Source of the DNA: an uncultured Eubacteriales bacterium
Lineage (GTDB): Bacteria > Pseudomonadota > Alphaproteobacteria > RF32 > CAG-239
Reading direction: 5' to 3'
Assembly: GCA_963632615.1 (NCBI GenBank)
Contig: CAVGVF010000001.1
Span: 72,636-136,635, forward strand
Length of the DNA: 64,000 bases
Shown here piece after piece: positions 1 through 64,000 of the stretch. How positions within the stretch are numbered: the first letter of the stretch is position 1; every line of letters starts with the position of its first letter. The notes below the pieces were generated by a model, which saw only the letters and a list, made by a program, of their open reading frames with translations, was not told where the DNA came from and did no database searches. The translations under genes were made by a program, and so were the position numbers.

Positions 1-886
1 AAGCGATTCGCAATATACCGGCGCTCAAGGCGTACCGGAAGACTTAGTTAATGCCCTAAAAAAACAATTCGGCTTTGATAAACCTTGGTACTACCGCTAC
101 GGAAAAATGCTCAAAGACTATTTATGCTTTGATTTCGGCAAAAGCTACTACCGCGATAAAACCATTATAGAGCTGATAAAAGAACGCCTGCCGGTTTCGG
201 TTTCGCTCGGATTGTGGTCTACGCTGATTATTTATTTAATCGCCATTCCTTTAGGCATCAAAAAAGCCCGCTACGATGGCTCAAAATTCGACACCGCCAC
301 TTCATTTTTAGTCATTGTCGGCTCGGCCATGCCGGTATTTTTGCTGGCGGTGTTTTTTATTGTCTTTTTTGCCGGCGGAATATACTGGCAATGGTTTCCG
401 CTCCGCGGCCTAACTTCCGAAAACTGGAATACCTTGGACTTATTCCATAAAATTACCGACTATTTCTGGCATATTGCCTTGCCGGTTTTGACTATGGTAA
501 TCGGCGGATTCGCAAGTTTAACCATGCTTACAAAAAACTCATTCTTGGATGAAATTAACAAACAGTACGTTTTGACTGCCCGCGCTAAAGGAGCTTCCGA
601 AAATCGGATTTTATACGGCCATGTTTTCCGCAATGCCATGCTGATTATTATTGCCGGTTTTCCGGCGCTGCTTATTAAAATGCTTTTTACCGGCTCGCTT
701 TTGATTGAAGTGATTTTTTCGCTGAACGGCTTGGGACTGCTTGGCTATGAGGCCATTACAACCCGCGACTATCCGGTAGTTTTCGGCACATTATATGTCT
801 TCGGACTGCTCGGACTGGTTCTGAAATTGGTAAGCGATTTAACCTATTCTTGGGTAGATCCGCGTATAAATTTTGATAAAAACTAA
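1..886 (+). CDS. ABC transporter permease, OppB/DppB/YejB family (5' end outside window)
   Basis: Frame is open back to position 2. Polytopic membrane protein with the conserved C-terminal SWVDPRI motif of binding-protein-dependent permeases. The track start at 107 is internal. Confidence 0.7.
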
Positions 887-1851
887 AGTTTAGCAATAAG
901 CTCCGCCGCTTCTGCCGCCGCATTCAGGCTCTTTTTCGGCTTAAAATCCGCAGCCTGCTCAGAATCCAGCATAACCGCACAGCCGGTATCGCACAAAGAC
1001 TGTACAAACCGCAGATGTTTCGGCGTCAGCCAATTTTCGCCGGTAAATAAATAAATCGGTTTGCCGGTGCCTGTCGCTTCGCAGCACATGGAAACAGAAT
1101 CTCCTGTTACGATAATATTATCGGCGCAAGCCAAAAAACCGCTGTAAGGATTCTCCGAGGTATCGCCCCACAAATAAGCAAACTGCGGAATATCTTTCAG
1201 CTGCTCCATAATTATTTTTTCCGGTTCGGCTCCGGTACGCCGCGACGTGGTAATAAGCAAAGATCCTCCTGTTTTTTGCTTGAATTTTTTCACAGCCTGC
1301 CCCAAAGCCAAGGCATTGTCATCAGAAAAAGCCTTGCCTTTAATAGCGCCGCCGATAATCAAAGCGGTTATCGGTTTAGGCAGATTGGCAAATTTTTCAG
1401 CCCATTTATTTTTTGCCTCTGCCAAATACTGCGGTGTAACCCGATGCGGGCAGCCGACAATATAATGTATATTGTCCGCAGCTTCTTTATTTTTATCATG
1501 TTCCGGTACAATAACCAAATCAAATTCTTTCAGACCGGTGTGCCCCGGGTGCATAAGCTGTATCAGCTTAGTCTGCGGATTCTGCTTTTTAATATAGCGG
1601 GCAACCGGAGCCGTACGGCGGCTTATGGATAAAACATAATCCGGCCACGGTGCCGAAATTTCTTTTTTACTTGCTTCATCCAGCCCCACAAGAGTACGTC
1701 CGCGCAGCCAGTTCGGCAAACCCGAAAATTTATTATAAACCAATTTTTTTTCAATAACCTCAATATGTTCCGGCAAAGCGTCAATCACGCCTTGTGCCTG
1801 TCCGACGCTGCCGCGGCGGTTATCAAATAAAGCCCAAAGAATTTTTTTCAT
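883..1851 (-). CDS. ELM1/DUF1022-family protein (glycosyltransferase-like)
   Basis: 322 aa. Its N-terminal and central segments are recognised from memory as the ELM1-like family common in alphaproteobacteria. Overlaps the upstream permease stop by 4 nt. Confidence 0.45.
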
Positions 1852-1936
1852 ATTTATATCCGCAAAATATTTTTGAATTTTATTTACTATATGCTATATC
1901 AGAAAGATAGCAAGTTTTTTTTCAGGGAGACAGAAA

Positions 1937-2323
1937 ATGAAAATATTTTATTTTTTAGCCGGTTTAATTTTAGGTTTGGCGGTTTCTGCCCAGGCGCAAA
2001 TCAACAGCCAAAGAAGCGCCGAAGCCGAAGCCATGATGAACACTCCGATTATCAAATACAGCCGTAATATTCTGCTGAATTCAAGTGACGACAAAGTTGC
2101 CAGAAATCTGCTGGTCGTGCATGAAGTTTCAAGTTTCAAGATGGGCGATGAAAAATTAGCAAAAAGCTTTGATAAAGTGGAAAATAATAAAACCTATAAC
2201 AAAAAAATGGATAAAGCTTTTGCAAAATTAAGCAATGACAAACGGCGCAATCAAAAAAATGAACAGATTGTCAATATCTTAAACGAAACAGGCGAGAAGC
2301 TTTATAATATACTGACGGATTAA
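1937..2323 (+). CDS. secreted hypothetical protein
   Basis: N-terminal signal peptide MKIFYFLAGLILGLAVSAQA; remainder is a Lys-rich hydrophilic region. Confidence 0.4.
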   Translation: MKIFYFLAGLILGLAVSAQAQINSQRSAEAEAMMNTPIIKYSRNILLNSSDDKVARNLLVVHEVSSFKMGDEKLAKSFDKVENNKTYNKKMDKAFAKLSNDKRRNQKNEQIVNILNETGEKLYNILTD

Positions 2324-2393
2324 CACTTACTTAATATCTTTAGCTTATAATTTCCTTAATTAGACGGTGTAAATATCCGTAAAGTGAGGAAAT

Positions 2394-2714
2394 ATGAAAA
2401 AAATACTGATGCTGTGCCTGCTGGCTGCAATTTGTGTTTCTTGCCGCGCCAAACCGGTAACCGATGAAGAACCTGTTCCGGTCTATTCTTCGGATGCTGA
2501 GCGTTTTTACCGTAACATTGCCACCAAAGCGATGGGCGATGATTATGTTGTTTATGAATATGTGGATGTGCGTATTGACGATGTTGCCACCTTGGCTTCA
2601 AGATATTGTTTTGAAACAACTAACGGCAAAAAAGCTTATCTGCGCGACATTTATATGTATAAAAACCATAAGAGAAGAGCAACTTTTGACTGCGTCGACC
2701 TTGCAGCAGAATAG
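2394..2714 (+). CDS. secreted/lipoprotein-like hypothetical protein
   Basis: Signal peptide with Cys (MKKILMLCLLAAICVSC); RBS GAGGA upstream. Confidence 0.4.
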   Translation: MKKILMLCLLAAICVSCRAKPVTDEEPVPVYSSDAERFYRNIATKAMGDDYVVYEYVDVRIDDVATLASRYCFETTNGKKAYLRDIYMYKNHKRRATFDCVDLAAE

Positions 2715-2753
2715 TTTTATCCCTATATAAAATCTTAGGGAGAATAATAAAAT

Positions 2754-3698
2754 ATGAGCAGAAATTTATATGATGTTTTAGGTGTTGGCAAAACAGCTTC
2801 TGAAGCTGAAATCAAGTCGGCTTACCGTAAATTAGCGCGCAAATATCATCCGGATTTGAATAAAGATGATAAAACCGCGGCTGATAAATTTAAAGAAGTT
2901 TCAAATGCCTATGATATTATCGGCAATGCCGAAAAACGTAAAAAATACGACAATAATGAAATAGATGAAGAAGGAAAGCCTACCGGTTTCGGAGCCGGAT
3001 TCGGCGGAGCTCAAGGCGGTTTCAGAGGCTATCAAAGCTATGGCGGCAACCCGTTCAGCGGATTTTCAAGCCGAAGCTTTAACGGCGGAACACAGGGCGG
3101 TTTTGATTTTTCATCCATTTTCGGAGACGATATTTTTTCACAGTTCGGCGGTGCTCAAGGCGGTTTCAGACAGCGCACGGCGCCTCAGCGCGGGCAGGAT
3201 GTCGCTTATAATATGAGAGTTGACTTTTTGGACGCGGCCAAAGGTGTTGAAAAGCAAATAAGCTTAAACGGCAAAAACATAAACGTAAAAATTCCGGCCG
3301 GTATGCAAAGCGGCCAGACCATGCGCCTGAAAGGCCTTGGCAATGTCGGCTTGAACGGCGGCGAAAACGGCGATGTTTTAATAACCGTAAATGTCAATGA
3401 ACATCCGTATTTTAAAGCAGACGGCTTAAATATTTTATTAGATTTGCCGATTTCGGTAAAAGAGGCTATCAGCGGCGCTAAAATCACCGTTCCTACCATC
3501 AACGGCAAAGTTGCGGTAACTGTTCCGGCCTTTTCTTCCAGCGGCGAAAAACTGCGTCTGAAAGGCTTAGGCATAAAATCTAAAACCGGACAAGGCGATG
3601 AAATAGTCAATTTGCAAATTGTTTTACCAAAAGTAAAATCCGATAACTTAGCTGAAGCCGCCGAAAAAATGGAAAATTACGCAGTTAGGAGCTTTTAA
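2754..3698 (+). CDS. cbpA: DnaJ-class co-chaperone without zinc finger (CbpA-like)
   Basis: J domain with HPD motif (YDVLGV...[10 protein letters not shown]), a G/F-rich linker and a DnaJ C-terminal domain, but no CxxCxGxG repeats. Confidence 0.7.
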
Positions 3699-4261
3699 TG
3701 CTTTTAGAAAGCCTGAAACAGTTTGATTGGATGAATGAACCGGCAAATGTCCGCTTTGATGAAAAAGGCATGAACGTTATCGCCAAATACCGCACGGATT
3801 TTTGGTGCTGCGCCCGTTACGATTTCCGCAAAGATGACGGTCATTTTTTCTTTAGCTATGTTTTAGGCGATTTTTGCTGTGATTTGAACTGGGAATTCAG
3901 CGATGCCGGACTGTTTAACCAGTGCGGAATTATGCTGCGCACCGATGTCAATAACTGGTTCAAATGTTCCATTATGTATGAAAAAGAAGATGCTCCGCTG
4001 CTTGCCACGTCTTTAACCGTTGACGGCTATTCGGATTTGGCAACCATTCCGCTGCCGGCCGGCGTAAAACGAGTCTGGTACCGCCTGAAAAAATACAAAG
4101 GCTGCTATATTGCCAGTTATTCTTTGGACGGCACAGACTACATTCAGCTGCGCAAGTTTTATCTGGTGCATGAAGTTGACGATGTCAAAGTCGGCGCTTA
4201 TATATGCTCGCCGCAAAAAGAAGATTTTACCGCAACTCTGCATGAGATAAAACTGTACTGA
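3698..4261 (+). CDS. hypothetical protein (possibly DUF1349-like), translationally coupled to cbpA-like gene
   Basis: Its ATG overlaps the cbpA-like stop (TAATG). 187 aa, begins with W..NEP. Confidence 0.35.
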   Translation: MLLESLKQFDWMNEPANVRFDEKGMNVIAKYRTDFWCCARYDFRKDDGHFFFSYVLGDFCCDLNWEFSDAGLFNQCGIMLRTDVNNWFKCSIMYEKEDAPLLATSLTVDGYSDLATIPLPAGVKRVWYRLKKYKGCYIASYSLDGTDYIQLRKFYLVHEVDDVKVGAYICSPQKEDFTATLHEIKLY

Positions 4262-4476
4262 AATTTTTATTCATCCGATGTTAATTTCGTTTTTTAAAAC
4301 CAAATCTACAACCATTATCAAGTGCATCATAAATCAAATTAACCATAACCGATTCGCCGCTACTTAATATATTTACTCAGACTACCTACAAATAAGCTAA
4401 AAAATTTTATAAAAAAAACTCTTGACCTTGAGTACACTCTAAGGATTAAATAACTAAATATAAGGAGGATAAAGAT

Positions 4477-5019
4477 ATGAGTAAAAAAATTTTGATTATT
4501 TCCGGAAGTCCGCGGATACACGGCAATTCAGATATTCTGTGCGATGAATTTAAGCGCGGCGCCTTGGAAGCCGGACATGAAGTAGAAAAAATAAATCTCG
4601 GTACCAAAAAAATAAACTACTGTTTGGGATGCGGGGTTTGCAACGCTACCGGCAAATGCGTGCAAAAAGACGATATGGCTGAAATTTTGCAAAAAATGGT
4701 TGAAGCAGACGTAATCGTTTTGGCTTCTCCGGTATATTTTTATGCCATGAACGGACAAATGAAAACATTTATAGACCGCACGGTTCCGCAATATACTAAA
4801 ATCTCTGACAAAGATTTTTACTTTATCATTACCGCTGCCGATACAATGCAGAAACACATGGGTAAAGTTATTGAAGGCTTCCGCGGTTTTACCGCAGACT
4901 GCTTGGACAATGCCCATGAAAAAGGTATTGTTTACGGCTTAGGAGCATGGCAGAAAGGCGAAATTGAACACAATCAAGAAGCAATGCTGCAAGCCTATGA
5001 ATTTGGCAAAAACGCCTAA
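4477..5019 (+). CDS. NADPH-dependent FMN reductase / iron-sulfur flavoprotein family
   Basis: Flavodoxin-like N-terminus ILIISGSPR and a Cys cluster CLGCGVCNATGKC; strong RBS AAGGAGG. Confidence 0.6.
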   Translation: MSKKILIISGSPRIHGNSDILCDEFKRGALEAGHEVEKINLGTKKINYCLGCGVCNATGKCVQKDDMAEILQKMVEADVIVLASPVYFYAMNGQMKTFIDRTVPQYTKISDKDFYFIITAADTMQKHMGKVIEGFRGFTADCLDNAHEKGIVYGLGAWQKGEIEHNQEAMLQAYEFGKNA

Positions 5020-5043
5020 TAAATCAACCATACACAAAGTTAA

Positions 5044-5076
5044 AGCCGCTCTTATCAAATAAGAACGGCTTTTTTC
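5044..5076. terminator. bidirectional intrinsic terminator between convergent genes
   Basis: Stem-loop agccgctcttatcaaataagaacggct followed by a T-run. Confidence 0.6.
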
Positions 5077-5077
5077 T

Positions 5078-5662
5078 TTAATCAATCTTTTCAAAATTTC
5101 CGCTTTCCGTATCATACTGCAAATGCAAAACTGCGCAATTATCAAAGCTGACATTTTTCAACTTATAACCGCATTGCAAAGCACTGATAACACCGGCATG
5201 ACAAACCACGCCAACCGTATTTTCCGGAGCTGCGGCAATTTGGCGCAGACAGGAATCTACACGGCAAAAAGCATCATGTTTACATTCTCCTTTAGGAAAA
5301 TGCCAATACCAAGTTTGCTGATTAGGATTCAAAAGCTGCTGTTCAAACTCTTGACCATAAGTTTTTCTAACCTCATCAAAAGTCAAACCTTCGGCCGCTC
5401 CAAAATAAACTTCACGCAAATTAGGCATAACATTCAAAGGCAGATTGCTGTTTTTAGCAATAAACTCTGCTGTTTGTTTAGCGCGTGTCAATGATGAGCA
5501 ATAGATTTTTTGCAAACCAAGGTTTTTAACTTTAAAAGCTAAAGTTTTCGCTTGTTGTTTACCTGTTTCATTCAAAGCATCATCACAGCCTGAACCTTGC
5601 CATTTTTGAGCCAGATTTTTATCAGTCTGACCATGGCGGAATATAAAGATATTCTTCTTCAT
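5078..5662 (-). CDS. histidine phosphatase (phosphoglycerate mutase family)
   Basis: N-terminal catalytic motif IFRHGQT (RHG); 194 aa. Confidence 0.7.
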   Translation of the reverse strand: MKKNIFIFRHGQTDKNLAQKWQGSGCDDALNETGKQQAKTLAFKVKNLGLQKIYCSSLTRAKQTAEFIAKNSNLPLNVMPNLREVYFGAAEGLTFDEVRKTYGQEFEQQLLNPNQQTWYWHFPKGECKHDAFCRVDSCLRQIAAAPENTVGVVCHAGVISALQCGYKLKNVSFDNCAVLHLQYDTESGNFEKID

Positions 5663-5769
5663 AGATATATGTAAATAATTTTTTTGTAGATTTTATTATA
5701 CGGCTTTATTTAATATATTTCAACAAAAAAACACCCGATTCATAATTGAACCGAGCGTTTGAAAAATTT

Positions 5770-6138
5770 TCAGAACAAAGCTATTTCCGCTTCTTCCAAA
5801 GATAATCCATCCTTATCCAAAGGAGCTGACCAAGTCCACAAATTCATGTGATGTGTCAAGCTATGGCAATATTCCGATGGAGAATAACTTCCGCCGAAAG
5901 CATTAAACAATGCAGCGGCATGTTCTTTAGTTCCGACAAAATAAGGATTCTTATCCAATGTCAAAACCTCAAACTCCAAACCGATAGACTGTGAACGGCT
6001 GAAAACCACATCGCGCAAAACACAGCCTGTACTTCCGCTGACAAAGAAAACAGCTCCTACATTGTCTACTTTGCGGAAAATCTTCTCCAAAGCTGTTTTA
6101 ACTAAGGATATTCTTTCCTTTTTAGTCTGTAAATCCAT
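5770..6138 (-). CDS. hypothetical protein
   Basis: 122-aa ORF with plausible coding composition; no family recognised. Confidence 0.3.
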   Translation of the reverse strand: MDLQTKKERISLVKTALEKIFRKVDNVGAVFFVSGSTGCVLRDVVFSRSQSIGLEFEVLTLDKNPYFVGTKEHAAALFNAFGGSYSPSEYCHSLTHHMNLWTWSAPLDKDGLSLEEAEIALF

Positions 6139-6317
6139 AATAAATAAGATTTAGTGAAACAAAAAAATTAACATCAAAATTAAAATACGATTATATTTTT
6201 AACATATTTCTTTCATTTTTGCAATATTTTTTGACAAAAAAACTGTTTAAAAAAATGCTTGACCTAGAGTAGGCTCTAAGAATTATTATTTATAACAAAG
6301 AAAGGATATTATATAAA

Positions 6318-7436
6318 ATGCGTATGTGGATTATACTTTTTGTTATTTTGATTTTTTCAACCCTTGCCGGCTTGGCCTATTTAACCAGCCGTGTGGCAAA
6401 ATTTGCGTTTCTGCTGAAAATGGCCGGCGATAACACAAAATTGCTTTATTTTATCAGCCTGATTGCTGTTTTAGCGGGTTTCGGCATTCTTTGCCTAAGC
6501 CTGAATTTAATGAACGCGGTTATAGTACTGCTGCATTTAATGATTTTTTGGCTGCTCAGCGACCTTGTTTTCGGGATTATCGAACATTATCAGCCGCAGC
6601 CTTTCCAGCACTACTACGCCGGAGCCGCTGCTTTGTTTTTGACTATAGCAGCTTTGGGAACAGGCTGGTTTCTTGACCACCATGTCTGGACAACTTATTA
6701 CACTCTGGAAACAGACAAGACAGATAAACCTCTGCGTATTGTGCAATTTGCGGATTCGCACATCGGCACAACTTTTGACGGAGATGGTTTTGCCAAATAT
6801 GTGGAATATATGCAAACTCTTAATCCGGACGCCGTAGTTATTGTCGGCGACTTTGTAGATGATGATACAATGCTTGAAGATATGAAAAAAGCCGCTCAAG
6901 CTTTAAGCAAGCTAAAAACAACTTACGGCGTTTATTTTGCTTTCGGCAACCACGATAAGGGCTATTACAGTCCGGAAAGGCGCGGCTATACCGGCACGGA
7001 TTTAATTAACGAACTGCAAAAAAACAGCGTTAAAGTTTTGCAGGACGAAGCTGTGCTTCTGGACAATAATTACTACATTGTCGGACGTAAAGACTTATCG
7101 GAATTTTACCGCGGCGGCAAACGTGAAAATATGGATACTTTGGTAAAAAATCTGGATAAAAGCAAATACATTGTCGTTTTAGACCATCAGCCGAATGACT
7201 ACAAAAGCCAAGCCGCCGAAGAAGTTGACTTGGTGCTTTCCGGACACACTCACGGCGGGCAGCTTTGGCCTCTGAATAAAGCCGGAGAATGGATGGGCGC
7301 CAACGACAAAACCTATGGCTACGAGCGCCGCAATTTGACTGATTTTATCGTAACTTCCGGAATTTCCGACTGGGCTATAAAATTCAAAACCGGTACAAAA
7401 TCAGAAATTGTGGTAATCGATATAAAAAATAAATAG
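6318..7436 (+). CDS. membrane-anchored metallophosphoesterase (calcineurin-like)
   Basis: 3-4 N-terminal transmembrane helices followed by the phosphoesterase motifs DSHIG, GDFVDD, GNHD and GHTHGG. Confidence 0.7.
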   Translation: MRMWIILFVILIFSTLAGLAYLTSRVAKFAFLLKMAGDNTKLLYFISLIAVLAGFGILCLSLNLMNAVIVLLHLMIFWLLSDLVFGIIEHYQPQPFQHYYAGAAALFLTIAALGTGWFLDHHVWTTYYTLETDKTDKPLRIVQFADSHIGTTFDGDGFAKYVEYMQTLNPDAVVIVGDFVDDDTMLEDMKKAAQALSKLKTTYGVYFAFGNHDKGYYSPERRGYTGTDLINELQKNSVKVLQDEAVLLDNNYYIVGRKDLSEFYRGGKRENMDTLVKNLDKSKYIVVLDHQPNDYKSQAAEEVDLVLSGHTHGGQLWPLNKAGEWMGANDKTYGYERRNLTDFIVTSGISDWAIKFKTGTKSEIVVIDIKNK

Positions 7437-7447
7437 ATTCAAAAAAA

Positions 7448-7477
7448 ATCCTTGGTTATACACCAAGGATTTTTTTA
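7448..7477. terminator. intrinsic terminator
   Basis: atccttggttatacaccaaggat hairpin followed by a T-run. Confidence 0.6.
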
Positions 7478-7490
7478 TAGAGATGATAAG

Positions 7491-7832
7491 CTACTTAACT
7501 TCAACATCCAATTCTGTTGGAACGTCTTCAACAATAGCCATTGCTTCTGCTGTCTTGCCTATATCTATTCCGCAAAGGTTTCCGTCTCTTTTGAGCCAAT
7601 CTGCAACAGTATTATTAAAGCGTGTGCAGACATTCTCAAAAGCAGGATAACCTCGTTTTGTGTAATAGTCTTTAACATTATCGGCTAAAGACTTACTCTC
7701 ATCGTATACATAGTCAACTGCATTCCTTAGAATGTGTGACACTTTGTCATAGTTATCAATAGGATCTATTCTATTGATAATACGACCAGTAGCAACAGAA
7801 ACACTCATCCTAATTTCTAAAATCTCCGTCAT
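7491..7832 (-). CDS. hypothetical protein
   Basis: 113-aa ORF, divergent from the HExxH protein gene. Surrounded by very AT-rich DNA. Confidence 0.3.
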   Translation of the reverse strand: MTEILEIRMSVSVATGRIINRIDPIDNYDKVSHILRNAVDYVYDESKSLADNVKDYYTKRGYPAFENVCTRFNNTVADWLKRDGNLCGIDIGKTAEAMAIVEDVPTELDVEVK

Positions 7833-8039
7833 AATCTAAAATATTAAGGGTAAATAAAATAAATTAACTCAATAAACATAAGTAAAATAGATATTTCCTC
7901 AAAAAAAGAAAACAACGAAAATTACAAAACATAATTTCAACTATAATACTTATATTAAACAATTTCAGTATAACGTATTTTTAGCTAAATGACAATATTA
8001 TTTGTTTATTTTTAGTCAAAAAAGTGCTAGTATGCAGTT

Positions 8040-9134
8040 ATGATAAGCAAAGAAGAATATAAATGGTTGGAACACCATACGGATATTTTGAACAATGTGC
8101 CTGATATAAACGATTACGCACAGCAAAATATTAAGTTTAAAGTATATCGCCCCGGCCATGTTCAAAAAATCAAAAATATCTTCAAAGAATATCAGTGTAT
8201 CAGCGGCCAAAACAAAAATGATATATGGGTAAAAGTCAAAGGCTTAACTATTGATGATTTTAACGACATTGCCGGCCGCTGCTCGGCGGATTTGATTTAT
8301 GATATGTCGGCGCATGATATAAACTATATCCCTATGAATAAAAAACATAATTACAAAATCATACGCCGTTCCACCGCTAAACTGCTTTCAAATTTAAACA
8401 ACCGTAAAAAGCTGGATATTTTATTTTCTTTTGCACAAGGAATTTTTACTTCTGACAAAAAATATAAACGCCAGTTTGACTTTATTGAGCAAAACAGCAA
8501 CAAATTTATTGCTTTGCTTCAGCTTAAAATCAACAAAGATTTTATGCGCCAAGAATATAAAAAAGTTAATAAAATAACCGAACAAATAACAGCTCTTCCG
8601 AATATTCGAAAGAAATTGGAGAATTTTGCCTTATTGCCTAAAACTGAACAATTCAGCCTTTTGAAAGAAACCAGTCGCATTACCGCTGAAGTGAACGGCG
8701 TAACACCGCCAAACATTCATTTTATTACAAATAAACAGGCTCATAAGGATTCCAAGATTGCAGAATGGGTGCAAACCGATGCTTACGCCGGTTTTCATGA
8801 TATTTACATCAACAAAGATTTATTAAAATCATACAGCGGTATAGAAGCCTTGTCTTTGGCTTTTCATGAAACCACGCATATTGCTCAATCTAATTCTGAT
8901 TATTCTGAATTTCCGGAAATTGAAGAGATGTTCAGCCACCGTTTAGACTATCTGCAAAACCATGCCGATACCTATACAGCCATACCGATGGAAATGGTAA
9001 CTTATAACCTGGAGCAGGAATTTTGCGAACAGCTTGACAGCAAATTAAATATGAAAATGCACGATTACGAGTATGAAACCGAATATAATAATGCGCAGCA
9101 ATATATGATTAAAGCCTTGCGCCGCTCCCGCTAA
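8040..9134 (+). CDS. hypothetical protein with HExxH zincin-like motif (DUF4157-like signature HETTHIAQ)
   Basis: Motif LAFHETTHIAQ followed by an acidic segment (EFPEIEEMF) that could supply the third ligand. No signal peptide. Upstream flank 7840-8040 is very low GC. Confidence 0.45.
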   Translation: MISKEEYKWLEHHTDILNNVPDINDYAQQNIKFKVYRPGHVQKIKNIFKEYQCISGQNKNDIWVKVKGLTIDDFNDIAGRCSADLIYDMSAHDINYIPMNKKHNYKIIRRSTAKLLSNLNNRKKLDILFSFAQGIFTSDKKYKRQFDFIEQNSNKFIALLQLKINKDFMRQEYKKVNKITEQITALPNIRKKLENFALLPKTEQFSLLKETSRITAEVNGVTPPNIHFITNKQAHKDSKIAEWVQTDAYAGFHDIYINKDLLKSYSGIEALSLAFHETTHIAQSNSDYSEFPEIEEMFSHRLDYLQNHADTYTAIPMEMVTYNLEQEFCEQLDSKLNMKMHDYEYETEYNNAQQYMIKALRRSR

Positions 9135-9667
9135 ACTTCTTTATTGCGGCGCAGCAAAATATACAAGGCTCCGCTCCCGCCCATTTTTTCTGACGGATGC
9201 TTATAAATCAAAATCATTGCCCTGAGGCGCGCCATATTCAGCCATTGCGGCACTTGCTTGCGCAAAACGCCTTTAGCGGCAAAAATATCTTCATCGGGAT
9301 GAACGCGTATTCCTTTGCCGGTAATAATCATCACACAGCGCCGGCCTAAAGCGTAACTTTGCGGAATAAAGCTGTCTACTTTGGCAAAAGCCTCATCCTC
9401 TGTCAGTCCATGCAAATCCAAAACCGCTTCAACTCTAAACTCTTCGCGTTTGAATTTACGCAGAGTTGACTTGTCTATTCCGCCGTTTTCAAAATCGTCT
9501 AAAAACTTGGAATAGGTAGAAAATTCCTGCTTTATGGCATAATACGTTTTTTCTTTTGGCGCAATCGGACGGGGTTTAGCAACAGATACAACCTGATTTG
9601 ACGCCGTTTTTTTAATATCATTAACCGCGTCCAGCCAAAATTCTTCATCTTCGCTTTGCTGGGTCAT
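9131..9667 (-). CDS. Smr domain protein
   Basis: C-terminal Smr signature LDLHGLT...; 178 aa. Confidence 0.55.
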   Translation of the reverse strand: MTQQSEDEEFWLDAVNDIKKTASNQVVSVAKPRPIAPKEKTYYAIKQEFSTYSKFLDDFENGGIDKSTLRKFKREEFRVEAVLDLHGLTEDEAFAKVDSFIPQSYALGRRCVMIITGKGIRVHPDEDIFAAKGVLRKQVPQWLNMARLRAMILIYKHPSEKMGGSGALYILLRRNKEV

Positions 9668-10875
9668 CAGTTCGCCTTCGGAGCAGAATATTTAGGAGCC
9701 AGCAAGTAATATTTACCGGCAGAATTCATCCGTCCGGCCTCAGCCAAAGCCTCTTCGCCGTGCCCCCAAAAATAGTCGCCGCGCACCACGCCCTTAATTG
9801 CGCTGCCGATATCTTGCGCAAACACAACTTTTTCTATTTTGCCGTTATCCGGATTTACCGTATCCAGCCACAGCATTGCTCCCAGCGGTATAAAACGATT
9901 ATCCACCGCCATGCTGCGCCCGGCGGTTAAAGATAAGCCGTAAGCCCCGACCGGACCATCAGCGTCTACCACCCGCTGAAAAATAAAACGTTCGTTTTCC
10001 GCCATAACTTCGGCTGCTTTCTGAGGATTTTTACGCAGCCACTCGCGGATTTTTGTCATAGAAGCTTCACTCGGCTTAATCAAGCCTTTTTGCAGCAAAA
10101 TAGAGCCGATTCCTTTAAATTTGCGCCCATTGCTGTCGGCAAAACCGATTCTCAATTCCGAACCGTCTTCCATAATGGCAATCGCCGAACCTTGAATCTG
10201 CATAAAATGAATATCCACCAAATCATCGCCCCACATCAAAACCGGAGCTTTGACGCCGTTTTGTTCAATTTGCCGGCGGTTATAGTATGGAATAAACTTG
10301 CTGCCTTCCACTCTGCCGACTAAACGGGTATTCGGCAGCGAACTGTCAAAATCTTTCAAATTTATTTCAATCAAATCATTCGGCTTGCCGTAAATCGGAA
10401 ATCTGTATTTAGCGCTTTTTTCAAAAGAAGCATGAATTGTCGCTTCATAATAAGAAGTAAACTTGCCTGTTGCATTGCCGTCCGCCGAAACTTCATACGG
10501 CGTAAATTCGCTTTCCAAAAATTTTTTCATCTGTGCGCCGCTGTTTATTCCGGCATCAGCAAATTTTTTGCAGGCTTTTCGATAATCCGCAGTTTTGATT
10601 TTTATGGACGAATTGTATAAATAGGTATTTTTATTTTTTAAAACATTTTGGCAGTTCTTGGCAAAAACCGGAATAACCTCGCCGAAATCATCTTGATTCC
10701 AGCCGGACAGCTGCGAAAAGCTTACCTTTTTTAACACAGCATTGCTTTCTTCTGCTGACGGGACACCGGATTCCTCTCTAAAACATCCGTTCAGCAGCAA
10801 CACCAAAGCCAAAGATAAAACAAAATTAAGCTGTTTTTTTAGTGGAAACCAGCACCCAATTATTGTTTTTTGCAT
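9667..10875 (-). CDS. mltA: membrane-bound lytic murein transglycosylase A
   Basis: Lipoprotein signal (LLLNGC); MltA-like length and C-terminal 3D-domain-like region. Conserved mltA / tim44-like / secB neighbourhood. Confidence 0.65.
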   Translation of the reverse strand: MQKTIIGCWFPLKKQLNFVLSLALVLLLNGCFREESGVPSAEESNAVLKKVSFSQLSGWNQDDFGEVIPVFAKNCQNVLKNKNTYLYNSSIKIKTADYRKACKKFADAGINSGAQMKKFLESEFTPYEVSADGNATGKFTSYYEATIHASFEKSAKYRFPIYGKPNDLIEINLKDFDSSLPNTRLVGRVEGSKFIPYYNRRQIEQNGVKAPVLMWGDDLVDIHFMQIQGSAIAIMEDGSELRIGFADSNGRKFKGIGSILLQKGLIKPSEASMTKIREWLRKNPQKAAEVMAENERFIFQRVVDADGPVGAYGLSLTAGRSMAVDNRFIPLGAMLWLDTVNPDNGKIEKVVFAQDIGSAIKGVVRGDYFWGHGEEALAEAGRMNSAGKYYLLAPKYSAPKAN

Positions 10876-11446
10876 TTACCATTCTTTCAAAAGTCCAAAC
10901 ATCGGTAATTTTCTGCACAAAGTTTTCATCGCCTTCCACAACTTCGCCCTGCGCGTTGCGCAGCAGATTAACCTGCTCGCTTACAAATTCTACCACAACT
11001 TTAATGCTGTTTTTCAAAAATCTGACGTCTTTAACTTCTTTCTTATCAAAACAGATAAAATCTACTTCCGATGTCATATTATTTTCTTTACGTTCCGCCA
11101 AAGCATTATTAAATGCTTCAAAAACTTTTTTACTGATTAAATCTTTAACCGGCTGCAAATCGCCTTTGCTGAAAGCCTGTAAAACCAATTCAAAAACTTT
11201 TCCGGCGCCCTGCAAAAACATTTCTTTATTAAATTCTTCTGCGGATTCAGCTTTTTCGGCAGCGTTATCCACAGCTTCTTTAGCTTTTACAATCTGCACC
11301 ACATTATCAACAACCGCTTCATCATTTTTATTTACCGGTTTCAAAACAACATGTACGCTTTTATCATCGCTTTCCTTGCCGAAAACGCTGTAAAGACGCA
11401 TTGCCACAAAAGCTACCAACACAAATAAAAAAATTAAATCAGTCAT
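10826..11446 (-). CDS. Tim44-like domain protein
   Basis: N-terminal transmembrane helix then a Tim44-like C-terminal domain. Conserved alphaproteobacterial neighbour of secB. Confidence 0.55.
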   Translation of the reverse strand: MTDLIFLFVLVAFVAMRLYSVFGKESDDKSVHVVLKPVNKNDEAVVDNVVQIVKAKEAVDNAAEKAESAEEFNKEMFLQGAGKVFELVLQAFSKGDLQPVKDLISKKVFEAFNNALAERKENNMTSEVDFICFDKKEVKDVRFLKNSIKVVVEFVSEQVNLLRNAQGEVVEGDENFVQKITDVWTFERMVNAKNNNWVLVSTKKTA

Positions 11447-11563
11447 AAATCTCTTTTAACCTCTCAAAACATACTCTAATAATATAAAACAAATAAAATT
11501 TTTATCAATATAAATATTTGACGATTAGATTTTTTCGTATTATCTCTTAATAAACTGAAATTT

Positions 11564-12046
11564 ATGGAGAAAAAAATGGAAAATACTCAAAATAATAATC
11601 AACAACCTGCCGGAATTATGATTCACAGCCAATACATCAAAGATATGTCTTTGGAAATTCCTTTGGCTCCTGAAATCTTTAAGGAAATGAACAAAAATCC
11701 TAATGTCAACATAGACATGGGTATGAACAGCAAAAAAATGGAAGACGGCAACTACAATGTTACCTTAACCGCTAAAATGAATGCCGATATTGAAGGCAAA
11801 ACATTATTCATCGTTGAATTGTCATACGCTGCCGTAGTTTCCGTAAATGTTCCGGAAGAACATTTAGAGCCGGTTTTGTATATTGAAATGCCGCGCCTGC
11901 TGTTCCCGTTTGTCCGCAGCATTATCGCCAACAGCCTGTCGGCTGCCGGTTTGCCTCCGATGCTGCTGAGTCCGGTAGACTTTGTGGCTTTATATAATGC
12001 TAAAAAAGCCAGAGAAGCTGAAGAAGCAGCTAAAAAATCAGCTTAA
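11564..12046 (+). CDS. secB: protein-export chaperone SecB
   Basis: 160 aa with SecB-like core (IKDMSLE...LLFPFVRSII) and an acidic C-terminus. Confidence 0.7.
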   Translation: MEKKMENTQNNNQQPAGIMIHSQYIKDMSLEIPLAPEIFKEMNKNPNVNIDMGMNSKKMEDGNYNVTLTAKMNADIEGKTLFIVELSYAAVVSVNVPEEHLEPVLYIEMPRLLFPFVRSIIANSLSAAGLPPMLLSPVDFVALYNAKKAREAEEAAKKSA

Positions 12047-12065
12047 TTTATAGAAAGTACCGACC

Positions 12066-12542
12066 ATGCGCTTAGCTTTATATCAACCTGATATTCCGCA
12101 AAACACCGGAACTCTTTTACGATTGGGCGCCTGCCTTAATCTTGAGTTGGATATTATTGAGCCTTGCGGATTCATTTTTAATGAAAAAGCTATGCGCCGC
12201 GCCGGTATGGATTATTTAGACCTTGTACATTGCCGCCGCCACAACAGCTGGGCGGATTTTATGGAATACCGCGCACAGCATCCGGAAGAATACGGACGCT
12301 TGGTGCTGATGACAACGCACGGCGCGGATTCGTTTCTAGATTTCGAGTTTAAGCCTAACGATATAATTTTAATGGGGCGCGAAAGCGCCGGAGTGCCGGA
12401 AGAAATACATGAACTAGCCGATGCGCAGCTGCTGATTCCGATGTCGCCGGAAGCCCGTTCAATCAATATGGCTGTTTCCGCCGCCATGGCTTTGACCGAA
12501 GCGCTCAGACAGACAAAATTATTTCCAAAAATTAAAAAATAG
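12066..12542 (+). CDS. trmL: tRNA (cytidine/uridine-2'-O)-methyltransferase TrmL (SpoU family)
   Basis: 158 aa; N-terminus LYQPDIPQNTGTLLRLGACLN matches the TrmL/YibK pattern. Confidence 0.65.
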   Translation: MRLALYQPDIPQNTGTLLRLGACLNLELDIIEPCGFIFNEKAMRRAGMDYLDLVHCRRHNSWADFMEYRAQHPEEYGRLVLMTTHGADSFLDFEFKPNDIILMGRESAGVPEEIHELADAQLLIPMSPEARSINMAVSAAMALTEALRQTKLFPKIKK

Positions 12543-12639
12543 TGAAAAATTTACAAAATTTTGCATTTTTACTCTGGATTTAACCCGAAAAATGTGATAT
12601 ATTCACTAATGTTTTCGTGATAAATTTTATTTTTCTGGA

Positions 12640-13152
12640 GTGAACATGAGTATTAAAAAATTACCATCACTAACTTTTAACGCCGGCGAATATGTCGTTT
12701 ATCCAACTCATGGTGTGGGTAAAGTTGCTGACGTGACCAAACAAAATATTGCCGGTTCCGAGCTTGAGCTTCTGGTGGTAAATTTTGACAAGGATAAAAT
12801 GACTCTGCGCATTCCGACTTCCAAAATTCAGCATGTCGGCCTGCGTAAAATCTCTGATGACAAAACAATGAATGAAGCTTTTGCCACCCTTAAAGGCAAA
12901 GCTAAAGTCCGTAAAATTATGTGGTCGCGCCGTGCACAGGAATATGAAAATAAAATCAATTCCGGCAATCCGGTAGCCATTGCCGAAGTTATCCGCGATT
13001 TATACCGCAATGAAAATATTGCCGAACAATCTTACAGCGAACGCCAAATCTATGAACAGGCTGTCAGCCGCTTGGCCAGTGAAGTTTCTGTTTACAGCAA
13101 CTGTTCACTAGAAGAAGCTAATAAAAAATTGCTGGATATCCTGTCTAAATAA
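12640..13152 (+). CDS. cdnL: CarD/CdnL-family transcriptional regulator
   Basis: CarD_CdnL_TRCF N-terminal domain (EYVVYPTHGVGKV); 170 aa. Confidence 0.75.
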   Translation: MNMSIKKLPSLTFNAGEYVVYPTHGVGKVADVTKQNIAGSELELLVVNFDKDKMTLRIPTSKIQHVGLRKISDDKTMNEAFATLKGKAKVRKIMWSRRAQEYENKINSGNPVAIAEVIRDLYRNENIAEQSYSERQIYEQAVSRLASEVSVYSNCSLEEANKKLLDILSK

Positions 13153-13177
13153 AGGCTATAAAAAAGTGCATTAAAAA

Positions 13178-13212
13178 GGCTGTCTCAGTTTGGACAGCCT
13201 TTTTATTTTTTG
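13178..13212 (+). terminator. intrinsic terminator after cdnL
   Basis: ggctgtctcagtttggacagcc hairpin followed by a T-run. Confidence 0.7.
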
Positions 13213-13390
13213 CGTAAAAATAAGCAATTATGTCCATATTTTTTTTGCCTTAAAATGTAATATTTTGCTTGAAGTCTGACGTTTTGTGTTATACATTCTA
13301 GGCAAATTGAAGTTTTTTAATTTTAGTTATGGCTCGCTTGCGGGCTGTGACTTCGTTTTAACAAAATAGCTAATAGGAGCTTAAATAACC

Positions 13391-16069
13391 ATGAGTAAAT
13401 GGGTATATACATTTGGAAATGGCAAAGCAGAAGGCGATGCCAACATGCGTAATCTCCTGGGCGGTAAAGGTGCTAACTTGGCAGAAATGAACAAAGTTGG
13501 CTTGCCTGTTCCTCCTGGATTCACCGTTACAACAGACGTTTGCACATATTACTATGCAAACAACAACACATATCCTGCTGACTTGAAAGACCAAGTTAAA
13601 ACAGCTGTTGCCGGCGTTGAAGCCATTATGGGTAAAAAATTTGCTGATCCGGAAAATCCGCTGTTGTTCTCTGTTCGTTCCGGCGCTAGAATTTCTATGC
13701 CAGGTATGATGGACACCGTTTTGAACCTTGGTTTGAACGATGAAAGCGTAAAAGGTTTGGCTAAAGTTTCCGGCAACGAAAGATTCGCTTATGATTCTTA
13801 CCGCCGTTTTATCCAAATGTTCTCTGATGTAGTTTTGGGTGCAGACCTTGATGAATATGAAGGCGCTCTTGAAGCTATGAAAAAAGCCAAAGGTTATGCA
13901 TCTGATACAGATATGACAACCGAAGACTTGAAAGAATTGGTAAAAGAATACAAAGAAATCGGCAAAAAATTGGGCAAAGTTGTTCCTCAAGATCCTTGGG
14001 AACAGTTGTGGCTCGGGATCGGCGCCGTATTTGGTTCTTGGAACGCTGCCCGCGCTATTACTTACCGTAAATTGAACAACATCCCTGGCGATTGGGGTAC
14101 AGCTTGTAACGTTCAAACCATGGTATTCGGTAATGCCGGTAATGATTCTGCAACCGGTGTATGCTTCTCTCGTGACCCTGCAACCGGTGAAAACAGATAT
14201 TACGGTGAATACTTAATCAACGCTCAAGGTGAAGACGTTGTGGCTGGTATTCGTACTCCGCAGCCTATGGGTTCTGAAGGTAAAGGCAACTCTTTGGAAG
14301 AATTGTGGCCTGATTTGTACAAACAGCTTGTAGATGTACGCAACGCTTTGGAAGCACACTACAAAGATATGCAGGATATGGAATTCACTATTGAACACAA
14401 AAAATTGTGGATGCTGCAATGCCGTAACGGTAAAAGAACTGCCGCTGCTGCTGTAAGAATGGCTGTTGAAATGGTAAACGAAGGTTTGCTGACTAAAGAA
14501 GAAGCTATTATGCGCGTTGGTGCTGACCAATTAGACCAATTGTTGCACCCAATGTTGGACCCTAAAGCCAATAAAAAAGTTATTGCTAACGGTTTGCCTG
14601 CATCTCCTGGTGCTGCTGTGGGCCGTGCTGTATTCTGCGCTGAAGATGCAGAAGCTTGGGCTGCTAAAGGCGAAAAAGTTATCCTTATCCGTAACGAAAC
14701 TTCTCCGGAAGATATCGGCGGTATGCACGCTTCTCAAGGTGTGATTACTGCCCGCGGCGGTATGACTTCTCACGCTGCTGTGGTTGCCCGCGGTATGGGT
14801 ACTCCTTGCGTATCAGGTTCAACAGATATCACTATTGACTACAAGTCTAAAACAATGTCTACAAAATGCGGCGTTGTAATTAAAGAAGGCGATTGGGTAT
14901 CTTTGGACGGCGCTAAAGGTCAAATCATTGAAGGCGAAATCCCGACTGTAAGCGCATCTATGACCGGTAACTTCGGTACATTCATGAGCTGGGTTGATGA
15001 AATCCGCACAATGCATGTTCGCGCTAACGCTGAAACACCTGCTGATGCTAAACAAGCTTTGGCATTCGGTGCTGAAGGTATTGGTTTGGCTCGTACCGAA
15101 CACATGTTCTTTGACGCTAAAAGAATTTCTGATATGCGCACAATGATTTTGTCTGATGACGAAGCCGGCCGCCGTGCTGCTTTGGCTAAATTGTTGCCAT
15201 ACCAAAAAGAAGACTTCAAAGAATTGTACAGAACCATGAACGGTTTCCCTGTAGTTATTCGTTTGCTGGATCCGCCGCTCCATGAATTTTTGCCTCACAC
15301 AGATGCAGAAATGCAGGAATTGGCTGATAAAATGGGCAAAACTTTAGCCGAAGTTAAAAACCGCGCTAACTCTTTGCACGAAATGAACCCTATGTTGGGT
15401 CACCGCGGCTGCCGTTTGCCGATTACATATCCAGAAATTTGCGAAATGCAAACCCGTGCTATATTGGAAGCTGCTATGGAATGCCGTGACGAAGGCGTAA
15501 ATGTTATGCCTGAAATCGAAGTTCCATTGGTTGGTTCTAAGAAAGAATTGGATATCGTTAAAAACATCATTGATACAACTGCTCAAAAGATTTTTGCTGA
15601 AAAAGGCAAATCTATTGAATATGAAGTTGGTACCATGATTGAATTGCCGAGAGCCGCTTTGATGGCTGAAGAAATCGCTGCTTCTGCTGCATTCTTTGGT
15701 TTTGGTACAAACGACTTGACTCAAACAACTTTGGGTATGAGCCGTGACGATACCGGTGCTATCTTGGATTGCTATCGTGCAAAAGGCATTTATGTTGCTG
15801 ATCCGTTTGCTTCTATTGATGTTGACGGCGTTGGTAAATTGGTTAAACGCGCTTGCGAATATGGCCGTAAAACTAACCCAGACTTGTTGTTGGGTGTTTG
15901 CGGTGAACACGGTGGCGACCCTAAATCCATCGAGTTCTTCCAACAGTGCGGCTTAGACTATGTATCTTGCTCACCGTTCCGTGTACCGGTAGCACGTTTG
16001 GCTGCTGCTCAAGCTGCTATCAAATACGGCAAAACTCAAAAAGACCACGCAGAAAAGAAAGCTGCTTAA
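13391..16069 (+). CDS. ppdK: pyruvate, phosphate dikinase
   Basis: 892 aa with a PEP-utilising-enzyme mobile domain (phosphohistidine region GGMTSHAAVVARG) and a TIM-barrel C-terminus. Confidence 0.95.
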   Translation: MSKWVYTFGNGKAEGDANMRNLLGGKGANLAEMNKVGLPVPPGFTVTTDVCTYYYANNNTYPADLKDQVKTAVAGVEAIMGKKFADPENPLLFSVRSGARISMPGMMDTVLNLGLNDESVKGLAKVSGNERFAYDSYRRFIQMFSDVVLGADLDEYEGALEAMKKAKGYASDTDMTTEDLKELVKEYKEIGKKLGKVVPQDPWEQLWLGIGAVFGSWNAARAITYRKLNNIPGDWGTACNVQTMVFGNAGNDSATGVCFSRDPATGENRYYGEYLINAQGEDVVAGIRTPQPMGSEGKGNSLEELWPDLYKQLVDVRNALEAHYKDMQDMEFTIEHKKLWMLQCRNGKRTAAAAVRMAVEMVNEGLLTKEEAIMRVGADQLDQLLHPMLDPKANKKVIANGLPASPGAAVGRAVFCAEDAEAWAAKGEKVILIRNETSPEDIGGMHASQGVITARGGMTSHAAVVARGMGTPCVSGSTDITIDYKSKTMSTKCGVVIKEGDWVSLDGAKGQIIEGEIPTVSASMTGNFGTFMSWVDEIRTMHVRANAETPADAKQALAFGAEGIGLARTEHMFFDAKRISDMRTMILSDDEAGRRAALAKLLPYQKEDFKELYRTMNGFPVVIRLLDPPLHEFLPHTDAEMQELADKMGKTLAEVKNRANSLHEMNPMLGHRGCRLPITYPEICEMQTRAILEAAMECRDEGVNVMPEIEVPLVGSKKELDIVKNIIDTTAQKIFAEKGKSIEYEVGTMIELPRAALMAEEIAASAAFFGFGTNDLTQTTLGMSRDDTGAILDCYRAKGIYVADPFASIDVDGVGKLVKRACEYGRKTNPDLLLGVCGEHGGDPKSIEFFQQCGLDYVSCSPFRVPVARLAAAQAAIKYGKTQKDHAEKKAA

Positions 16070-16094
16070 TCTTTAGAGCCAGTACAAAAAAATT

Positions 16095-16127
16095 CTCCCC
16101 GTTATTAACTTAGCGGGGAGTTTTTTT
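16095..16127 (+). terminator. intrinsic terminator after ppdK
   Basis: ctccccgttattaacttagcggggag hairpin followed by a T-run. Confidence 0.75.
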
Positions 16128-16132
16128 AGTGC

Positions 16133-16921
16133 TTAAAAACTAACTTGTACAGCATATCTGTATTTACTTGGATCTTTTCCTTTATAAGCAGAACATAACT
16201 CATTCATATCATTGAAATTCATATTATTCATACATCTTACGCCTTTAGTGCAATAGCGATTTCCCCAAACGCTATACATTTTTATATCTCCGGCCAGCGG
16301 TTCACGCCATATTTTCCGGACATTATCCTTAAAATTCAAAGCAGCTTCCATAAAGGCCTGACAGACTTTAGGGCTAGCACTGTCAAAACCTAACCAATAA
16401 AAGAAGCCGAACGCCCTGCTTCCTTTATTACCGCTTGAATATAAAGTTACACCAAAGCCGTGTGAATCTTGAAAAGCATTTCCCCGCACATATTTAAATT
16501 CTCTCGGCAGCATATTTAGACTTTTCATAGTATATACATAATTTGTTTCCGTTCCCCAGCCGCCGATTTCTTGATTATTAAAATCATTTCTAATTTGTAT
16601 AAAATTATAAAAAACCTCAGTCCAGGCATCTCTTAATTTAATAAATTTATACCGTTCCATAGCTTTAGAGTAACCGGCAATACCACCCACGCTAAGAACC
16701 GCGATAATCGCCAGCACGCCCAGCATTTCTATCATTGAGCGGCCAACACAATTACCTGTCACACTTGGCTTTGAGCGAAGCGAATTCGCCGAGTGTCCAG
16801 GATGGTACATCCGATTAAAAAACTTGCAACAAATACTAAACACGCGTCCCAAGCACCAGTCATTGCCGGACATGACGGAGAACAAACGAAAGCTAAAACC
16901 ATTATTCAAATTATTATTCAT
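16133..16921 (-). CDS. prepilin-type N-terminal cleavage/methylation domain protein (type IV pilin/pseudopilin-like), paralogue 1
   Basis: Contains G-RSMIEMLGVLAIIAVLSVGGIAGY with Glu at +5 and a hydrophobic helix. The ATG at 16921 sits behind RBS GGAGG in exactly the same leader context as paralogue 2. The leader peptide is unusually long (49 aa); an internal Met at 16810 would give a 23-aa leader. Confidence 0.6.
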   Translation of the reverse strand: MNNNLNNGFSFRLFSVMSGNDWCLGRVFSICCKFFNRMYHPGHSANSLRSKPSVTGNCVGRSMIEMLGVLAIIAVLSVGGIAGYSKAMERYKFIKLRDAWTEVFYNFIQIRNDFNNQEIGGWGTETNYVYTMKSLNMLPREFKYVRGNAFQDSHGFGVTLYSSGNKGSRAFGFFYWLGFDSASPKVCQAFMEAALNFKDNVRKIWREPLAGDIKMYSVWGNRYCTKGVRCMNNMNFNDMNELCSAYKGKDPSKYRYAVQVSF

Positions 16922-16945
16922 ATTTCTGAACCTCCTTAAACAAAT

Positions 16946-17126
16946 AAAAAAACAAAACCCACCAAAATGGCGGGCGGATGTTCAGAAACCGTACTATACT
17001 AAAACGGCTCGGCTTATTCAGCTCATAGCCTTATTTAGCCGACATCCGCTCTAGGCAGAAATCGGCATAAAAAAATTTTAAGTCGTTTATGCATAACGAC
17101 TAGTATAGAAAGGGTTTCTGACGCCC
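16946..17126 (-). promoter_or_regulatory. conserved structured 5' leader element (copy 1) ending in a terminator-like hairpin plus U-tract
   Basis: About 85% identical to 30390-30575 in reverse-complement orientation. Compensatory changes lie in two helices. Putative promoter TTGCTT-N18-TATACT at 17148-17177 on the minus strand. Confidence 0.6.
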
Positions 17127-17371
17127 TGCATTTTGCAATGCAGTTTTAGTATAGCTTATCGCCGTTAAAATAAGCAAGGAAAATTTGAAATTATATTTAC
17201 TGTAAATATAGTGATAAATAAAATAGAGAAAAAATTAAATGAAATCAGTACAAAACTTTCAGAAACTCGGATAGCGTGTATAAATGCGACGGAATTTTTA
17301 AGCGACGTGTACACAATAGTACACGAGCGCAAAAATCCCTAGCAGATACCAGCTAGACGAGTTTCATACCA

Positions 17372-18625
17372 CTATGAGTTCATGTTTTGGAAAAAGTCCG
17401 CATTATTCTTAGTCTGACGCAGCTTATCTAATAAAAATTCCATACCATCGGTCATACCCATTTGCATTAAGACACGACGCAGAACCCACATTTTTGTTAA
17501 GGTTGCACGGTCTACAAGCATTTCTTCTTTACGGGTGCCGGAACGGGTAATATCTATAGTCGGGAACAAACGCTTATCAGTAAGCTTTCTATCCAAAATG
17601 ATTTCTGAGTTACCGGTACCTTTGAACTCTTCAAAAATAACTTCATCCATACGCGAACCGGTATCAATCAAAGCTGTGGCGATAATCGTCAAAGAACCGC
17701 CTTCTTCCACATTGCGAGCTGCACCTAAAAGGCGTTTAGGACGCTGCAGAGCGTTGGCATCCACACCGCCGGTAAGCACCTTGCCTGATGACGGAACAAC
17801 CGCATTGTAGGCGCGTCCTAAGCGGGTTATGGAATCTAAAAGAATTACCACGTCTTTTTTATTTTCGACCAAACGCTTGGCTTTTTCAATGCACATTTCA
17901 GCCACCTGAACATGGCGGGTAGCCGGTTCATCAAAAGTAGAAGATATAACTTCGCCTTTAACCGAACGCGTCATATCCGTAACTTCTTCCGGGCGCTCGT
18001 CAATCAGCAGCACCATCAAATATACTTCCGGATGATTTGTAGAAATGGCATGGGCAATATTCTGCAGCATAACGGTTTTACCAGTACGCGGAGGAGCCAC
18101 AATCAAGCCGCGCTGGCCTTTGCCCTGCGGAGCGATTAAGTCAATCACGCGGGTAGTATAGTCCTTATCGCCGCAAATAATATCAAAATTCAGCTTTTCT
18201 GTCGGATATAGCGGCGTCAAGTTATCAAAATTTACACGCAGCTTAGATTTTTCCGGGTCGTCAAAGTTAATAGCATTAACTTTAGTCAAAGCAAAATAGC
18301 GTTCATTATCTTTTGGCGCGCGGATTTCGCCCTCTACAGTATCGCCTGTGCGCAGACCGAATTTCTTAACCTGAGCAGGAGATACATATATATCATCAGG
18401 GCTGGCCAGATAATTAGATTTAGATGAACGCAAAAAGCCGAACCCGTCCTGCAGAACTTCTATAACGCCGTCGCCGCAGATAACAGTATCTACTTCGGCC
18501 AATTTTTTCATAATGGCAAAAATCAAATCCTGAACACGCATAGAAGATGCGTCTTCAACTCCCAAATCCTCGGCCTGAGTCAACAGCTCTGTCGGAGATT
18601 TCTCCTTTAATTCCTTTAAATGCAT
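17372..18625 (-). CDS. rho: transcription termination factor Rho
   Basis: 417 aa; N-terminal RNA-binding domain, Walker A and hexameric RecA-like core. Confidence 0.95.
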
Positions 18626-19061
18626 ACTAACCTTAAATTTTTGTGATTGTTAAAAATTGAGCAATAAACATTGAAATGTTTGTTGCTATGCTTATATAAA
18701 ATATGCAAGCAAAAGTCAATCGTTTTTATGCACAAAAAATTACCCCTTTTAAAATTTAAAAAATAAATAGTTATTGTTATTTATCCCTGCGCAAAATGTG
18801 GATAAGATTCTATCCACAGACTTACTAACATTAACAAATTATTTAATAAGGTTAATAAAAAGTTAATGATTCAAGAAGTTAAAAAATAGTTAATAAATAT
18901 TTTCAACATATCTTAATAAAAAGGTTTAGATGTTAATAAGTTTGTATAACGTTTTTACAAAAAGTGAATACTTTGTTAAAAACTTTATAGAAGCTGAACT
19001 TATGCACATTTAAAGGTTTTATTGTGGATAAGATTCATAAGTTTTTGATATAAGGCAAAAG
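18626..19061. promoter_or_regulatory. candidate chromosomal replication origin (oriC)
   Basis: Perfect DnaA boxes TGTGGATAA at 18797-18805 and 19024-19032, an inverted 8/9 box at 18810-18818, and a partial TTATCC at 18781. TTAA-N7-TTAA at 18852-18866 and 18879-18893. AT-rich, between rho and coaE-dnaQ. Confidence 0.55.
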
Positions 19062-19649
19062 ATGAAAATTATAGCGATTACTGGTTCCATAGGCTGCGGT
19101 AAATCTTTTTTGGCGAATATTATACGGAGTCTCGGATATGTGGTTTATGATGCCGACAAGTGGGTTAAATATTTGTACTACCGTCCGGCGTTTTTAAAAG
19201 TTATTAAGCAAAATTTTCCGGAAGTTTTTGAGGCTGACGGTGTTTTTAATAAACGAAAATTAAGAAATTTGGTGTTTAATAATAATCAAGAGTTAAAACG
19301 GCTTGAAAAGTTAGTTCATCCCTTTTTAAAGCAAAAATTATTAAATGTTATCCGTAAAAATTCACAGACAAACCGAGTTTTCTTTTTTGATGCGGCTTTG
19401 CTGTTTGAAATGAAGTGGAATATTTATTGTCAGTCGGTTATTTTGGCTGATGTAGATAAAAATATTCAAAAACAGCGTGTTATGGCTCGCGATAATATAA
19501 GTGCTGAGGATTTTGAAAAAATTGTATCGGTGCAAATCGATAATGAGCAGAAAAAGCAATTTGCAGATGCGGTTATAAATACGGACAAGGCTGAAAATTT
19601 ACTGAAAGCCGAACTGATTGAAATTATAGAAGAGTTAATAAATGCGTGA
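19062..19649 (+). CDS. coaE: dephospho-CoA kinase
   Basis: P-loop ITGSIGCGKS; 195 aa. Confidence 0.85.
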   Translation: MKIIAITGSIGCGKSFLANIIRSLGYVVYDADKWVKYLYYRPAFLKVIKQNFPEVFEADGVFNKRKLRNLVFNNNQELKRLEKLVHPFLKQKLLNVIRKNSQTNRVFFFDAALLFEMKWNIYCQSVILADVDKNIQKQRVMARDNISAEDFEKIVSVQIDNEQKKQFADAVINTDKAENLLKAELIEIIEELINA

Positions 19650-20358
19650 GATATGTTTTGATACAGAAACAACAGGTTTTGATCCGGATACCGGCGACAG
19701 ATTGGTAGAAATCGGCGCGGTTGAGCTTATTAACCATTTGCCGACCGGTAAAATTTATCATGAATACATCAATCCGGAACGCGATGTGCCGGAAGAAGTT
19801 GTAAAAGTCCATGGTTTGGATAATGAATTTTTGAAAGATAAGCCGATATTCAGCAAAATAGCGCAGTCATGGGTTGATTTTATCGGCGATGACGGAATTT
19901 TGGTGGCGCATAACGCTGCATTCGACTTAAAATTTATTAACTTTGAACTAAAAAGATGCGGATTTCAAACCTATGATTGGGATAGGGTAGTTGATACCTT
20001 AGCTATTGCAAAGAATGAATTTCCTGGTGCCAGAAATAATTTGGATGCTTTGTGCCGGCGTTTTAATATAGATAACTCCGCACGTACTTTCCACGGCGCT
20101 TTATTGGATGCTCAGCTGCTGGCAGAAGTGTATCTGCAGCTTTTGGGCGGCGATGAGCCGAGTATAAACTTTGTTAAAGCTTCGGAGGAAACGGCTAATA
20201 AGCATGCCGAAAATATCAGCTTTGCGGCCGAAAATGTGCAGAAGCGCAGTTTTCCTTTGTCGGCTGAAGAACAGCAGGCTCATCTTGATTTTTTGAGTAA
20301 AAGTATAAAAAATGCCTTATGGCTGCAAGACACCGAAAGCGATGCTGAAAATGCTTAA
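19642..20358 (+). CDS. dnaQ: DNA polymerase III epsilon subunit (3'-5' exonuclease)
   Basis: Exo I/II/III motifs (FDTETTG, HNAAFD, H..LLDA); overlaps coaE by 8 nt. Confidence 0.85.
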   Translation: MREICFDTETTGFDPDTGDRLVEIGAVELINHLPTGKIYHEYINPERDVPEEVVKVHGLDNEFLKDKPIFSKIAQSWVDFIGDDGILVAHNAAFDLKFINFELKRCGFQTYDWDRVVDTLAIAKNEFPGARNNLDALCRRFNIDNSARTFHGALLDAQLLAEVYLQLLGGDEPSINFVKASEETANKHAENISFAAENVQKRSFPLSAEEQQAHLDFLSKSIKNALWLQDTESDAENA

Positions 20359-21619
20359 ACAGTTGGATTATGTCTATAATACTTATATAAACAAAAGAAT
20401 GCTGATTCTGCTGGCATTGGGATTTACCAGCGGCTTTCCTTTTTTATTGGTGTTCGGCACACTCAGCTTTTGGCTTAAAGATTTAGACATATCCTATACT
20501 TTAATCGGGGCTTTTTCTTTGGTTAAAATCCCCTACTCTTTAAAATGGGCTTGGTCGCCGCTGCTTGATAATGTTAAGCTGCCGGTTTTATATAAACTTG
20601 GACGGCGCCGTTCCTGGGCTGTTTTTATTCAGTTTTTGCTATTTTGTTCTTTGGCTGCAATGGCTTTCACAAATCCGGAAATTCATACGCTGCACATGGC
20701 TTTATTTGCATTTATCGCCAGTTTTTTATCAGCTTCACAGGATATTGTTTTAGATGCTTACCGTGTGGAAAGCTTTGAAGATGAACCGGAAAAACAGGCA
20801 TCCGGCGTGGCTATATATGTGCTGGGCTATCGTTTGGGCTTGATTTTTTCCGGAGCCGGAGCAATTTATATGGCTTCGGTTTTAAGCTGGCCGGAAGTTT
20901 ATTTGATTATGGCTTGCGGTTTGTTTGTAGGGTTTGTGGCGATTCTCATGGCTAAAGAGCCGCAAAAATATCAATATAAAAAGTATAAATTAAAGCTTAA
21001 AGACAGTATTGAGTTTGTTAAAAATTCTATAGTAAATCCGTTTAAAGATTTTGCAAAACGCCAGCATTGGTATTGGATTTTATTGTTTATTTTTACCTAT
21101 CGTCTGAGCAATGCTTATTTTGCGCCGATGAGTTTTCCTTTTTATGTGGATTTAGGCTTTACTAAAGCGGAAATTGCTTCGGTTATCAAAATTTACGGAA
21201 TGATTGCCGCTATTCTGGGCGGTTTAAGCGGCGGCCTGATTGTTATGAGATTCGGTTTGAAAAACAGCTTGCTGCTGTTTGGCCTGACACAGTGCCTGAC
21301 TACTTTTTTGTTTGCCGTTCAAGCCCGATACGGGCATAATATGCCGCTGTTTATAACCATAATTACTTTAGAGAACTTTTCTTCCGGTTTGGCAACAACA
21401 GCTTTGGTGGCCTATATTTCATCATTGTGCAATAAATTGTATACGGCAACGCAGTATGCGCTTTTATCATCGGTTATGAGTTTGTCGCGCGATATATTCT
21501 CTTCAACCAGCGGATTGCTGGCTCAATATGTTTCTTGGAATGTATTTTTTATAATCAGCGGCTGTTTGAGCCTGCCGAGCTTAATTATTGTCTGGTTTTG
21601 CCTGAAAAAGGATAAATAG
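20342..21619 (+). CDS. ampG: MFS muropeptide permease AmpG-like
   Basis: 12-TM MFS protein whose N-terminus aligns with AmpG (ILLALGFTSGFPF). Start chosen at the Met overlapping the dnaQ stop; the track ORF starts at 20312. Confidence 0.7.
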   Translation: MLKMLKQLDYVYNTYINKRMLILLALGFTSGFPFLLVFGTLSFWLKDLDISYTLIGAFSLVKIPYSLKWAWSPLLDNVKLPVLYKLGRRRSWAVFIQFLLFCSLAAMAFTNPEIHTLHMALFAFIASFLSASQDIVLDAYRVESFEDEPEKQASGVAIYVLGYRLGLIFSGAGAIYMASVLSWPEVYLIMACGLFVGFVAILMAKEPQKYQYKKYKLKLKDSIEFVKNSIVNPFKDFAKRQHWYWILLFIFTYRLSNAYFAPMSFPFYVDLGFTKAEIASVIKIYGMIAAILGGLSGGLIVMRFGLKNSLLLFGLTQCLTTFLFAVQARYGHNMPLFITIITLENFSSGLATTALVAYISSLCNKLYTATQYALLSSVMSLSRDIFSSTSGLLAQYVSWNVFFIISGCLSLPSLIIVWFCLKKDK

Positions 21620-21682
21620 CGATTGTAAAAATTGAAAAAAGGCGTTATAATGATAATGTTTTTTATGTGAAAGATTTAAGCA

Positions 21683-22837
21683 ATGGCCGATGAAAATAAA
21701 AATAAATCTTCTGATATAAAAGAAGCTGAAAAATATTATCAAAAACATCGCAATGACGAAGTTGATGAAGTTTTAAATCGCAGTGAATCTTGGCAGGCTA
21801 TTGCTAAGCAGATAGATAAATTTGCCGAAAATACGGAAAGCGGACATATTGTTAATGATATAGTTTTTTCCGGAAAAATGCTGCAAGGCGGTAATTTTAA
21901 CGGTGAAAATTTTGAAAACGCCGATTTCAGCGGCAGTAATATGCAGGAAGGCAGCTTTAAAAATGCCAATATGCAGAATGCCAATTTTACCGGAGCCGAT
22001 TTAAGCGGTGCTGATTTCAGCGGAGCAAATTTGGACGGTGCAATTTTTGTGGGTGCGCAGCTTATCGGTACAAACTTTACCGGCGCTCACATGCACGGCG
22101 TAAAATTCCAAAATGCAAATCTGCAAGATGCTATTTTGCTGGATGCGGATTTAGATAATCTTTCGATTGAAGAGCTGCAGGAACTTGTTGAATATTTAGC
22201 AAAATATTATCCGCATAAATTGAATTTAACCCGTTTGAATTTAACTATGCTTGATTTGAAGCGCATTGATTTAACTCAGGTTAATCTGCGCGGCGTTGAT
22301 TTTACGGGTTGTGATTTTACCGGTGTAAATATTTATGAGCTTGATTTAAGCGAGTGTATTATATCTCCGGCTCAGATTGAACAGGCTATCGGCCACGTGC
22401 CTACGGCATTGGAATTGAAAAAAATTTTGGCGCCGAAAAGCAAGAAAAAACCGCAAAAAATGAAAGGTATTGATTTTGAAGACTTTTTTACCGGAGGAAA
22501 AGGCAGTTTTGATTTGGATACAACAAATATGTATTTGGATGTGAATGCTATCGGTAAAAAGGGAAAAGAAATATTTCAGTCTTTTAAAAAACGTGATTCT
22601 GATGATAAAATTATGGAAAAGTTCGGTAAAGAAAAAGAAAATCATCAGCCGGAGAAAAAAGAAAGCAATATTGAAGAACTGCGCAAAACTATAGAGCAGC
22701 ACAAAAAAGAGGTTTTGGAACGCCGGCAGGAAATGCAGGAGCGCGAAAATAAAGAAAAAATGCGCGAGCAGATAAAAGAAAAAATTAAAGAAAATAAAGC
22801 TATGCTTTTACAGGCTCATTCTTCTAGGGAAAGATAA
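21683..22837 (+). CDS. pentapeptide-repeat protein with charged coiled-coil C-terminus
   Basis: Tandem A(D/N)(L/F)xG pentapeptide repeats across residues ~80-230, then a K/E-rich tail. Confidence 0.75.
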   Translation: MADENKNKSSDIKEAEKYYQKHRNDEVDEVLNRSESWQAIAKQIDKFAENTESGHIVNDIVFSGKMLQGGNFNGENFENADFSGSNMQEGSFKNANMQNANFTGADLSGADFSGANLDGAIFVGAQLIGTNFTGAHMHGVKFQNANLQDAILLDADLDNLSIEELQELVEYLAKYYPHKLNLTRLNLTMLDLKRIDLTQVNLRGVDFTGCDFTGVNIYELDLSECIISPAQIEQAIGHVPTALELKKILAPKSKKKPQKMKGIDFEDFFTGGKGSFDLDTTNMYLDVNAIGKKGKEIFQSFKKRDSDDKIMEKFGKEKENHQPEKKESNIEELRKTIEQHKKEVLERRQEMQERENKEKMREQIKEKIKENKAMLLQAHSSRER

Positions 22838-24156
22838 TGGAAGATACGCTTTTTTCAAACAAAGTTAAACGCCCGCTGGCAGATAGGCTGCGTCCGACTA
22901 AATTAGAAGAAGTTGTCGGGCAAGACCAGATTATCGGTGCAAATGCTCCTTTGGGGCGTATGCTGAAATCAGGCAAAATAAGCTCTTTTATTTTATGGGG
23001 GCCGCCGGGGTGCGGCAAAACCACCATTGCCCGTTTGATTGCCGAATATACAAACCTTTATTTTGAACAGATATCAGCGGTTTTTTCCGGTGTTGCCGAT
23101 TTAAAACGGGTTTTTCAGTATGCTCAGGAGCGCCGTGCTAATCAGGGCAAAGGCACATTGCTGTTTGTAGATGAAATTCATCGCTTTAATAAATCGCAGC
23201 AAGATGGATTTTTGCCGTATGTTGAAGACGGTACGGTTATTTTAGTCGGTGCGACTACCGAAAATCCCTCGTTTGAACTTAATTCCGCTTTGCTTTCCCG
23301 CTGCCAGGTGTTTGTGCTTAACCGTTTGACTCCGGATGATTTTGAAATTTTACTGGAAAGAGCGGAAAAAGAAGAGGGACGCAAGCTGCCGCTTGATGAA
23401 GAAGCCAGAGATTTTATTAAAGAAATTGCCGACGGAGATGGGCGTTATATTTTGAATATTGCTGAAAATATATGGTCGTACGCCCAGAACGGAGAAGTTT
23501 TTAATAAAGAGCAAATTCTAAATATTATCCGCTCGCGGGCGCCGGTTTATGATAAAGGGCGGGACGGACATTATAATTTGATTTCCGCTGTTCATAAATC
23601 TTTGCGCGGTTCGGATGTTGACGCCGCTATGTATTGGGTGGCGCGCATGCTGGTGGCCGGAGAAGATCCGCGCTATATTCTGCGCCGCTTGCTGCAATTT
23701 TCTATTGAAGATGTATCTTTGGCCGACCCGAATGCCGTAAATCAGGCCATAGCCTGCAGTCAGACCTACGAACGGTTAGGTTCTCCAGAAGGCGAGCTTG
23801 CGGTTATGCAGCTTACTGCCTATTTAGCGACAGCTCCTAAATCTGCGGCTGTTTATAAAGGAATGCAAAAAGCTATCACAGCCGCGCGGCAGACCGGTTC
23901 TTTAATGCCGCCTAAGCATATTTTGAACGCTCCGACAAAGCTGATGAAAAACTTGGGCTACAGCGACGGCTATATTTATGATCAAGATTTGGAAGACGGT
24001 TTTTCGGGACAGAATTATTTTCCGGACGGTATGAGCCGCGCTAAATATTATAATCCGGTAGACCGCGGTTTTGAACGTGAAATTAAGAAGCGTATAGAAT
24101 ATTTTGATAAGCTGCGTAAAGAAAAACAAGCTAAAATGAAAGAAAAAAATGACTGA
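22837..24156 (+). CDS. rarA: replication-associated recombination protein A (AAA+ ATPase)
   Basis: Walker A GPPGCGKTT and RarA/MgsA architecture; 439 aa. Confidence 0.9.
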   Translation: MEDTLFSNKVKRPLADRLRPTKLEEVVGQDQIIGANAPLGRMLKSGKISSFILWGPPGCGKTTIARLIAEYTNLYFEQISAVFSGVADLKRVFQYAQERRANQGKGTLLFVDEIHRFNKSQQDGFLPYVEDGTVILVGATTENPSFELNSALLSRCQVFVLNRLTPDDFEILLERAEKEEGRKLPLDEEARDFIKEIADGDGRYILNIAENIWSYAQNGEVFNKEQILNIIRSRAPVYDKGRDGHYNLISAVHKSLRGSDVDAAMYWVARMLVAGEDPRYILRRLLQFSIEDVSLADPNAVNQAIACSQTYERLGSPEGELAVMQLTAYLATAPKSAAVYKGMQKAITAARQTGSLMPPKHILNAPTKLMKNLGYSDGYIYDQDLEDGFSGQNYFPDGMSRAKYYNPVDRGFEREIKKRIEYFDKLRKEKQAKMKEKND

Positions 24157-24526
24157 GTATATCTATAAAATATGCGTTAGCTATAAAGTTTTTTGCAAGC
24201 TGCAGGAATGTGATATAATTCCAAGCCTTGAAGAAAATCATGTTGGGCTTGTAGTTCATATTTCTAAAGATGATTATAAAAAATTAACTGATAATGAAAA
24301 GAAAAATTTAGAGAAATATGAAGTTGCTAATTATCCTTTGCCAAAGCAGCATAAAATTGAACCGCTGTTTGATGAAATAAAATCCGAAGATTTGAATAGC
24401 GCTGCTGAAAAAATCAGGTGCAAAATGAAAATGCCGGATTTAGCGAAACCTAAAAATGTAAAACAAAAGTATTATATTCCCAGAACAATAGGCAAAGTTA
24501 ATACAAAGAAAAAAGGTGGTAGATAA
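24149..24526 (+). CDS. hypothetical Lys-rich small protein
   Basis: 125-aa ORF between rarA and the rluA-family gene, overlapping both ends by a few nt. Confidence 0.3.
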   Translation: MTEYIYKICVSYKVFCKLQECDIIPSLEENHVGLVVHISKDDYKKLTDNEKKNLEKYEVANYPLPKQHKIEPLFDEIKSEDLNSAAEKIRCKMKMPDLAKPKNVKQKYYIPRTIGKVNTKKKGGR

Positions 24527-25457
24527 AATGTCAGGGGTAACAATAGTTAAAATAAAATCTGAGGATGACGGCATAAGGCTTAACCGTTGGTTTTTGCGTG
24601 AATATCCGTCTTTAAGCTTAGGTAGGCTGCAAAAATTGCTGCGTACAAAGCAAATAAAAGTTGACGGCAAACGGGCAGAAACATCTACCCGATTAACTGC
24701 CGGTCAAGAGCTGCGTTTGCCGCCGTTGGATAATGAAAAAGCCGTTAAAACAGCAGAGAATATCAGTAAAAATGATGCTGATTATATAATGTCTTTAGTT
24801 ATTTATAAGGATAAAGATATTATAGCGCTTAATAAGCCGTCCGGCTTGGCTGTGCAGGGCGGAACCAACACCACGCGGCATATTGACGGATTTTTAGAGG
24901 CTTTAAAGTTTGAAAACAACGAAAAGCCTAAGCTGGTGCATCGTATTGATAAAGAAACCAGCGGCATCTTGCTGCTGGCGCGCAACCGTAAATCGGCGGA
25001 AGTTTTAACCAAAGCTTTTCGCGAGCACAGTTTGCAGAAAACATATTTAGCTTTGGTGCGCGGCTGTCCGCAGCAGCTTAGCGGAGAAATCAATCTGCCT
25101 TTAGAAAAAATCGGCGAAAAAATGGAAGTTGTTAAAGGCGGTAAAAAAGCCGTAACAGCTTATGAAGTTTTGGATAACGCTGCTAAAAAGTACGCTTTAT
25201 TGGCGGCTTCTCCTTTAACCGGACGCACTCATCAGATTCGCGCACATCTGGAAGCTCTGGGCTGTCCGATTTTAGGAGATAATAAATATTACGGAACGGA
25301 ACGCGTCCGTTTAAAAGAAGTTGCGGATAAACTATATTTACATGCGTATAAAATAGATTTATCGGCTATATATGGTAAAAAGACGGTGATTTGCGCCGAA
25401 TTACCAAAGTATTATAAAGAAGCTTGTGAATTTTTTGGATTGGAGTATAAAAAATGA
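24516..25457 (+). CDS. RluA-family 23S rRNA pseudouridine synthase (RluC/RluD-like)
   Basis: S4-like N-terminus and catalytic motif HRIDKETSGILLLA. Confidence 0.85.
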   Translation: MVDKMSGVTIVKIKSEDDGIRLNRWFLREYPSLSLGRLQKLLRTKQIKVDGKRAETSTRLTAGQELRLPPLDNEKAVKTAENISKNDADYIMSLVIYKDKDIIALNKPSGLAVQGGTNTTRHIDGFLEALKFENNEKPKLVHRIDKETSGILLLARNRKSAEVLTKAFREHSLQKTYLALVRGCPQQLSGEINLPLEKIGEKMEVVKGGKKAVTAYEVLDNAAKKYALLAASPLTGRTHQIRAHLEALGCPILGDNKYYGTERVRLKEVADKLYLHAYKIDLSAIYGKKTVICAELPKYYKEACEFFGLEYKK

Positions 25458-27265
25458 AAAAATTTTTAATAGTTTTAGCAATAATCATTTTTGTTCCGTT
25501 GATTGGCTTGATTACATTTTTGAAATTAGCCAATTTTAACAACTATAAGCCGCAAATTGAAGCTTTGGCTTTGAAATATGCGAATATGATTGTTAAAATC
25601 AACGGTGATTTGAAAATCGGTGTTTCGCTCAAGCCAAGCATTGAGTTAAACGATGTTTCGGTTGCACAGGCCGAAAATAATCAGCCGGTGGCGCAAATCG
25701 GTCAGGCTCAGGTGCAGTTTTCTTTGCTGCCGCTTCTGAAAAAAGAAATTGTGGTCGATACCGTTAAAACATCTGATACTAATGTTTTTTACAGCGATAA
25801 AGACAGTGTCGAAATTAAAGATTTTGCTATCGGCATGGATAGTTTTGATGCTCCGATTAACTTAAGTTTTGATACAGTGGTTTCCGGTATTCAGATTACC
25901 GGCGAAGGCACAACCTCTTCCTTTAAGTCAATTCAGGATTCTGAATATAATGACGTTGACGCCAAACTGCAGGTAAATGCGTTAGGCTATACTTTGAATT
26001 ATGAAGGCGGTGTTAAAGGCATCACTAAAGGACTTACTTCTGACGGTTCTTATGAAATCACTTATAAATCAAACAAAATAAATGGTAACGTTTCGGCTGA
26101 TTTAACCGGTGAAACACCGTATTTAAAGCTGAACGCCGCCAGCGATAATTTGAATGTATATGAATTCAGCGAAGCTAAAAAAGCAGAAAACAGCTGGTTA
26201 ATTTCAGAAGCACAAGCAAATGAGCTGATTAAAAATACGCCGATTCCTTATGATGCGCTTAAAGCCGCAAACGCTGATGTTAATATTGATTTTAAAACCG
26301 TTAATATTACACCGGATATGGCTTTAACCAATGTTTTGACAGATTTAACTTTGAAAAACGGTGTATTTAAAGCCGATATAAAGAATATCAGTGGCGGCGA
26401 TGGCGTTATTAAAGGCAGTGCAACACTGAATGCCAACGCTAAAAATATGAGCGTTAATTTGAACGGCAGCGGCATTGTTTTGCAAAAATTAAATAAAGCT
26501 TTTGCTAATTCCGGCAATGAAGTTTTGTATGTCAAAAACGGCGGTAAAACCGATTTTAATATCAAACTTAACACTTCCGGTGCCAATACCGACCAATATT
26601 TAGCCAATATGGACGGCCAAATTGTGGCAATCATTGACCAGTCTGTGATGAATATTAAGAGTTTGGAACGCCTGCAGGGTAATATTATTGTTCAGATTTT
26701 GAATAATTTGAAATTGAATATTGTCAATAAAGATATGAACTTGAATTGCGCGGTGGTTCGCAGCGATATTAAAAAAGGCGTGGCAGAATTTCCTAAAGGC
26801 ATAGCGTTTGATGCTAACGATTTTTATGTTGTTGCCGATGGAAGTGTAAACCTGTATAATGAAAAAATTGATTTGGATTTGCAGCCGTTCTCCGGACGCA
26901 TTACCGATACTAATGTTTCCTCAGTTTTGGGTTCTTTGTTAAGTATCAGCGGCACCATGTCTAATCCTAGTGTCGGACTGAACAAAACGCAAACCGCAAA
27001 GGCTGTTGTCGGCATTATTGCTACCGGCGGTCTGTATAATGCCGGAGATATGATTTTGAGCGCGGATTCTTCTCCATGCTACACCGCATTGCAGGGTACA
27101 GCTTATGCTAACCATTTTAAGGCTTCTGAAGGTGTTAAAAATGATGCATCTAAAACCTATTCCGACACTAAAGACGCGGTTAAAAAATCTTTGACTGATA
27201 CTAAAGACGCAGTAAAAGATTTGGGCAGCCAAGCCGGCAGTCTTTTGAAAGGTTTGGTAAAATAA
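25454..27265 (+). CDS. AsmA-family outer-membrane assembly protein
   Basis: N-terminal membrane anchor then a long beta-rich repetitive periplasmic region; 603 aa. Confidence 0.55.
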   Translation: MKKFLIVLAIIIFVPLIGLITFLKLANFNNYKPQIEALALKYANMIVKINGDLKIGVSLKPSIELNDVSVAQAENNQPVAQIGQAQVQFSLLPLLKKEIVVDTVKTSDTNVFYSDKDSVEIKDFAIGMDSFDAPINLSFDTVVSGIQITGEGTTSSFKSIQDSEYNDVDAKLQVNALGYTLNYEGGVKGITKGLTSDGSYEITYKSNKINGNVSADLTGETPYLKLNAASDNLNVYEFSEAKKAENSWLISEAQANELIKNTPIPYDALKAANADVNIDFKTVNITPDMALTNVLTDLTLKNGVFKADIKNISGGDGVIKGSATLNANAKNMSVNLNGSGIVLQKLNKAFANSGNEVLYVKNGGKTDFNIKLNTSGANTDQYLANMDGQIVAIIDQSVMNIKSLERLQGNIIVQILNNLKLNIVNKDMNLNCAVVRSDIKKGVAEFPKGIAFDANDFYVVADGSVNLYNEKIDLDLQPFSGRITDTNVSSVLGSLLSISGTMSNPSVGLNKTQTAKAVVGIIATGGLYNAGDMILSADSSPCYTALQGTAYANHFKASEGVKNDASKTYSDTKDAVKKSLTDTKDAVKDLGSQAGSLLKGLVK

Positions 27266-27765
27266 TGCTGGATTTTAAACAAGCAGAAAGCGAGATAAAA
27301 GAACATCGCGCAGAAGTTATAGAAAAACTGGTGGAATTTTCTTTTACGGATGTAATTTTGTTTTGGAGCGCCAATGATGATATTAAGGCTTTGCAAACTG
27401 AAAAATGGCTTCCGGTTTTGAAATGGCTTAACAATCGTTTCAAAATGACTTTAAAAGAAACTGACGGCTTAACTCCTCCGCCGCAAAATGAAAATAACCG
27501 CGCCGGTTTTACCGAGATTTTAGAAAAAATGAGCTTAAAGACATTGACAGCCTATTATTTAGCGGCTGTACGGCTAAAATCTCCGTTGCTGGCACTCGCC
27601 TTTGCCGAAAAGAAAATAACCGCTGCAGAGGCTTTTGAGCTGGCTTATTTGGAAGAATTATACCAGAGTAAATCATGGGGTGTGGATGAAGAAGCGGAGC
27701 AAGGCCGTCAATGTGTAAAAAATGAACTTTTAGAAATAGAAGAATTTTTACACGGTAAAAAATAA
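27265..27765 (+). CDS. ATP12/ATP11-family F1-ATPase assembly chaperone
   Basis: 166 aa of ATP12-like length and composition; an alphaproteobacterial/mitochondrial hallmark. Confidence 0.55.
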   Translation: MLDFKQAESEIKEHRAEVIEKLVEFSFTDVILFWSANDDIKALQTEKWLPVLKWLNNRFKMTLKETDGLTPPPQNENNRAGFTEILEKMSLKTLTAYYLAAVRLKSPLLALAFAEKKITAAEAFELAYLEELYQSKSWGVDEEAEQGRQCVKNELLEIEEFLHGKK

Positions 27766-28046
27766 TGCTTAAATGCTTTTTAATCAGCGGCAGGGTTCAG
27801 GGCGTCGGTTTTCGCTTTTGGACCCTGCACCGCGTTTTAGAGATTGGCGGAATTTCCGGTTATGTCTGCAACCTGCCTAGCGGCGATGTTTTGGTTTTGG
27901 CCGAAAGTGCCGAAGATAAATTGCAGCAGCTGGAAATTTCTTTATATAAAGGTCCGTTATTTGCGAGGGTAGATAGCGTAAAAAATTCGCCGGAGCTTAT
28001 TTCATATTTTCCGCCGGTGGAAAACGGTGTATTTAAACGTCTATAG
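27765..28046 (+). CDS. acyP: acylphosphatase
   Basis: Signature GRVQGVGFR; 93 aa. Confidence 0.8.
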   Translation: MLKCFLISGRVQGVGFRFWTLHRVLEIGGISGYVCNLPSGDVLVLAESAEDKLQQLEISLYKGPLFARVDSVKNSPELISYFPPVENGVFKRL

Positions 28047-28115
28047 AACTACAGATTAGGTTGTTTGCGGCTATTTAGCGCATATATTTTCTGCTGAATA
28101 AAAAAGGAGGCAGAA

Positions 28116-28397
28116 ATGCAAAAAGTAGATAAAACCACCGAAAATATTAAGCTGTGCCGCTGTATGACTTGTCCGTCATATACGGAACATTGCAAACTTA
28201 AAAATGCGCCGGAGAATTTTTTAAAGTCGCTGGAAAATTTGCAAAATATGCAGCACTATGAAAAACTTTATTGCGCATTTGAAAAGAGCAACTGCATTTA
28301 TCAGGATAAAGGCTGTGTCTGCAGCGAATGCGAGGTTTATAAAAACTATAATCTGCAGAATCATGACTATTGCCTGCACACCGGCGGAGTTATGTAA
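28116..28397 (+). CDS. small Cys-rich hypothetical protein
   Basis: 93 aa; CRCMTCPSY...C..C...CVCSEC pattern; RBS AGGAGG. Confidence 0.4.
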   Translation: MQKVDKTTENIKLCRCMTCPSYTEHCKLKNAPENFLKSLENLQNMQHYEKLYCAFEKSNCIYQDKGCVCSECEVYKNYNLQNHDYCLHTGGVM

Positions 28398-28404
28398 TAA
28401 AAAA

Positions 28405-28428
28405 AGACCTCGTTTGAGGTCTTTTTTT
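28405..28428. terminator. bidirectional intrinsic terminator
   Basis: agacctcgtttgaggtct hairpin flanked by an A-run and a T-run, between convergent genes. Confidence 0.7.
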
Positions 28429-28441
28429 CAAGAATTAAAGC

Positions 28442-29284
28442 TTATTCTTTATTTTCTTTAGCCGCAGCCAGATTTTTTTCATAAGCGCGCTTGTCGTGCA
28501 AAAATTTAATGACTGTAAACGGTATTGTTAATAAATAAGCCAGTGTAAACAGGCCTAATGTCAGCCAAGGCTGAGTTAATAAACAGCTTACAAATAAAGC
28601 GAACAATACCATTAACGGCAAGAAATAATCTGCGTTAATACGGGTTTTTTTGAGCGACAAGGTTGGAATGCGGCTAACCATTAAGTAGGCTACTAAAATG
28701 ATTATAACGCTGCACAGATATTTGTTGCGCAAAATAAAATCGTATTCCGGATAAGCAAATGAAATCAGCAGAGGCATAACAGCGATTGCTGCGGCCATCG
28801 GAGCCGGAACGCCCACAAAATAGTGCGACCAATATTCCGGAACTGTTGCGTCTTCCAGCATAGTGTTAAAACGAGCCAGACGCATAGCCATGCCGGCTGA
28901 AAACATCAGGGTAAAAATCCAGCCCCAATGCGGAATGCCGTTTAAGCACCATTGATACATCAATACTGCCGGAGCTACGCCGAAACTTACAAAGTCAGAA
29001 AGTGAATCCAACTCGGCGCCGAATTTTGACGAGGCTTTAAGCTTGCGGGCAACGCGTCCGTCCAAACCGTCAAACACGCAGGCTAAAAACAGGCATACTA
29101 TTGCGTATGTCCAGTTTTGCATAATTGCGAATTTGATGGTGGTAACGCCTGAGCATAAAGCCATAAGGGTTACGATATTCGGAGCCATTTTGCGGAACGG
29201 AACTTCCTTAAATTTGCCGATTGCTTTCTTTTTTATACCGCTGTGAGCGGCTGATGAGCGGTTGTTTTGGTATGTTTTAGCCAT
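28442..29284 (-). CDS. pssA: CDP-alcohol phosphatidyltransferase (phosphatidylserine synthase-like)
   Basis: Motif DGLDGRVARK...G...D...D; multi-TM. Start overlaps the psd stop (TAATG). Confidence 0.8.
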   Translation of the reverse strand: MAKTYQNNRSSAAHSGIKKKAIGKFKEVPFRKMAPNIVTLMALCSGVTTIKFAIMQNWTYAIVCLFLACVFDGLDGRVARKLKASSKFGAELDSLSDFVSFGVAPAVLMYQWCLNGIPHWGWIFTLMFSAGMAMRLARFNTMLEDATVPEYWSHYFVGVPAPMAAAIAVMPLLISFAYPEYDFILRNKYLCSVIIILVAYLMVSRIPTLSLKKTRINADYFLPLMVLFALFVSCLLTQPWLTLGLFTLAYLLTIPFTVIKFLHDKRAYEKNLAAAKENKE

Positions 29285-29991
29285 TATCTTATTTCTCCTT
29301 CAAGACGGGGAGCATCTGATTTTATATCGGCAACAATAGTTTCGCCGCCGACTAAATACTGTCCTACGCAAACTTGCGGCTCAATTTTTTCCGGCAGATA
29401 CAAATCAACATACCCGCCGAAACGAATAAATCCGAAACGCTGTCCGGCAACAAACTCATCGCCTTTTTTCAAATTGGCGACAATACGTTTGCTGCAAAAC
29501 AGAGCTGTCTGCTGTAACACAAATTCTATGCCGCTGCTATGTTTTATAGCAATCAGCATTCTTTCATTTTTGATATCATTTTTAGCTGTAGAGCCGGAAA
29601 ATTTTTTGCCGGCATCATAAAATGTTTTACTGATAACGCCTTTAATCGGAAAACGGTTGATATTTACATCAAACGGGCTGATATAAAGGCTTACTTTGGT
29701 GTAATTTTTACGGTCAAGCCCTAAAGAAGTAGGGCCTTTTTCACGGCTTATGGCTACAACATAGCCATCGGCCGGAGCAATAACAGTTCCGGATAAAACA
29801 GGCGTAACTCTGACCGGATCGCGGAAACTGTAAAAACACCAAACAGTGATTAAAAATGAAAGGCATCCGAGCGGAAACCAAATAATCGCTGAAATCAACG
29901 ATATAAAGGCTAAAATGCTGACAAATTTCCACCCGTCTTCATTTATATTCGGAAAAAAATAATGATGAAGCGATGTGTCGACAGATTTCAT
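29284..29991 (-). CDS. psd: phosphatidylserine decarboxylase family protein (short type) with non-canonical processing site
   Basis: PSD-like APADGYV, SPFD..NR and FGFIRFG segments, but G-G-Y replaces the expected G-S-(T/R). See findings. Confidence 0.65.
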   Translation of the reverse strand: MKSVDTSLHHYFFPNINEDGWKFVSILAFISLISAIIWFPLGCLSFLITVWCFYSFRDPVRVTPVLSGTVIAPADGYVVAISREKGPTSLGLDRKNYTKVSLYISPFDVNINRFPIKGVISKTFYDAGKKFSGSTAKNDIKNERMLIAIKHSSGIEFVLQQTALFCSKRIVANLKKGDEFVAGQRFGFIRFGGYVDLYLPEKIEPQVCVGQYLVGGETIVADIKSDAPRLEGEIR

Positions 29992-30157
29992 TTTTTTCTC
30001 CCCAAAGAATACCGAAACGCTGTTTCTGTTGTATTCTCAAGTTAATATAGAGGAATGTATTTCCTCTTTCCGCTATTCAATTAAGCATATTTTACAAAAA
30101 AAGACAAGTTTTATGTTGCAAAAGTCAAAAAATTTATGTATATAACAAAACTGTAAT

Positions 30158-30242
30158 GCGCTTGTGGCGGAATCGGTAGACGCTGCAGACTTAAAATCTG
30201 TTGGGATTTATCCCGTGCCAGTTCAAGTCTGGCCTAGCGCAC
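30158..30242 (+). tRNA. tRNA-Leu (anticodon TAA)
   Basis: Cloverleaf with long variable arm, anticodon loop cuuAAaa, T-loop GTTCAAGTC, encoded CCA. Promoter TTGCAA-N17-TATATA at 30116-30144. Confidence 0.85.
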
Positions 30243-30250
30243 CAATAAAA

Positions 30251-30275
30251 AGGCTTTCCTTTAGGAGAGCTTTTT
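30251..30275 (+). terminator. intrinsic terminator after tRNA-Leu
   Basis: gctttcctttaggagagc followed by T7. Confidence 0.7.
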
Positions 30276-30306
30276 TTATGAATAACCGACAGCTAATACA
30301 CATTCG

Positions 30307-30331
30307 TCCGCTAATGAGGCGGATTTTTTTT
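30307..30331 (+). terminator. second tandem intrinsic terminator
   Basis: tccgctaatgaggcgga followed by T8. Confidence 0.6.
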
Positions 30332-30389
30332 CTTTACAAAACTAATTTGCTTAATTAAACTGAAAATTAGATATACGAGAGTTTATCTA

Positions 30390-30575
30390 GGGCGTCAGAA
30401 ACCCTTTTAGTTGCAGATAGTCGCTTTTGCATAAGCGACTTTAAACAGATTATGCCGATTTCTGTCATTGGACGGATGTCGGCTGAATAAGGCTATGCGC
30501 TGAATAAGCCGAGCCATTCTGCATCTGCAACTAATGGTTTCTGAACATCCGCCCGCTTTTTGCGGGTTTTGTTTT
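30390..30575 (+). promoter_or_regulatory. conserved structured 5' leader element (copy 2) ending in terminator-like hairpin plus U-tract
   Basis: Paralogous to 16946-17126. Helices: tcagaaacc/ggtttctga; tagttgcagat/atctgcaacta; agtcgcttttgcataagcgact; tcggct...agccga. Terminator-like gcccgcTTTTTgcgggtTTTGTTTT at 30551-30575. Promoter TTGCTT-N18-ATATAC at 30347-30376. Confidence 0.6.
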
Positions 30576-30602
30576 ATGTGCAATTTTTGGAGGTTTAGAA
30601 AT

Positions 30603-31250
30603 ATGTATAAGAATTTGGAAAAAGGACGTTCCATGATAGAAATGCTCGGCGTCATCGCTATTATTGCTGTTTTATCAGTCGGCGGGATTGCCGGGTATTC
30701 CAAGGCTATGGAAAAATTTAAGGTTAATAAAGCCGTATCAGAATACAGTTATTTAATCCAAGGGCTTATGGAACATCTGGAAAATATTCAAAAAATGTCA
30801 AATGTTCAGGAGGGCGATGTTCATCACGGGCTGGTAAATGTTGTGCAAGCAGCCGGTTTAGTGCCGGAAACTTGGGAAAATTCCGGCAATCCGGCAGATG
30901 ATAGAATGATTGATCCTTATGGCAATGTGATTCAAATATTTTCACGGAACAGCCGTTTGGTTATAGATATGTATCTTGGTGGCTTTAGCAACGTCGAAAA
31001 CGGCAGTGCTTCTCTTTCTTTTTCGCCAAAGTTTTGCAGCGTATTGATGCAGGATGTGGTTAAACCATTGTCTTCGGTTTTGCATCATGTTTGGTTTACA
31101 AATGGCAGCGGCTTATCTTATTTAGGAGATAAATTTTGCCGTTCAGGGCAAAAATGTGTTCGAAATTTGACCTTAATCGATATACAAAAAACTTGTAATT
31201 ATTGCACTAAAGAATCAGGTAAACTTTGCGGGCTAATTTTAGAATTTTAA
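30603..31250 (+). CDS. prepilin-type N-terminal cleavage/methylation domain protein, paralogue 2
   Basis: MYKNLEKG^RSMIEMLGVIAIIAVLSVGG: short leader, Glu+5, hydrophobic helix. RBS GGAGG 9 nt upstream. Cys-containing C-terminal domain. The track ORF start at 30534 is upstream of the RBS. Confidence 0.65.
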   Translation: MYKNLEKGRSMIEMLGVIAIIAVLSVGGIAGYSKAMEKFKVNKAVSEYSYLIQGLMEHLENIQKMSNVQEGDVHHGLVNVVQAAGLVPETWENSGNPADDRMIDPYGNVIQIFSRNSRLVIDMYLGGFSNVENGSASLSFSPKFCSVLMQDVVKPLSSVLHHVWFTNGSGLSYLGDKFCRSGQKCVRNLTLIDIQKTCNYCTKESGKLCGLILEF

Positions 31251-31843
31251 CCTGGATTATTATCAAATAAAATACCTATGTTACAATTTTGATTTTTACA
31301 GGTGTTACATTTTTGCAATGTTTTATTTAGAGTATAATCTTGGCAATTCATATCTTTTGCATATTGACTAGGAGCAGCTTTTCCACAAACTGTATAGCTT
31401 GTCCAATCTCCGACAGCCCAAATGCTGTTGTAATATTTAGGCAGTTCATATAGTTTTTTGCAGCAATTTACGGCATCTTTGCCTGCCGGCATTTGATATT
31501 TAAGTTCAAAGCGCAGGCCGTAATTTTTCCAGCCTATAGTAAACACTCTTAGGATATTTCCAAATAAATCTTTATGGTTAATATCAACGTAACTTGTTTG
31601 TATAATATCTGCACTGATTAAAAAATTGGTTATGTCTTCTTCCTTGGCGGTGTAGGATTTTTGATTAAGGTAAGCGGTTTGAATGTTGTTAATGGTTTGG
31701 ATAAGTCCTTCTTGCCATTTATTCAGTTTATACATTTCCATAGCTTTGGAGTAACCGGATATTCCGCCAACGCTCAATACAGCAATAATTGCCAGTACAC
31801 CAAGCATTTCTATCATTGAATGGCCTATTTGATTATTTTTCAT
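31247..31843 (-). CDS. prepilin-type N-terminal cleavage/methylation domain protein, paralogue 3
   Basis: MKNNQIG^HSMIEMLGVLAIIAVLSVGG with RBS AAGGAAG. An alternative start at 31876 is possible. Convergent with paralogue 2, overlapping it by 4 nt. Confidence 0.65.
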   Translation of the reverse strand: MKNNQIGHSMIEMLGVLAIIAVLSVGGISGYSKAMEMYKLNKWQEGLIQTINNIQTAYLNQKSYTAKEEDITNFLISADIIQTSYVDINHKDLFGNILRVFTIGWKNYGLRFELKYQMPAGKDAVNCCKKLYELPKYYNSIWAVGDWTSYTVCGKAAPSQYAKDMNCQDYTLNKTLQKCNTCKNQNCNIGILFDNNPG

Positions 31844-31932
31844 AACAACTTCCTTTTTCTCTTTGAAATTAAACAAAAAAGCCGTCTGAAAAAGACGACC
31901 GGAAGTTGAGAACTATTGTATATAAGTATAGT

Positions 31933-31964
31933 GTAGCATATTAGCGTATAGCATATTTTGCTAC
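31933..31964 (-). promoter_or_regulatory. conserved leader hairpin motif shared with the other two pilin leaders
   Basis: Stem gtagca/tgctac encloses loop aaatatGCTATACGCTaata. Compare tcggct/agccga enclosing gaataagGCTATGCGCTgaata at 30479-30512. Confidence 0.5.
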
Positions 31965-32089
31965 CTTCCGATCAATAGATCAGAAGGTATTTTACGTCTA
32001 ATATTTGACGTATATACAAGAGGTTCTCACACCTCGGACAGACTATCGCCTGTCTGCTGTAAAGTTATAAAAAAAGCGGTAAAATATCA

Positions 32090-32123
32090 AGTAAAAAATG
32101 TCACAAATTATAAACCGGTGACA
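32090..32123 (-). terminator. intrinsic terminator after fic
   Basis: Minus strand: tgtcaccggtttataatttgtgaca followed by TTTTTTAC. Confidence 0.65.
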
Positions 32124-32140
32124 ATTTGTCGCCGGCTTTA

Positions 32141-32749
32141 CTACATCAAATTGTGAATATTGTATTCGTCATAGCCCTCATAATAGTAGCTGACATCAAT
32201 ACCTTTCATAAAAACTTCGCGCTCGTTGATTTTATCCGTGAGGGCGTTTTGCAGCAAATGTTTGATTTCTATATCTTTAATCGGACTTCTTTCCATGGCG
32301 GAAAGGTAATCCGCCTTATCAATTTTATTCCAATCCACGACTTTTTTCAGTTCTTTTTTAAATATTAAATCAAGCCAGATTCTAGTCGCCCGCCCGTTTC
32401 CCTCTCTAAACGGGTGGGCAACGTTCATTTCCACATATTTTTCCACGATTTCATCAAAAGTTGATTGCGGCATTTTATCTATTTGCTTTAGTGATTGCGC
32501 TAAATACATAACCGGAGCAAACCGAAAATTGCTTTTAGCAATGTTGACGGTGCGGAGCTTGCCGGCAAAATCGTAAATATCTTCAAACAAATACTTATGA
32601 ATTTGCTTAAGACCGCTAAAAGTGCCGACTTTTATTTTCTCAATTTTTCCGCTGTCAAAGAGTTTTTTAGCTTTGATTTTGCTTATTTTCTCTTCAGCTT
32701 TGTTCAGTTCTATTTGGTCCGTGATATTTAATTTATTTTCTAAAACCAT
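32141..32749 (-). CDS. fic: Fic family protein, class III (C-terminal inhibitory helix)
   Basis: Fic motif HPFREGNGRATR and C-terminal S-YYY-EG (SxxxEG) inhibitory motif; 202 aa, the NmFic-like size. Confidence 0.85.
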   Translation of the reverse strand: MVLENKLNITDQIELNKAEEKISKIKAKKLFDSGKIEKIKVGTFSGLKQIHKYLFEDIYDFAGKLRTVNIAKSNFRFAPVMYLAQSLKQIDKMPQSTFDEIVEKYVEMNVAHPFREGNGRATRIWLDLIFKKELKKVVDWNKIDKADYLSAMERSPIKDIEIKHLLQNALTDKINEREVFMKGIDVSYYYEGYDEYNIHNLM

Positions 32750-32768
32750 ATCAATACCTTTAAAATCT

Positions 32769-35700
32769 TTAGAACTTATAGCCTAAATTGAACAGATAAT
32801 AAACATTGCTCTTTTGTTCAAGCGGAGCGTTTACAGTCGCGCTGAGCGAAAGTTTTTTATAGTCGTACTGCGCCTTTACAGTCAATAAACCGCTGTCGCG
32901 CTGCAAACGGTTGCTGTTGATTTGATATGAGCCAAGCATATTGTCCATGGTCACCATCGTTGAATATTTGCTGCCGAATTCATGGAAATAACGCCCGCCG
33001 GCAGTCAGCAAAACAGACTGTTCTTTGCCGAGGTCAAAATCTTTCTTAATATCCATACCGATAACAGATTGAACTGATGTAACTTTGTCGCTGTCGGCTT
33101 TAAGTCCGCCGTTATTTTCTTTTAAGCCGTCAACTTTTACTTCAGTGATATTAGCGCCGGCAACCGGTTCAAGCTGCGCGATGTCAAGGTCTATAGTTTG
33201 GCGGGCTTCAGCGTCAATACCATAGTAGTAGTTGGTTAAATCAGCCTTATAGGCTTTATCCACGCCGCTGCGGCTGTAGTGACCCTTGCCGAAACCGATT
33301 TTAGGCTTAGCCATAGCGCGGAAATTATCATTGCTATAAGTCAGCGGAGCAAACACTTCCAGCACATTGTTATAACGAGATGAATCGTCATCAAAATCGC
33401 TGTCGCTGCGAGCCGCCGCCGCACCGAAACCTGCACGCCAGTTATTGGCAATTTGATAGTCGCTGAAACCGTAAACAGCTGTAACCTTGTCTTTATAGCC
33501 CGAAACATTGTGTTTGCCGTCAAACTCTTGCTGATAAGCCAAAACATTAACTTTAGCACGGCTTATTTCATTTGTTTGCGCCAAAATATCGTCATTGGCC
33601 GCGCGGTTGATATTGGCCAGCAAATCTAAGTCTTGTTTCGCCAAATTCGGAATCATGCTAAAGCCTAACTCGCGGTTTATAGCCGTATCAAAAGCCGAAG
33701 CAGTAGCCATACCTTTTAAGGTATTGAAAACGCCCTCGCCTTTTTGCGCTGCATAGTTTGTGCTTAAATATGCCGCCAGCTCTTTGTTGGCAACAGTTTC
33801 ATCAAACGATTTCATAGTCATAATTACGTCGGTGTTGCCGGATTCGTTAGCGGCTTTTTCAGCATTAAACATATAAGAGCCGGAAACCACATTTAGACCT
33901 GCATCTTTGCCGATAAATGAGTTATCGTTGCGGTAGGTCGTTTCAAATCCGCTTTGGGTAATATCCGCATCGGCTGTAACCGTGCCTTTTAAGGCCGGAG
34001 CTTTATAAGTTCCGTTTTTGCTGATGGCAATAACACCGGAATCTTTTGTTGAAGCATCAAAATCAAAAACATCATTATAGCTTACGGTGCCGTGATTTTT
34101 AAACACAGAGTTGTTTTGCACCATCATAAATCCGGAGCCTGACTGAGTTGACGTGCTTTCTTCACAGTCCATGCCGCTGCACAGTTCAGCACCGTTGACG
34201 GCATCTATAATGCCGTTATTGGTTGCGGTTCCGCCTTCATTTACGATAATGCCGTAAGATGTGCCGGATTGATTATTTTGGTTTATATAAATTCTTCCGT
34301 CGCTGTCGTTGGTAAAGGTTCCGCCTGCAACTCTTACGCCGGCTGAATTTGTACCGTAAACATGAATTTGGCCTTTATTGGTAACTTCGCCTTTTTCAAT
34401 ATAAATACCGGTGCCGCGGTCAACAAAATCTGTAATAATCACATTTCCGGAATCATCAAAACTGCCGGTGCCGATAGTAATCAGCCCGCTGTTTTCAAAA
34501 TTAGCTTCTTCGCCGGTAACTTTTACACCGTAGCCGTTATTGCCGATAACAGTTATATTGCCGGTGTTTTTGCTTTCTCCGCCGCTGACAGACATAGCCG
34601 TGCTGCCGGCTCCCGTCACTTTGATGTTTGAATTGTTGGTAGTTGTTCCGGCTGTTTCAATGCCGGTGCTGTAGTTTGTGCCGACTTCAATAGAGCCGTT
34701 GTTCTCAACAGTTCCTTCATCCGAAACAGAAACAGCCGTATTGCCGCTTCCGCTGTTGTTGCTGCCCAAAACCAGCTCAATGTTGCTGTTGTTGGTAAAA
34801 GTGCCTTTGCCGGCTATAACCGCTGTGCTGTTACTTGTGTTATTCAGGCGCAAAGTGCCGTTGTTGGTAATTTTTGTGCCTGTGCCGCCTGACGAGGCGT
34901 CAATGATGGTGCCTTTTTCAGTAATAGATATCTGCACATTGTCATTGACCGTTAAAGAAGCATTATCCATCAGTTTCGCTAAAGTTCCCTGTTCAAAGCT
35001 CATGCTTTTTTTCAAGGTTAAATCGCCGACTACCAGAAAATATGTCATGGTGGAAGCGGCTTCGGTGCTGCAATTTTCATCTGTAGTCGGATCGCAGATA
35101 TTAACGTTGCCGATATTGTCAATCACGGCTTTGCCGCTGATTTGGAATACGGTGGCGTTAGTGCCGAAAATTTTAATAATATTGTTTTTTATAACAGCGC
35201 CGTCCTGCAGTTCGCCGGTTCCGGCCGAATAAATGCCGATATTGTTATCTCCGTAAAGATTGATAACGCCGTTATTATATATATAGCTGTTTCCGGTGGC
35301 GTAAATGCCGAACGAATATTTGCCGTTTACGTTTATTACACCGGTTTTGTCGTTGATAACGTTGGCAATTCCGCTTGCATCGCTGGCCATGCCTACAGAA
35401 TAATCTGTTCCGACATCAATGCTGCCTTGATTCGTCATTTTTGCCGTGGAAATAACATCTTTATCCATATACATGCCGGCATTGTTGAAATTAGTGCCGT
35501 TTGAAGTCAAAATGATTTTACCGGTATTGGTTGCCGTACCTTGTTTTGAAGATACAGTCATTGCCGAGGTATGCGCCGATGACAGATTGATTGTACCGGA
35601 GTTGGTTATGGTTTCGGTTTCGGATGAGGCAACGGATGAGGTGGATGACGGAGATTTTGTGTTCATCACGCTTTGCTTTACGGTTAAAGTGAATTTGTCG

Positions 35701-37865
35701 GCCAAAGTGGCTGCTTCGCTGGACGAGCCGGAGCCTGACGAACCGGAAGAGCCGGATGATGAAGATTCATCATTCAGAGTGGCATCGTAAATGATGGTGC
35801 CGGCATTTACCAAGTTACTGTAATTTCCGCTGAAAACATCGGTGCCGATGGCGTTTTTATAAACATGGATGGTGCCGTTGTTTATCAGATTTGTTCCGCC
35901 GCTGTAGTCATTTCGGAGGGCTGTCGATTTATTTGAATAAATGTTAATCTGTCCGTTATTTACCAAAGATGTCAGAGTACTATCGCCGGAGCCGTACATG
36001 GCGATATTGTTGGTATAGCGGGTATTGTCGCTGGAACCCAGAGTAATTGTTCCGTTTTTATCATTCAGCAATGTTCCGCCGTTATATGAAGCCATTCCGA
36101 AGCCGTTGCTGGCATTTAACTGAATATTGCCTTTGTTGGTAACTGTTTGCTTGGTTGTGGTATATAGTCCGGATACCGAACCCGAACCTTCAACTGCAAG
36201 CATACCGTAGGTCATGCGCTGGTTATCGCCGTTAGTCTGAATGGTAATGTTTCCGGTGTTGGTAATGCTTCCGCTGTGAACAGACTGCATGCCGGCGGCA
36301 ACGGCAACAGAGTCTGATGAGCTTCCGGATTCGGAACTGTCATCTAAAGTAATATTGATTTTTCCGCTGTTGGTTGCCGTTGTATTGGCGTCTGCCCGCA
36401 TTCCGACAATTCCGCCCAAGCCTTTGCGCAAAGTTTTGGTTGTGTCAAAGGTGTATTGCCCCGTATATCCCAAATCTATGATACCGCTGTTGCTCAAAAC
36501 AGATTTATCGGCTCTTTGAATATTTTTAGAACCATTTAAAAATCCATCGTCCAAATAGCTTCCCATACCGATGATATTCACTTTGATTTCCGAGGCAGCG
36601 GCTCCGGCATCGCCGGCGCTGAGTTTTATGGTGCCGCTGTTTGAAGCTGTGTTGGTTTGATTGATGGCTTGCGAACCGGTATTCAGTATCATTGTTTCCA
36701 TACCGATAATGGTGCCGGATACGGATGTAACTTCCTTGGAACTGCTGTCGGAATTTTCATCTTGAGCAAAAATACCGTTCAGAATGCCGCCCGAAGAACT
36801 GCCGTTTTCAGAATCATCTTTGGTCGGGTCGCTGATTGCTTTAATGGCCGAACCGTTAATTTCTCCGGTATTTATAATCTGCGAGCCGTTATCGGCATAC
36901 ATACCGATAATCGTGTTGTTTTCGGTATATCCGGAAAAATTGAGGTTGATACCGTTGGCATCAGGGTCTTGGATAACCCCTTTTCCGTTATTGTAGGCAA
37001 TGGAATTATTGCTGGCAATCATCGCCACTGAATTATTAAACGCGTCAACATTTATATAGCCGTTGTTTGTAACCGTGCTTTTGCGGATTGCCGCCATTGC
37101 GGCCGAGCCTTCTCCGGCGGATATTTTAGTGTTCAGGCTGTTTGTGTATGAGCCGCCGTCAAGGGCTTCCAAGCCGACATCCATATATTTGCCGGCTTCC
37201 AGTACATTTTTATTGAAGTTAATTTTAGCGATTTCCGCTGTTTTGGTGTTTTTTATGTTTAATAAGCTGCTGTTTACGGCTGTTCCGCTGGTTGATTTTG
37301 CCACAGAGCCTTGCGAGCCTAAGGTTTCGCCGATATAGTTATTAGTTTCGGTTTCAGAGCTGCTGCTGCCGCCCCCGCCGCCTCCGCTCATTGCTAATGC
37401 GGCAATACCTCCGCCGACAGCCAAGCCGCCCAGCAGCCACCAGGTTGTAGAGGAGATTTTATATTTTTCTTTGCCCATTGTTCCATAAGCTTCACGAGGG
37501 GTTGCGGTTACGGAAACAGCTTTGGAATTGTTTACAAAATCTTCATAATATTCTATTTTTTGCACGCATGGATGGCGAGGGTTAGCTCCGGCGGCGCGGA
37601 AGGCATTGTAGGTGTAGGCATCTCTGTTTTGGGCGGCAACGCAAAGTCCGGTGTCGCCGTTTTGGTTGACACTGTCAATATTCATACCGCGGCGGACAGA
37701 AGCTCTCAAAGCTTCAACTTCGCCGTTTTGCGCCAGATTATACATTTTATTGAAAGACAGCGGCGACAAATTATAGGCTTTAGCCTCAGGCGCGGCTATA
37801 GTCAGGCTGAAAGACGCCAAAGACAGTAAACCAACGGTTTTTAGTATTATTTTGTTATTAAACAT
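32769..37865 (-). CDS. large autotransporter (type Va secretion) with beta-helical repeat passenger
   Basis: Sec signal MFNNKIILKTVGLLSLASFSLTIAAPEAKA; Gly/Ser linkers; dozens of degenerate N(N/S/T)G(T/N)I beta-helix repeats; C-terminal ~280-aa beta-barrel ending ...LFNLGYKF. Confidence 0.8.
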   Translation of the reverse strand: MFNNKIILKTVGLLSLASFSLTIAAPEAKAYNLSPLSFNKMYNLAQNGEVEALRASVRRGMNIDSVNQNGDTGLCVAAQNRDAYTYNAFRAAGANPRHPCVQKIEYYEDFVNNSKAVSVTATPREAYGTMGKEKYKISSTTWWLLGGLAVGGGIAALAMSGGGGGGSSSSETETNNYIGETLGSQGSVAKSTSGTAVNSSLLNIKNTKTAEIAKINFNKNVLEAGKYMDVGLEALDGGSYTNSLNTKISAGEGSAAMAAIRKSTVTNNGYINVDAFNNSVAMIASNNSIAYNNGKGVIQDPDANGINLNFSGYTENNTIIGMYADNGSQIINTGEINGSAIKAISDPTKDDSENGSSSGGILNGIFAQDENSDSSSKEVTSVSGTIIGMETMILNTGSQAINQTNTASNSGTIKLSAGDAGAAASEIKVNIIGMGSYLDDGFLNGSKNIQRADKSVLSNSGIIDLGYTGQYTFDTTKTLRKGLGGIVGMRADANTTATNSGKINITLDDSSESGSSSDSVAVAAGMQSVHSGSITNTGNITIQTNGDNQRMTYGMLAVEGSGSVSGLYTTTKQTVTNKGNIQLNASNGFGMASYNGGTLLNDKNGTITLGSSDNTRYTNNIAMYGSGDSTLTSLVNNGQINIYSNKSTALRNDYSGGTNLINNGTIHVYKNAIGTDVFSGNYSNLVNAGTIIYDATLNDESSSSGSSGSSGSGSSSEAATLADKFTLTVKQSVMNTKSPSSTSSVASSETETITNSGTINLSSAHTSAMTVSSKQGTATNTGKIILTSNGTNFNNAGMYMDKDVISTAKMTNQGSIDVGTDYSVGMASDASGIANVINDKTGVINVNGKYSFGIYATGNSYIYNNGVINLYGDNNIGIYSAGTGELQDGAVIKNNIIKIFGTNATVFQISGKAVIDNIGNVNICDPTTDENCSTEAASTMTYFLVVGDLTLKKSMSFEQGTLAKLMDNASLTVNDNVQISITEKGTIIDASSGGTGTKITNNGTLRLNNTSNSTAVIAGKGTFTNNSNIELVLGSNNSGSGNTAVSVSDEGTVENNGSIEVGTNYSTGIETAGTTTNNSNIKVTGAGSTAMSVSGGESKNTGNITVIGNNGYGVKVTGEEANFENSGLITIGTGSFDDSGNVIITDFVDRGTGIYIEKGEVTNKGQIHVYGTNSAGVRVAGGTFTNDSDGRIYINQNNQSGTSYGIIVNEGGTATNNGIIDAVNGAELCSGMDCEESTSTQSGSGFMMVQNNSVFKNHGTVSYNDVFDFDASTKDSGVIAISKNGTYKAPALKGTVTADADITQSGFETTYRNDNSFIGKDAGLNVVSGSYMFNAEKAANESGNTDVIMTMKSFDETVANKELAAYLSTNYAAQKGEGVFNTLKGMATASAFDTAINRELGFSMIPNLAKQDLDLLANINRAANDDILAQTNEISRAKVNVLAYQQEFDGKHNVSGYKDKVTAVYGFSDYQIANNWRAGFGAAAARSDSDFDDDSSRYNNVLEVFAPLTYSNDNFRAMAKPKIGFGKGHYSRSGVDKAYKADLTNYYYGIDAEARQTIDLDIAQLEPVAGANITEVKVDGLKENNGGLKADSDKVTSVQSVIGMDIKKDFDLGKEQSVLLTAGGRYFHEFGSKYSTMVTMDNMLGSYQINSNRLQRDSGLLTVKAQYDYKKLSLSATVNAPLEQKSNVYYLFNLGYKF

Positions 37866-37985
37866 ACAAACCCTCGTAAAAAATAGAAATTTGCTTTTAG
37901 AATAGGCTAAAGAATTTAAATTTTGATTAAAGATATTTAGCTGAATAAAAAAAGCCCTGTTTCACATGAAACAAGGCTGAAAAGA

Positions 37986-38474
37986 TTAGTTGTTATTAGT
38001 TGTGTTAATTGCAATTTTTTTAAATTTTTGTTTTTCTACCGATGTTTTTGGTATCAAAACATTCAGCACGCCATTTTTATAGGTGGCAGCAGCATTGTCA
38101 TAGGCCAAATCCCAAGGTAAAGGGATTGTTCTTTTAAACATTCCGTATGAAATTTCAGAAAAATAGGAATCTTTGCTTGAAGCTGAATTGGTATTTTTCT
38201 TTTCTCCGCTGATTGATAAATATCCATCGGCGGAAATTTGCAAATCCAAATCATTTTCTTCAATTCCGGGCAGTTCGGCCGTTATGGAAACCGCATCTTT
38301 GTTTTCGGCAACTTGAATATGCGGTTCCAGGTCTTCGGTTAAACTTTCGGGAAAATCCTGATAATTCCAAAAATAATTCATAAAATTGTTTAAATCATTG
38401 TTAGTCCGGCTATGCGCTGCGACTTCGGAATGGCGGCTGCGGCTGTTGGCGCCGCCGGCCGTCATATTTTTCAT
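37986..38474 (-). CDS. Hsp20/alpha-crystallin family small heat-shock protein
   Basis: Alpha-crystallin domain (ITAELPGIEENDLDLQI...GVLNVLIPK). The true start may be the internal Met MNYFWNY. Confidence 0.85.
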   Translation of the reverse strand: MKNMTAGGANSRSRHSEVAAHSRTNNDLNNFMNYFWNYQDFPESLTEDLEPHIQVAENKDAVSITAELPGIEENDLDLQISADGYLSISGEKKNTNSASSKDSYFSEISYGMFKRTIPLPWDLAYDNAAATYKNGVLNVLIPKTSVEKQKFKKIAINTTNNN

Positions 38475-38483
38475 CGGCTATAC

Positions 38484-38627
38484 CTATTTGCTGATGGAAA
38501 TTTCATCAATTTCTTCCATTTCCGAAGCAGAGTTACTGCAACCGCAGCCGCAACCGCCTTTAGATACGGTAGGCTGAGCTTTTTGAGACGGCTTTTTGTT
38601 ATCGTATGATTTTGATTCTTTTTTCAT
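38484..38627 (-). CDS. small Cys-rich peptide (47 aa) not in ORF track
   Basis: Strong RBS AAAGGAG 8 nt upstream. Translation MKKESKSYDNKKPSQKAQPTVSKGGCGCGCSNSASEMEEIDEISISK. Stop lies 9 nt before the hsp20 ATG. Confidence 0.4.
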   Translation of the reverse strand: MKKESKSYDNKKPSQKAQPTVSKGGCGCGCSNSASEMEEIDEISISK

Positions 38628-38725
38628 TTTTATCTCCTTTTTTGTTTTACACATATAACATTTTGATGTTACGCTGTAAGAGATAAATATGATTTGCCCA
38701 AATCAAAGCTATCCGTTAGGTTAGT

Positions 38726-40276
38726 TTATTTTTTTGTTTCGTGATAGCTTTTTTCGGTATTAACCTGCCAAATTGCCGCTTTATCCGGAATTTCTCCTAA
38801 AATATGCTTTACGGCAGCAAATGAAGTTGCCATTGAATGATCCATATTATTATAGCGGTGCTGGCCGTTGCGCCCCACACAATAAAGATTTTCAAAGGAG
38901 TTAAGGTAGTCACGCAGCTTATCAATATCTTTATAAGTGTCAAAATAAGCAGGATAAGCTTTTTTAACTCGTTCTAGATGAGAGTCTAAAACATCTTTTT
39001 CATCAGCTATTACGCCCATTTTTAAAAGCTCGTTTACCCCCATGGTTTTCCATTCGGCCGGACTCATATTCCAATATTTGTCATTTTCGCTGCAAAAATA
39101 TTCCAAGCCTATCCACACTGTTTCTTCCGGTTTTGCCACCAAATACGGCGACCAGTTATTAAATATCTGAATCCGCCCCAGCTTTACACCGGTATCCTGC
39201 ACATAAATCCAGCAATCCGGCACAATATTGTTAAGAGTTTTGATTTTTGTTTTGTTTTTAAGATTCAGTTTTTTCAAAAGCAAACCGAGCGTTACAAAGT
39301 CACGGTAAGGCAAACCGCGGGCAATGCGTTCTATTTTGCTTGGTATGGCATCTATTCCGGCAGCCAAATCTTTGAGCGGCATAGATGAAATAACAATATC
39401 AGCCGGCAAGGAGAATTCTTTGCCGTCTTTGCGGTAAATAACTTCTTTAAATTCATTTTTCTTGGTTTTAAACTTGGCTGCCTTAGCATTTTTTATAATG
39501 ATGCCGCCCATCTTTTCAAATTCTGAAGCAGCAGTTTCCCAAAGCTGCCCGGGACCGTATTTAGGATAGCTGAACTCTTCAATCAAAGATGTTTCAACCT
39601 GTTTAGGCTTAATGAACAATATTTTGCCGAAAATATCCTTTATAATCGCTACAATGGACAGCCCTTTTACTCTTTGCGCGCCCCAGTCGGCGGAAATATC
39701 GCGCGGATGCCTGCCCCAAAGCTTTTCGGTATAGCCTTCAAAAAACATTGAATACAATTTGCGCCCGAAACGATTGATATAAAAATTTTCCAAAGATGTT
39801 TCCGGTAATTTCCGCAAAATAGCGAATATATAGCTGAAACCGGCCTGCATGGTAGTAAACAGCCCCATATTTATAATCGTGTTAAGATTCATTTTTACCG
39901 GATAATCAAAAAATTTACGTTTGTAATAAATGCGTGAAACACGGCGGCGTTTCAGCATCACAATATTTTCTTTTTCCGGATTCGGACCGTTTGGATTTAA
40001 TTCCGGTTGCCGTCCGGTTTTTATATCATCCAAAGAAGGAGCTCCCTGCAGCGGCATAAGATTGTTCCACCAGCGTGTAACTTCAGTATCTTTAGAAAAA
40101 AAACGGTGCCCGCCGATATCCATGCGGTTGCCGTTATAGCGTACGGTGCGGGAGATTCCGCCTATTGCTTCGCTTTCTTCCAAAATTGTCACCTGATAGT
40201 CTTTCGATTTTTTCAAAAGTTCAAAACCTGCAGTTAAACCGGCCGGTCCGGCACCTATAATTACAACCTTTTTCAT
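38726..40276 (-). CDS. FAD/NAD(P)-binding oxidoreductase (amine-oxidase/PPO-like fold)
   Basis: N-terminal Rossmann [17 protein letters not shown]...LEE and GGHRFF motif; 516 aa. Confidence 0.55.
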
Positions 40277-40428
40277 GGCGGCTCCTTTCGCTGTTTATAT
40301 AAGCCATTATAATCTGCTAAATTTTACAGATTGGTTAATACAGGCAAAATGTTTATTAAAACTCTTGCCTTTTAATTTATAACAAACTAAATAAATTATT
40401 AGAACAAACGTATAAATAAGGAATTCTA

Positions 40429-40833
40429 ATGAAAAAAGTTTTTTGCTTTCACTGTCAAAAAGATGTATCTCCGATGAAATTTTGGAAATGGCAGTTTTGC
40501 CCGCATTGTCTTCATCAAACCAAAGACAACGGCGAAGGCTTATATTTAGTCTGCGATAAATGCGGAGCTAATATTCCGGTTGACTCTTTTTATTGCTTAA
40601 AATGCGGTCATGGCGTCAACGGACACGCCGATAATGAAAATATTTTATTGCTGCCGGAACAGAAATCTTGGCTGCAATGGCTGAAAGAAATCGGTTTGTT
40701 TGCCTTTTCAATTTTGCTTGCCGCCGGAATCCTGTATGTTTCAGTTTACTTTTTATTGATAGTATTGGCTTTTGTTTTGGTTATTGGCCTGGGTTGTATG
40801 ATTTACAGCGGATTTAAGCAAAAAAGGTTTTAA
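40429..40833 (+). CDS. zinc-ribbon membrane protein
   Basis: Four CxxC pairs (CFHC, CPHC, CDKC, CLKC) followed by two transmembrane helices. Confidence 0.45.
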   Translation: MKKVFCFHCQKDVSPMKFWKWQFCPHCLHQTKDNGEGLYLVCDKCGANIPVDSFYCLKCGHGVNGHADNENILLLPEQKSWLQWLKEIGLFAFSILLAAGILYVSVYFLLIVLAFVLVIGLGCMIYSGFKQKRF

Positions 40834-40843
40834 AATTAAAAAA

Positions 40844-40869
40844 AGCTCTCGGTAAGGAGAGCTTTTTTT
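40844..40869. terminator. bidirectional intrinsic terminator
   Basis: agctctcggtaaggagagct followed by a T-run. Confidence 0.7.
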
Positions 40870-40877
40870 ATGGTAAT

Positions 40878-41288
40878 TCAGTAGCAGAAAAATGCTACCA
40901 CCGCACTGGCCAGCGAGACAATTCCAAAGAATATGCTGGCTGTTTTTGTTTGATCCGAATGATTGGCGTTGACACCAAACGACACCGCAATCAGCAGACA
41001 TAAAACCGTAAGCGATGAAAACATCGCAAAAAAGGTGTGACTCTTTTCCTCTTTTTTAGGCTCATCCGGTTTATCGATAACCGGAGGGTTGCGGATTTCA
41101 TCTTTTTTAACCAGTTGAATGTTTTCTGCGGCGGTGGCTGCGGTTGTTTGAGGCTGAGCTTCTAAAACAACTTCTTTAACCACCTCTTCCGTTTCATTCT
41201 GCAAGAAGTATTTTTGTACAGCAATTACACAGCCGATACCAAAAATTGCTCCCAAAATGAACACGATTAAAAAATAAAAATTCTTCAT
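40878..41288 (-). CDS. hypothetical membrane protein
   Basis: N- and C-terminal transmembrane helices with a Pro/Glu-rich middle segment. Confidence 0.35.
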   Translation of the reverse strand: MKNFYFLIVFILGAIFGIGCVIAVQKYFLQNETEEVVKEVVLEAQPQTTAATAAENIQLVKKDEIRNPPVIDKPDEPKKEEKSHTFFAMFSSLTVLCLLIAVSFGVNANHSDQTKTASIFFGIVSLASAVVAFFCY

Positions 41289-41486
41289 AAGAATAAAATT
41301 AACGGGTTCAAAATAATTTTAAATGTGAATGTATTGTATCTATTTTTTGTCAAAATGTCAACAAAAACAGACTGATTTTTAGATAAATCCGCAAAAAAAG
41401 CCGGATAAGATAACTTTTCATTTTTACTTTAGCTATTGATTAAAGCAAAAAAATAAATTATCTTGGCGGCAAGAAAAGGAGAAGTT

Positions 41487-43289
41487 ATGTCTGATTTAAG
41501 TTTAATCCGCAATTTTGCCATTATTGCCCATATTGACCATGGCAAATCCACCATTGCCGATCGTCTGATTGAATATTGCGGCGGTTTGCAGCACCGTGAA
41601 ATGACGGAGCAGGTTTTGGATTCTATGGATATTGAAAAAGAGCGCGGCATTACCATTAAGGCGCAGACCGTACGTTTGAACTATCACGCCAAAGACGGAA
41701 AAACTTATCAGCTTAATTTGATAGATACTCCGGGACACGTTGACTTTACATACGAGGTTTCCCGTTCGCTGGCTTCCTGCGAAGGTTCGGTTTTAGTTGT
41801 TGATGCTACACAGGGTGTAGAAGCCCAGACTTTGGCAAATGTTTATTTGGCGCTGGATAATAATCATGAAATTGTTGTGGCTCTGAACAAAATAGATTTG
41901 CCGTCCGCCGAACCGGAAAAAGTAAAGCAGCAAATAGAAGATGTGATTGGCTTGGATGCCTCCGATGCGGTGGAAGTTTCCGGTAAAACCGGTTTCGGCA
42001 TTGATAATTTGCTGGAAGAGATTGTGCATAAGCTCCCGGCTCCGGTCGGCGATGAAAATGCGCCGCTTAAAGCTTTGCTGATTGACAGCTGGTATGATTC
42101 TTATTTGGGCGTGATTATTTTGGTGCGGGTTAAAGACGGCGTGCTGCGTAAAAAGCAAAACATTCGTATGATGTCGCACGGCACTGATTATGTGATTGAT
42201 AAAATCGGTATTTTTACCCCGAAAATGAAAGATGTAGACGCGCTTTACCCTGGTGAAGTCGGTTTTATTACCGCCAGCATTAAAAGTGTGGAAGACTGTA
42301 AAGTCGGCGATACCATTACCGATAATAAGCAGCCGTGCGCCGAGCCTCTTGCCGGCTTCAAGCCGTCGGTTTCGGTGGTGTTCTGTTCTATTTTTCCGGT
42401 AGACAGCAGCCAATACGGCGCTTTGAAAGACGCTTTGGCAAAGCTGAAATTGAACGATGCCAGCATTAACTATCAGCCGGAAAATTCCACCGCTTTAGGC
42501 TTGGGATTCCGCTGCGGCTTTTTAGGCTTGCTGCACATGGATATTATTCAGGAGCGAATCGGACGTGAATTTGACCTCGATATTATTACAACGGCTCCGT
42601 CGGTGGCGTATAAAATATATTTGACCAACGGCACGCAGATTATGCTGCATAACCCTGCTGATATGCCGGATGTCTCAACGATTAAAATGATTGAAGAGCC
42701 GATGGTACAGGCTACAATTATGGTGCCGGATACTTATTTAGGTTCGGTTTTGAAGCTTTGCACCGAACGCCGCGGCGAACAGGAAGATTTAACCTATGTC
42801 GGCAACCGCGCCATGGTAGTCTATAAAATTCCGCTCAGCGAGATTGTGTTTGATTTTTATGACCGCTTAAAATCCATTACCAGCGGTTACGCCAGCTTTA
42901 ATTATGAGTTGGTCGGCTATGCGCAGTCAGATTTGGTTAAAGTGCAGATTTTGATTAACGAAGAGCCGGTTGACGCTTTGTCTTTCTTGTGCCACCGTTC
43001 CGAAGCCGAAGCCCGCGGACGCCAAATTTGCGGACGCTTGAAAGATTTGATACCGAAGCACTTGTTTAAAATTCCGCTGCAAGCTGCTATCGGCGGACGG
43101 ATTGTGGCGCGCGAAACGATTTCGGCTTTGCGCAAAGACGTGACGGCTAAATGCTACGGCGGCGATATTACCCGTAAGCGTAAATTGCTGGATAATCAAA
43201 AGAAAGGCAAGCAGCGCATGCGCCAGTTCGGTAAAGTAGAAGTGCCGCAGTCAGCCTTTATTGAAGCCTTGCGAATCGGCGATAATTAA
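41487..43289 (+). CDS. lepA: elongation factor 4 (LepA)
   Basis: GTPase motifs [18 protein letters not shown] and the LepA C-terminal domain. Start placed at the Met behind RBS AAAAGGAG; the track ORF begins 24 nt earlier. Confidence 0.95.
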
Positions 43290-43290
43290 G

Positions 43291-43971
43291 CTATTTTACC
43301 GAAAAAGATATTTTATGCTCCTGATTTTTAAAATCAGCCAGCATTTCTTGCAAACGCTGATTAAATCCGGTTTTTCCGGCAGCAATGGTTTGCAGGTCTT
43401 CATCATATTCTTTAAAGCTTTGTGAATACGCATCTTGCTTTGGAGCGTTTGTGCTTGGTTTTTCATTGATTACCGGTATGTTTTGGGCAATCACAGGCGG
43501 AGTTTGCTCCGTTTCCGGCTGATTATTGCTTATTTGCACAAGATTTTCTTTTTCCGGCAACAATGGAGTTACAGGCAAATTTTCAGTCTTTTCGGCTGTT
43601 TTTAACGGATTCGGTGCCGGATTTTCTGCCGATTTAATCTTTTCTTCTGCTTTTGTAGGCTTTTCAGCAGCTGTTTGTATTTGCGGCGCTGCGGCTTCCT
43701 TTTCAGGCTTAGCCGTTTTTATCGGCGTAGTATCCTCTTTTTTAGGAGTCTGAGTTTTTAAATTGTTTTTAGAAATCTGCTGGGCTTTGTTTTGCACAGG
43801 TTTCTGACGGATTGTCTGCTGCGGCGGAACAATCGGTTTATTAACGGTATTCTGCATAGCTCCGGCCGGCATAAAAAAATTAGGCTGTTTCTGATGTCTT
43901 TGATAAGCCGCATGCACGGTAGCAATGCCGGTTAGAAAACACAAAATAAAAATCGTTATCAATTTTTTCAT
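43291..43971 (-). CDS. secreted Pro/Gln/Lys-rich hypothetical protein
   Basis: Signal peptide then a low-complexity PQ/K-rich region; 226 aa. Confidence 0.4.
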   Translation of the reverse strand: MKKLITIFILCFLTGIATVHAAYQRHQKQPNFFMPAGAMQNTVNKPIVPPQQTIRQKPVQNKAQQISKNNLKTQTPKKEDTTPIKTAKPEKEAAAPQIQTAAEKPTKAEEKIKSAENPAPNPLKTAEKTENLPVTPLLPEKENLVQISNNQPETEQTPPVIAQNIPVINEKPSTNAPKQDAYSQSFKEYDEDLQTIAAGKTGFNQRLQEMLADFKNQEHKISFSVK

Positions 43972-44054
43972 TTTAACTCCTGTTTTCTAATTTAGATTAA
44001 AAACATTTTTTTTGTATTAACGCGGGTTTAATAATTTTTTGCTATTTTATAATT

Positions 44055-44744
44055 ATGAAGAGAGTATGGCAAAAATTTTTTATTATTCTGACAGCAGCGA
44101 GTTTTGTGCCGGTTTGCGCCAATGCTGCTTCTCGTTATTATTGGAAGCGCCGCTGTTTGGAATATATGAATGCAAATCCGGCCGAGATAGAGATATCTTA
44201 TAATTTCGGCCAGCTGCAATATAACAATACTCTTTCGTCCGGAGATATTCAAAAAAAAGTTACGCCGAATGATTCTGTTCAGGCCGGAACCAAATATATG
44301 GGGCTGACATTGATGAATCATTATAATAAGGTATATGTTATGTCTTCCGTTCCACAGGAGTTGGGAGACGGCTACTATTGCACTTATCCGATACGCGTGC
44401 AGGTAATAACCGGATATGCCGAGCCGACAGTCTATTTGGCTAATTCAATGAAAAAAAACAGCTGTTTATACCGCAAAACTCTGCGGCATGAGCAGCAGCA
44501 TGTTGACAATGCACATATATACTTAAATTTATATGTACAGGCTTTAGAAAAGAAAATTCCAAAGATGATAAAAGACATCGGCCCGCTTTTAAGCACCGAA
44601 GAAAATCCGAAAGAAAATTTGTTTTCTTTGTATAAAAAACAAATAGATACGGTTTACGAACATTATTTTAATGAGTACCGCGAAAAAAATCAGAAGATGG
44701 ATACTCTCAAAAATTATGAAAAAGAAAGCCTATTATGCCGCTGA
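44055..44744 (+). CDS. secreted protein with HExxH motif (DUF922-like putative Zn-peptidase)
   Basis: Signal peptide MKRVWQKFFIILTAASFVPVCANA and motif LRHEQQHVDNAH. Confidence 0.45.
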   Translation: MKRVWQKFFIILTAASFVPVCANAASRYYWKRRCLEYMNANPAEIEISYNFGQLQYNNTLSSGDIQKKVTPNDSVQAGTKYMGLTLMNHYNKVYVMSSVPQELGDGYYCTYPIRVQVITGYAEPTVYLANSMKKNSCLYRKTLRHEQQHVDNAHIYLNLYVQALEKKIPKMIKDIGPLLSTEENPKENLFSLYKKQIDTVYEHYFNEYREKNQKMDTLKNYEKESLLCR

Positions 44745-44746
44745 TT

Positions 44747-45421
44747 TTATTCAGCGCGGCAAAAATGCTTTTCTAAATAATCCAGACATTCGTTTATATT
44801 ATCAACGGCAACGTCAATATATTCGCTGCATTTATCGTTTGGTTTGCCATGGCAGAGGCGCATTGTTGACATACCGGCTTTTTTAGCAAATTCCAAATTA
44901 GAATAGCTGTCGTCAATAAACAGGCAGTCTTCCGGCTTGTAGCCGATTGCGGCGCAGAATTTCAAATATACATCCGGGCTTTCATTTTTTTTGTAGCAGT
45001 CAAATTCTTCTACCGAATAAAATTTTTCGGCAAAGAAGTCATATAAGCCAAGGTGTTTCAAAATAGCTTCGCAGGCATCGTGCGAGCTGGTTGAAAGAAT
45101 AAATTGAGGACACGGCAGCTTTTCTATATGCTGCAGAAGCCCTTCATAAGGAACAATCGGGTGCAAATTCAGCTCTTTGCGTTTGTGATAGGCATCAAAC
45201 ATATCTTTGGGCGAAATACCGAATTTCTGCACAAAAATTTCTCCGCCGTCACGGTAAGTGCGGTAAGATTCCGTTACCATTGCTTTAGCTGTTTGAAAAT
45301 CTAACGGCAATTTCAAATCTTCGATTGCGGCTTTAGCGGTAATTTCATCCAGCAAATCGTGAAATTCCGGCGTTTCGCGGTATAATGTGTTGTCTAAATC
45401 CCAAACAATTACTTTTTGCAT
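44747..45421 (-). CDS. HAD-superfamily hydrolase
   Basis: Motif I VIVWDLDNTLY (DxDxT) and C-terminal FIDDS motif. Confidence 0.65.
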   Translation of the reverse strand: MQKVIVWDLDNTLYRETPEFHDLLDEITAKAAIEDLKLPLDFQTAKAMVTESYRTYRDGGEIFVQKFGISPKDMFDAYHKRKELNLHPIVPYEGLLQHIEKLPCPQFILSTSSHDACEAILKHLGLYDFFAEKFYSVEEFDCYKKNESPDVYLKFCAAIGYKPEDCLFIDDSYSNLEFAKKAGMSTMRLCHGKPNDKCSEYIDVAVDNINECLDYLEKHFCRAE

Positions 45422-45539
45422 TTTTTATTCCTCATAATTTTACTCATAGAAAATAACACAATTTGCAACGAGGTCAAGCTGAAATCTTGAAACTTTAAAC
45501 CAAAAAATTTGCACATATATAAAAAGCAAGGAGATAAAA

Positions 45540-45827
45540 ATGTATAAAAGAAAGTTAGCGCTCATAAGTATTTGGACGGCTGTTTCTGTTTTCAGCTACA
45601 GCGATTTTTCGCCGGCCGAAAGCATGCCGCAGGAAAATAATCCGTATCAGTTTGAACCTGACGCCGGCAGCCCGGGAGCAGAAGTTGCACCTTTAGATGT
45701 AAATGCAAAAGATGAAGATGTGCCCTATCCTGCTCCATCTTCATCTCCGCAAAACAAAGAACAAAACTATAAAGAATCTACTTTGCCGCCAATTCAGCCA
45801 ATTTTTTATCAATCAACGGAACAATAA
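45540..45827 (+). CDS. small secreted hypothetical protein
   Basis: Signal peptide followed by a Pro-rich region; its 3' end overlaps cmk on the opposite strand. Confidence 0.3.
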   Translation: MYKRKLALISIWTAVSVFSYSDFSPAESMPQENNPYQFEPDAGSPGAEVAPLDVNAKDEDVPYPAPSSSPQNKEQNYKESTLPPIQPIFYQSTEQ

Positions 45828-46452
45828 CATTAAGCGAATCTTTCAGCTGAAAATTTGAGGTGTCGACAATAATCGCATCCGGAGCCGGTTTCAGAGGCGC
45901 GGTGCTGCGGTTTAAATCGCGGTCATCGCGGGCTTTCATATCGGCATAAACCTGTTCAAACGTGATGTCATGGCCGGCGGCATTCAAATCGGCGCAACGG
46001 CGTTTGGCGCGGATAGCTAAATCGGCGATAACATAGAATTTTAAGTCTGCCTGCGGACAAATTACCGTACCGGTGTCGCGTCCGTCATAAATAGCTCCGT
46101 TTGCCGGAGTTCCGTCAGCAAAAACCGGATTAAGCGCAAAATTTTTCTGCATGGCCAAAAGAGCCGAACGCACACTTGGGTAGGCAGAAATAACCGATGC
46201 GGCCTTGCTTCCGACATCGGAGCGGAAATCTTTGTTTTCGGCTAATTTCATCATTTGCGGAAAAGTCAGGGATTCGGCAATGGCTGCCGCTTTTGCTTCA
46301 TCGCTCAAATCATAGCCGTTTAAAACCATCTGCAGCCCGACAGCACGGTATACCATGCCAGTATCAAAATACGCCATTTTATATTTTTCGGCCAAAGCGG
46401 CCGCGATTGTGCCTTTGCCTGAACCGGCAGGACCGTCTATGGTAATAATCAT
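45778..46452 (-). CDS. cmk: cytidylate kinase
   Basis: P-loop ITIDGPAGSGKGT; 224 aa. Confidence 0.85.
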   Translation of the reverse strand: MIITIDGPAGSGKGTIAAALAEKYKMAYFDTGMVYRAVGLQMVLNGYDLSDEAKAAAIAESLTFPQMMKLAENKDFRSDVGSKAASVISAYPSVRSALLAMQKNFALNPVFADGTPANGAIYDGRDTGTVICPQADLKFYVIADLAIRAKRRCADLNAAGHDITFEQVYADMKARDDRDLNRSTAPLKPAPDAIIVDTSNFQLKDSLNVIVPLIDKKLAELAAK

Positions 46453-46550
46453 TTTTTCCTCCGCTAAAAATTATATTATAGAATAATTAACATATATGCC
46501 GTATACTTACAAAATAAAAGTGTATTTATACAATGTTTTTTTGGCGGTAA

Positions 46551-47267
46551 ATGTTAGTACGTTTATATATAAAAGATAAATTGGAAAAAAACGGGCAGAT
46601 TATTTGTCTGGATGAAAAACAGTCGCATTATTTGGCAAATGTGCTGCGTCTGCGCGCCGGCGATGAATTTTTTGTGTTTGACGGCAGCAGCGGTGAATAT
46701 AAAGCGGCAATTACAGACTTAAACAAACGCGCGGTTACAGCCGTTTTGACTGAAAAAGTATGTGAAATGCAGAAATCTCCGGATATTTGGCTGTTGTTTG
46801 CTCCGCTCAAAAAAGACAAAACTGATATTGTTATTCAAAAAGCGACAGAATTGGGAGTCCGTAAAATAATACCGGTGCAGACAGCTTATACCAATGCTGA
46901 AAAAGTCAGAACCGAACGTTTTGAGCTGCAGGCCGCCGAGGCTGCCGAACAATGCCGCCGATTGGATGTTCCGGATATTTCAGCCGCTTTATCATTGGAT
47001 AAAGCTTTAGAAAACTGGGATAATGAGCGGACGCTGTTCTTTTTGGATGAACGCGGGCTGGGAAAAAAAGTTTGCGAAACAATGCTGAATTCGCCAAAAG
47101 CCGCTGTTTTGGTCGGGCCGGAAGGCGGTTTCAGCTCAGCCGAAGCCGAAAAGCTGCGCAAGCTGCCGTTTGTTAAAAGCATTTCTTTAGGTTCAAGAAT
47201 TTTGCGGGCAGAAACCGCAGTGATTGCCGCCCTTTCCTGCTGGCAGTCAATAAATGGAGATTGGTAA
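46551..47267 (+). CDS. rsmE: 16S rRNA (uracil1498-N3)-methyltransferase RsmE
   Basis: 238 aa with RsmE-like N-terminal PUA-like and SPOUT-fold C-terminal regions. Confidence 0.65.
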   Translation: MLVRLYIKDKLEKNGQIICLDEKQSHYLANVLRLRAGDEFFVFDGSSGEYKAAITDLNKRAVTAVLTEKVCEMQKSPDIWLLFAPLKKDKTDIVIQKATELGVRKIIPVQTAYTNAEKVRTERFELQAAEAAEQCRRLDVPDISAALSLDKALENWDNERTLFFLDERGLGKKVCETMLNSPKAAVLVGPEGGFSSAEAEKLRKLPFVKSISLGSRILRAETAVIAALSCWQSINGDW

Positions 47268-47941
47268 GGATGAAATTTTTAATTGCAGATGACCATGAGT
47301 TATTTTTACAAGGTTTGGAATTTATTTTGAAAAAACAATATCCGCAGACTGAAATAGTTTTGACTAACAGTTATACCGGTATTTTTGAAATTTTGGAAAA
47401 GCAAAAGGATTTTGATTTAATCATTACCGATTTGGCAATGCCTGGTGCAAATTGGCTTGAAGCCATCGGCCGCATTCATTCGACTTGTCCGGAAGTGCCG
47501 ATAATTATTATTTCTGCCGTCTTTGATCCGGAAATTTTGCAAAAAACCTTTGATATAGGCGTATCCGGATATGTTTCAAAGGCTTTCCCTAACAATATTA
47601 TAATGAGTGCAATCAATCTGGTTATAGCCGGAGGCATGTATATTCCGCCGGAATTGCTGCAGCTTAATTTGCAAAATCGAACTCTGCCGATACGCGAACT
47701 GATTGCCGATTTGGATGACAATAAAAAGCCCGTAAAAGAAAATAACGTCTTGACTCCGCGTCAAACCGAAGTTGTGCAGTGCTTGTCCGAAGGGCTTTCA
47801 AATAAGCAAATTGCCTATAAGCTTGGTTTGAGCGAAGGAACAGTTAAAATTCATATAACGCTGCTAATGAGGGCTTTAGATGTCAGCAACCGTGTGCAGG
47901 CTGTGAATGAAGCCCGCCGCCGCGGCTTATTGAAAGAATAG
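47261..47941 (+). CDS. two-component response regulator, LuxR/FixJ (NarL) family
   Basis: Receiver domain (LIADDH...D in DLAMPG) plus C-terminal LuxR HTH (LTPRQTEVVQCLSEGLSNKQIA). Confidence 0.8.
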   Translation: MVRMKFLIADDHELFLQGLEFILKKQYPQTEIVLTNSYTGIFEILEKQKDFDLIITDLAMPGANWLEAIGRIHSTCPEVPIIIISAVFDPEILQKTFDIGVSGYVSKAFPNNIIMSAINLVIAGGMYIPPELLQLNLQNRTLPIRELIADLDDNKKPVKENNVLTPRQTEVVQCLSEGLSNKQIAYKLGLSEGTVKIHITLLMRALDVSNRVQAVNEARRRGLLKE

Positions 47942-47956
47942 AACAGGACTGAAAAT

Positions 47957-48673
47957 ATGAGTGAATTAAACAGTTTGCCTCCGTATATGCGGATATTATA
48001 TAACAAAATTTATGCTGAAAAGAACATTTCCGGCCTTTTGGATGATGAAAGAATTGTCAAGCTGTTTCATTTTGGTTTGAAGAAAAAAATTATGAAAGAT
48101 TTGCTGCGGGATATTTCAAAAAACGCTCATGTTTTGCAAATAGGCCTGACTTTCGGCGATGAGCTTGAATGTATATACCAAAAAATCCGCAAGCAGGGCA
48201 AACTTGATGTTTTTGACGTTTCGGAAAAGCAGATTTCCCGCGCTAAAGAAAAATATGCCCGCAAAAACATTGAGGTTATCAATTATAATGCCGCTTTGTC
48301 TTGGGATGAAAAATATGATGTGGTTATTTGCTATAATCTTTTGCATGAGCTGCCGCTCAAAACCCGCATGCAAGTTATGGATAATGTCTTGGCCAGTCTG
48401 ACTACCGGTGGCAAGGCGGTTTTTATTGACTATGCAAAACCGCTGTGGTGGCAGGTTTTACGCTATCCGCTTTTTATTTTCAACCGGTTATACAAACCTT
48501 TTGCCGAAAGCTTATGGCAGCAGCCTCTGGAAAGCTTCTGCTCCAAAAAAGACGAATTCCGCTGGCAGCATACTTATTACGGCGGCAAGCTTTGGCAAAA
48601 AACTATCGCTGTGCCGAAAATTTTGAGCAATGAAGATGTCAAAAAGCTGACTAAGCTGTTCAGAAACAAATAG
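47957..48673 (+). CDS. SAM-dependent methyltransferase-like protein
   Basis: Motif-I-like VLQIGLTFGDE and class I MTase length; weak. Confidence 0.4.
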   Translation: MSELNSLPPYMRILYNKIYAEKNISGLLDDERIVKLFHFGLKKKIMKDLLRDISKNAHVLQIGLTFGDELECIYQKIRKQGKLDVFDVSEKQISRAKEKYARKNIEVINYNAALSWDEKYDVVICYNLLHELPLKTRMQVMDNVLASLTTGGKAVFIDYAKPLWWQVLRYPLFIFNRLYKPFAESLWQQPLESFCSKKDEFRWQHTYYGGKLWQKTIAVPKILSNEDVKKLTKLFRNK

Positions 48674-48684
48674 CCGGAATCTTT

Positions 48685-49977
48685 TTATTTGCTATTGCCT
48701 TTTTGCTGCTGTAAAAACAGCTGCAAATCAAAAGTTTTATGCTGATGCTCTGAATTATCAACCTGCATTTGCATTTCAGCGTCTTTTTTATAGTCTTTAA
48801 CCGCGTCCGTCTTTTGGGTCAAGTCCGGAGTAGTTATTTTACGGACAATTTCTGCAACATTTTGCTTATCTTTATCCACCTCATGCAAAAAGCTTTTATA
48901 CATATCATCTGCCCCGTCTATGCCGGCCAAGGCAAGCTGACGGGCCGCTTCCACCGTTATGTAGTCGCATTCATTCACTTTTTTTGCTTTATTTACCACT
49001 TTTGGCTCTTTCAGCACCTCTTCGGAGTTGCAGCCGCGGGCGATAGATGAAGAAAGATAAAGGCCTGTTTCGCCCAAAGGCAGACAGGAAGCATCTCTGC
49101 AGCCTTTTCTTTCAGCAGCTTTGCGGGCATTTTTTGCCATTTTGTTGGTTGTTCCGCTGTAGAGAGGGTACATTGCTACCGCAAATTCTCTTTCTGCATT
49201 CATAACTTCATTGTAATGATTTTTAGAAAATGCTTTAAAATTATTTACAAAGTTGGCAGAAAATCTTGTCGGTGCGCCAAGCCCCGAAACTGTTATTTTT
49301 CCTAAATCTTTCAAGGCCTTCTGACGTTGCAGCTCTGCCGCTTTGCCGGTTTTAAGATTGCCGTTTTCATCATACAAGGCTTCTTGCACTTTAACCATCA
49401 AAGCCTTGTTTTGCGGAGTGTTGGAAACATATTTAGCTGCAAAATCGTGCAAATTTTTATCTTTGGAGCAATACATGTAAGCAACCAAATCGCGTCCGAG
49501 CGGAGACGGAAAACTTTGAAAAATAAACAGGCGTTTGTTTCCGGCGCTGGCATTTACCACATCGCCGTTATTGTTGCCTTCGCGGCATTGCATTACGGTA
49601 GTCAGATCATGGCATTCTATTTGTTCTCTGTTGGCGCGTTTAATATTAACGGTTCCGTTTTTGCGCCAATCTTCAACAGACATGACATATTCTACTTTTT
49701 TAGGAAACAACCCCGGCGGCAGTTCTTCTATTTTACTGAACTTGGTGGTTTTCCCTGTTGGTTCTTTATAGTCATATTTGTCGGCTAACTCAGCATCGGT
49801 TATATGCAGTTCTTTGTCCGGAGTTTGTATAACTTCGGTTTTGGGCTTTTGATTTTCGTCATCATTGTCGCCTTTTCCGTTTTGCGCCGGAGTGCCCATG
49901 GCATTTCCGGAAACAACAAGCCCCATTGTCATTAACTTTAATCTGCTTAGTATTGTTTCTTTTTTTGGACTTGCCAT
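48685..49977 (-). CDS. secreted hypothetical protein
   Basis: Signal-peptide-like N-terminus; 430 aa, Lys/Asn-rich, several Cys. Confidence 0.35.
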   Translation of the reverse strand: MASPKKETILSRLKLMTMGLVVSGNAMGTPAQNGKGDNDDENQKPKTEVIQTPDKELHITDAELADKYDYKEPTGKTTKFSKIEELPPGLFPKKVEYVMSVEDWRKNGTVNIKRANREQIECHDLTTVMQCREGNNNGDVVNASAGNKRLFIFQSFPSPLGRDLVAYMYCSKDKNLHDFAAKYVSNTPQNKALMVKVQEALYDENGNLKTGKAAELQRQKALKDLGKITVSGLGAPTRFSANFVNNFKAFSKNHYNEVMNAEREFAVAMYPLYSGTTNKMAKNARKAAERKGCRDASCLPLGETGLYLSSSIARGCNSEEVLKEPKVVNKAKKVNECDYITVEAARQLALAGIDGADDMYKSFLHEVDKDKQNVAEIVRKITTPDLTQKTDAVKDYKKDAEMQMQVDNSEHQHKTFDLQLFLQQQKGNSK

Positions 49978-50116
49978 AATCTTTTCTCCATATTTATCCG
50001 ATATCTGTCTGATTGTAGCATATTTATAACTTAAATTCCAGTTTTTTATTGAAAAAAAAATCAGCCGCGTTTATAGTCGGTAATAGTTTAGAATTTATTG
50101 AATTAGGATATAGAAA

Positions 50117-51589
50117 ATGGCAAATGAAACTAATATTCACAGAGAATCCAGATTGGCAAAATTGAGAACTTTGCAGGAAAAAGGTTATAACCCTTATCCT
50201 TATAAATTTGTTCCGACTATTTATGCCGCAGAATTACAGGAAAAATATAAAGATTTGGAAGCAGGCACGGATACCGAGGACCGTGTGACCGTAGCCGGCC
50301 GCGCTATGGCTGTGCGCAACAGCGGTATGTTTGTGGATATTAAAGATAAAAGCGGCAAAGTTCAGGCTTTCTGCTATAAAAAGATTTTGCCGGAAAGCGA
50401 TATGGAATTATTAAAATGCTTGGATGTGGGCGATATGGTTGGTGTCAGCGGCTTTGTGCGCCGCACTCCGCGCGGAGAATTGACAATCGCAGCCGAAAAA
50501 TTTGATATTATTGCCAAATCATTGCAGCCGCTGCCGGAAAAATTCCACGGCTTGACCGATGTTGACGCGCGCTACCGTCAGCGTTATGTAGATTTTATTA
50601 TGAATGACGACAGCAAGGAAATTTTCAAAAAACGCTGCCGTATAACCTCTGCCGTCCGCCGCTTTTTTGAACAGCATGAGTTTTTGGAAGTAGAAACTCC
50701 GATGCTGCATCCGATTATGGGCGGCGCTAATGCTAAACCGTTTATTACGCATCATAACGCTTTGGATATGGACTTATATCTGCGTATTGCTCCGGAGCTT
50801 TATTTGAAAAAGCTGGTTGTCGGCGGTTTTGACCGCGTGTTTGAAATCGGTCGCAACTTTAGAAATGAGGGTATAGATAAAAACCATAATCCGGAATTTA
50901 CCGGACTGGAAGCATACCAAGCTTATGCCGACTATAACGATATGGCTGATTTAATTCAAGATTTGCTGCGTTTTGTGGCGCAGGAAGTTTTGGGTACGCA
51001 GACTCTGACTATCGGCGATAAAGAAGTTGATTTGGCTAAACCGTTTGTCCGCAAGTCTATTGTTGATCTGATTAAAGATAAAACCGGCATTGACTTGCTG
51101 CAGGCCGAAACTTTGGAACAAGCTAAAGAAATGGCTAAATCAATCGGTGTTGACGCCGGTGCTTGCAGTTGCTGGGGCAAAGTGGTTCAAGAAGTGTTTG
51201 ATGAAAAAGTTGAAGCTTCTTTGATTGAGCCGACATTTGTAATGGATATGCCGAGAGATATTTCTCCTTTGGCTAAAACTCACCGCTCTAATCCGCGCTT
51301 GGTCGAACACTTTGACGCTTATTTAGGCGGGGTGGAAATCGGCTGCGCCTATTCCGAGCTTTCTAACCCATTGGAACAGCGCGAGCGTTTTGAAGCCGAA
51401 GTTGCCGCCCGTGAAAACGGCGATGACGAAGCTCAGATGCTGGATGAAGACTTTATTAACGCTTTGGAAAACGGTTTTCCTCCGTCCGGCGGTATGGGTA
51501 TGGGGATTGATCGCTTGGCTATTTTGTTTACCGGAGCAGAAACCATCCGCGATGTAATTGCTTTTCCGACTTTGAGAAAGAAAGATTAA
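50117..51589 (+). CDS. lysS: lysine--tRNA ligase (class II)
   Basis: OB-fold anticodon-binding domain plus class II motifs ([15 protein letters not shown]). Confidence 0.9.
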
Positions 51590-51590
51590 A

Positions 51591-52703
51591 ATGAAAAAAC
51601 TCAGACGTATATGGATTGTTGCCTTAATCTTATTGGGTATTGCTTTGATTGAAGGCTTGATAGTGGCCTATGATTTGCTGAGGCCAAATCCGGAAAACTT
51701 TCAGCTGGCAACGGCAAGCATTGAATTGCCTGCCCGCGAAATCAAAATCAAGCCTTTTGTCTTTGAGGAGCATAACTCGCCGCTTTTGCAGCAAAAATTG
51801 GATAATATAAAAGCACAGATGACGGATTCTTTGCTGAATACCATTATCAATCAGTCTGCGGCAAATATCAAGCCGGAAGCTGCTTCTGATTCGGAAAGTG
51901 TAAAGGCTGAAACCGAAGAAAAGGCAGTAGAAAACCAACAGTTAAAGACTGAAAAAAAAACTGAAAATACCGTAAAAAACAGCGAACAAAAACAGGCTAA
52001 AATCATTACCGGCGGGCCGGTAATGATTGCGGTCGTGATTGACGATATGGGCGTAAGCGTTCCGCATACACGCGATATTTTAAGCTTGGAAAAGCCTGTA
52101 ACCGCATCTTTCTTGACCTACGGCGCGGCTAATCGCAAACAAGTGCGAGAGGCTAAAGAAAGAGGCTTTGAAGTTATGCTGCATGTGCCGATGATGCCGC
52201 ATGCCAAAGCCGATTTAGCTCCGGTTACTTTGTCGCCGAATATGTCGGAAGATGAAATTAAAAATGATTTTGTGCAAATGCTTGACCGCTATAAAGGCTT
52301 AGGGATGAAGGGCATAAACAATCACATGGGCAGTCTTTTTACCGAAAATGAAAAAAGCCTTGGCTATGTTATGCAAATTTTAAAAGATCGCAATCTGTTC
52401 TTTTTGGATTCTAAAACAACCGCTAAATCAGTCGGTGCCAAAGTTGCGGCAGAATACGGCGTGCCGTATATTGCCAGAGATGTATTTTTGGACAATGAAA
52501 ATGATTATAACTATATAATGAAGCAGCTCCGCCAAACTGAAAAAATCGCCCACATGCGTGGCTACGCAGTAGCTATCGGCCATCCGCGTACACAGACATA
52601 TTTGGCACTGCGCGATTGGATGAAGGAGTTGCCGGAACATAAAATACGTTTGGTACGTTTGGGAGATTTAGTGCGGGAAGTGAATAAAAAGTCAGAAAAT
52701 TGA
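51591..52703 (+). CDS. divergent polysaccharide deacetylase family protein (YibQ-like)
   Basis: N-terminal transmembrane helix, linker, then a YibQ-like domain with NNHMGS motif. Confidence 0.55.
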   Translation: MKKLRRIWIVALILLGIALIEGLIVAYDLLRPNPENFQLATASIELPAREIKIKPFVFEEHNSPLLQQKLDNIKAQMTDSLLNTIINQSAANIKPEAASDSESVKAETEEKAVENQQLKTEKKTENTVKNSEQKQAKIITGGPVMIAVVIDDMGVSVPHTRDILSLEKPVTASFLTYGAANRKQVREAKERGFEVMLHVPMMPHAKADLAPVTLSPNMSEDEIKNDFVQMLDRYKGLGMKGINNHMGSLFTENEKSLGYVMQILKDRNLFFLDSKTTAKSVGAKVAAEYGVPYIARDVFLDNENDYNYIMKQLRQTEKIAHMRGYAVAIGHPRTQTYLALRDWMKELPEHKIRLVRLGDLVREVNKKSEN

Positions 52704-52779
52704 AAAAAATTTGATTTTATGTAAAAAAGTTCTTGACCTTAGCGAAAAATACAAGTATATATACGCTTGTTCTTAACGT

Positions 52780-52854
52780 GGTCCCATCGTCTAATGGTTA
52801 GGACATCACCCTTTCACGGTGGCAATATGGGTTCGAGTCCCGTTGGGATCACCA
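52780..52854 (+). tRNA. tRNA-Glu (anticodon TTC)
   Basis: GGTCCCATCGTCTAATGG...CCTTTCACGG...GGTTCGAGTCCCGTTGGGATCACCA. Promoter TTGACC-N17-TATATA upstream. Confidence 0.85.
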
Positions 52855-52864
52855 ATCCATAAAA

Positions 52865-52890
52865 AGCCCTGCCTTTTGGCGGGGCTTTTT
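52865..52890 (+). terminator. intrinsic terminator after tRNA-Glu
   Basis: agccctgccttttggcggggct followed by a T-run. Confidence 0.7.
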
Positions 52891-53090
52891 ATATATCTGT
52901 AATTCTGGGGCTGGAACCCATAAAAATGTGTTTGACCTGCAGTCGGCAGGCAGACGTGTATGCCGGTTGCGAACTTGTGAGCAAGCCGACAAAGGCGGCG
53001 AAGCGTCAGCGCAGCCAGTCCCGTTGCGCTATTATCGATATTTCAAACAGTATTCTGCCTTTTGGTGGGGATTTTTATATATCTGTAATT
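52869..53090 (+). repeat. 36-bp imperfect direct repeats (52869-52904 and 53055-53090) flanking a GC-rich ~150-bp insert
   Basis: CTGCCTTTTGGCGGGGCTTTTTATATATCTGTAATT versus CTGCCTTTTGGTGGGGATTTTTATATATCTGTAATT. Confidence 0.6.
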
Positions 53091-53101
53091 TATGATTTAC
53101 A

Positions 53102-53638
53102 TTAGTTTCTTTGAGAATTATTTTTTATTCTTAACAACAAAGGTGTCAAAATGTCTTTTTTTAGAATTTCTGTAGCTTCATTATTAAAATAATTTTCGGT
53201 ATCTTTTTGTTGATAGGCACCTTTTCTTTTATAAGAAAATTTAAAACCATTTTTATTTAAAAGTCTTTGCAACATTGGTAAATTTCTATCAGATACCGTT
53301 ATAAGAGGTTTATTCGTATTTAATACTTCACAACTTTTTCTTATGATTTTTCTTGCAATTCCTCTACCTCTGCAATCTTCTCTTACAAATAAACAGCAAA
53401 TTTTCTTTTCTTCATCAGTATCTTTTAAAAGAGCGACTCCTATTGGAGTATTTTCTTTAATATAAGCTATAATAATTTTTCTTTTTCCGCTTTTTAATTC
53501 TGGAAAAAATTTGTTAAACAGCCATTCATTATGTTTTGGATAAGTATCATTGATTGATTTTGTCAGTTTTGCAATATTTTTATAAAGTACCATATCATTT
53601 ACAGAAAATTTATTGATGGCTTTAATTAGATAATTCAT
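53102..53638 (-). CDS. GNAT-family N-acetyltransferase
   Basis: Acetyl-CoA binding motif RGRGIARKII; 178 aa; very low GC. Confidence 0.65.
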   Translation of the reverse strand: MNYLIKAINKFSVNDMVLYKNIAKLTKSINDTYPKHNEWLFNKFFPELKSGKRKIIIAYIKENTPIGVALLKDTDEEKKICCLFVREDCRGRGIARKIIRKSCEVLNTNKPLITVSDRNLPMLQRLLNKNGFKFSYKRKGAYQQKDTENYFNNEATEILKKDILTPLLLRIKNNSQRN

Positions 53639-53710
53639 TTTTATTCTCTTTACAAAGTTAAATTTTTATTTAGTATAACAAATATTACTAATACAATCAA
53701 GGAGATAAAA

Positions 53711-54046
53711 ATGCAAAAATTAAATGTAAAAGAAAAGTACTATAATATGCTGAAACAAGGGACAAAAACAATAGAATTGAGATTATTTGATGACAAGAGA
53801 AAAAATATAAAAGTTGGTGATATCATTGAGTTTTCAAATAATTCTGATTCAGAAGACACTTTTTTAGCACAAGTTGTAAAATTGCATCGAGCAGATAATT
53901 TTGAAGAATTATGTAATAAAATTAATTGTCACAATGCTGGTTTTGAAACAAATCAAGACCTTATGAATGTATTGGAAGAATTTTATTCTTTAGAGCGCCA
54001 AAAAGAATTAGGCGTTGTCGGTATTGAAATTAAGAAAATTGATTAA
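53711..54046 (+). CDS. ASCH (PUA-like) domain protein
   Basis: 111 aa. N-terminus KEKYYNMLKQGTKTIELRL is typical of the ASCH beta-barrel. RBS AAGGAG. Confidence 0.45.
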   Translation: MQKLNVKEKYYNMLKQGTKTIELRLFDDKRKNIKVGDIIEFSNNSDSEDTFLAQVVKLHRADNFEELCNKINCHNAGFETNQDLMNVLEEFYSLERQKELGVVGIEIKKID

Positions 54047-54100
54047 CATGCAAAAAATGCCTCTTTATTAGTATCTGACTAATTTTGAGGCATTTTTAAC

Positions 54101-54286
54101 TTATCTTACGCACATGCAATAAAGTGTTATTACAATCATTGCAATAGCATACCATTTTGTTATTTTCCAAGAAGTTTTTTTATCTTCTTTATAACGGTTT
54201 TCATATTCTACCTTGTTTGTCATTTCAAGCAATCCAAGATAAATGAATGTGCAAACCAAAATTGCTATAAAATAAGCAGCTGCCAT
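54101..54286 (-). CDS. small two-TM hypothetical membrane protein
   Basis: 61-aa ORF with two hydrophobic helices; weak. Confidence 0.25.
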   Translation of the reverse strand: MAAAYFIAILVCTFIYLGLLEMTNKVEYENRYKEDKKTSWKITKWYAIAMIVITLYCMCVR

Positions 54287-54451
54287 AATTATTAAATATT
54301 AAAAATAAAAAACTGCTTGGATTATAATATAATGTCAATATTTTGTCAAATTATATTATTTGAGATAAAAAAAGCCAAAGATAAAACAGTTTTAAGAATT
54401 TGTATTTTACAAAAATAAAAAATCGCCTCTTAAAAGGCGATTTTCATGAAA

Positions 54452-54475
54452 TGATGCCATTAGCAAGAAAGTCCA
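54452..54475 (-). pseudogene. orphan 3'-terminal fragment of tRNA-Thr with duplicated terminator
   Basis: Minus strand ...tcttgctaatggcaTca matches the tRNA-Thr 3' end apart from CCA to TCA. Part of a ~55-bp direct repeat (54416-54472 versus 54596-54652). Confidence 0.55.
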
Positions 54476-54595
54476 TCGCCTGACGGCTCACGACATCTCC
54501 GCCGCCTGCGCATAAGTTCGCTTGGCGATGTCGATTTCGGACTTTCGGATTGCGTTCGCAATCTTTCGCAAGTCTTCTTCTTGCTTAATTAAAAC

Positions 54596-54626
54596 ATAAA
54601 AATCGCCTCTTAAAAGGCGATTTTTA
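54596..54626 (-). terminator. intrinsic terminator after tRNA-Thr
   Basis: Minus strand atcgccttttaagaggcgat followed by a T-run. Confidence 0.65.
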
Positions 54627-54631
54627 TGAAA

Positions 54632-54706
54632 TGGTGCCATTAGCAAGAATCGGACTTGCGACCCCGTCATTACCAATGACGTGCTCTACCACTGAGCTAT
54701 AATGGC
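54632..54706 (-). tRNA. tRNA-Thr (anticodon GGT)
   Basis: Minus strand GCCATTATAGCTCAGTGGTAGAGCACGTCATTGGTAATGACGGGGTCGCAAGTCCGATTCTTGCTAATGGCACCA. Confidence 0.85.
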
Positions 54707-54865
54707 GTGACTAAACTAAAAACATAATACTTAACAGATGACGGGGTCTGCTCCCCCGCTTGTCGGTCTAGGCTCGCCGCGGTCGTTTGCACTTTCCTTG
54801 CTTGCCAAGCCCTTCCAAGGCGTTACAGACAAAAATAACAAAAAATTGTTATTTTTGCTTAGCCG

Positions 54866-54901
54866 CTACCAATGACGTGCTCTACCACTGAGCTATAATG
54901 G
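54866..54901 (-). pseudogene. orphan 5' half of tRNA-Thr (positions 1-36, breakpoint in anticodon loop)
   Basis: Minus strand GCCATTATAGCTCAGTGGTAGAGCACGTCATTGGTA is identical to the first 36 nt of the intact gene 160 bp away. Confidence 0.7.
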
Positions 54902-55081
54902 CAACGCTCAAAACTCATCAACTGAAACATTTCAGCAACAAATTTCATATAACAACATACAGATATGATTTTAAAAATCAATGTATTTTTTTATAAAAGT
55001 GCAAAATTTATGCAAAATTTTTACCATTTACCGAATATAGTAGCCCATGATTATTGTAAAAATAAAGAGTTAGAGGGAAAA

Positions 55082-57190
55082 ATGAGCGCTAAAAATCCTG
55101 AAAAAAAATTGAAAAAAACTGATAAAACCGAAAATTTTGCTTTGCCTGAGCAGCCGGAAAGCTGGTTTGCCAACGGATTGCATCGTTTTATGATTGTTTT
55201 TAGCGTGATGTGGTTTGGTATTGTGGCTGTTTACATTACGGAATTTTTTGGCTGGGATAATCTTTTTTCTATGGTGCCGAATGAATTTAGCGGTTTTATG
55301 GCCGGTATGACGCTGCCTTTGGCTATTGTTTGGGTGGTTATGGCGTATATTGACCGCGGCAGCAGCTTTCGAAACGAGACACAGATGCTGCGCGATTCGC
55401 TTAATCGAGTGATTTTTCCGGATTCTAACGGCAGTGACGCTACTAAAATGATTGCTGATGCCATAAAAGCACAGGTTTCCGACTTAAAAGAGACTACCCG
55501 GGATGTCTGCGCTCAGGCCGATGTGATTAAACGCGATTTAAGCGACCGTATAGCCGAAATGAAATCGCTTGCCGGCGAATTAGACACCTACTCTTCGCAA
55601 ACAATGCAGGAACTGAATTCAGAAATTAAAAAATTGGTTGAAAACTTTACGTTTGTGGCCGAAAAAGCCGCTTCCACAACTGCTGATTTTAGGGTTAATA
55701 CTTTGCAGATGCGTGAAGACAGCGAGCAGCTTTCCAATATTATGAAGCCGATGGTTAATGAAATGGTTACAGCTGCCGAAAATATTAAAGAGGTTGTGAA
55801 TGTAAACAATGAAAATATAGAAAAAGCTCAAGCGCAGCTCAATAATTATTCGGAATCCAGCCAGCTGGCGATTGGGCGGATTATTGAATCATGGGCTGAA
55901 AAAGGCGAAAATCTTGAAAAAACATTTTTGCGTACAGCTGAAAATTGCGAAGAGCTGTTTCATCGTTTGGATTCCGGAATATCGCATATCGAAACCAGCA
56001 TAAATGAGCAAAAAACCGTAGTTGAACAGCAGTCGGCTATTTTGGATAAAAACTCCGGCTATCTGGATAAAAAGCTTGGCGAGTACGGCAAGCTTATCAG
56101 TTTGGAAGTAGAAGCTATGATTGAACGTTCCAATACTTTGGAGCAAAATATTCAGACTCAGATGAAAAATATGCGTGAAGCCTCGGCTCAAACCGAAGAA
56201 ATTTTCGGCCGTTTGGGCTCTGATATAGCCAATAAACGCCAGCTGCTGGAAACTGAGGGCAGCAGAATGATTAACAATATTCATCTGACTATCGGCACAC
56301 TGGGCGATGAAGTGGCGCGTTTACAGGATTTTTATAAAAATACGCAGGACAAAAACAGCGAGCTGGGCAAAGTTTTTTCTTCTATTGCTCAAACATTAAA
56401 AGAAATGGAAGACGGCTTGCTTGCCAGCGTTAATAATTTCAGTACCAAAGCCGGCGGCGTGGTTGATAAATTTAATGAGGTAAACAGTCTTGTTTCCGGA
56501 AATATCGGTAAGTTATCTGAAACTGCCGACAGCATTGCCAACCAAAGCAAAACCAATGCCGGATTGCTGATAGAACAAGATGAATATGTCAACAAAGCTC
56601 TGGGCAGCTTAAAGCAAATCAGCACGCAGATTTCCGCTTTGAATAAAGATATGTCGGCATCTGCCGGCAGTATCGGCAAAACATTGTCTGTATATGAAAA
56701 CAAAATGTCGGCGTTCAGCAAAGCTTTAGGCGAGCATTTGACTGATTTGAACGAAAATTATGATAAAACTCAAAAGCAATATGATGAATTTAATCAAAAA
56801 TTTAAGGTTGCGAGTATTGATACGTTTATGAAGAATTCTGCCGATATTATCAGCGAATTAGAGACTATTTCCATTGATATTAACAGTATCTTCAACAAAA
56901 CCGGCGATGACGAGGCTTTATGGAAAAAGTATTATGAAGGCGATCATAGTGTGTTTGTGCGCTATCTTTCTAAAAATATGACCAAAAAAGAAGTGATAGC
57001 CGTGCGTGAAGATTACGAAAAGAAGCCGGATTTCCGTGTTGTGGTTGACAAGTATCTGGATGATTTCAACAGCCTGATAGAAGCGGCTCGCAGCAATAAC
57101 CGCGCCAGTACTTTGCTTGCTTTGATTTCCGGTTCGGATATCGGTAAAGTTTATTATATCTTGTCACGCGCTTTAGGAAAGGTAAACTAG
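55082..57190 (+). CDS. membrane-anchored long coiled-coil protein
   Basis: RBS AGAGGGA; two or three N-terminal transmembrane helices then ~600 aa of heptad-rich Q/E/K/N sequence. The track ORF starts at 54965, upstream of the RBS. Confidence 0.5.
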   Translation: MSAKNPEKKLKKTDKTENFALPEQPESWFANGLHRFMIVFSVMWFGIVAVYITEFFGWDNLFSMVPNEFSGFMAGMTLPLAIVWVVMAYIDRGSSFRNETQMLRDSLNRVIFPDSNGSDATKMIADAIKAQVSDLKETTRDVCAQADVIKRDLSDRIAEMKSLAGELDTYSSQTMQELNSEIKKLVENFTFVAEKAASTTADFRVNTLQMREDSEQLSNIMKPMVNEMVTAAENIKEVVNVNNENIEKAQAQLNNYSESSQLAIGRIIESWAEKGENLEKTFLRTAENCEELFHRLDSGISHIETSINEQKTVVEQQSAILDKNSGYLDKKLGEYGKLISLEVEAMIERSNTLEQNIQTQMKNMREASAQTEEIFGRLGSDIANKRQLLETEGSRMINNIHLTIGTLGDEVARLQDFYKNTQDKNSELGKVFSSIAQTLKEMEDGLLASVNNFSTKAGGVVDKFNEVNSLVSGNIGKLSETADSIANQSKTNAGLLIEQDEYVNKALGSLKQISTQISALNKDMSASAGSIGKTLSVYENKMSAFSKALGEHLTDLNENYDKTQKQYDEFNQKFKVASIDTFMKNSADIISELETISIDINSIFNKTGDDEALWKKYYEGDHSVFVRYLSKNMTKKEVIAVREDYEKKPDFRVVVDKYLDDFNSLIEAARSNNRASTLLALISGSDIGKVYYILSRALGKVN

Positions 57191-57193
57191 TCT

Positions 57194-58153
57194 ATGACTT
57201 TCGGCGGATTCGACAGTCCGGTGTTTTTAGCGCCCATGGCCGGAGTTACGGACAGACCGTTCCGGCAGATTTTAACATCCTGCGGCAAAGGCAATATGTA
57301 TGCAGAGATGGCGGCCATAAACGCTTTGCAGCGTAAAAATCCTAAGAGCTGGCAAATTGCCGATGTGCGTCCCGAAAATTATCCGGTAGTGGTTCAGCTG
57401 GTGGGCAATGATGCCGGTTTATTTGCCGAAGCGGCAAAATTAGTGGCGGATTTGGGCGCGCGTTCTTTGGATATTAACATGGGCTGTCCGGTTAAAAAGA
57501 TTGTCAATAATGAGTCCGGTTCGGCGCTGATGAAAGATATGCCGCGCGCTGCCAAAATTATTGAAGCGGTGGTAAAAGCCACTCCCCTCTCCGTCAGTGT
57601 AAAATTCCGTAAAGGCTGGGATAATGAGCATATAAACGCTGTTGAGTTTGCTAAAATGTGTGAAGAAAGCGGCGCTTCGTATATTACGGTGCATGGGCGT
57701 ACGCGGGCGCAGGGCTACAGCGGCGAAGCAGATTGGAACATTATTAAAGCCGTGAAAGAAAGCGTCAGGATTCCGGTTATCGGCAACGGCGATATCGATT
57801 CGCCGCAAAAAGCCAAGCAGCGAATGGCCGAAAGCGGAGTTGACGGAGTTATGATTGGCCGAGCCGTACTGGGCAATCCGTGGCTATTAAATCAGACCCA
57901 TGAATATCTGCTGCACGGTACATTGCCGGCTGAGCCGTCAGTGCGGCAAATCAAAGAAATTTTGCTCAAACATTTGCGTATGCTTATGGATTATTACGGC
58001 GAAAAAGCCGGAATTGCCGTGTCGCGCAAGCATGTCGGCTGGTATGTGCGCAGTTTGTACGAGGCTAAAAAGTTTCGCGAGCAATATACAAAGCTTACAG
58101 ATTTTGAAACAGCGGAAAAGCTGATAAATGATTATTTTGCGGGGTTGGAATAA
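57194..58153 (+). CDS. dusB: tRNA-dihydrouridine synthase (DusB-like)
   Basis: FMN-binding TIM-barrel Dus motifs (LAPMAGVTD, INMGCP, VHGRTR); 319 aa. Confidence 0.8.
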   Translation: MTFGGFDSPVFLAPMAGVTDRPFRQILTSCGKGNMYAEMAAINALQRKNPKSWQIADVRPENYPVVVQLVGNDAGLFAEAAKLVADLGARSLDINMGCPVKKIVNNESGSALMKDMPRAAKIIEAVVKATPLSVSVKFRKGWDNEHINAVEFAKMCEESGASYITVHGRTRAQGYSGEADWNIIKAVKESVRIPVIGNGDIDSPQKAKQRMAESGVDGVMIGRAVLGNPWLLNQTHEYLLHGTLPAEPSVRQIKEILLKHLRMLMDYYGEKAGIAVSRKHVGWYVRSLYEAKKFREQYTKLTDFETAEKLINDYFAGLE

Positions 58154-59520
58154 TGAAAATTGTTATCGGCGGCGCTTCAAGCGTCGGTAAAAGTTTAGTC
58201 GGATATCTAAGTTTGGGCAGCAATGATATTGTTGTGGTGGATGAAGATGCCGCAAAACTGGATGATATTGCTAAAGAATATGATATCCAGCCGGTTACAG
58301 GGGCTATATCTAATCCGGATATTCAAGAGGCTGTCGGTATGAAAAAAGCCGATATGCTGATTGCCGTGACGGAAAATGACGAAGTTAATCTGGTGGCTTG
58401 TCAGGTGGCATATACTTTGTTCGGTGTGCCGCGTAAAATTGCCCGCGTGGATTCGCAATATTTTTTGAACCCGCTTTGGAATAAACTTTATAATGAAAAA
58501 AGCTTGCCGGTAGATTTGGTAATCACTCCGGATATTGAAATAGCCAAGTTTTTGCTCGGATTGTTTAAATTGCCCGGGAGTATGGCGGTTTACCCGTTTT
58601 TGAATGATGAATTGAATATTTTTTGTTTCCGCCAAAAAGATACGGATATTCCGTTTATGAAATTTTCGCTGAATCATATCAACAGCAAATTGTCCGAACT
58701 TTCGGCCGCAGTGGTAATGATTTTGCGCGGAAATCACCGTATTTTGGCCGGCGCCGAAGACATTTATCTGCAGCGCAACGATATTATTTATATCGCCTGC
58801 CCGCCGGAACGCAACATTGATGTAATGCGGCTGTTCGGGGTGGATCATAATCCTTATGAAAAAACGGTAATTTTCGGGGCAAACGCCATTTCTTATTATT
58901 TGGCCTCTCAGCTGGAAAGCGATGAAAACGTTATAAGCTGCAGCATTGTTGAAAATGATACGGCTAAAGCGCATCGTCTGGCCGAAAAATTGAACAAAGC
59001 ATCGGTTATTGCAGGAGAAATGATGAGCGACCGTATTTTAGAAGACGCAGGGTTTGCCGCGGCAGATGTCAGCGTTGCGGTTACCGAAAAAGATAAAGAC
59101 AACCTTTTGATTTCTCTGCTGGCTTCTAAAAATAAAGATACTCAGGCGGTATCGCTTGTAAATTCCCGCGAATATAATTTGCTGGCCACAAATATCCGCA
59201 ACAATACGATTATAGACCGTTCGGTTATTACGGTTTCCGGCATTTTGCAATATCTGCGCCGCGCCCGTATCAATGAAGCGTATGCGCTGGGGCGTGAAAT
59301 GGGAGAAATTTGGGAGATCCGCTTGGGAGAAGACAGCAGCAATGCCGGACAAACCATTTTAGAGCTTAAATTGCCGGAAAACAGTGCCGTTTTAGCGGTG
59401 GCAAGCGATGATAAATTTATCTTTAATCCGGCAGAATATAAATTAAAGGAAAATGATAAATTGATTGTCTATGTTTCTCCTGCCGATATTCGGGCGATTG
59501 AGCGTATCTTTTATCGATAA
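58153..59520 (+). CDS. trkA: Trk system potassium uptake protein TrkA
   Basis: Two TrkA-N NAD-binding Rossmann domains each followed by a TrkA-C domain; 455 aa. Confidence 0.85.
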   Translation: MKIVIGGASSVGKSLVGYLSLGSNDIVVVDEDAAKLDDIAKEYDIQPVTGAISNPDIQEAVGMKKADMLIAVTENDEVNLVACQVAYTLFGVPRKIARVDSQYFLNPLWNKLYNEKSLPVDLVITPDIEIAKFLLGLFKLPGSMAVYPFLNDELNIFCFRQKDTDIPFMKFSLNHINSKLSELSAAVVMILRGNHRILAGAEDIYLQRNDIIYIACPPERNIDVMRLFGVDHNPYEKTVIFGANAISYYLASQLESDENVISCSIVENDTAKAHRLAEKLNKASVIAGEMMSDRILEDAGFAAADVSVAVTEKDKDNLLISLLASKNKDTQAVSLVNSREYNLLATNIRNNTIIDRSVITVSGILQYLRRARINEAYALGREMGEIWEIRLGEDSSNAGQTILELKLPENSAVLAVASDDKFIFNPAEYKLKENDKLIVYVSPADIRAIERIFYR

Positions 59521-59650
59521 ATGCTTAAAAATAAAGCTAAAAACTCTTGAAATTTAAAAAAAATGCGCTATTGTTAGGCAACTTTAAGCACGTGGTATGT
59601 ATTTTCCGCGCAGCTTTTTTGTGGAGATTTTATAAAAGGAAAATTTAATA

Positions 59651-61474
59651 ATGAGTATGAGAAACATTGCCATCATCGCCCACGTTGACCACGGTAAAAC
59701 TACCTTGGTAGACGGGCTGTTGCGCCAAAGCGGTACATTCCGCGATAATCAAAAAGTAGCCGACTGCGTTATGGACAGTAACGCTTTGGAGCGTGAAAGA
59801 GGTATTACCATTCTTTCTAAATGCACTTCTGTTGATTGGCACGGTACTCATATAAACATTGTAGATACTCCGGGACACGCTGACTTCGGCGGCGAGGTAG
59901 AGCGTATTTTATCTATGGTTGACGGTGTTGTTTTGCTGGTAGATGCCTCCGAAGGCCCGATGCCGCAAACCAAGTTCGTTTTAGGCAAAGCTTTGAAAAT
60001 CGGCTTAAAACCGATTGTGGTTATTAACAAAGCCGATAAGCCGGATGCCCGTCCGGACGAAGTTTTGAATGAAATTTTTGATTTGTTCGTAAGTCTGAAT
60101 GCTAATGACGAGCAGCTGGATTTCCCTATTTTGTACGCTTCAGGCCGTAACGGCTGGGCTGTACGCGATTTGGCGGACGAACATAAAGATTTAACTCCGC
60201 TGTTTGAAACTATTTTGTCTTATGTCAGCGAACCGGTCTGCGAGCCGGATAAACCGTTTAGAATGCTGGCAACAACTTTGGAATCCGATAAATTCGTCGG
60301 CCGTATTCTGACCGGTAAAATCCAGAGCGGCAGCGTAAAGGTTAATGACGCTGTAAAAGTTATTAACGAACACGGCGAAGTAGAACGTGCTAAAATTACC
60401 AAAATTATGGCTTATAAAGGCTTGGAGCGTGTAGCTTTGGATTCGGCTCATGCCGGCGATATTGTGGCTGTAGCCGGTATTGTTAAAGGCACGGTTGCCG
60501 ATACTATCTGCGCTCCGGAAGTGGATGTAAAAGACTATATTAAGGCTCAGCCGATTGATCCTCCGACATTGGCTATGACTTTCTCGGTAAACGATTCTCC
60601 GCTGGCCGGCAAAGAAGGCGACAAAGTTACTTCCCGCGTGATTTGGGCGCGTTTGGAAAAAGAAGCTGAAGGCAATATCGCTTTGAAAATTTCCCGCACC
60701 GATAATTCCGATACCTTTGAAGTAGCCGGACGCGGCGAGCTGCAGCTCGGCGTTTTGATTGAAACTATGCGCCGCGAAGGCTTTGAGCTTTCTATTTCCC
60801 GTCCGCGCGTTATTATGAAACGTGATGAAAACGGCCAGCTTCTGGAGCCGGTTGAAGAAGTTGTTGTGGATGTGGATGAAGAATTTTCCGGCGCTGTGGT
60901 AGAAAAATTGAGCAAGCGCCGCGCTGAATTGGTAGAAATGATTCCATCTCAGGTCGGCAATAAAGTCCGTTTGATTTTCCATGCTCCGTCCCGCGGCTTA
61001 ATCGGCTATCACTCCGAATTTTTGACAGATACCCGCGGCACCGGCGTGATGAACCGTATTTTCTATGCTTTTGAACCGTATAAAGGCGAGATTGAAGACC
61101 GCCGCAACGGTGTGATGATTTCCAGCGAGAACGGGCAGGCTATTGCCTATTCATTGTGGAAACTGCAAGACCGCGGTCCGATGTTTGTGGAACACAACAG
61201 TCCGGTTTATGTCGGTATGATTATCGGCGAGCATACAAAATACAATGATATTGAAGTAAATCCGACCAAGTCTAAGCAGCTGACAAACATTCGTGCTGCC
61301 GGTAAAGATGAGGCGATTGACCTTATTCCGCCGCGTAAATTGAGCTTGGAACAGGCTTTGGCTTATATCCAGTCGGATGAGCTTTTGGAAGTTACTCCTA
61401 AATCTCTGCGTCTGCGTAAGCGTATTTTGGATCCGATTGCCCGTAAGCGGGCTAAGCCTGAAACAGCCGAATAA
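59651..61474 (+). CDS. typA: translational GTPase TypA/BipA
   Basis: G-domain motifs [18 protein letters not shown]; 607 aa. Confidence 0.95.
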
Positions 61475-61481
61475 AATTCTA

Positions 61482-61504
61482 AAGCGCCCTTGCGGCGCTT
61501 TTCT
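61482..61504 (+). terminator. intrinsic terminator after typA
   Basis: agcgcccttgcggcgct followed by a T-run. Confidence 0.7.
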
Positions 61505-61558
61505 TTATTGAATTTTAAGCATTTTTGCGGTAGGCTTATAAAGAGAAAGGAAAAAATA

Positions 61559-62125
61559 ATGTCTGAAGCAGATGCCCATAGAAAGTGTCCGGAATATTGT
61601 CCGTTTTTGAAAGCAAATAATACTTTTTGCGAATTATTTAAACGTGCTTTGCAGCAAGTTGCCCGTCTTCCGCAAAAATGTGAAGACTGTCTTAATCCGG
61701 AGCAGCGTATGGCATCTTATCAATCGCTTGGCCTGTCCTTGAACAACCGCATAGAAATGTGGCAGAAGGCTGTGGTTAAACACAATGAGATAGAGCTGGG
61801 CAAACACCGTGAAGAAGAGGCTCTGCGCCAAAAATTTGCCGCATTTTTAACAGATAAATACGGCGATAGGCCGCCGCTTGACGGAAATACCTATTTGAAC
61901 AATTTGGTAATCAATCTTTTTATGGTTTTGGATAATACCGAACGGCACATGATGATGTCCGTATTAAAAAGCAAAGGAGGGCTTTCATTGCTGCAATCCA
62001 TTGATAAAGCTCCGAAAGATGACTCTTTGCTGCGTAATATCCGCCGAGAGCTGGATTCACATTATCAGGAATATCAAAAATCTTTGCAAAATTCTATGTC
62101 CGGACGTGAAAACGTGCGTTCTTAA
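61559..62125 (+). CDS. hypothetical Cys-rich protein
   Basis: RBS AAAGGAAAA; N-terminal CPEYCPF...C...CEDC cluster. The track ORF starts at 61490, upstream of the RBS. Confidence 0.4.
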   Translation: MSEADAHRKCPEYCPFLKANNTFCELFKRALQQVARLPQKCEDCLNPEQRMASYQSLGLSLNNRIEMWQKAVVKHNEIELGKHREEEALRQKFAAFLTDKYGDRPPLDGNTYLNNLVINLFMVLDNTERHMMMSVLKSKGGLSLLQSIDKAPKDDSLLRNIRRELDSHYQEYQKSLQNSMSGRENVRS

Positions 62126-62186
62126 TTCTGTTGATTTTTTGTCAAAAACATGCTATTATTCCCAAAAATGTATATAAGGATTTGCA

Positions 62187-64000
62187 ATGTCAAAGGAAAC
62201 CATGCTGCTGGCGACGGCAGACAACCATGTTATAGCTGTTGAGCTGGAATATAACAATAACGCAGAAAAAAGCCGCAAGATGCGCTTATATGAGCGTTAT
62301 TGCGAAAATTTGAATTATCATGATTTTTATCAGATGTTCAATAATTTTGCACATTCTAACAGTTACGGCAGCGCCTTGGAAAGAGAGTTTTTTTTGCAGG
62401 TGGATTCTCCAAATACGGATTTTTTAAATCGGGAAATTACCGGCTATGATTTTGTTAAAGCGCCGCAGTTATATCAAAATAATGTTATAACAAATAATTA
62501 TCCGTCAAATATAGCCGCAAAAGCTAATACGGTGCATTTTGATAATCATGTTGATGATGCTGATATTCCGCAGTTGATTAAAAATCTTGGCTATAAAATT
62601 GAGCCGGAAGACAATGTATATGATGTGCGCTATGATGCAGCCAAGCAGCAATATGAAGCAGTCGGCTTAAAGCGTCGCCGCGCTTCGGTAAATGTAAGCA
62701 AAAAGCGTGTGAAATTGATACGCAATCATTTTACTTTTCCGCCTGCCGAATATGCCGTGCTGCAAAGATTGCTGTCTGATTGGAACAGCCGCCGCCGTAC
62801 AAATCCGGATTTAACTATCGGAAAATTCTGCAAGACCATCAGCGATGCCAAAGAAAGAAGCTTGTTTACGATATATGCTATGGAACAGACAAATGTAAAT
62901 CATCGGATTCTGCTGTTAAGGCATGAGCTTACCCATGTGAAAAACAGTGCGCTGCAAGCCGGATTTGGCTTGAAAAAAAGGGCTAAGCGCCTGTCTGTGG
63001 AGGATTATTACCGTTTGCAGGTAGAAGATGAGCGCAGTGCGTATTTATCTCAGGTTGTTAATGCCGCCAATATGTATTTAAAAAACGGCAATCCGCAAGA
63101 TTTTACCATGTTTGACGGCGAGGCCGGCGCTTTGGTAAAGGCTCTGAAAAGAATGCCCGAAAGCAGCCGTTTTTCGTATGTTTCAAATACGGAAAACTTA
63201 ATGGATGCGGCTTTTAATTCATTTGCTAAAAATCACCGTAATGAATATGACAGCGTCCAGTTTATCAATAATATGAAATTAGAAATGCAAAGAATTCCTA
63301 TGAGTGCGGAAGCTGATGCAAACCGTGAAGAATTTTTTAAGCGGCGTTCTTTGTATTACCGCTATCAGCTGTATAATCCGCAGACCGGGAGTTATGAGCA
63401 TAAAAACTTTACGCCGTTAATCAACGATTCGCGTGAAGTGAATTTAAGTCAGGATAATATAACGAATATCATAGAGCCTTGCCGGCAAATTGTTACGCGC
63501 CGCTTGGCTGAATTTAACCGCGATAAGAGCAGGGGAGAAATAAACCCGGCATTGGTTGAAGAGGCAAAAGCGCTGATGCGTGATAATTTGCATAAATCGC
63601 GGCTGATAAATAATATAAACGGCATAGAAGTTTCTGACTTGGCGGATGACAATCAGCAGCCTGTTTCTCAGCCGGCGCCGCAGCCGCGGAATCCTGCTGC
63701 GTGGAGCAGAGGGCTTGAAGCTTATTGGAGTAAATTTGACGGATATAAAGAGATTGCCAACACAGAGCAAGAATATTCTTTCAGTATAAAGGAAGGTACA
63801 ATAAAATATACTGAGCAGAGTAAAGTTCAGGTCAGCAAGGATGCGCAGTATGAAGCGTATGTAAAATTGCTGCAAGAGCCAAGCAATAAGGCTAAGCCGG
63901 TTATATTCAAAGATACTTTAACGGAAGAGCAAGCCTTGAAATTATATGTGGCTTGTGTTAATAGCAATCGCATAATGAAAGGTGCTGTGCCGCGGGATTT
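62187..64000 (+). CDS. large hypothetical protein with HExxH motif (DUF4157-like HELTHV), 3' end outside window
   Basis: RBS AAGGA then ATG at 62187. The frame is open for at least 604 codons to the window end. Motif LLLRHELTHVKNSALQ. Absent from the ORF track because no stop lies in the window. Confidence 0.55.
   Translation, partial: MSKETMLLATADNHVIAVELEYNNNAEKSRKMRLYERYCENLNYHDFYQMFNNFAHSNSYGSALEREFFLQVDSPNTDFLNREITGYDFVKAPQLYQNNVITNNYPSNIAAKANTVHFDNHVDDADIPQLIKNLGYKIEPEDNVYDVRYDAAKQQYEAVGLKRRRASVNVSKKRVKLIRNHFTFPPAEYAVLQRLLSDWNSRRRTNPDLTIGKFCKTISDAKERSLFTIYAMEQTNVNHRILLLRHELTHVKNSALQAGFGLKKRAKRLSVEDYYRLQVEDERSAYLSQVVNAANMYLKNGNPQDFTMFDGEAGALVKALKRMPESSRFSYVSNTENLMDAAFNSFAKNHRNEYDSVQFINNMKLEMQRIPMSAEADANREEFFKRRSLYYRYQLYNPQTGSYEHKNFTPLINDSREVNLSQDNITNIIEPCRQIVTRRLAEFNRDKSRGEINPALVEEAKALMRDNLHKSRLINNINGIEVSDLADDNQQPVSQPAPQPRNPAAWSRGLEAYWSKFDGYKEIANTEQEYSFSIKEGTIKYTEQSKVQVSKDAQYEAYVKLLQEPSNKAKPVIFKDTLTEEQALKLYVACVNSNRIMKGAVPRD

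Follow-up and report, generated by a model that had tools for sequence, protein, structure and literature searches.

Genes for pili and adhesins are typical targets of c-di-GMP riboswitches. The c-di-GMP-I and c-di-GMP-II riboswitches, which have a dual expression platform, consist of a multihelix domain closed by a helix of variable sequence, with mutually exclusive terminator and antiterminator pairings and masking of the Shine-Dalgarno (SD) sequence, and they occur in many copies per genome upstream of surface-structure genes. In the RAT elements of the BglG/SacY-LicT type and in the LoaP leader hairpin, a less stable antiterminator with conserved internal loops overlaps the terminator by a few nucleotides. 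A further relevant system is the RNA sRNA-Xcc1 (RF02221), an 88-nucleotide (nt) RNA that has been detected on Northern blots (PMC2996969) and that precedes symE, on the same strand, in integron cassettes of Xanthomonas (bioRxiv 10.1101/2025.06.18.660453). Xcc1-type RNAs occur in beta- and gammaproteobacteria and form a three-way junction made of an outer stem, two hairpins, and a U-rich tail. Here, we describe a leader RNA from the window (the whole 64-kb stretch of DNA that was analyzed) that resembles each of these systems in part. We propose that it is probably a cis-acting, riboswitch-like attenuator, in which two mutually exclusive folds control terminator read-through and access to the ribosome-binding site.

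RESULTS

A structured leader occurs three times in the window

The open reading frame (ORF) at positions 16133-16921 of the minus strand is preceded by a structured 5' leader of approximately 200 nt (17130-16933, minus strand), here called copy 1. Read 5' to 3' from approximately position 17165 to position 16919 of the minus strand, the locus comprises a promoter region, the leader, a GC-rich hairpin, a U-tract, the sequence AAGGAGG, and an AUG codon. The ORF encodes a prepilin-type N terminus (GRSMIEMLGVLAIIAVLSVGG) with the prepilin motif GRSMIEMLGVLAII; its matches to prepilin models were weak and limited to the N terminus. Searching the 64-kb window with a covariance model revealed exactly three copies of the leader. 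Copy 2 is on the plus strand (30380-30602) and precedes the prepilin-like ORF 30603-31250. The whole copy 2 unit (30333-30605) includes a promoter, TTTACA-17-TAAACT, at 30333-30361, the leader as matched by the covariance model at 30386-30591, the terminator at 30551-30567, the SD and spacer at 30589-30602, and the AUG at 30603. The third copy is a diverged form, termed type B, which has the same architecture as copies 1 and 2 and lies on the minus strand (31841-32075) before the prepilin-like ORF 31247-31843, with its AUG at 31843. Its 5' hairpin is located around 32055-32075, the leader matched by the covariance model at 32038-31856, the terminator at 31900-31880, and the SD (GGAAGUUG) at 31853-31846. 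The homology of type A and type B leaders was established by iterated nhmmer and covariance model searches. The RNAfold z-scores of copies 1 and 2 against shuffled sequence were -6.4 and -7.2, respectively.

All parts of copy 1 are given on the minus strand. The likely promoter is TTGCTT-N18-TATACT (17147-17176), as judged by homology with the promoters of two other leaders of the family, L038 and L039 (TTGATT/TTGCAT ... TATAAT), which are located directly before the 5' hairpin P0, a hairpin whose type these two leaders share with copy 1. A consensus scan preferred an alternative, TTATCA-16-TATAAT, at 17217-17190. P0 of copy 1 (CUGCAUUGCAAAAUGCAG, 17126-17143) is an inverted repeat immediately 5' of the hairpin H1, and a hairpin was found at this position in most homologues, usually with a GAUA or AAUA loop and with a covarying stem. 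A likeness of the P0 loop region (GGCGAUAG) to ops/JUMPstart was rejected on the grounds that P0 covaries and that its sequence varies between subgroups and differs in copy 1. At the 3' end, a terminator scan identified the intrinsic terminator GCCCGCC-AUUU-UGGUGGGU, followed by UUUUGUUUUUUU (16950-16975), and the SD and spacer (GGAGGUUCAGAAAU) extend to the AUG at 16921-16919 (together 16919-16935). The original prediction had put down the peptide similarity between two ORFs antisense to the leaders, at 16824-17054 on the plus strand and 30407-30703 on the minus strand, to conservation of the DNA. Both ORFs are present, with the common peptide ARLIQ.IALFSRHP, and they are indeed artifacts of conserved RNA-coding DNA.

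The leader family precedes pilin and nonpilin genes

We identified 4,735 relatives of the pilin in a protein database, mostly from uncultured Alphaproteobacteria, and a genome scan with the pilin alignment located at least 80 loci in metagenome-assembled genomes (MAGs) of human-gut Alphaproteobacteria, which carry many pilin-type paralogues per genome. A contig search for contigs that encode the window's own pilin found none. Sister pilin paralogues were observed to use promoters flanked by inverted repeats, together with (CT)n tracts. Among 109 regions upstream of pilin genes, iterated nhmmer found 40 leaders, 35 of which were used to build the covariance model. This model gave 46 strong matches in the pilin loci, and all significant matches there (E ≤ 6e-6) were directly upstream of prepilin-like ORFs; a weaker match (L059, 30 bits) was not before such an ORF.

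Metagenome contigs were also scanned, with a degenerate DNA pattern derived from the conserved core, which returned at least 120 stretches; 80 of the metagenome loci were searched with the covariance model and gave 87 matches. Among the matches listed, a prepilin-like gene was downstream of only 18 of the 87 metagenomic copies. Other copies precede autotransporters (Pfam Autotransporter beta-domain, E of about 1e-48 to 1e-53), small lipoproteins, one of them with a PEGA domain, an EcoRI-type adenine methylase (E of 1e-128), a DXD glycosyltransferase, an XRE-type helix-turn-helix protein, and an outer-membrane-protein-like ORF. The description of the element as a pilin leader, under which it had first been noted, is thus too narrow, and a pilin-specific function was ruled out by the metagenome scan, in which most listed copies stand before nonpilin genes. 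Before unrelated genes the leader core was 69 to 89% identical to that of copy 1, with the variable helix segments scrambled.

The final alignment held 96 covariance model matches, 94 of them distinct, from gut Alphaproteobacteria MAGs and metagenomes, so that the family has at least 94 distinct homologues, with many copies per genome. All 96 matches were full length and in a single orientation. Nearly every copy shared its orientation with a gene immediately downstream, and about 15 to 25 nt lay between terminator and SD, a distance that leaves no room for a second promoter. A few copies had no gene behind them, namely, L106 and the upstream copy in L084.

Covariation supports two folds of the leader

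In the first fold (fold I), the long-range helix P1 and a variable inner helix, P1b, enclose the hairpins P2 and P3, and the terminator stem is formed. In copy 1, P1 pairs UCAGAAA with UUUCUGA (3' strand of the core, 16982-16988), the 5' arm of P1b is CUAUACUA (17101-17108), P2 is AGUCGUU-AUGCAUA-AACGACU (17081-17101), and P3 is GCCGAUUUCUGCC-UAGA-GCGGAUGUCGGC (17038-17066). The original prediction had recognized this fold in part by comparing copies 1 and 2, and the differences that it listed are real: the inner helix is CTATACTA/TAGTATAG in copy 1 and TAGTTGCAGAT/ATCTGCAACTA at the same place in copy 2, complementary in both; P2 changes from AGTCGC...GCGACT in copy 2 to AGTCGT...ACGACT in copy 1, replacing a C-G pair with U-A; and the terminator stem is GCCCGC/GCGGGT in copy 2 and GCCCGCC/GGTGGGT in copy 1. 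In the broader alignment of 94 homologues complementarity was likewise maintained. The P1 core was paired in 99 to 100% of cells (99.3% in the 94 homologues), four of its six pairs were changed on both sides, and a single position could show as many as four pair types; its three variable positions carried CG/GC/AU, GC/AU, and AU/GC/UA/CG. P2 was 98.3% paired, with all five pairs changed on both sides, and all six pairs of the terminator stem were changed on both sides in the 94 homologues.

Since P1b varies in length between 6 and 15 bp, it could not be scored by columns and was assessed by an arm-swap test in 38 leaders. These leaders contained 36 distinct pairs of arms, all complementary over 6 to 15 bp, and the longest stem averaged 9.4 bp between cognate arms versus 4.4 bp between noncognate arms. 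Two further parts of fold I scored lower: P1x, an extension of P1 in which GGG of the H1 5' strand pairs with UCC, was paired in 87% of cells with no double changes, and P3, taken over its full stem in a single register, was paired in 79.5% of cells. Both values are low because types A and B use different registers. Single-sequence minimum free energy (MFE) folding returned fold I for all 38 leaders (frequencies of 0.91 for P1, 0.85 for P3, and 0.96 for the terminator), and the helices S1, Y, and H1 of the second fold had frequencies of 0 in these predictions. Fold I was still the MFE structure when the sequence ended before the 3' arm of the terminator. According to these energy models, fold I is the ground state. 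A hairpin that RNAfold proposed in type A leaders ("P4," GGCU...GAGCC) has no type B counterpart and was set aside; the conserved pairing in that region is X.

The RNAalifold consensus for the alignment was a second structure (fold II), consisting of H1, P2, S1, X, and Y, and not fold I. H1 is a local hairpin, GGG[...]CCC, that holds the P1 5' strand in its loop; in copy 1 it reads AGGG[CGUCAGAAA]CCCU (17111-17127), with the loop at 17115-17121. S1 joins CGGAUG, from the 3' arm of P3, to the CAUCCG that stands just ahead of the terminator. The P3 3' arm of copy 1 (17038-17051), which is SD-like (GGAUGU), thus doubles as the 5' strand of this helix, whose 3' strand is ACAUCCGCCC (16972-16981). 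X (UCGGCU/AGCCGA, 17009-17042) has an internal loop, AAAUAAG/GAAUAA, and a small inner helix, and Y (CCGU...ACGG, 16989-17007) presents the 3' arm of P1b, UAGUAUAG, as its loop (16994-17001). These helices were almost always paired: H1 in 99.7% of cells with three of four pairs changed on both sides, the S1 core in 99.8%, X in 99.1% with five of six pairs changed on both sides and a near-invariant internal loop, and Y in 100% with two of four pairs so changed. Between copies 1 and 2, GCCGU/ACGGU of Y becomes GCCAU/AUGGU, a compensatory change.

With the P1 core included as a pseudoknot, fold II was paired in 98.9% of cells across the 94 sequences, and 27 of 37 pairs were changed on both sides. 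Its covariation score was 0.424, compared with 0.176 in shuffled alignments (0 of 500 reached the observed value) and at most 0.075 with slid partners. Over the 38- and 94-sequence alignments together, these values ranged from 97.8 to 98.9% paired cells, 25 to 27 of 37 pairs changed on both sides, and covariation scores of 0.42 to 0.53 versus 0.18 to 0.23 in shuffles and at most 0.11 with slid partners. The pair tally contained 127 G-U/U-G pairs and 17 A-C/C-A pairs, an excess which argues for selection on the RNA of this strand. Fold II was predicted to be 17.9 ± 6.6 kcal/mol less stable than fold I, a value that leaves a possible pseudoknot with the H1 loop uncounted. Judged by the alignment, both folds are conserved with compensatory changes. 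Fold I is what the original prediction had seen; the conserved fold II and the pairing with the SD described below were missed.

The two folds compete for strands at the terminator and the SD

Folds I and II are incompatible because P3 and S1 share one strand, because the loop of Y is the 3' arm of P1b, separated from the 3' strand of Y by a single nucleotide, and because H1 and Y engage C and G residues needed for an extended P1. Covariation links the 3' arm of P3 to the 5' arm of P3 as well as to the 3' strand of S1. Among type B leaders, S1 comprises 9 to 10 Watson-Crick base pairs and takes up 3 to 5 nt of the terminator's 5' arm, and P3 contains wobbles and occasional mismatches. In type A leaders, S1 has 6 bp, a mismatch, and 2 bp more, and it overlaps the terminator by only 1 to 3 nt; in copy 1 the 3' strand shares its end with the first 3 nt of the terminator.

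Complementarity to the SD region makes the 3' strand of S1 an anti-SD strand as well, with AACAUCC matching GGAUGUU in type A and AACUUCC matching GGAAGUU in type B. In nonpilin leaders the match covers 8 to 9 bp and runs into the last variable nucleotides of P1 with matching changes (GAAC/GUUC and UAAC/GUUA). When the alignment was extended through the start codon, the anti-SD/SD helix was paired in 78% of cells, and the diagnostic pair 14:79 occurred as A-U (32 sequences) or U-A (22 sequences). The pilin subgroup, in which the SD is GGAGG or CGGAG, accounted for the 28 unpaired cells; in this subgroup, which includes copies 1 and 2, the match is imperfect. For the three copies in the window, the duplexes that the P1 3'/anti-SD strand was predicted to form with the SD region had energies of -17.7, -15.7, and -12.2 kcal/mol, the first being that of the copy 1 SD region with GGUUUCUGAACAUCC. 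In MFE folds that included the SD, the anti-SD/SD helix of L093, L092, and L152 enclosed the terminator. By these complementarities, three partners would compete for AACAUCC: the P3 arm, the terminator, and the SD.

A third arm is particular to copy 1

The original prediction had also placed an alternative pairing partner in the promoter-proximal sequence of copy 1. This third arm, CTATACTAAAAC at 17154-17143, is complementary to GTTTTAGTATAG at 17005-16994 over 12 nt without a mismatch (both minus strand). Among 38 leaders, sequence upstream of the leader paired with its own 3' arm over 6.37 bp and with foreign arms over 6.33 bp, which speaks against a general role as an attenuator partner, and the third arm was absent from L003 and L004, the nearest relatives with the inner helix of copy 1. 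With the promoter TTGCTT-N18-TATACT, the arm would overlap the -10 box, TATACT, would consist of this box plus AAAAC, and would be mostly untranscribed; with TTATCA-16-TATAAT, it would lie within the transcript, where RNAfold would use it. The third arm may have a role in copy 1, but the family as a whole lacks it. What endures of the earlier proposal is a structured leader that shows compensatory changes and has both a terminator and alternative pairings of the attenuator type; the alternative pairing through the third arm does not extend beyond copy 1.

The leader compared with described RNA families

No Rfam 15 family reached its gathering score in the window, and no riboswitch family matched the leaders in Rfam even at E ≤ 10. 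The only recurrent subthreshold match was sRNA-Xcc1, which scored 34.4 bits for copy 1 and 24.5 to 40.2 bits for some 20 further type A leaders, in each case over S1-X-Y and through model positions 1 to 87; no match occurred among 13 type B loci. All of these scores are below the 53-bit gathering threshold, so the leaders do not belong to the family as defined, and the repeated, structurally congruent match makes Xcc1 the closest known relative. The outer stem of Xcc1 corresponds to S1, its first hairpin, which has an AAUA-rich loop and an inner helix, to X, and its second hairpin to Y, and the single-stranded U-rich joiner and U-rich tail are also present. RNAalifold and covariation gave the same helices, and the leader therefore contains an Xcc1-type three-way junction. 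It differs in having an additional 5' domain of about 100 nt (P0, H1/P1, P1b, P2, and P3) that competes with the Xcc1-like fold, in having a separate terminator hairpin and a putative anti-SD function, and in its hosts and genes, which are gut Alphaproteobacteria with prepilin-like, autotransporter, lipoprotein, and methylase genes downstream rather than symE. The placement of Xcc1 before symE is compatible with Xcc1 being a leader too.

The leader has the structured domain, supported by covariation, and the exclusive pairings at terminator and SD, as read from sequence and covariation, that are expected of a riboswitch, and it belongs to no riboswitch class described in Rfam 15. Like the c-di-GMP-I/II riboswitches, it has a multihelix domain closed by a helix of variable sequence, an exclusive terminator and antiterminator, and predicted masking of the SD, and it recurs many times per genome before genes for surface structures, but its antiterminator is made from the P3 3' arm and not from the P1 3' strand. 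With the RAT elements and the LoaP leader hairpin it shares the less stable antiterminator, the overlap of a few nucleotides with the terminator, and the conserved internal loops, and by analogy its antiterminator would need a bound factor; it differs from them in lacking sequence similarity, in being much larger, and in its predicted masking of the SD. Matches to TLS-PK5, ROSE_2, and other Rfam families were considered noise. ROSE_2 scored 20.2 bits against a threshold of 65, and the leader is a two-state, multihelix element of approximately 200 nt, not the single SD-masking hairpin of an RNA thermometer.

A leader-peptide attenuator was rejected: the commonest internal AUG opens an ORF of at least 10 codons in only 39 of 94 leaders, this upstream ORF has no SD, its frame crosses an indel-rich hairpin loop, and the ORFs of copies 1 and 2 have 5 and 12 codons, respectively. 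The CsrA SELEX consensus, ACARGGAUGU, resembles ACAAGGAUGU at the SD; the CsrA-like GGA motifs are base-paired in both folds, and a CsrA site is at most a lead. The searchable literature, including a survey of structured RNAs in the human microbiome (PMC8040213), contained no description of the leader motif, which is possibly an unnamed catalogue entry.

DISCUSSION

The conservation of two incompatible folds around a terminator and an SD suggests how the leader may act. In the OFF state (fold I), P1 and P1b would close a junction with P2 and P3, and P3 would sequester GGAUGU. With GGAUGU locked in P3, AACAUCC would be left free; the terminator would form immediately 3' of it, and AACAUCC could pair with the SD region. 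In the ON state (fold II), P1b and P3 would open, and the P3 3' arm would pair with AACAUCC and the first 3 to 5 nt of the terminator to give S1. S1 would close a three-way junction with X and Y, and the 5' end would fold into H1, so that the terminator would be weakened and the SD released. Points against such a switch are the short, mismatch-bearing overlap of S1 with the terminator in type A leaders, the imperfect anti-SD match in the pilin subgroup, and an ON state that is predicted to be about 18 kcal/mol less stable than the OFF state. Moreover, P3 and P1b would form first during transcription. Taken together, the lower stability of fold II and the prior formation of P3 and P1b imply that a strong stabilizing effector, or kinetic help, would be needed. 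We infer that the leader does switch in the cell, that the ON state is stabilized by a small molecule or a protein, and that regulation has the direction given here.

The anatomy of the leader fits a protein and a small-molecule effector equally, and we give the two similar weight, regarding each singly as possible but rather doubtful. Antitermination by a dedicated RNA-binding protein, which would bind S1-X and stabilize the ON state in the manner of BglG/SacY-RAT or LoaP and which is a sub-case of the attenuator model, would account for an ON state about 18 kcal/mol less stable than the OFF state, as in RAT antiterminators that need a protein. It would also suit the near-invariant, nearly symmetric internal loop of X with its two AAUAAG-like strands, and the regulated genes, which are surface and accessory genes without a metabolic pathway. 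However, no candidate protein was found linked to the loci, the dozens of leader copies per genome would titrate such a regulator, and no known protein-binding leader family in Rfam matches. A ligand, for example, a nucleotide second messenger, might instead bind the S1/X/Y junction in the ON state or the P1-closed junction in the OFF state. The variable closing helix, the invariant junction and loop nucleotides, the terminator and SD-masking platform, and the many copies per genome are as in riboswitches, and pilus and adhesin genes are the genes that c-di-GMP riboswitches typically control; on the other side, no Rfam riboswitch family matches, and the downstream genes give no clue to a metabolic ligand.

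Three further explanations were weighed. The leaders might be genes for free-standing, Xcc1-like, trans-acting small RNAs (sRNAs), the terminator merely marking the end of the sRNA. The repeated subthreshold scores of type A leaders against sRNA-Xcc1 and the strong terminators are in keeping with this, and the copies without a gene (L106 and the upstream copy in L084) would fit a free-standing small RNA. We nevertheless consider it unlikely, since nearly every copy lies 15 to 25 nt before an SD, in one orientation and with no room for a promoter, since covariation ties the anti-SD strand to the SD of the gene that follows, and since Xcc1 itself is upstream of symE in the same orientation. About equally improbable is a static structured 5' untranslated region, acting through stability or constitutive dampening, or an RNA thermometer, neither with a ligand-type switch. 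Such an element would explain why every sequence is predicted to have the OFF fold as its ground state, and masking of the SD by a pyrimidine strand is how RNA thermometers act. Yet ROSE_2 reached only 20 bits against its threshold of 65, and a second, incompatible fold has been maintained by compensatory changes, a fold that a static element would not need. Finally, the element might act at the DNA level, where recombination at the P1/P1b inverted repeats (inverton or attC-like) would bring about phase variation of surface genes: a conserved segment of roughly 130 bp is bounded by variable inverted repeats; pilins, adhesins, a methylase, and a glycosyltransferase resemble a phase-variable set; promoters flanked by inverted repeats and (CT)n tracts are used by sister pilin paralogues; and Xcc1 occurs in integron cassettes. 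This reading is extremely improbable. The single orientation of the full-length matches (96 of 96) and the excess of G-U over A-C pairs (127 versus 17) count against DNA inversion or attC sites; in addition, the promoter lies outside the repeats, and the repeat sequences are unconserved, unlike recombinase sites.

Returning to the cis-acting attenuator with two exclusive folds, which we favor, the compensatory support for both folds would, as far as sequence comparison can tell, be unusually clear evidence for a natural RNA switch. The family is large, with at least 94 distinct copies, and is absent from Rfam at threshold. We suggest, tentatively, that it may represent a new class of riboregulator in which a new ligand or a dedicated protein switches on a set of surface and accessory genes, with Xcc1 as a distant, truncated relative. 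If so, this set would comprise pilins, autotransporter adhesins, lipoproteins, a glycosyltransferase, and an orphan methylase in uncultured human-gut Alphaproteobacteria. Xcc1-type RNAs would then be cis-acting attenuators rather than trans-acting sRNAs, and the sRNA-Xcc1 family of Rfam may be reread as a cis-regulatory leader. Were the effector a small molecule, the leader would constitute a new riboswitch class with an unusual regulon. In either case, the leader would govern the cell-surface repertoire of poorly known bacteria of the human gut.

A promoter-like motif and a 5' hairpin precede most leaders

A promoter-like motif, CTTTACA-N17-T(T)AAAAT, is conserved upstream of most of the structured leader RNAs, with examples at window positions 30333-30361 and at 2830-2860 of L001 (L-numbers denote loci from gut alphaproteobacterial genomes and metagenome contigs). 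The pattern was present in 37 of the 91 leaders checked, and its end lay 24 nt before the first position of R1, our covariance model from 35 leaders, in 23 of those 37. Between the motif and helix H1 we found a covarying hairpin with a GAUA/AAUA loop, P0, which the R1 model excludes.

The stretch of the window immediately 5' of the copy 2 promoter (30158-30324, plus strand) contains a tRNA gene at 30158-30241, followed by a pair of terminator-like hairpins at 30250-30273 and 30306-30324. A Fic/DOC-family ORF (32141-32749, minus strand; Pfam E value, 1.7e-13) ends approximately 65 nt upstream of the promoter region of the type B leader. Close by on the far side of this ORF is another of 1,698 aa (32769-37865, minus strand).

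Tandem, orphan, and possibly rearranged leader copies

The variable inner helix of copy 1, CUAUACUA/UAGUAUAG, is also present in L003 (1793-1989) and L004 (1602-1794). The P0 hairpin of both loci matches that of copy 2, and their downstream pilin likewise matches that of copy 2 (79 to 81% identical). This mixture of a copy 1 inner helix with a copy 2 P0 and pilin suggests that recombination has occurred between leaders.

Tandem leader pairs, separated by approximately 80 nt, were observed in L084 (750-937 and 474-667, minus strand) and L156 (152-339 and 423-615, plus strand). The downstream member has its own promoter, CTTTAC...TTTTAAT, and a PEGA lipoprotein gene. No ORF lies behind the upstream member or behind the leader of L106 (28-216, plus strand); these are orphan, sRNA-like copies. 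In L162 (4129-4335, minus strand) and L141 (2254-2461, minus strand), the leader ends after AACAUCCGU and is followed by unrelated A/T-rich sequence with no terminator hairpin, a break that may reflect rearrangement or an insertion at the border of the anti-SD strand and terminator.

Variation among the pilin genes

The prepilin-like ORF behind copy 1 (16133-16921) carries an in-frame insertion of approximately 150 nt (16750-16900, minus strand), which separates the start codon (MNNNLNNG...) from GRSMIEML, the prepilin cleavage motif. Equivalent insertions of 100 to 430 nt occur in L029, L075, L074, L034, L036, L039, L004, L098, and L131, and parts of the copy 1 insertion recur in L185, L034, L100, L176, and L039. 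Judged by their translations (…ANSLRSKPSVTGN… and …SVILRR…), the inserted pieces look like repeat-element sequence, and the segment coding for the prepilin leader peptide seems to be a hot spot where small repeats insert.

The same genomes encode other pilin paralogues without the leader. In one class (L021:1557-2030, L025, L027, L005:1557-2030, L013, L033:728-255, L077:638-165, L078, L082, and others), the promoter region lies between the arms of an approximately 22-nt inverted repeat, GTGTGTAAAAAAAACGACCGTT ... AACGGTCGTTTTTTTTACACAC. The arms are separated by about 170 bp, and the repeat sits immediately 5' of the SD; the flanked segment looks like an invertible promoter. Another class of pilin paralogues (L019:1557-2030, L020:1557-2030, L033:429-902, L058, L062:1557-2030, L077:1557-2030, and L082:1788-1315) has AUGAAAAAUAAGCUAUUCAAAGGU at the start and, after it, a (CU)6-8 dinucleotide tract that falls within the long prepilin leader peptide, an arrangement that looks like slipped-strand phase variation.

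Follow-up and report, generated by a model that had tools for sequence, protein, structure and literature searches.

The gap between rho and coaE raises the question of whether chromosome replication starts there in an uncultured alphaproteobacterium of ~40% GC and, if so, which proteins would act on it. The original prediction, made from the window (that is, from the entire stretch of 64,000 nucleotides analysed here), had named the gap as a candidate oriC, and this reading is supported by a switch in GC skew, the clustering of DnaA boxes, the conservation of the gap and synteny. Judged from these lines of evidence, it is highly likely that the gap represents the chromosomal replication origin of this organism, and we suggest below how such an origin might work and how it compares with those already described.

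The gap between rho and coaE and its orthologues

Direct reading combined with gene calls delimits an intergenic region of 436 bp, and its GC content of 23%, versus ~40% for the window, bears out the AT-richness that had been claimed for the gap between rho and coaE-dnaQ. The boundary genes are transcribed outwards on both sides:

17372–18625, minus strand: rho, left boundary, transcribed away from the candidate origin (NCBIfam TIGR00767, E=2e-206)
18626–19061: candidate oriC, comprising the whole gap between rho and coaE
19062–19649, plus strand: coaE, right boundary, transcribed away from the candidate origin (NCBIfam TIGR00152)
19642–20358, plus strand: dnaQ, right boundary, transcribed away from the candidate origin (NCBIfam TIGR01406)

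On the right-hand side, coaE, dnaQ and ampG form a gene run on the plus strand (19062–21619; NCBIfam). Four genes usually found near dnaQ, that is, secB, a Tim44-like gene, mltA and smr, are located here 7–10 kb to the left. Rfam and tRNA scans detected no known RNA inside or beside the gap.

Comparison of 80 rho loci from alphaproteobacteria showed that, in 61 of them, a dnaQ-coaE-(aroE)-maf-(duf299) arm and a (hemE)-(hemH)-rho arm meet in a divergent junction, facing each other over a single AT-enriched gap of ~230–590 bp; orf164 is sometimes part of the rho arm, in the order (hemE), (hemH), (orf164), rho (gene identities by Pfam). Variants of the junction are duf299/rho in Bartonella, duf299/orf164-rho in Bradyrhizobium-like loci and maf/rho in Rhodobacterales-like loci, and the clade of the window constitutes the extreme case in which both arms are trimmed to coaE/rho. 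The absence of hemE noted in the original prediction is thus confirmed for the 64-kb window, from which hemH, duf299, maf and aroE are absent as well. The Caulobacter origin was mapped to the hemE/duf299 junction (PMC6393856, PMC1914354), and rickettsial origins have been predicted at the same junction (PMC1914354). Hence, the argument from gene neighbourhood on which the candidate had been proposed holds, since the junction shared by these 61 loci is that of the mapped Caulobacter origin, and, as judged from gene order, the rho–coaE gap is positionally orthologous to the junction of Caulobacter Cori.

A genome scan with Rho yielded one close reference, the unclassified alphaproteobacterial MAG BRZ_KS__bin114 (here L001; Rho 93% and CoaE ~55% identical to the proteins of the window), and a metagenome scan with CoaE provided a graded series of loci, L081 to L091, in which CoaE is from 94% down to 51% identical. 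An exact-protein look-up of CoaE had a 4.3-kb Logan contig (SRR13434653) as its sole match. The two boundary genes are divergent neighbours in L001, L082, L084, L090 and L091; in L001 rho is followed by dnaE, and in L088 mlaA-mlaC are found in place of rho, with the box-bearing region remaining upstream of coaE. The gap itself is 88.5% identical to that of L084, versus 45–58% at the four-fold sites of rho, coaE and dnaQ, and 93.6% identical to that of L082, versus 58–82% at four-fold sites. Conservation this far above neutral sites indicates that the gap is under purifying selection.

Sequence elements of the gap

Motif counts were compared with those in 2000 dinucleotide-preserving shuffles of the gap itself, which served as the null model. 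DnaA boxes with at most one mismatch occur five times, compared with 0.13 expected (P<0.0005), and two of these are perfect, compared with ~0 expected. Together with a weaker sixth site, the boxes are:

18726–18734, plus strand: DnaA box 1, TTATGCACA, one mismatch, 6 bp upstream of the rho -35 element
18797–18805, minus strand: DnaA box 2, perfect, reading TGTGGATAA on the plus strand
18810–18818, plus strand: DnaA box 3, CTATCCACA, one mismatch, an inverted pair with box 2 (starts 13 bp apart)
18931–18939, minus strand: weak DnaA box 6, TGTTAATAA, overlapping a GTTAA half-site within the conserved block ATGTTAATAAGTTT
19000–19008, plus strand: DnaA box 4, TTATGCACA, one mismatch
19023–19031, minus strand: DnaA box 5, perfect, reading TGTGGATAA on the plus strand, paired with box 4 (starts 23 bp apart)

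Both perfect boxes had been recognized in the original prediction, in which the second was displaced by one position (19024–19032 instead of 19023–19031). They are carried by an exact repeat, TGTGGATAAGATTC (18797–18810 and 19023–19036), which comprises 14 nt and not the 16 bp assigned to it before. The 8-6-8 palindrome with the inverted 8/9 box at 18810–18818 proved exact on direct reading (TGTGGATA-AGATTC-TATCCACA, 18797–18818), and the boxes at 18726–18734 and 19000–19008 are additions to the earlier description. Although the gap makes up just 0.7% of the window, it holds four of the six TTATNCACA sites, and the 13 other intergenic regions of at least 150 bp (14 regions in total) contain neither TTATNCACA nor TTAA-N7-TTAA. 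At the orthologous junctions of other alphaproteobacteria, strict TTATNCACA counts are only 0–2, so that counting boxes is not sufficient to identify origins in the GC-rich relatives. A search for DnaA-trios (PMC8287927), with at least three NAN trios required 0–16 nt away from a DnaA box in which up to two mismatches were allowed, yielded no convincing run under the strand geometry assumed: the best runs had one to three trios, and the sole run of three overlaps another box.

The layout of the boxes persists in most lineages in which CoaE is only ~51–60% identical, while the sequence drifts. Specifically, (i) box 1 is located ~100 bp from the rho ATG in the window, L001, L082, L084 and L090, (ii) a central inverted pair of boxes or box-like sequences is present in every lineage aligned there, being degenerate in L091 and L087, and (iii) the pair of boxes 4 and 5, spaced by 23 bp (24 bp in L090), is found in all lineages except for an incomplete or degenerate version in L087 and L088. 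Overall, L087, L088 and L091 lack some boxes or have them in degenerate form. In L091, a true TGTGAATAA box stands at the alignment column of box 6, in block ATGTTAATAAGTTT.

The gap contains, in addition, the following elements:

18660–18687, minus strand: hairpin with 13-nt arms, AGCAATAAACATT and AATGTTTGTTGCT (inverted repeat I6), in the presumed rho leader
18691–18719, minus strand: probable rho promoter, with -35 TTGACT (18719–18714), a 17-nt spacer and -10 TATAAG (18696–18691)
18746–18784: most AT-rich tract, 39 bp with at most two G/C per 30 bp, a candidate DNA-unwinding element
18785–18792: GC cluster CCCTGCGC, between the AT tract and box 2
18806–18810: GANTC site (GATTC), fused to box 2 inside the palindrome spacer
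18852–18866: TTAA-N7-TTAA site A, reading TTAAC-N6-TTAAC on the minus strand
18868–18872: GANTC site (GATTC), between sites A and B
18879–18893: TTAA-N7-TTAA site B, 27 bp from site A, in a 17-nt repeat unit (D2)
18950–18984: conserved imperfect dyad cGTTTTTACAAA-N10-TTTGTTAAAAAC (inverted repeat I2), with a GTTAA half-site at 18975
19032–19036: GANTC site (GATTC), fused to box 5 (repeat D3)
19038–19050, minus strand: IHF consensus WATCAANNNNTTR, reading TATCAAAAACTTA, inside the conserved block TAAGTTTTTGATAT

Two of these features had previously escaped notice. First, each perfect box abuts a GANTC site consisting of the last five bases of TGTGGATAAGATTC, and the gap has three GANTC sites versus 0.29 expected; the site at 18806–18810 is kept only in close relatives. 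Second, there is the IHF consensus beside box 5. Across the window, GANTC shows no specific depletion (observed/expected 0.81 after dinucleotide correction); this ratio is unremarkable and thus gives no indirect sign of CcrM, and depletion was dropped as a line of indirect evidence for CcrM.

The AT tract is followed by CCCTGCGC, AAAA and box 2, in this order. Its block AAATTTAAAAAA..AATAG is kept in L001, the GC cluster is invariant in L082 and L084, the hairpin is kept in the same two loci, and the columns of the dyad are invariant or near-invariant in an alignment of 13 sequences. The rho promoter, which was read by eye and is kept in L082, L084 and L001, is probable; a scan for consensus promoters and terminators stayed at chance level (three observed, 3.7 expected) and did not pick up this promoter, because it requires T at the last -10 position. 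Since the promoter shares sequences of the gap, some of the conservation may serve transcription.

The two TTAA-N7-TTAA sites described in the original prediction were recovered by motif search at exactly the positions given for them (sites A and B). Their number exceeds expectation within the gap (two versus 0.31, P=0.04) and is unremarkable across the window (seven versus eight expected); in view of this lack of window-wide enrichment, the case for these sites rests on clustering and conservation. Motifs with an additional G are further above expectation: GTTAA-N6-GTTAA occurs twice in the gap (0.01 expected) and GTTAAWRA seven times (0.32 expected), always on the plus strand, with three exact copies of GTTAATAA. 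When six lineages are pooled, 12 TTAA pairs are found at a spacing of 11 bp, compared with 1.5 expected (P<0.001); spacings of 10 and 12 bp stay at the background level. Only the TTAA cores and the 11-bp spacing are conserved across lineages; the N7 interior and the flanks vary, and the orientation is mixed in L087 and L001. The array varies in size as well, with four sites in L001, two in the window and none in L091.

Cores and spacing that are retained around variable interiors fit the CtrA consensus, TTAA-N7-TTAA (PMC1914354, PMC6393856), better than they fit oriented weak DnaA 9-mers. Provided that the gap is an oriC, we thus lean, on the basis of these motifs, towards an origin that would be controlled by CtrA. 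The array might instead comprise low-affinity DnaA-ATP sites or be recognized by a different nucleoid- or origin-binding protein, an explanation that we consider conceivable, if doubtful. In Escherichia coli oriC, low-affinity DnaA-ATP sites are arranged as 9-mers placed 2 bp apart, which likewise results in an 11-bp period. Several features of the locus point in this direction: the seven GTTAA sites have the same orientation and share GTTAAWRA, GTTAATAA agrees with GTGGATAA at six of eight positions, the conserved block ATGTTAATAAG aligns with the true TGTGAATAA box of L091, and L091 is devoid of TTAA-N7-TTAA. Moreover, tblastn of a Caulobacter CtrA sequence against the window and all 115 loci gave no match in the clade of the window, a result that applies to these loci and not to the genome as a whole. 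No OmpR-type CtrA homologue was found in the window or in the related loci searched. Pfam or NCBIfam scans identified none of ctrA, ccrM, dnaA, hemE and ihf among the 62 ORFs of the window, and the sole response regulator encoded there (47261–47941) is of the LuxR/GerE type. It is known that ctrA is present in most alphaproteobacteria and missing from some, and that CtrA does not bind the origin in Brucella (PMC2877005). What speaks against a protein other than CtrA is, apart from the mixed orientation in L087 and L001 and the variable N7 and flanks, that both sites of the window read TTAA-N7-TTAAC on the minus strand, which is the extended CtrA consensus, and that the origins of Caulobacter, Rickettsia and Wolbachia have documented or predicted CtrA sites (PMC1914354).

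GC skew and the identity of the gap

Gene orientation was reviewed as an origin signal, and the genes to the left of the gap were found to lie on mixed strands. Hence, strand-corrected skew was employed instead of orientation bias and, as raw GC skew partly follows the gene strand, it was calculated at third codon positions and referred to the plus strand (GC3 skew). To the left of the gap, GC3 skew is negative in 19 of 21 genes (-0.20 for genes on the plus strand, -0.15 for those on the minus strand), and to the right it is positive in 33 of 41 genes (+0.10 and +0.22, respectively). The best change-point by maximum likelihood coincides with the rho–coaE boundary (delta log-likelihood 84.6), a value that was reached by eight of 5000 permutations of gene order; change-points up to 2.5 kb to either side score 75.5–80.1, that is, 4.5–9 log-likelihood units worse. 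Inspection of the cumulative GC skew, proposed along with the original prediction as a check, gave a concordant result at the scale of the 64-kb window, with the raw cumulative G-C minimum at 18835 being located inside the gap. The change from negative to positive has the polarity of an origin, with G exceeding C on the strand leaving the gap on each side.

The same switch is observed at the homologous gap of five related loci, with GC3 skew changing from -0.22 to +0.06 in L001, from -0.14 to +0.25 in L082, from -0.18 to +0.15 in L084, from -0.04 to +0.17 in L088 and from -0.02 to +0.20 in L091. The duf299/rho junction of Bartonella, which served as a positive control for the method, exhibits a switch from -0.21 to +0.46.

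At the scale of the window, the locus exhibits all of the properties embodied in the seven in silico criteria of Ioannidis et al. for origins (PMC1914354): homologous boundary genes, with rho and coaE-dnaQ being the outer members of arms whose inner members are missing; an intergenic length of 436 bp, within the range of 200–1000 bp; DnaA boxes along with an IHF site (WATCAN5WTR), represented by four TTATNCACA sites, CTATCCACA and one IHF consensus; more binding sites than other intergenic regions, the gap being the only one of the 14 regions of at least 150 bp in the 64 kb that has any DnaA or TTAA-N7-TTAA site; an AT content above the genome average, with 23% GC standing against ~40% for the window; conservation above background, as quantified above by comparison with four-fold sites; and a shift in GC skew, seen locally in the 64-kb window and repeated at five related loci. 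Several TTAA-N7-TTAA sites, a separate property expected of an origin of the CtrA type, are present as well, with two in full here and none in L091.

One might argue that the gap is a mere divergent promoter or regulatory region, at which DnaA and perhaps CtrA act as transcription factors for rho and coaE-dnaQ, and that the origin is located elsewhere, be it nearby or far away. The good sigma-70-like rho promoter lies 6 bp from box 1, boxes 4 and 5 are near the start of coaE, DnaA is known to act as a transcription factor in alphaproteobacteria (PMC3193534), and the change-point in skew is resolved only to a few kb. Nonetheless, we consider this explanation unlikely, given that (i) DnaA boxes are present in no other intergenic region of at least 150 bp in the window, (ii) the skew has its minimum inside the gap and changes sign at the corresponding gap of five relatives, (iii) the entire 436 bp are conserved and not just the promoter elements, and (iv) by its position the gap is an orthologue of the origin mapped in Caulobacter (PMC6393856). 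That the skew switch marks a rearrangement breakpoint or a replication terminus, as the variable synteny at the gap (dnaE after rho in L001, mlaA-mlaC for rho in L088) could suggest, is exceedingly improbable, because a change from negative to positive has the polarity of an origin, with a terminus showing the opposite, because lineages whose flanking genes differ still switch sign at this gap, and because DnaA boxes would not be expected to cluster at a terminus.

Proposed mode of initiation and comparison with known origins

With the gap taken to be the origin, the motifs, their clustering and conservation, the skew switch and the synteny, all of which are directly observed, allow us to infer which proteins might bind, where unwinding might occur and how CtrA might exert control. 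DnaA would occupy boxes 1–5, that is, the single box by the rho promoter and the inverted pairs at 18797–18818 and 19000–19031, and would bind weakly to box 6 (18931), while IHF would bend the DNA beside box 5. The duplex would open in the 39-bp AT tract (18746–18784), located beside the GC cluster and box 2, making this tract the presumed starting point of unwinding. Outward transcription of rho and of coaE-dnaQ would start inside the origin. Phosphorylated CtrA, probably bound to the central TTAA array with its 11-bp phasing, would silence initiation as it does in Caulobacter, and the half-site overlapping the weak box 6 might correspond to the CtrA site that overlaps a G-box in Cori (PMC6393856).

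One may speculate further, in a direction that we regard as rather improbable, that the locus represents a stripped-down origin of the Cori type in which a fixed scaffold of boxes is combined with a plastic TTAA centre. The scaffold consists of one single DnaA box and two inverted pairs with starts 13 and 23 bp apart, and in the sub-lineage of the window itself each perfect box is fused to GANTC in the identical 14-mer TGTGGATAAGATTC. If this reading were true, methylation-sensitive DnaA binding would constitute a lineage-specific timing device, and control by CtrA would have been gained and lost repeatedly within one uncultured clade.

The identification of the gap as the likely origin would place the origin for a lineage represented solely by MAGs and metagenome contigs, and its position would help in orienting assemblies, in estimating growth rates from peak-to-trough coverage and in annotation. 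It would also imply that the ancestral origin junction survives the loss of every classical flanking marker (hemE, hemH, duf299, maf and aroE), so that origin finders relying on hemE or on proximity to dnaA would need the rho and coaE-dnaQ arms as anchors. Finally, with its five strong boxes and phased TTAA sites the gap offers a compact and well-conserved template on which the sharing of an origin by DnaA and CtrA could be tested. Our knowledge of how alphaproteobacterial origins work is left unchanged by these findings.

The closest parallel is Cori of Caulobacter crescentus, which occupies the same position between an arm ending in coaE-dnaQ and an arm ending in rho. Cori is likewise an AT-rich region of ~400–500 bp with DnaA boxes, several TTAA-N7-TTAA sites, an IHF site and GANTC, and it shares with the present gap a weak DnaA box overlapping a CtrA-type site and an outward promoter within the origin (PMC6393856); the latter is the hemE promoter, which fires outward from the origin in a manner similar to that predicted here for the rho promoter (PMC6393856). 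However, the window lacks the boundary genes hemE and duf299, as well as hemH, maf and aroE. Moreover, the moderate G-boxes and weak W-boxes of Cori contrast with the near-consensus TTATNCACA boxes of E. coli type found here, and its five TTAA-N7-TTAA sites compare with two full sites plus half-sites in the sequence of the gap.

The origins predicted for Rickettsia, Wolbachia, Ehrlichia and Anaplasma (PMC1914354) resemble the present locus in that (i) an intergenic region of ~400 bp is located in an AT-rich genome, (ii) this region contains TTATNCACA boxes, TTAA-N7-TTAA and an IHF consensus, and (iii) the boundary genes are reshuffled relative to Caulobacter; they were, furthermore, found by the same seven in silico criteria (Brassinga; Ioannidis et al. 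2007). In contrast to the rho/coaE boundary described here, these origins keep a hemE boundary (COG1253/hemE in Wolbachia), and the lineage of the window is not identified as belonging to the Rickettsiales, its closest reference being an unclassified alphaproteobacterial MAG. In Bartonella, hemE and hemH are similarly lost from the rho arm, and rho flanks an AT-rich gap (585 bp, 22% GC) that exhibits a strong switch in GC3 skew. However, the other arm of the Bartonella junction keeps duf299-maf-aroE, and its gap contains no more than a single strict TTATNCACA box and a single TTAA-N7-TTAA site.

The layout of the gap is also reminiscent of E. coli oriC, where high-affinity boxes of the TTATCCACA type are located at both ends in opposite orientation, where an AT-rich tract, a GC-rich spacer and a TGTGGATAA box follow each other in the DUE-R1 region in the same order as in the window, and where an IHF site lies beside an end box. 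Unlike E. coli oriC, however, the gap has neither GATC/SeqA sites nor 13-mer repeats, its central array is of the TTAA-N7-TTAA type, and the flanking genes differ. The rho–coaE gap is thus very probably an origin of a known type, namely that of Cori and Rickettsia, with the twist that the classical flanking genes are gone and that the DnaA boxes are unusually near to the E. coli consensus.

Conserved dyad and a distant DnaA box

Among the most conserved blocks across the clade within the candidate replication origin, that is, the intergenic gap between rho and coaE, is an imperfect dyad of the form GTTTTTACAAA-N10-TTTGTTAAAAAC, which is explained by none of the DnaA, CtrA and IHF consensus sequences. 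Outside of this gap, the third perfect DnaA box of the window (TTATCCACA) is located in the 5' part of a Tim44-like gene, ~300 bp from the start of the divergent secB, and might represent either a DnaA-regulated promoter or a match by chance.

18950-18984, imperfect dyad
11265-11273, perfect DnaA box
10826-11446 (-), Tim44-like gene

Origin flanks in related loci

Three contigs of related metagenome loci (L081, L083 and L085), assembled with metaSPAdes in separate ERZ1034/1035 assemblies, stop inside the origin gap, with ends located 138-222 bp upstream of coaE; these breaks may have resulted from strain heterogeneity or from a change of coverage at the origin. In the related locus L088 (CoaE ~60% identical; region 1364-4000), mlaA-mlaC are found in place of rho upstream of an origin-like region; this rearrangement is located exactly on that flank of the origin which rho otherwise occupies. 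An adjoining gene encodes an ankyrin-repeat protein, which hints at a host-associated lifestyle of this lineage. Downstream of rho, the window contains a 262-aa ORF without a match in Pfam or NCBIfam, and the gap beside it is motif-free; in L001, the related locus of reference MAG BRZ_KS__bin114, the position of this ORF is occupied by dnaE.

16133-17371, region of the 262-aa ORF
16922-17371, motif-free gap (450 bp)

Compositional features of the window

A stretch of very low GC content (26% at 53-54 kb), which is flanked by two tRNA genes and harbors a GNAT acetyltransferase gene along with small ORFs, may constitute a small island. Elsewhere, a 1.3-kb region without an ORF of at least 60 aa yielded no match in an Rfam search and contains five matches to the IHF consensus; it could represent a decayed gene, or else an unannotated RNA or regulatory region. 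An autotransporter gene (1698 aa), which adjoins a Fic-domain gene, exhibits an unusually strong GC3 skew of +0.46 (plus-strand reading).

53000-54965, low-GC stretch
52780-52854, tRNA-Glu
54632-54706, tRNA-Thr
62126-63443, region without ORF
32769-37865 (-), autotransporter
32141-32749, Fic-domain gene

The whole window contains 20 GGNCC sites, whereas 114 would be expected on the basis of its dinucleotide composition; this is a strong depletion (observed/expected 0.18), and CCNGG is likewise depleted (observed/expected 0.37). These site counts suggest restriction-modification pressure of the Sau96I/GGNCC type.

What the first reader, a model, noticed from the sequence alone, without database searches (positions are those of the whole stretch)
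30390..30575. Conserved ~185-nt structured leader with terminator, present twice upstream of paralogous type IV pilin-like genes
The segment 30390-30575 (plus strand, upstream of pilin paralogue 2) is about 85% identical to the reverse complement of 16946-17126 (upstream of paralogue 1). Both copies have the same architecture. A putative sigma70 promoter (TTGCTT -35) comes first. An outer helix (tcagaaacc / ggtttctga) encloses an inner long-range helix, an internal palindromic hairpin, and a core holding a tandem 10-nt direct repeat (GCTGAATAAG x2) inside a tcggct/agccga stem. A GC hairpin plus U-tract (gcccgcTTTTTgcgggtTTTGTTTT) lies 25-35 nt before the GGAGG RBS. That is the layout of a riboswitch or attenuator expression platform. 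Compensatory base changes (see the copy-1 entry) support function at the RNA level. I know of no described regulatory RNA class upstream of pilin genes with this sequence.
Basis: seen in the sequence. Interest (0 to 1): 0.85.

Follow-up and report, generated by a model that had tools for sequence, protein, structure and literature searches.

The report
Attenuator leader RNA before surface-protein genes
A previously undescribed ~210-nt folded RNA leader, present in a dozen or more copies per genome in uncultured gut Alphaproteobacteria, sits between its own promoter and pilin-like or other cell-surface genes; it can fold in two mutually exclusive ways that either form or block a transcription terminator, so it most likely acts as an on/off gate for surface-protein expression.

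Summary
Window 30390-30575 (+) and 17126-16946 (-) are 84% identical copies of one element, each ending in a terminator just before the RBS of a pilin-like gene.

I collected 84 distinct copies from about 25 gut alphaproteobacterial MAGs. All lie in the same orientation, about 105 nt before a start codon. Each carries its own promoter.

Covariation supports a complex fold:
- P0, P3, P5 and a terminator.
- P1, where three base pairs change on both sides in 29-33 of 79 sequences with no mismatch.
- P2, which is paralogue-specific (58 sequence variants, all complementary).
- A pseudoknot between the P3 loop and the downstream linker.
- P4, which is rich in G-U pairs.

The 3' strand of P4 (region 2) is also complementary to the segment overlapping the terminator's 5' arm (region 3). 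This 2:3 pairing covaries in class A. It also covaries in a second class of the leader, class B, found at window 32059-31865. Local stabilities are 1:2 -16.7, 2:3 -13.7 and 3:4 -11.4 kcal/mol.

This is the classic attenuator topology. The default state is termination, and read-through follows when region 1 or P4 is disabled. The effector (small ligand, protein or ribosome) is unknown.

The element is not in Rfam. It shows only a sub-threshold resemblance to sRNA-Xcc1. It is a new RNA family of a known regulatory kind.

The parts
30333..30361 (+). Promoter of leader copy 2: -35 TTTACA (30333-30338), 17-nt spacer, -10 TAAACT (30356-30361). The transcription start is inferred at about 30367-30369.
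   Evidence: One search finds this as the only sigma-70-like site on the + strand of 30250-30650. CTTTAC[A/T]-N17-TAAAAT-like hexamers are conserved at the same place in most of 84 homologues.
30368..30389 (+). P0, a 5'-terminal hairpin (TAGATA...TATCTA).
   Evidence: Covarying hairpin in alignment A4. Five of its 6 pairs change on both sides and many are G-U pairs.
30390..30403 (+). 5' strand of the outer helix P1 (GGGCGU + CAGAAACC).
   Evidence: Pairs with 30536-30550. Columns 50-52/206-208 of A4 change on both sides in 29-33 of 79 sequences with 0 unpaired.
30408..30418 (+). 5' strand of P2, the paralogue-specific long-range helix.
   Evidence: Pairs with 30523-30533. There are 58 distinct P2 sequences among 78 copies. 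Cognate duplexes average -7.9 kcal/mol against -1.6 for non-cognate (p = 5e-45), with 617 Watson-Crick and 6 G-U pairs. RNAalifold finds 29-45 double changes per pair.
30419..30440 (+). P3 hairpin. Its loop GCAUAA (30429-30434) forms a pseudoknot with UUAUGC (30450-30455).
   Evidence: P3 stem covaries. The loop and linker covary as GCAUA/UAUGC, GCACA/UGUGC, GCAAA/UUUGC and ACAUAA/UUAUGU. 75 of 79 sequences are fully paired, against a mean of 63 and maximum of 68 in 2000 shuffles.
30454..30466 (+). Region 1: 5' strand of P4 (GCCGAUUUCUGUC).
   Evidence: P4 has 98% paired cells and changes that involve G-U pairs (UG:58/CG:20; UA:35/CG:29/UG:7). The hairpin averages -16.7 kcal/mol.
30471..30483 (+). 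Region 2: 3' strand of P4 (GACGGAUGUCGGC). It can pair either with region 1 or with region 3.
   Evidence: The 2:3 duplex averages -13.7 kcal/mol.
30482..30515 (+). Near-invariant core: the tandem GCUGAAUAAG repeats (30482-30491, 30499-30508) and P5 (30491-30515, with a GAAUA pentaloop). In the alternative fold CGGCU/AGCCG closes 'hairpin a' instead.
   Evidence: Invariant columns in A4. P5 is 99.6% paired. Hairpin a is 98.7% paired.
30523..30543 (+). 3' strands of P2 (30523-30533) and P1 (30536-30543). In the alternative fold GCCAU (30513-30517) and AUGGU (30534-30538) close 'hairpin b' around the P2 3' strand.
   Evidence: The hairpin-b pair is G-C in 76 sequences and A-U in 3, with no mismatch.
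30545..30554 (+). Region 3 (ACAUCCGCCC). It pairs with region 2 to form the antiterminator and overlaps the terminator's 5' arm by 4 nt.
   Evidence: Class A pair 141/211 is GC:76, UA:2, other:1. In class B the equivalent 9-bp helix has 190 Watson-Crick pairs, 4 G-U pairs and 4 mismatches across 22 leaders, and region 3 covaries with region 2 (permutation P = 0.003).
30551..30575 (+). Intrinsic terminator (region 3:4): GCCCGC-UUUUU-GCGGGU followed by UUUGUUUU.
   Evidence: The stem covaries (GC:51, GU:14, AU:12 at one pair; UA:32, CG:25 at another). Mean stability is -11.4 kcal/mol.
30589..31250 (+). RBS GGAGG (30589-30593) and pilin-like gene (ATG at 30603; prepilin signal MYKNLEKG|RSMIEMLGVIAII).
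   Evidence: The gene has 4735 homologues, which sources name type II secretion GspH-family proteins from Alphaproteobacteria MAGs.
16947..17177 (-). Leader copy 1. Promoter TTGCTT (17177-17172), 18-nt spacer, TATACT (17153-17148). P0 17142-17127. Core 17126-16972, containing region 1 (17066-17055), region 2 (17049-17038) and region 3 (16981-16972). Terminator 16975-16957 with U-tract to about 16947.
   Evidence: Same architecture as copy 2 with a different P2 (UCUAUACU/AGUAUAGU).
16133..16935 (-). RBS GGAGG (16935-16931) and pilin-like gene of copy 1 (ATG at 16921). It carries a ~50-codon in-frame insertion between MNNNLNNG and GRSMIEML.
31865..32059 (-). Class B leader upstream of the third pilin paralogue (ATG at 31843). 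It has the same architecture (P0, P1, P2, P3, P4) but a different core. Region 2 is GAUCGGAAG. Region 3 is CUUCCGGUC (31905-31897). Terminator stem 31899-31881, U-tract 31880-31875.
   Evidence: nhmmer with the class A profile aligns it over its full length (E = 2.7e-4). Fold z-score is -7.4. Alignment with five other class B leaders is, and 2:3 covariation is.

Best explanation
The element is a cis-acting transcription-attenuation leader. Each copy is a complete expression cassette: a sigma-70-type promoter, a structured RNA of about 205 nt, an intrinsic terminator, then an RBS and start codon 14-35 nt further on.

The nascent RNA can adopt two folds.
- OFF fold (the default and the thermodynamic minimum). 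P0, the long-range clamps P1 and P2, P3 with its loop pseudoknotted to the following linker, P4 (region 1 paired with region 2), P5, and the terminator (region 3 paired with region 4). RNA polymerase stops and releases a short leader RNA.
- ON fold. Region 2 (GGNCGGAUGU) pairs with region 3 (ACAUCCGCCC). This sequesters the first four bases of the terminator's 5' arm before region 4 is transcribed, so transcription continues into the gene. Two further hairpins (a and b) can replace P5, P2 and P1.

The local stability order is 1:2 > 2:3 > 3:4. Anything that occupies or destabilises region 1, the pseudoknot or P4 turns the gene on. Anything that stabilises the pseudoknotted 5' domain keeps it off.

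What is shown: the two folds, their covariation, the promoter, the terminator, and the fixed position relative to the gene. What is inferred: that termination is what is regulated, and the direction of the switch. What is unknown: the effector. I consider a small-molecule or protein ligand of the pseudoknotted 5' domain the most likely.

The regulon consists of cell-surface components: 10-20 pilin-like paralogues per genome, plus lipoproteins, an opacity-type outer-membrane protein and a sialyltransferase.
For: - Repeat and fold are real in the window.
- 84 distinct copies come from 80 genome loci. All lie in one orientation, with the start codon 99-116 nt after the anchor motif in nearly all.
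- The promoter is conserved immediately 5' of P0. No promoter-like site lies between the terminator and the RBS.
- The OFF fold is predicted independently by RNAalifold. 26 of its 57 pairs are kept through changes on both sides. P1 central pairs show 29-33 double changes and 0 mismatches. The P2 cognate versus non-cognate test gives p = 5e-45. The pseudoknot exceeds all 2000 shuffles.
- ON-fold-specific pairs covary. In class A, GC:76/UA:2/other:1 and GC:76/AU:3. In class B, the 9-bp 2:3 helix has 190 Watson-Crick pairs of 198 cells, with six region-2 variants matched by region 3 (P = 0.003). The competing 1:2 helix carries 52 G-U pairs.
- A fourth leader type (L065) also has CGGGGAG/CUCUCCG complementarity next to its terminator (read by eye).
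- Energies are 1:2 -16.7, 2:3 -13.7 and 3:4 -11.4 kcal/mol.
- Downstream genes are surface proteins.
Against: - There are no expression data. Termination and read-through are inferred from sequence alone.
- The whole-molecule OFF fold is about 18 kcal/mol more stable than a nested ON fold. Blocking region 1 in silico does not by itself make RNAfold choose 2:3. That program cannot score 2:3 as a pseudoknot coexisting with P1 and P2, so the test is inconclusive.
- ON-fold covariation in class A rests on only about 3 independent events and has one violation (L014).
- No effector was identified.
- The strong promoter plus strong terminator is equally what an independent sRNA gene would look like.
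Confidence: 0.72

Rival explanations
1. The element is primarily an independent small-RNA gene. It would produce a trans-acting RNA of about 205 nt, or an RNA that sequesters a protein, from its own promoter and terminator. Its position upstream of surface-protein genes would be secondary. It might be related to the 88-nt sRNA-Xcc1 family of mobile elements.
For: - It has its own consensus-like promoter and a strong terminator, so the short RNA should be abundant.
- The 3' half gives the best Rfam hit to sRNA-Xcc1: 34.4 bits with E = 1.7e-4 for copy 1, and 24 bits with E = 0.05 for copy 2.
- Per the papers read, sRNA-Xcc1 also lies upstream of genes (symE, an ORF6N protein).
- The Xcc1-like three-way junction corresponds to the ON fold, which has some covariation.
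Against: - Position and orientation relative to a start codon are fixed in essentially all 84 copies. The repeat unit includes the RBS, the ATG and the first codons.
- There is no room and no promoter-like site for a separate gene promoter.
- An alternative pairing that overlaps the terminator is conserved across two sequence classes. That has no purpose in a stand-alone sRNA.
- The Xcc1 scores are far below the 53-bit gathering threshold, and the class B leader gives no Xcc1 hit at all.
- The two roles are not mutually exclusive.
Confidence: 0.12
2. The element is a ribosome-mediated (leader-peptide) attenuator. A ribosome would start at the xUG codon at the 5' edge of region 1 and translate a mini-ORF. 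It would either cover region 1, allowing 2:3 and read-through, or run on to the stop codons in the GCUGAAUAAG repeats and cover region 2, allowing termination.
For: - The topology 1:2 / 2:3 / 3:4 is that of the trp-type attenuators (established knowledge).
- The codon at the pseudoknot/region-1 border is AUG in 67 copies, GUG in 9 and UUG in 3, and never CUG.
- The ORF is closed after 5-27 codons. The two GCUGAAUAAG repeats supply stop codons in all three frames (and direct reading).
- In the OFF fold the pseudoknot would mask this start codon.
Against: - No Shine-Dalgarno sequence precedes the xUG, although the downstream genes have strong ones.
- Peptide length and sequence are not conserved beyond MPIS, and loop indels shift the frame.
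- Class B leaders often have AUA or ACG at the equivalent position (direct reading).
- The A/G/U variation at the first codon position is fully explained by pseudoknot covariation.
Confidence: 0.07
3. The element acts at the DNA level. It would be either an invertible promoter segment (inverton) bounded by the P1/P2 inverted repeat, or a miniature mobile element.
For: - P1 plus P2 form a 20-25-bp inverted repeat that is almost purely Watson-Crick (617 Watson-Crick against 6 G-U pairs in P2). Recombining DNA arms would look like this.
- The element is multi-copy.
- Leaders have been exchanged between loci: the orthologous genes of window copy 2 and L030 carry different P2 sequences, while L066 carries the P2 of window copy 2 in front of a different gene.
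Against: - All 84 copies have the same internal orientation relative to the flanking promoter and gene.
- P0, P4, P5 and the terminator rely on conserved G-U pairs and U-to-C changes opposite G. These make sense only in RNA of this strand.
- The interior carries no promoter. The promoter lies outside the repeat.
- P2 variants are stable across species at orthologous loci (22 identical pairs between genomes, 0 within a genome).
- The anchor motif has no matches in viral contigs.
- No target-site duplications were seen. The unit is always fused in register to an RBS and ATG.
Confidence: 0.03
4. The leader senses no effector. It would be an RNA thermometer or a stochastic folding switch, or simply a stabilising or processing leader. 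A fixed or temperature-dependent fraction of transcripts would escape termination, giving heterogeneous expression of surface antigens.
For: - Two folds are encoded, with a graded stability order.
- The regulated genes (pilins, an opacity-type outer-membrane protein, a sialyltransferase, lipoproteins) are of the kind that other bacteria subject to phase variation (established knowledge for Neisseria and Haemophilus).
Against: More than 40 consecutive nearly invariant nucleotides, a covarying pseudoknot and a multi-helix junction amount to more structure than a passive partitioning device needs. This level of conservation is typical of ligand- or protein-binding RNAs.
Confidence: 0.06

Closest known systems
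Classical transcription attenuators with anti-antiterminator / antiterminator / terminator hairpins (the trp leader of E. coli; the PyrR-controlled pyr leaders of Bacillus)
   Same: There are four successive regions. Region 2 can pair with 1 or 3, and region 3 with 2 or 4. 3:4 is an intrinsic terminator followed by a U-tract. The choice of fold decides read-through into the gene. The stability order 1:2 > 2:3 > 3:4 also matches.
   Different: There is no conserved leader peptide and no match to the PyrR binding site (only a 16-bit chance-level hit in class B). The 1:2 hairpin is embedded in a much larger domain with two long-range clamps and a pseudoknot. The leader is present in 10-20 copies per genome, each with its own promoter, in front of single surface-protein genes rather than biosynthetic operons.
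Riboswitches with terminator expression platforms, in particular the c-di-GMP-II riboswitch upstream of the type IV pilin gene pilA1 in Clostridioides difficile (from my own knowledge; the review PMC11477304 appeared but I did not read it)
   Same: It is a structured, pseudoknot-containing 5' leader followed by an intrinsic terminator, controlling a type IV pilin-like gene. It combines a highly conserved core with covarying stems.
   Different: There is no sequence or structure match to any c-di-GMP or other riboswitch model in Rfam 15, even at E <= 10. The ligand is unknown. The aptamer cannot be delimited. The host phylum differs.
sRNA-Xcc1 (Rfam RF02221), an 88-nt sRNA of integron cassettes, prophages and plasmids in Proteobacteria
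   Same: The 3' half of the class A leader in its alternative fold aligns end to end with the model. That fold has an outer helix GGNCGGAUG/CAUCCGCCC enclosing two hairpins. Shared motifs are AAUA...GAAUAAGCCG and GGUUUCUGAAC. Papers report Xcc1 copies lying just upstream of genes and sometimes in several copies per genome.
   Different: Scores are 34.4 and 24 bits against a 53-bit gathering threshold. Class B leaders do not hit the model. Xcc1 lacks the 5' domain (P0-P3, pseudoknot, region 1) and is described as a free-standing trans-acting sRNA. The host, gene context and size differ. The resemblance may be distant homology or chance.

Membership tests
sRNA-Xcc1 (RF02221) | Covariance-model score at or above Rfam's gathering threshold of 53 bits | tested here: not met
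   34.4 bits (copy 1) and 24.0 bits (copy 2) in E-value mode. There was no hit in gathering mode, and none for the class B leader.
sRNA-Xcc1 (RF02221) | Three-way junction: an outer helix enclosing two hairpins | tested here: inconclusive
   The corresponding helices can form, are 91% paired, and show 3 covarying pairs. They are the alternative fold, not the minimum-energy fold.
c-di-GMP-I / c-di-GMP-II and all other Rfam riboswitch families | A match to the family covariance model | tested here: not met
   No riboswitch family appears even at E <= 10 in the three leader regions. None appears at gathering score in the whole window.
Riboswitch (generic definition) | Direct binding of a small molecule that changes the fold | not testable with these tools
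   This needs in-line probing or in-vitro transcription with candidate ligands.
Terminator/antiterminator attenuator (generic) | An intrinsic terminator between the promoter and the gene | tested here: met
   Terminator-like sites at 30551-30567 and 16975-16957, each followed by a T-rich tail. They are conserved and covary in 79 homologues.
Terminator/antiterminator attenuator (generic) | A conserved alternative pairing that overlaps the terminator's 5' arm | tested here: met
   Region 2:3 overlaps the terminator by 4 nt. Covariation is seen in class A and class B. The energy of -13.7 kcal/mol compares with -11.4 for the terminator.
Terminator/antiterminator attenuator (generic) | Regulated termination observed in vivo or in vitro | not testable with these tools
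   No transcriptome data are available here.
Leader-peptide attenuator (trp/his type) | A conserved, translatable leader ORF with an RBS and regulatory codons over region 1 | tested here: not met
   An xUG is present but has no SD. ORF length is 5-27 codons and the frame is not conserved. Class B frequently has AUA or ACG at this position.
DNA inverton / invertible promoter | Both orientations of the segment between the inverted repeats are found, with a promoter inside the segment | tested here: not met
   84 of 84 copies are in one orientation. The promoter lies outside the repeat. The helices depend on G-U pairs.
Type IV pilin / pseudopilin (downstream gene) | An N-terminal class III signal: a short leader ending in G, E at +5, and a hydrophobic helix | tested here: met
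   MYKNLEKG|RSMIEMLGVIAIIAVLSVGG. The N_methyl motif is detected by Pfam in the third paralogue only, and weakly (E = 3.8e-4, below cut-off). Sources name homologues as GspH family.

The most novel reading that the evidence does not exclude
The leader may be a new riboswitch class, or a family of classes A-D with different cores. Its pseudoknotted 5' domain would bind a small signalling molecule, for example a cyclic dinucleotide or a host-derived metabolite. It would thereby co-ordinate, by transcription termination, a regulon of 10-20 individually promoted surface-antigen genes (pilin-like proteins, lipoproteins, an opacity-type outer-membrane protein, a sialyltransferase) in uncultured gut Alphaproteobacteria. 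The paralogue-specific P0 and P2 'barcodes' could further tune each gene's threshold.
Probability: 0.25. Interest if true: 0.85.

Novelty: new variant of a known kind. Interest (0 to 1): 0.66.

Why it matters
This is a large RNA family absent from Rfam, with unusually clean covariation for two competing folds and a pseudoknot. That makes it a ready-made candidate for the list of orphan riboswitches and attenuators.

It appears to control the whole repertoire of pilin-like and other surface proteins in a clade of human- and animal-gut Alphaproteobacteria that has no cultured representatives and almost no known regulation. Identifying the effector would show what signal these organisms use to remodel their surface in the host.

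Having many near-identical leaders with gene-specific stems in one genome is also a natural experiment. It shows how an attenuator can be copied and tuned.

Tried and rejected
1. TnpB/IscB guide-RNA idea. I recalled, without verifying it, that Xcc1-like RNAs might be linked to IS605 and tested this. The 417-aa ORF upstream of copy 1 is Rho (Pfam). No transposase lies near either copy. Rejected.

2. Leader-peptide attenuation. See the rival explanation. No SD and no conserved frame.

3. Inverton or MITE. Orientation is uniform, the helices depend on G-U pairs, and the promoter is outside the repeat. The anchor motif has 0 hits in viral contigs.

4. Rapid hypermutation of P2. Rejected because identical P2 sequences recur at orthologous loci of different species (22 between-genome identities).

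5. P2 as a within-genome uniqueness barcode under selection. 0 of 165 within-genome identities against about 2.3 expected is not significant.

6. Palindromic P3 loop as a kissing-dimer site. Many variants are not palindromic. The conserved GCAUA is explained instead by the pseudoknot.

7. CsrA, RfaH-ops and boxB analogies (from memory). The candidate motifs are not conserved between classes A and B. I did not pursue them.

8. Nested-fold thermodynamics as a test of the switch. Uninformative, because 2:3 can coexist with P1 and P2 only as a pseudoknot, which RNAfold cannot score.

9. Column-based counting of P2 and the pseudoknot on the MAFFT alignment failed because of register shifts (helix 3 only 42% paired). 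I replaced it with alignment-free cognate versus non-cognate tests and with RNAalifold.

10. A literature search for a described pilin-associated RNA motif in Alphaproteobacteria found nothing relevant.

11. An exact-sequence look-up of the window's own protein found no record.
Full report
**Observation**

Window 30330-30620 (+) and the reverse complement of 16905-17200 align with 84% column identity. The similarity runs from a promoter region through a ~185-nt core, a GC-rich hairpin with a U-tract and a GGAGG RBS, into the first codons of two paralogous genes. The longest invariant blocks occur exactly twice in the window, where chance predicts 0-0.1 occurrences. Both RNAs fold much better than dinucleotide shuffles: -85.7 kcal/mol with z = -8.8, and -70.2 kcal/mol with z = -6.1.

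**Context**

- The downstream genes (30603-31250 +, 16921-16133 -) encode proteins with a type IV prepilin signal, MYKNLEKG|RSMIEMLGVIAII.
- A third paralogue lies at 31843-31247 (-).
- Upstream of copy 1 is rho. Upstream of copy 2 is tRNA-Leu with two terminators.
- The pilin-like protein has 4735 homologues. Those that carry names are from uncultured Alphaproteobacteria and are called GspH family. Syntenic contigs come from human gut metagenomes.

**Family**

- Related loci reached through protein homologues already showed the element at other pilin genes. It was absent from one syntenic locus.
Nearly all are gut alphaproteobacterial MAGs, with up to 13 or more loci from a single assembly.
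- A few assemblies are labelled Bacteroidaceae or Ruminococcus gnavus. These are probably mis-binned.
- I extracted 84 distinct copies. All have the same orientation relative to a downstream ORF, whose start lies about 100-115 nt after the anchor motif.
- About 60 copies precede pilin-like genes. About 15 precede other genes: lipoproteins with PEGA or TRL domains, an opacity-family beta-barrel outer-membrane protein, a GT29 sialyltransferase, an autotransporter-like repeat protein and an Mrr-domain protein.
- The anchor motif is absent from viral contigs.

**Promoter and boundaries**

Right-aligning the upstream sequences on GGGCG shows a conserved CTTTAC(A/T)-N17-TAAAAT-like promoter. Its -10 hexamer ends about 7 nt before a variable hairpin, P0, which directly precedes GGGCG.
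- Copy 2: TTTACA (30333-30338) and TAAACT (30356-30361). This is the only promoter-like site the scanner finds on that strand in 30250-30650.
- Copy 1: TTGCTT-N18-TATACT (17177-17148). L056 and L074 share this variant.

The RNA is therefore about 205-210 nt from its start to the U-tract. There is neither room nor a predicted promoter between the terminator and the RBS.

**The default fold (OFF)**

On a 79-sequence alignment (A4), RNAalifold independently predicts P0, P1, P2, P3, P4, P5 and the terminator. 26 of its 57 pairs are kept through changes on both sides. My own counts on the named structure agree.

| Helix | Evidence |
|---|---|
| P1 | The three central pairs read CG:46/AU:18/GC:15, AU:50/GC:29 and GC:50/AU:14/CG:10/UA:5, with no unpaired case. 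|
| P2 | Differs almost completely between paralogues (58 variants in 78 copies) yet is always complementary. Cognate strands average -7.9 kcal/mol and non-cognate -1.6 (p = 5e-45). 617 Watson-Crick against 6 G-U pairs. |
| P4 | 98% paired. It evolves through G-U intermediates (UG:58/CG:20; UA:35/CG:29/UG:7). |
| P5 | Invariant. |
| Terminator | Covaries (GC:51/GU:14/AU:12). |

The P3 loop (GCAUA) is complementary to UAUGC ten nucleotides downstream. The variants covary: GCACA with UGUGC, GCAAA with UUUGC, and ACAUAA with UUAUGU. 75 of 79 sequences are fully paired, against a maximum of 68 in 2000 shuffles. The OFF fold therefore contains a pseudoknot abutting P4.

**The alternative fold (ON)**

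The best Rfam hit is sub-threshold: sRNA-Xcc1, at 34.4 and 24 bits against a gathering score of 53. Its alignment nevertheless drew attention to a different pairing of the 3' half. The 3' strand of P4 (region 2, GGNCGGAUGU) is complementary to ACAUCCGCCC (region 3), which overlaps the terminator's 5' arm (GCCCGC) by four bases. Two hairpins (a: CGGCU/AGCCG; b: GCCGU/ACGGU) can replace P5, P2 and P1.

Pairs specific to this fold covary cleanly, although rarely:
- G-C in 76 sequences, U-A in 2, with one violation.
- G-C in 76 sequences, A-U in 3, with no violation.

Stronger evidence comes from a second class of leader.
- nhmmer with the class A profile finds full-length but weak matches upstream of other pilin paralogues, including window 32059-31865 (-).
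- These class B leaders share P0, P1, P2, P3 and P4 and a terminator, but have a different core.
- A metagenome scan added more class B leaders.
- In 22 class B leaders the 9-bp 2:3 helix (NNNN[C/U]GGAAG with CUUCC[G/A]NNNN) has 190 Watson-Crick pairs, 4 G-U pairs and 4 mismatches.
- Six region-2 variants are each matched by region 3 (permutation P = 0.003).
- The competing 1:2 helix tolerates 52 G-U pairs.
- A further leader type (L065) also shows CGGGGAG/CUCUCCG complementarity next to its terminator.

The dual complementarity of region 2 is therefore a conserved design feature of the superfamily.

**Mechanism**

The arrangement 1:2 (P4), 2:3 (antiterminator), 3:4 (terminator) is the classical attenuator topology. 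In class A the mean stabilities are -16.7, -13.7 and -11.4 kcal/mol respectively. Two consequences follow:
- If P4 forms, region 3 is left for the terminator and transcription stops.
- If region 1 is occupied or P4 is weakened, 2:3 forms first and is more stable than the terminator.

The whole-molecule OFF fold is about 18 kcal/mol more stable than a nested ON fold, so OFF is the default. Constraining region 1 in RNAfold did not switch the prediction. That test is inconclusive, because 2:3 coexisting with P1 and P2 is a pseudoknot.

I infer that the pseudoknotted 5' domain (P1-P2-P3/pseudoknot-P4-P5) is the sensor. An effector that stabilises or destabilises it sets the read-through fraction. 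The effector is unknown.

**Alternatives**

- *Free-standing sRNA gene.* Possible in addition to the cis role. It does not explain the fixed fusion to an RBS and ATG, or the terminator-overlapping alternative helix.
- *Leader-peptide mechanism.* Suggested by an AUG/GUG/UUG codon at the region-1 border and by stop codons in all three frames in the GCUGAAUAAG repeats. However, there is no SD, the frame and length vary (5-27 codons), and class B often has AUA or ACG at that position.
- *DNA inverton or mobile element.* Contradicted by the uniform orientation, the G-U-dependent helices, the external promoter and the stability of P2 across species.
- *TnpB-type guide RNA.* Excluded, since the neighbouring ORF is Rho.

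**Comparison with known systems**

The element works like a terminator/antiterminator attenuator or a riboswitch expression platform. It is not a member of any Rfam family:
- Nothing reaches gathering score in the window.
- No riboswitch model matches even at E <= 10.
- The sRNA-Xcc1 resemblance is confined to class A and is below threshold.

The papers I read describe sRNA-Xcc1 as an 88-nt sRNA of integron cassettes and prophages. It often lies just upstream of genes such as symE, and its mechanism is unknown. A literature search for a pilin-associated RNA motif in Alphaproteobacteria found nothing relevant.

**Verdict**

The finding is a genuine, previously undescribed, multi-copy structured leader family with strong comparative support for two competing folds. 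It is a new family or variant of a known regulatory kind. The signal it senses is the open question.

Noticed in passing
window 16900-16760 (-); also L009, L029, L036, L045, L048, L056, L071, L078, L088 and others: Many of these pilin genes carry in-frame insertions of 30 to more than 130 codons between the conserved first codons (MYKNF..) and the mature N-terminus (GRSMIEML). The inserts look like translated GC-rich palindromic repeat elements. Recurring peptides include VILGFIPRI, SVILRR, KYPSPDAKASPSPSRGEG..HRPWCHKILGT and GLLRSARNDV, with DNA such as GGATTGCTTCGC...GCTCGCAATGAC. In most cases the ORF stays open, so the prepilin leader peptide seems to be a tolerated insertion hotspot for small repeats. 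A few copies are frameshifted (L018, L039, L054, L085).
   Followed up: partly
window 32059-31865 (-); L002:4410-4604; L005:2890-3020; L007:2781-2887; L026:2252-2452; L082:5525-5642; L089-L109: A second class of the leader (class B). It has the same helices and the same terminator logic, but a different core (UACCUUCUGG / CCGGAAGGUAGCAAAAUAUGCUAUA). It lies upstream of other pilin paralogues, including the third one in this window.
   Followed up: yes
L002:2700-3000 (+), L025, L054, L063, L088 (class C); L065:2450-2800 (+) (class D): There are further leader types upstream of pilin paralogues. Class C is closed by a ~22-bp long-range helix, GUGUGUAAAAAAAACGACCGUU / AACGGUCGUUUUUUUUACACAC. Class D has GGAGCUUUCAAC.../GUUGAACUCUCC, plus CGGGGAG complementary to the pre-terminator CUCUCCG. 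Among the 79 pilin genes in the fetched loci, 57 have class A, 6 have class B and 16 have another type. The sample is biased towards class A.
   Followed up: partly
window 30471-30483 vs 30589-30593; class B region 2 vs its RBS (for example window 31855-31848): Region 2 is purine-rich and resembles the Shine-Dalgarno sequence of the downstream gene. In class A it reads ACGGAUG against the RBS AAACGGAG or GGAGG. In class B it reads UGGAAGG against the RBS AAGGAAG. Regions 1 and 3 are therefore anti-SD-like and could in principle also pair with the RBS. I did not test this.
   Followed up: no
window 30482-30508; all class A copies: The two GCUGAAUAAG repeats are 17 nt apart start to start. Together they place UGA or UAA stop codons in all three reading frames. 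The codon at the pseudoknot/region-1 border is AUG (67 copies), GUG (9) or UUG (3), and never CUG.
   Followed up: partly
alignment A4 (class A leaders): P1, P2 and P3 are almost exclusively Watson-Crick: 6 G-U pairs in 623 P2 pairs, and none in the covarying P1 pairs. P0, P4, P5 and the terminator contain many G-U pairs. P2 is paralogue-specific. No two leaders in one genome share it (0 of 165 pairs), while orthologues in different species do (22 of 1605 pairs). The reason for the Watson-Crick-only bias is unexplained.
   Followed up: partly
window 30390-30575 vs L030:1424-1653 and L066:1415-1644: The near-identical orthologue of the copy-2 pilin gene in another MAG (L030) has a leader with the P2 and P3 of window copy 1. 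The P2 of window copy 2 is found in L066 in front of a different pilin gene. Leaders have been exchanged between loci, probably by gene conversion over the ~130-nt P2-to-P2' tract.
   Followed up: partly
L009, L011, L022, L029, L030, L043, L051, L058, L059, L071, L078, L080, L081 (CAVKTH01), L066 (CAVIDY01), L038 (CAVEOB01): Assemblies labelled Bacteroidaceae or [Ruminococcus] gnavus carry many copies of this alphaproteobacterial leader and its pilin genes. The records are probably mislabelled or mis-binned.
   Followed up: no
window 54411-54469 and 54591-54649: A 59-nt direct repeat (92% identical) contains a hairpin, AATCGCCTCTTAAAAGGCGATT. The second copy overlaps the start of tRNA-Thr (54632-54706, minus strand).
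   Followed up: no
window 30250-30324: Two consecutive terminator-like hairpins follow tRNA-Leu (30158-30244), immediately before the promoter of leader copy 2. They insulate the leader from upstream transcription.
   Followed up: no
window 32141-37865 (-): Next to the pilin cluster lie a Fic/DOC-domain gene (32141-32749) and a 1698-aa ORF (32769-37865). Its counterparts in the syntenic loci L001 and L002 carry BigA-like and autotransporter domains.
   Followed up: no
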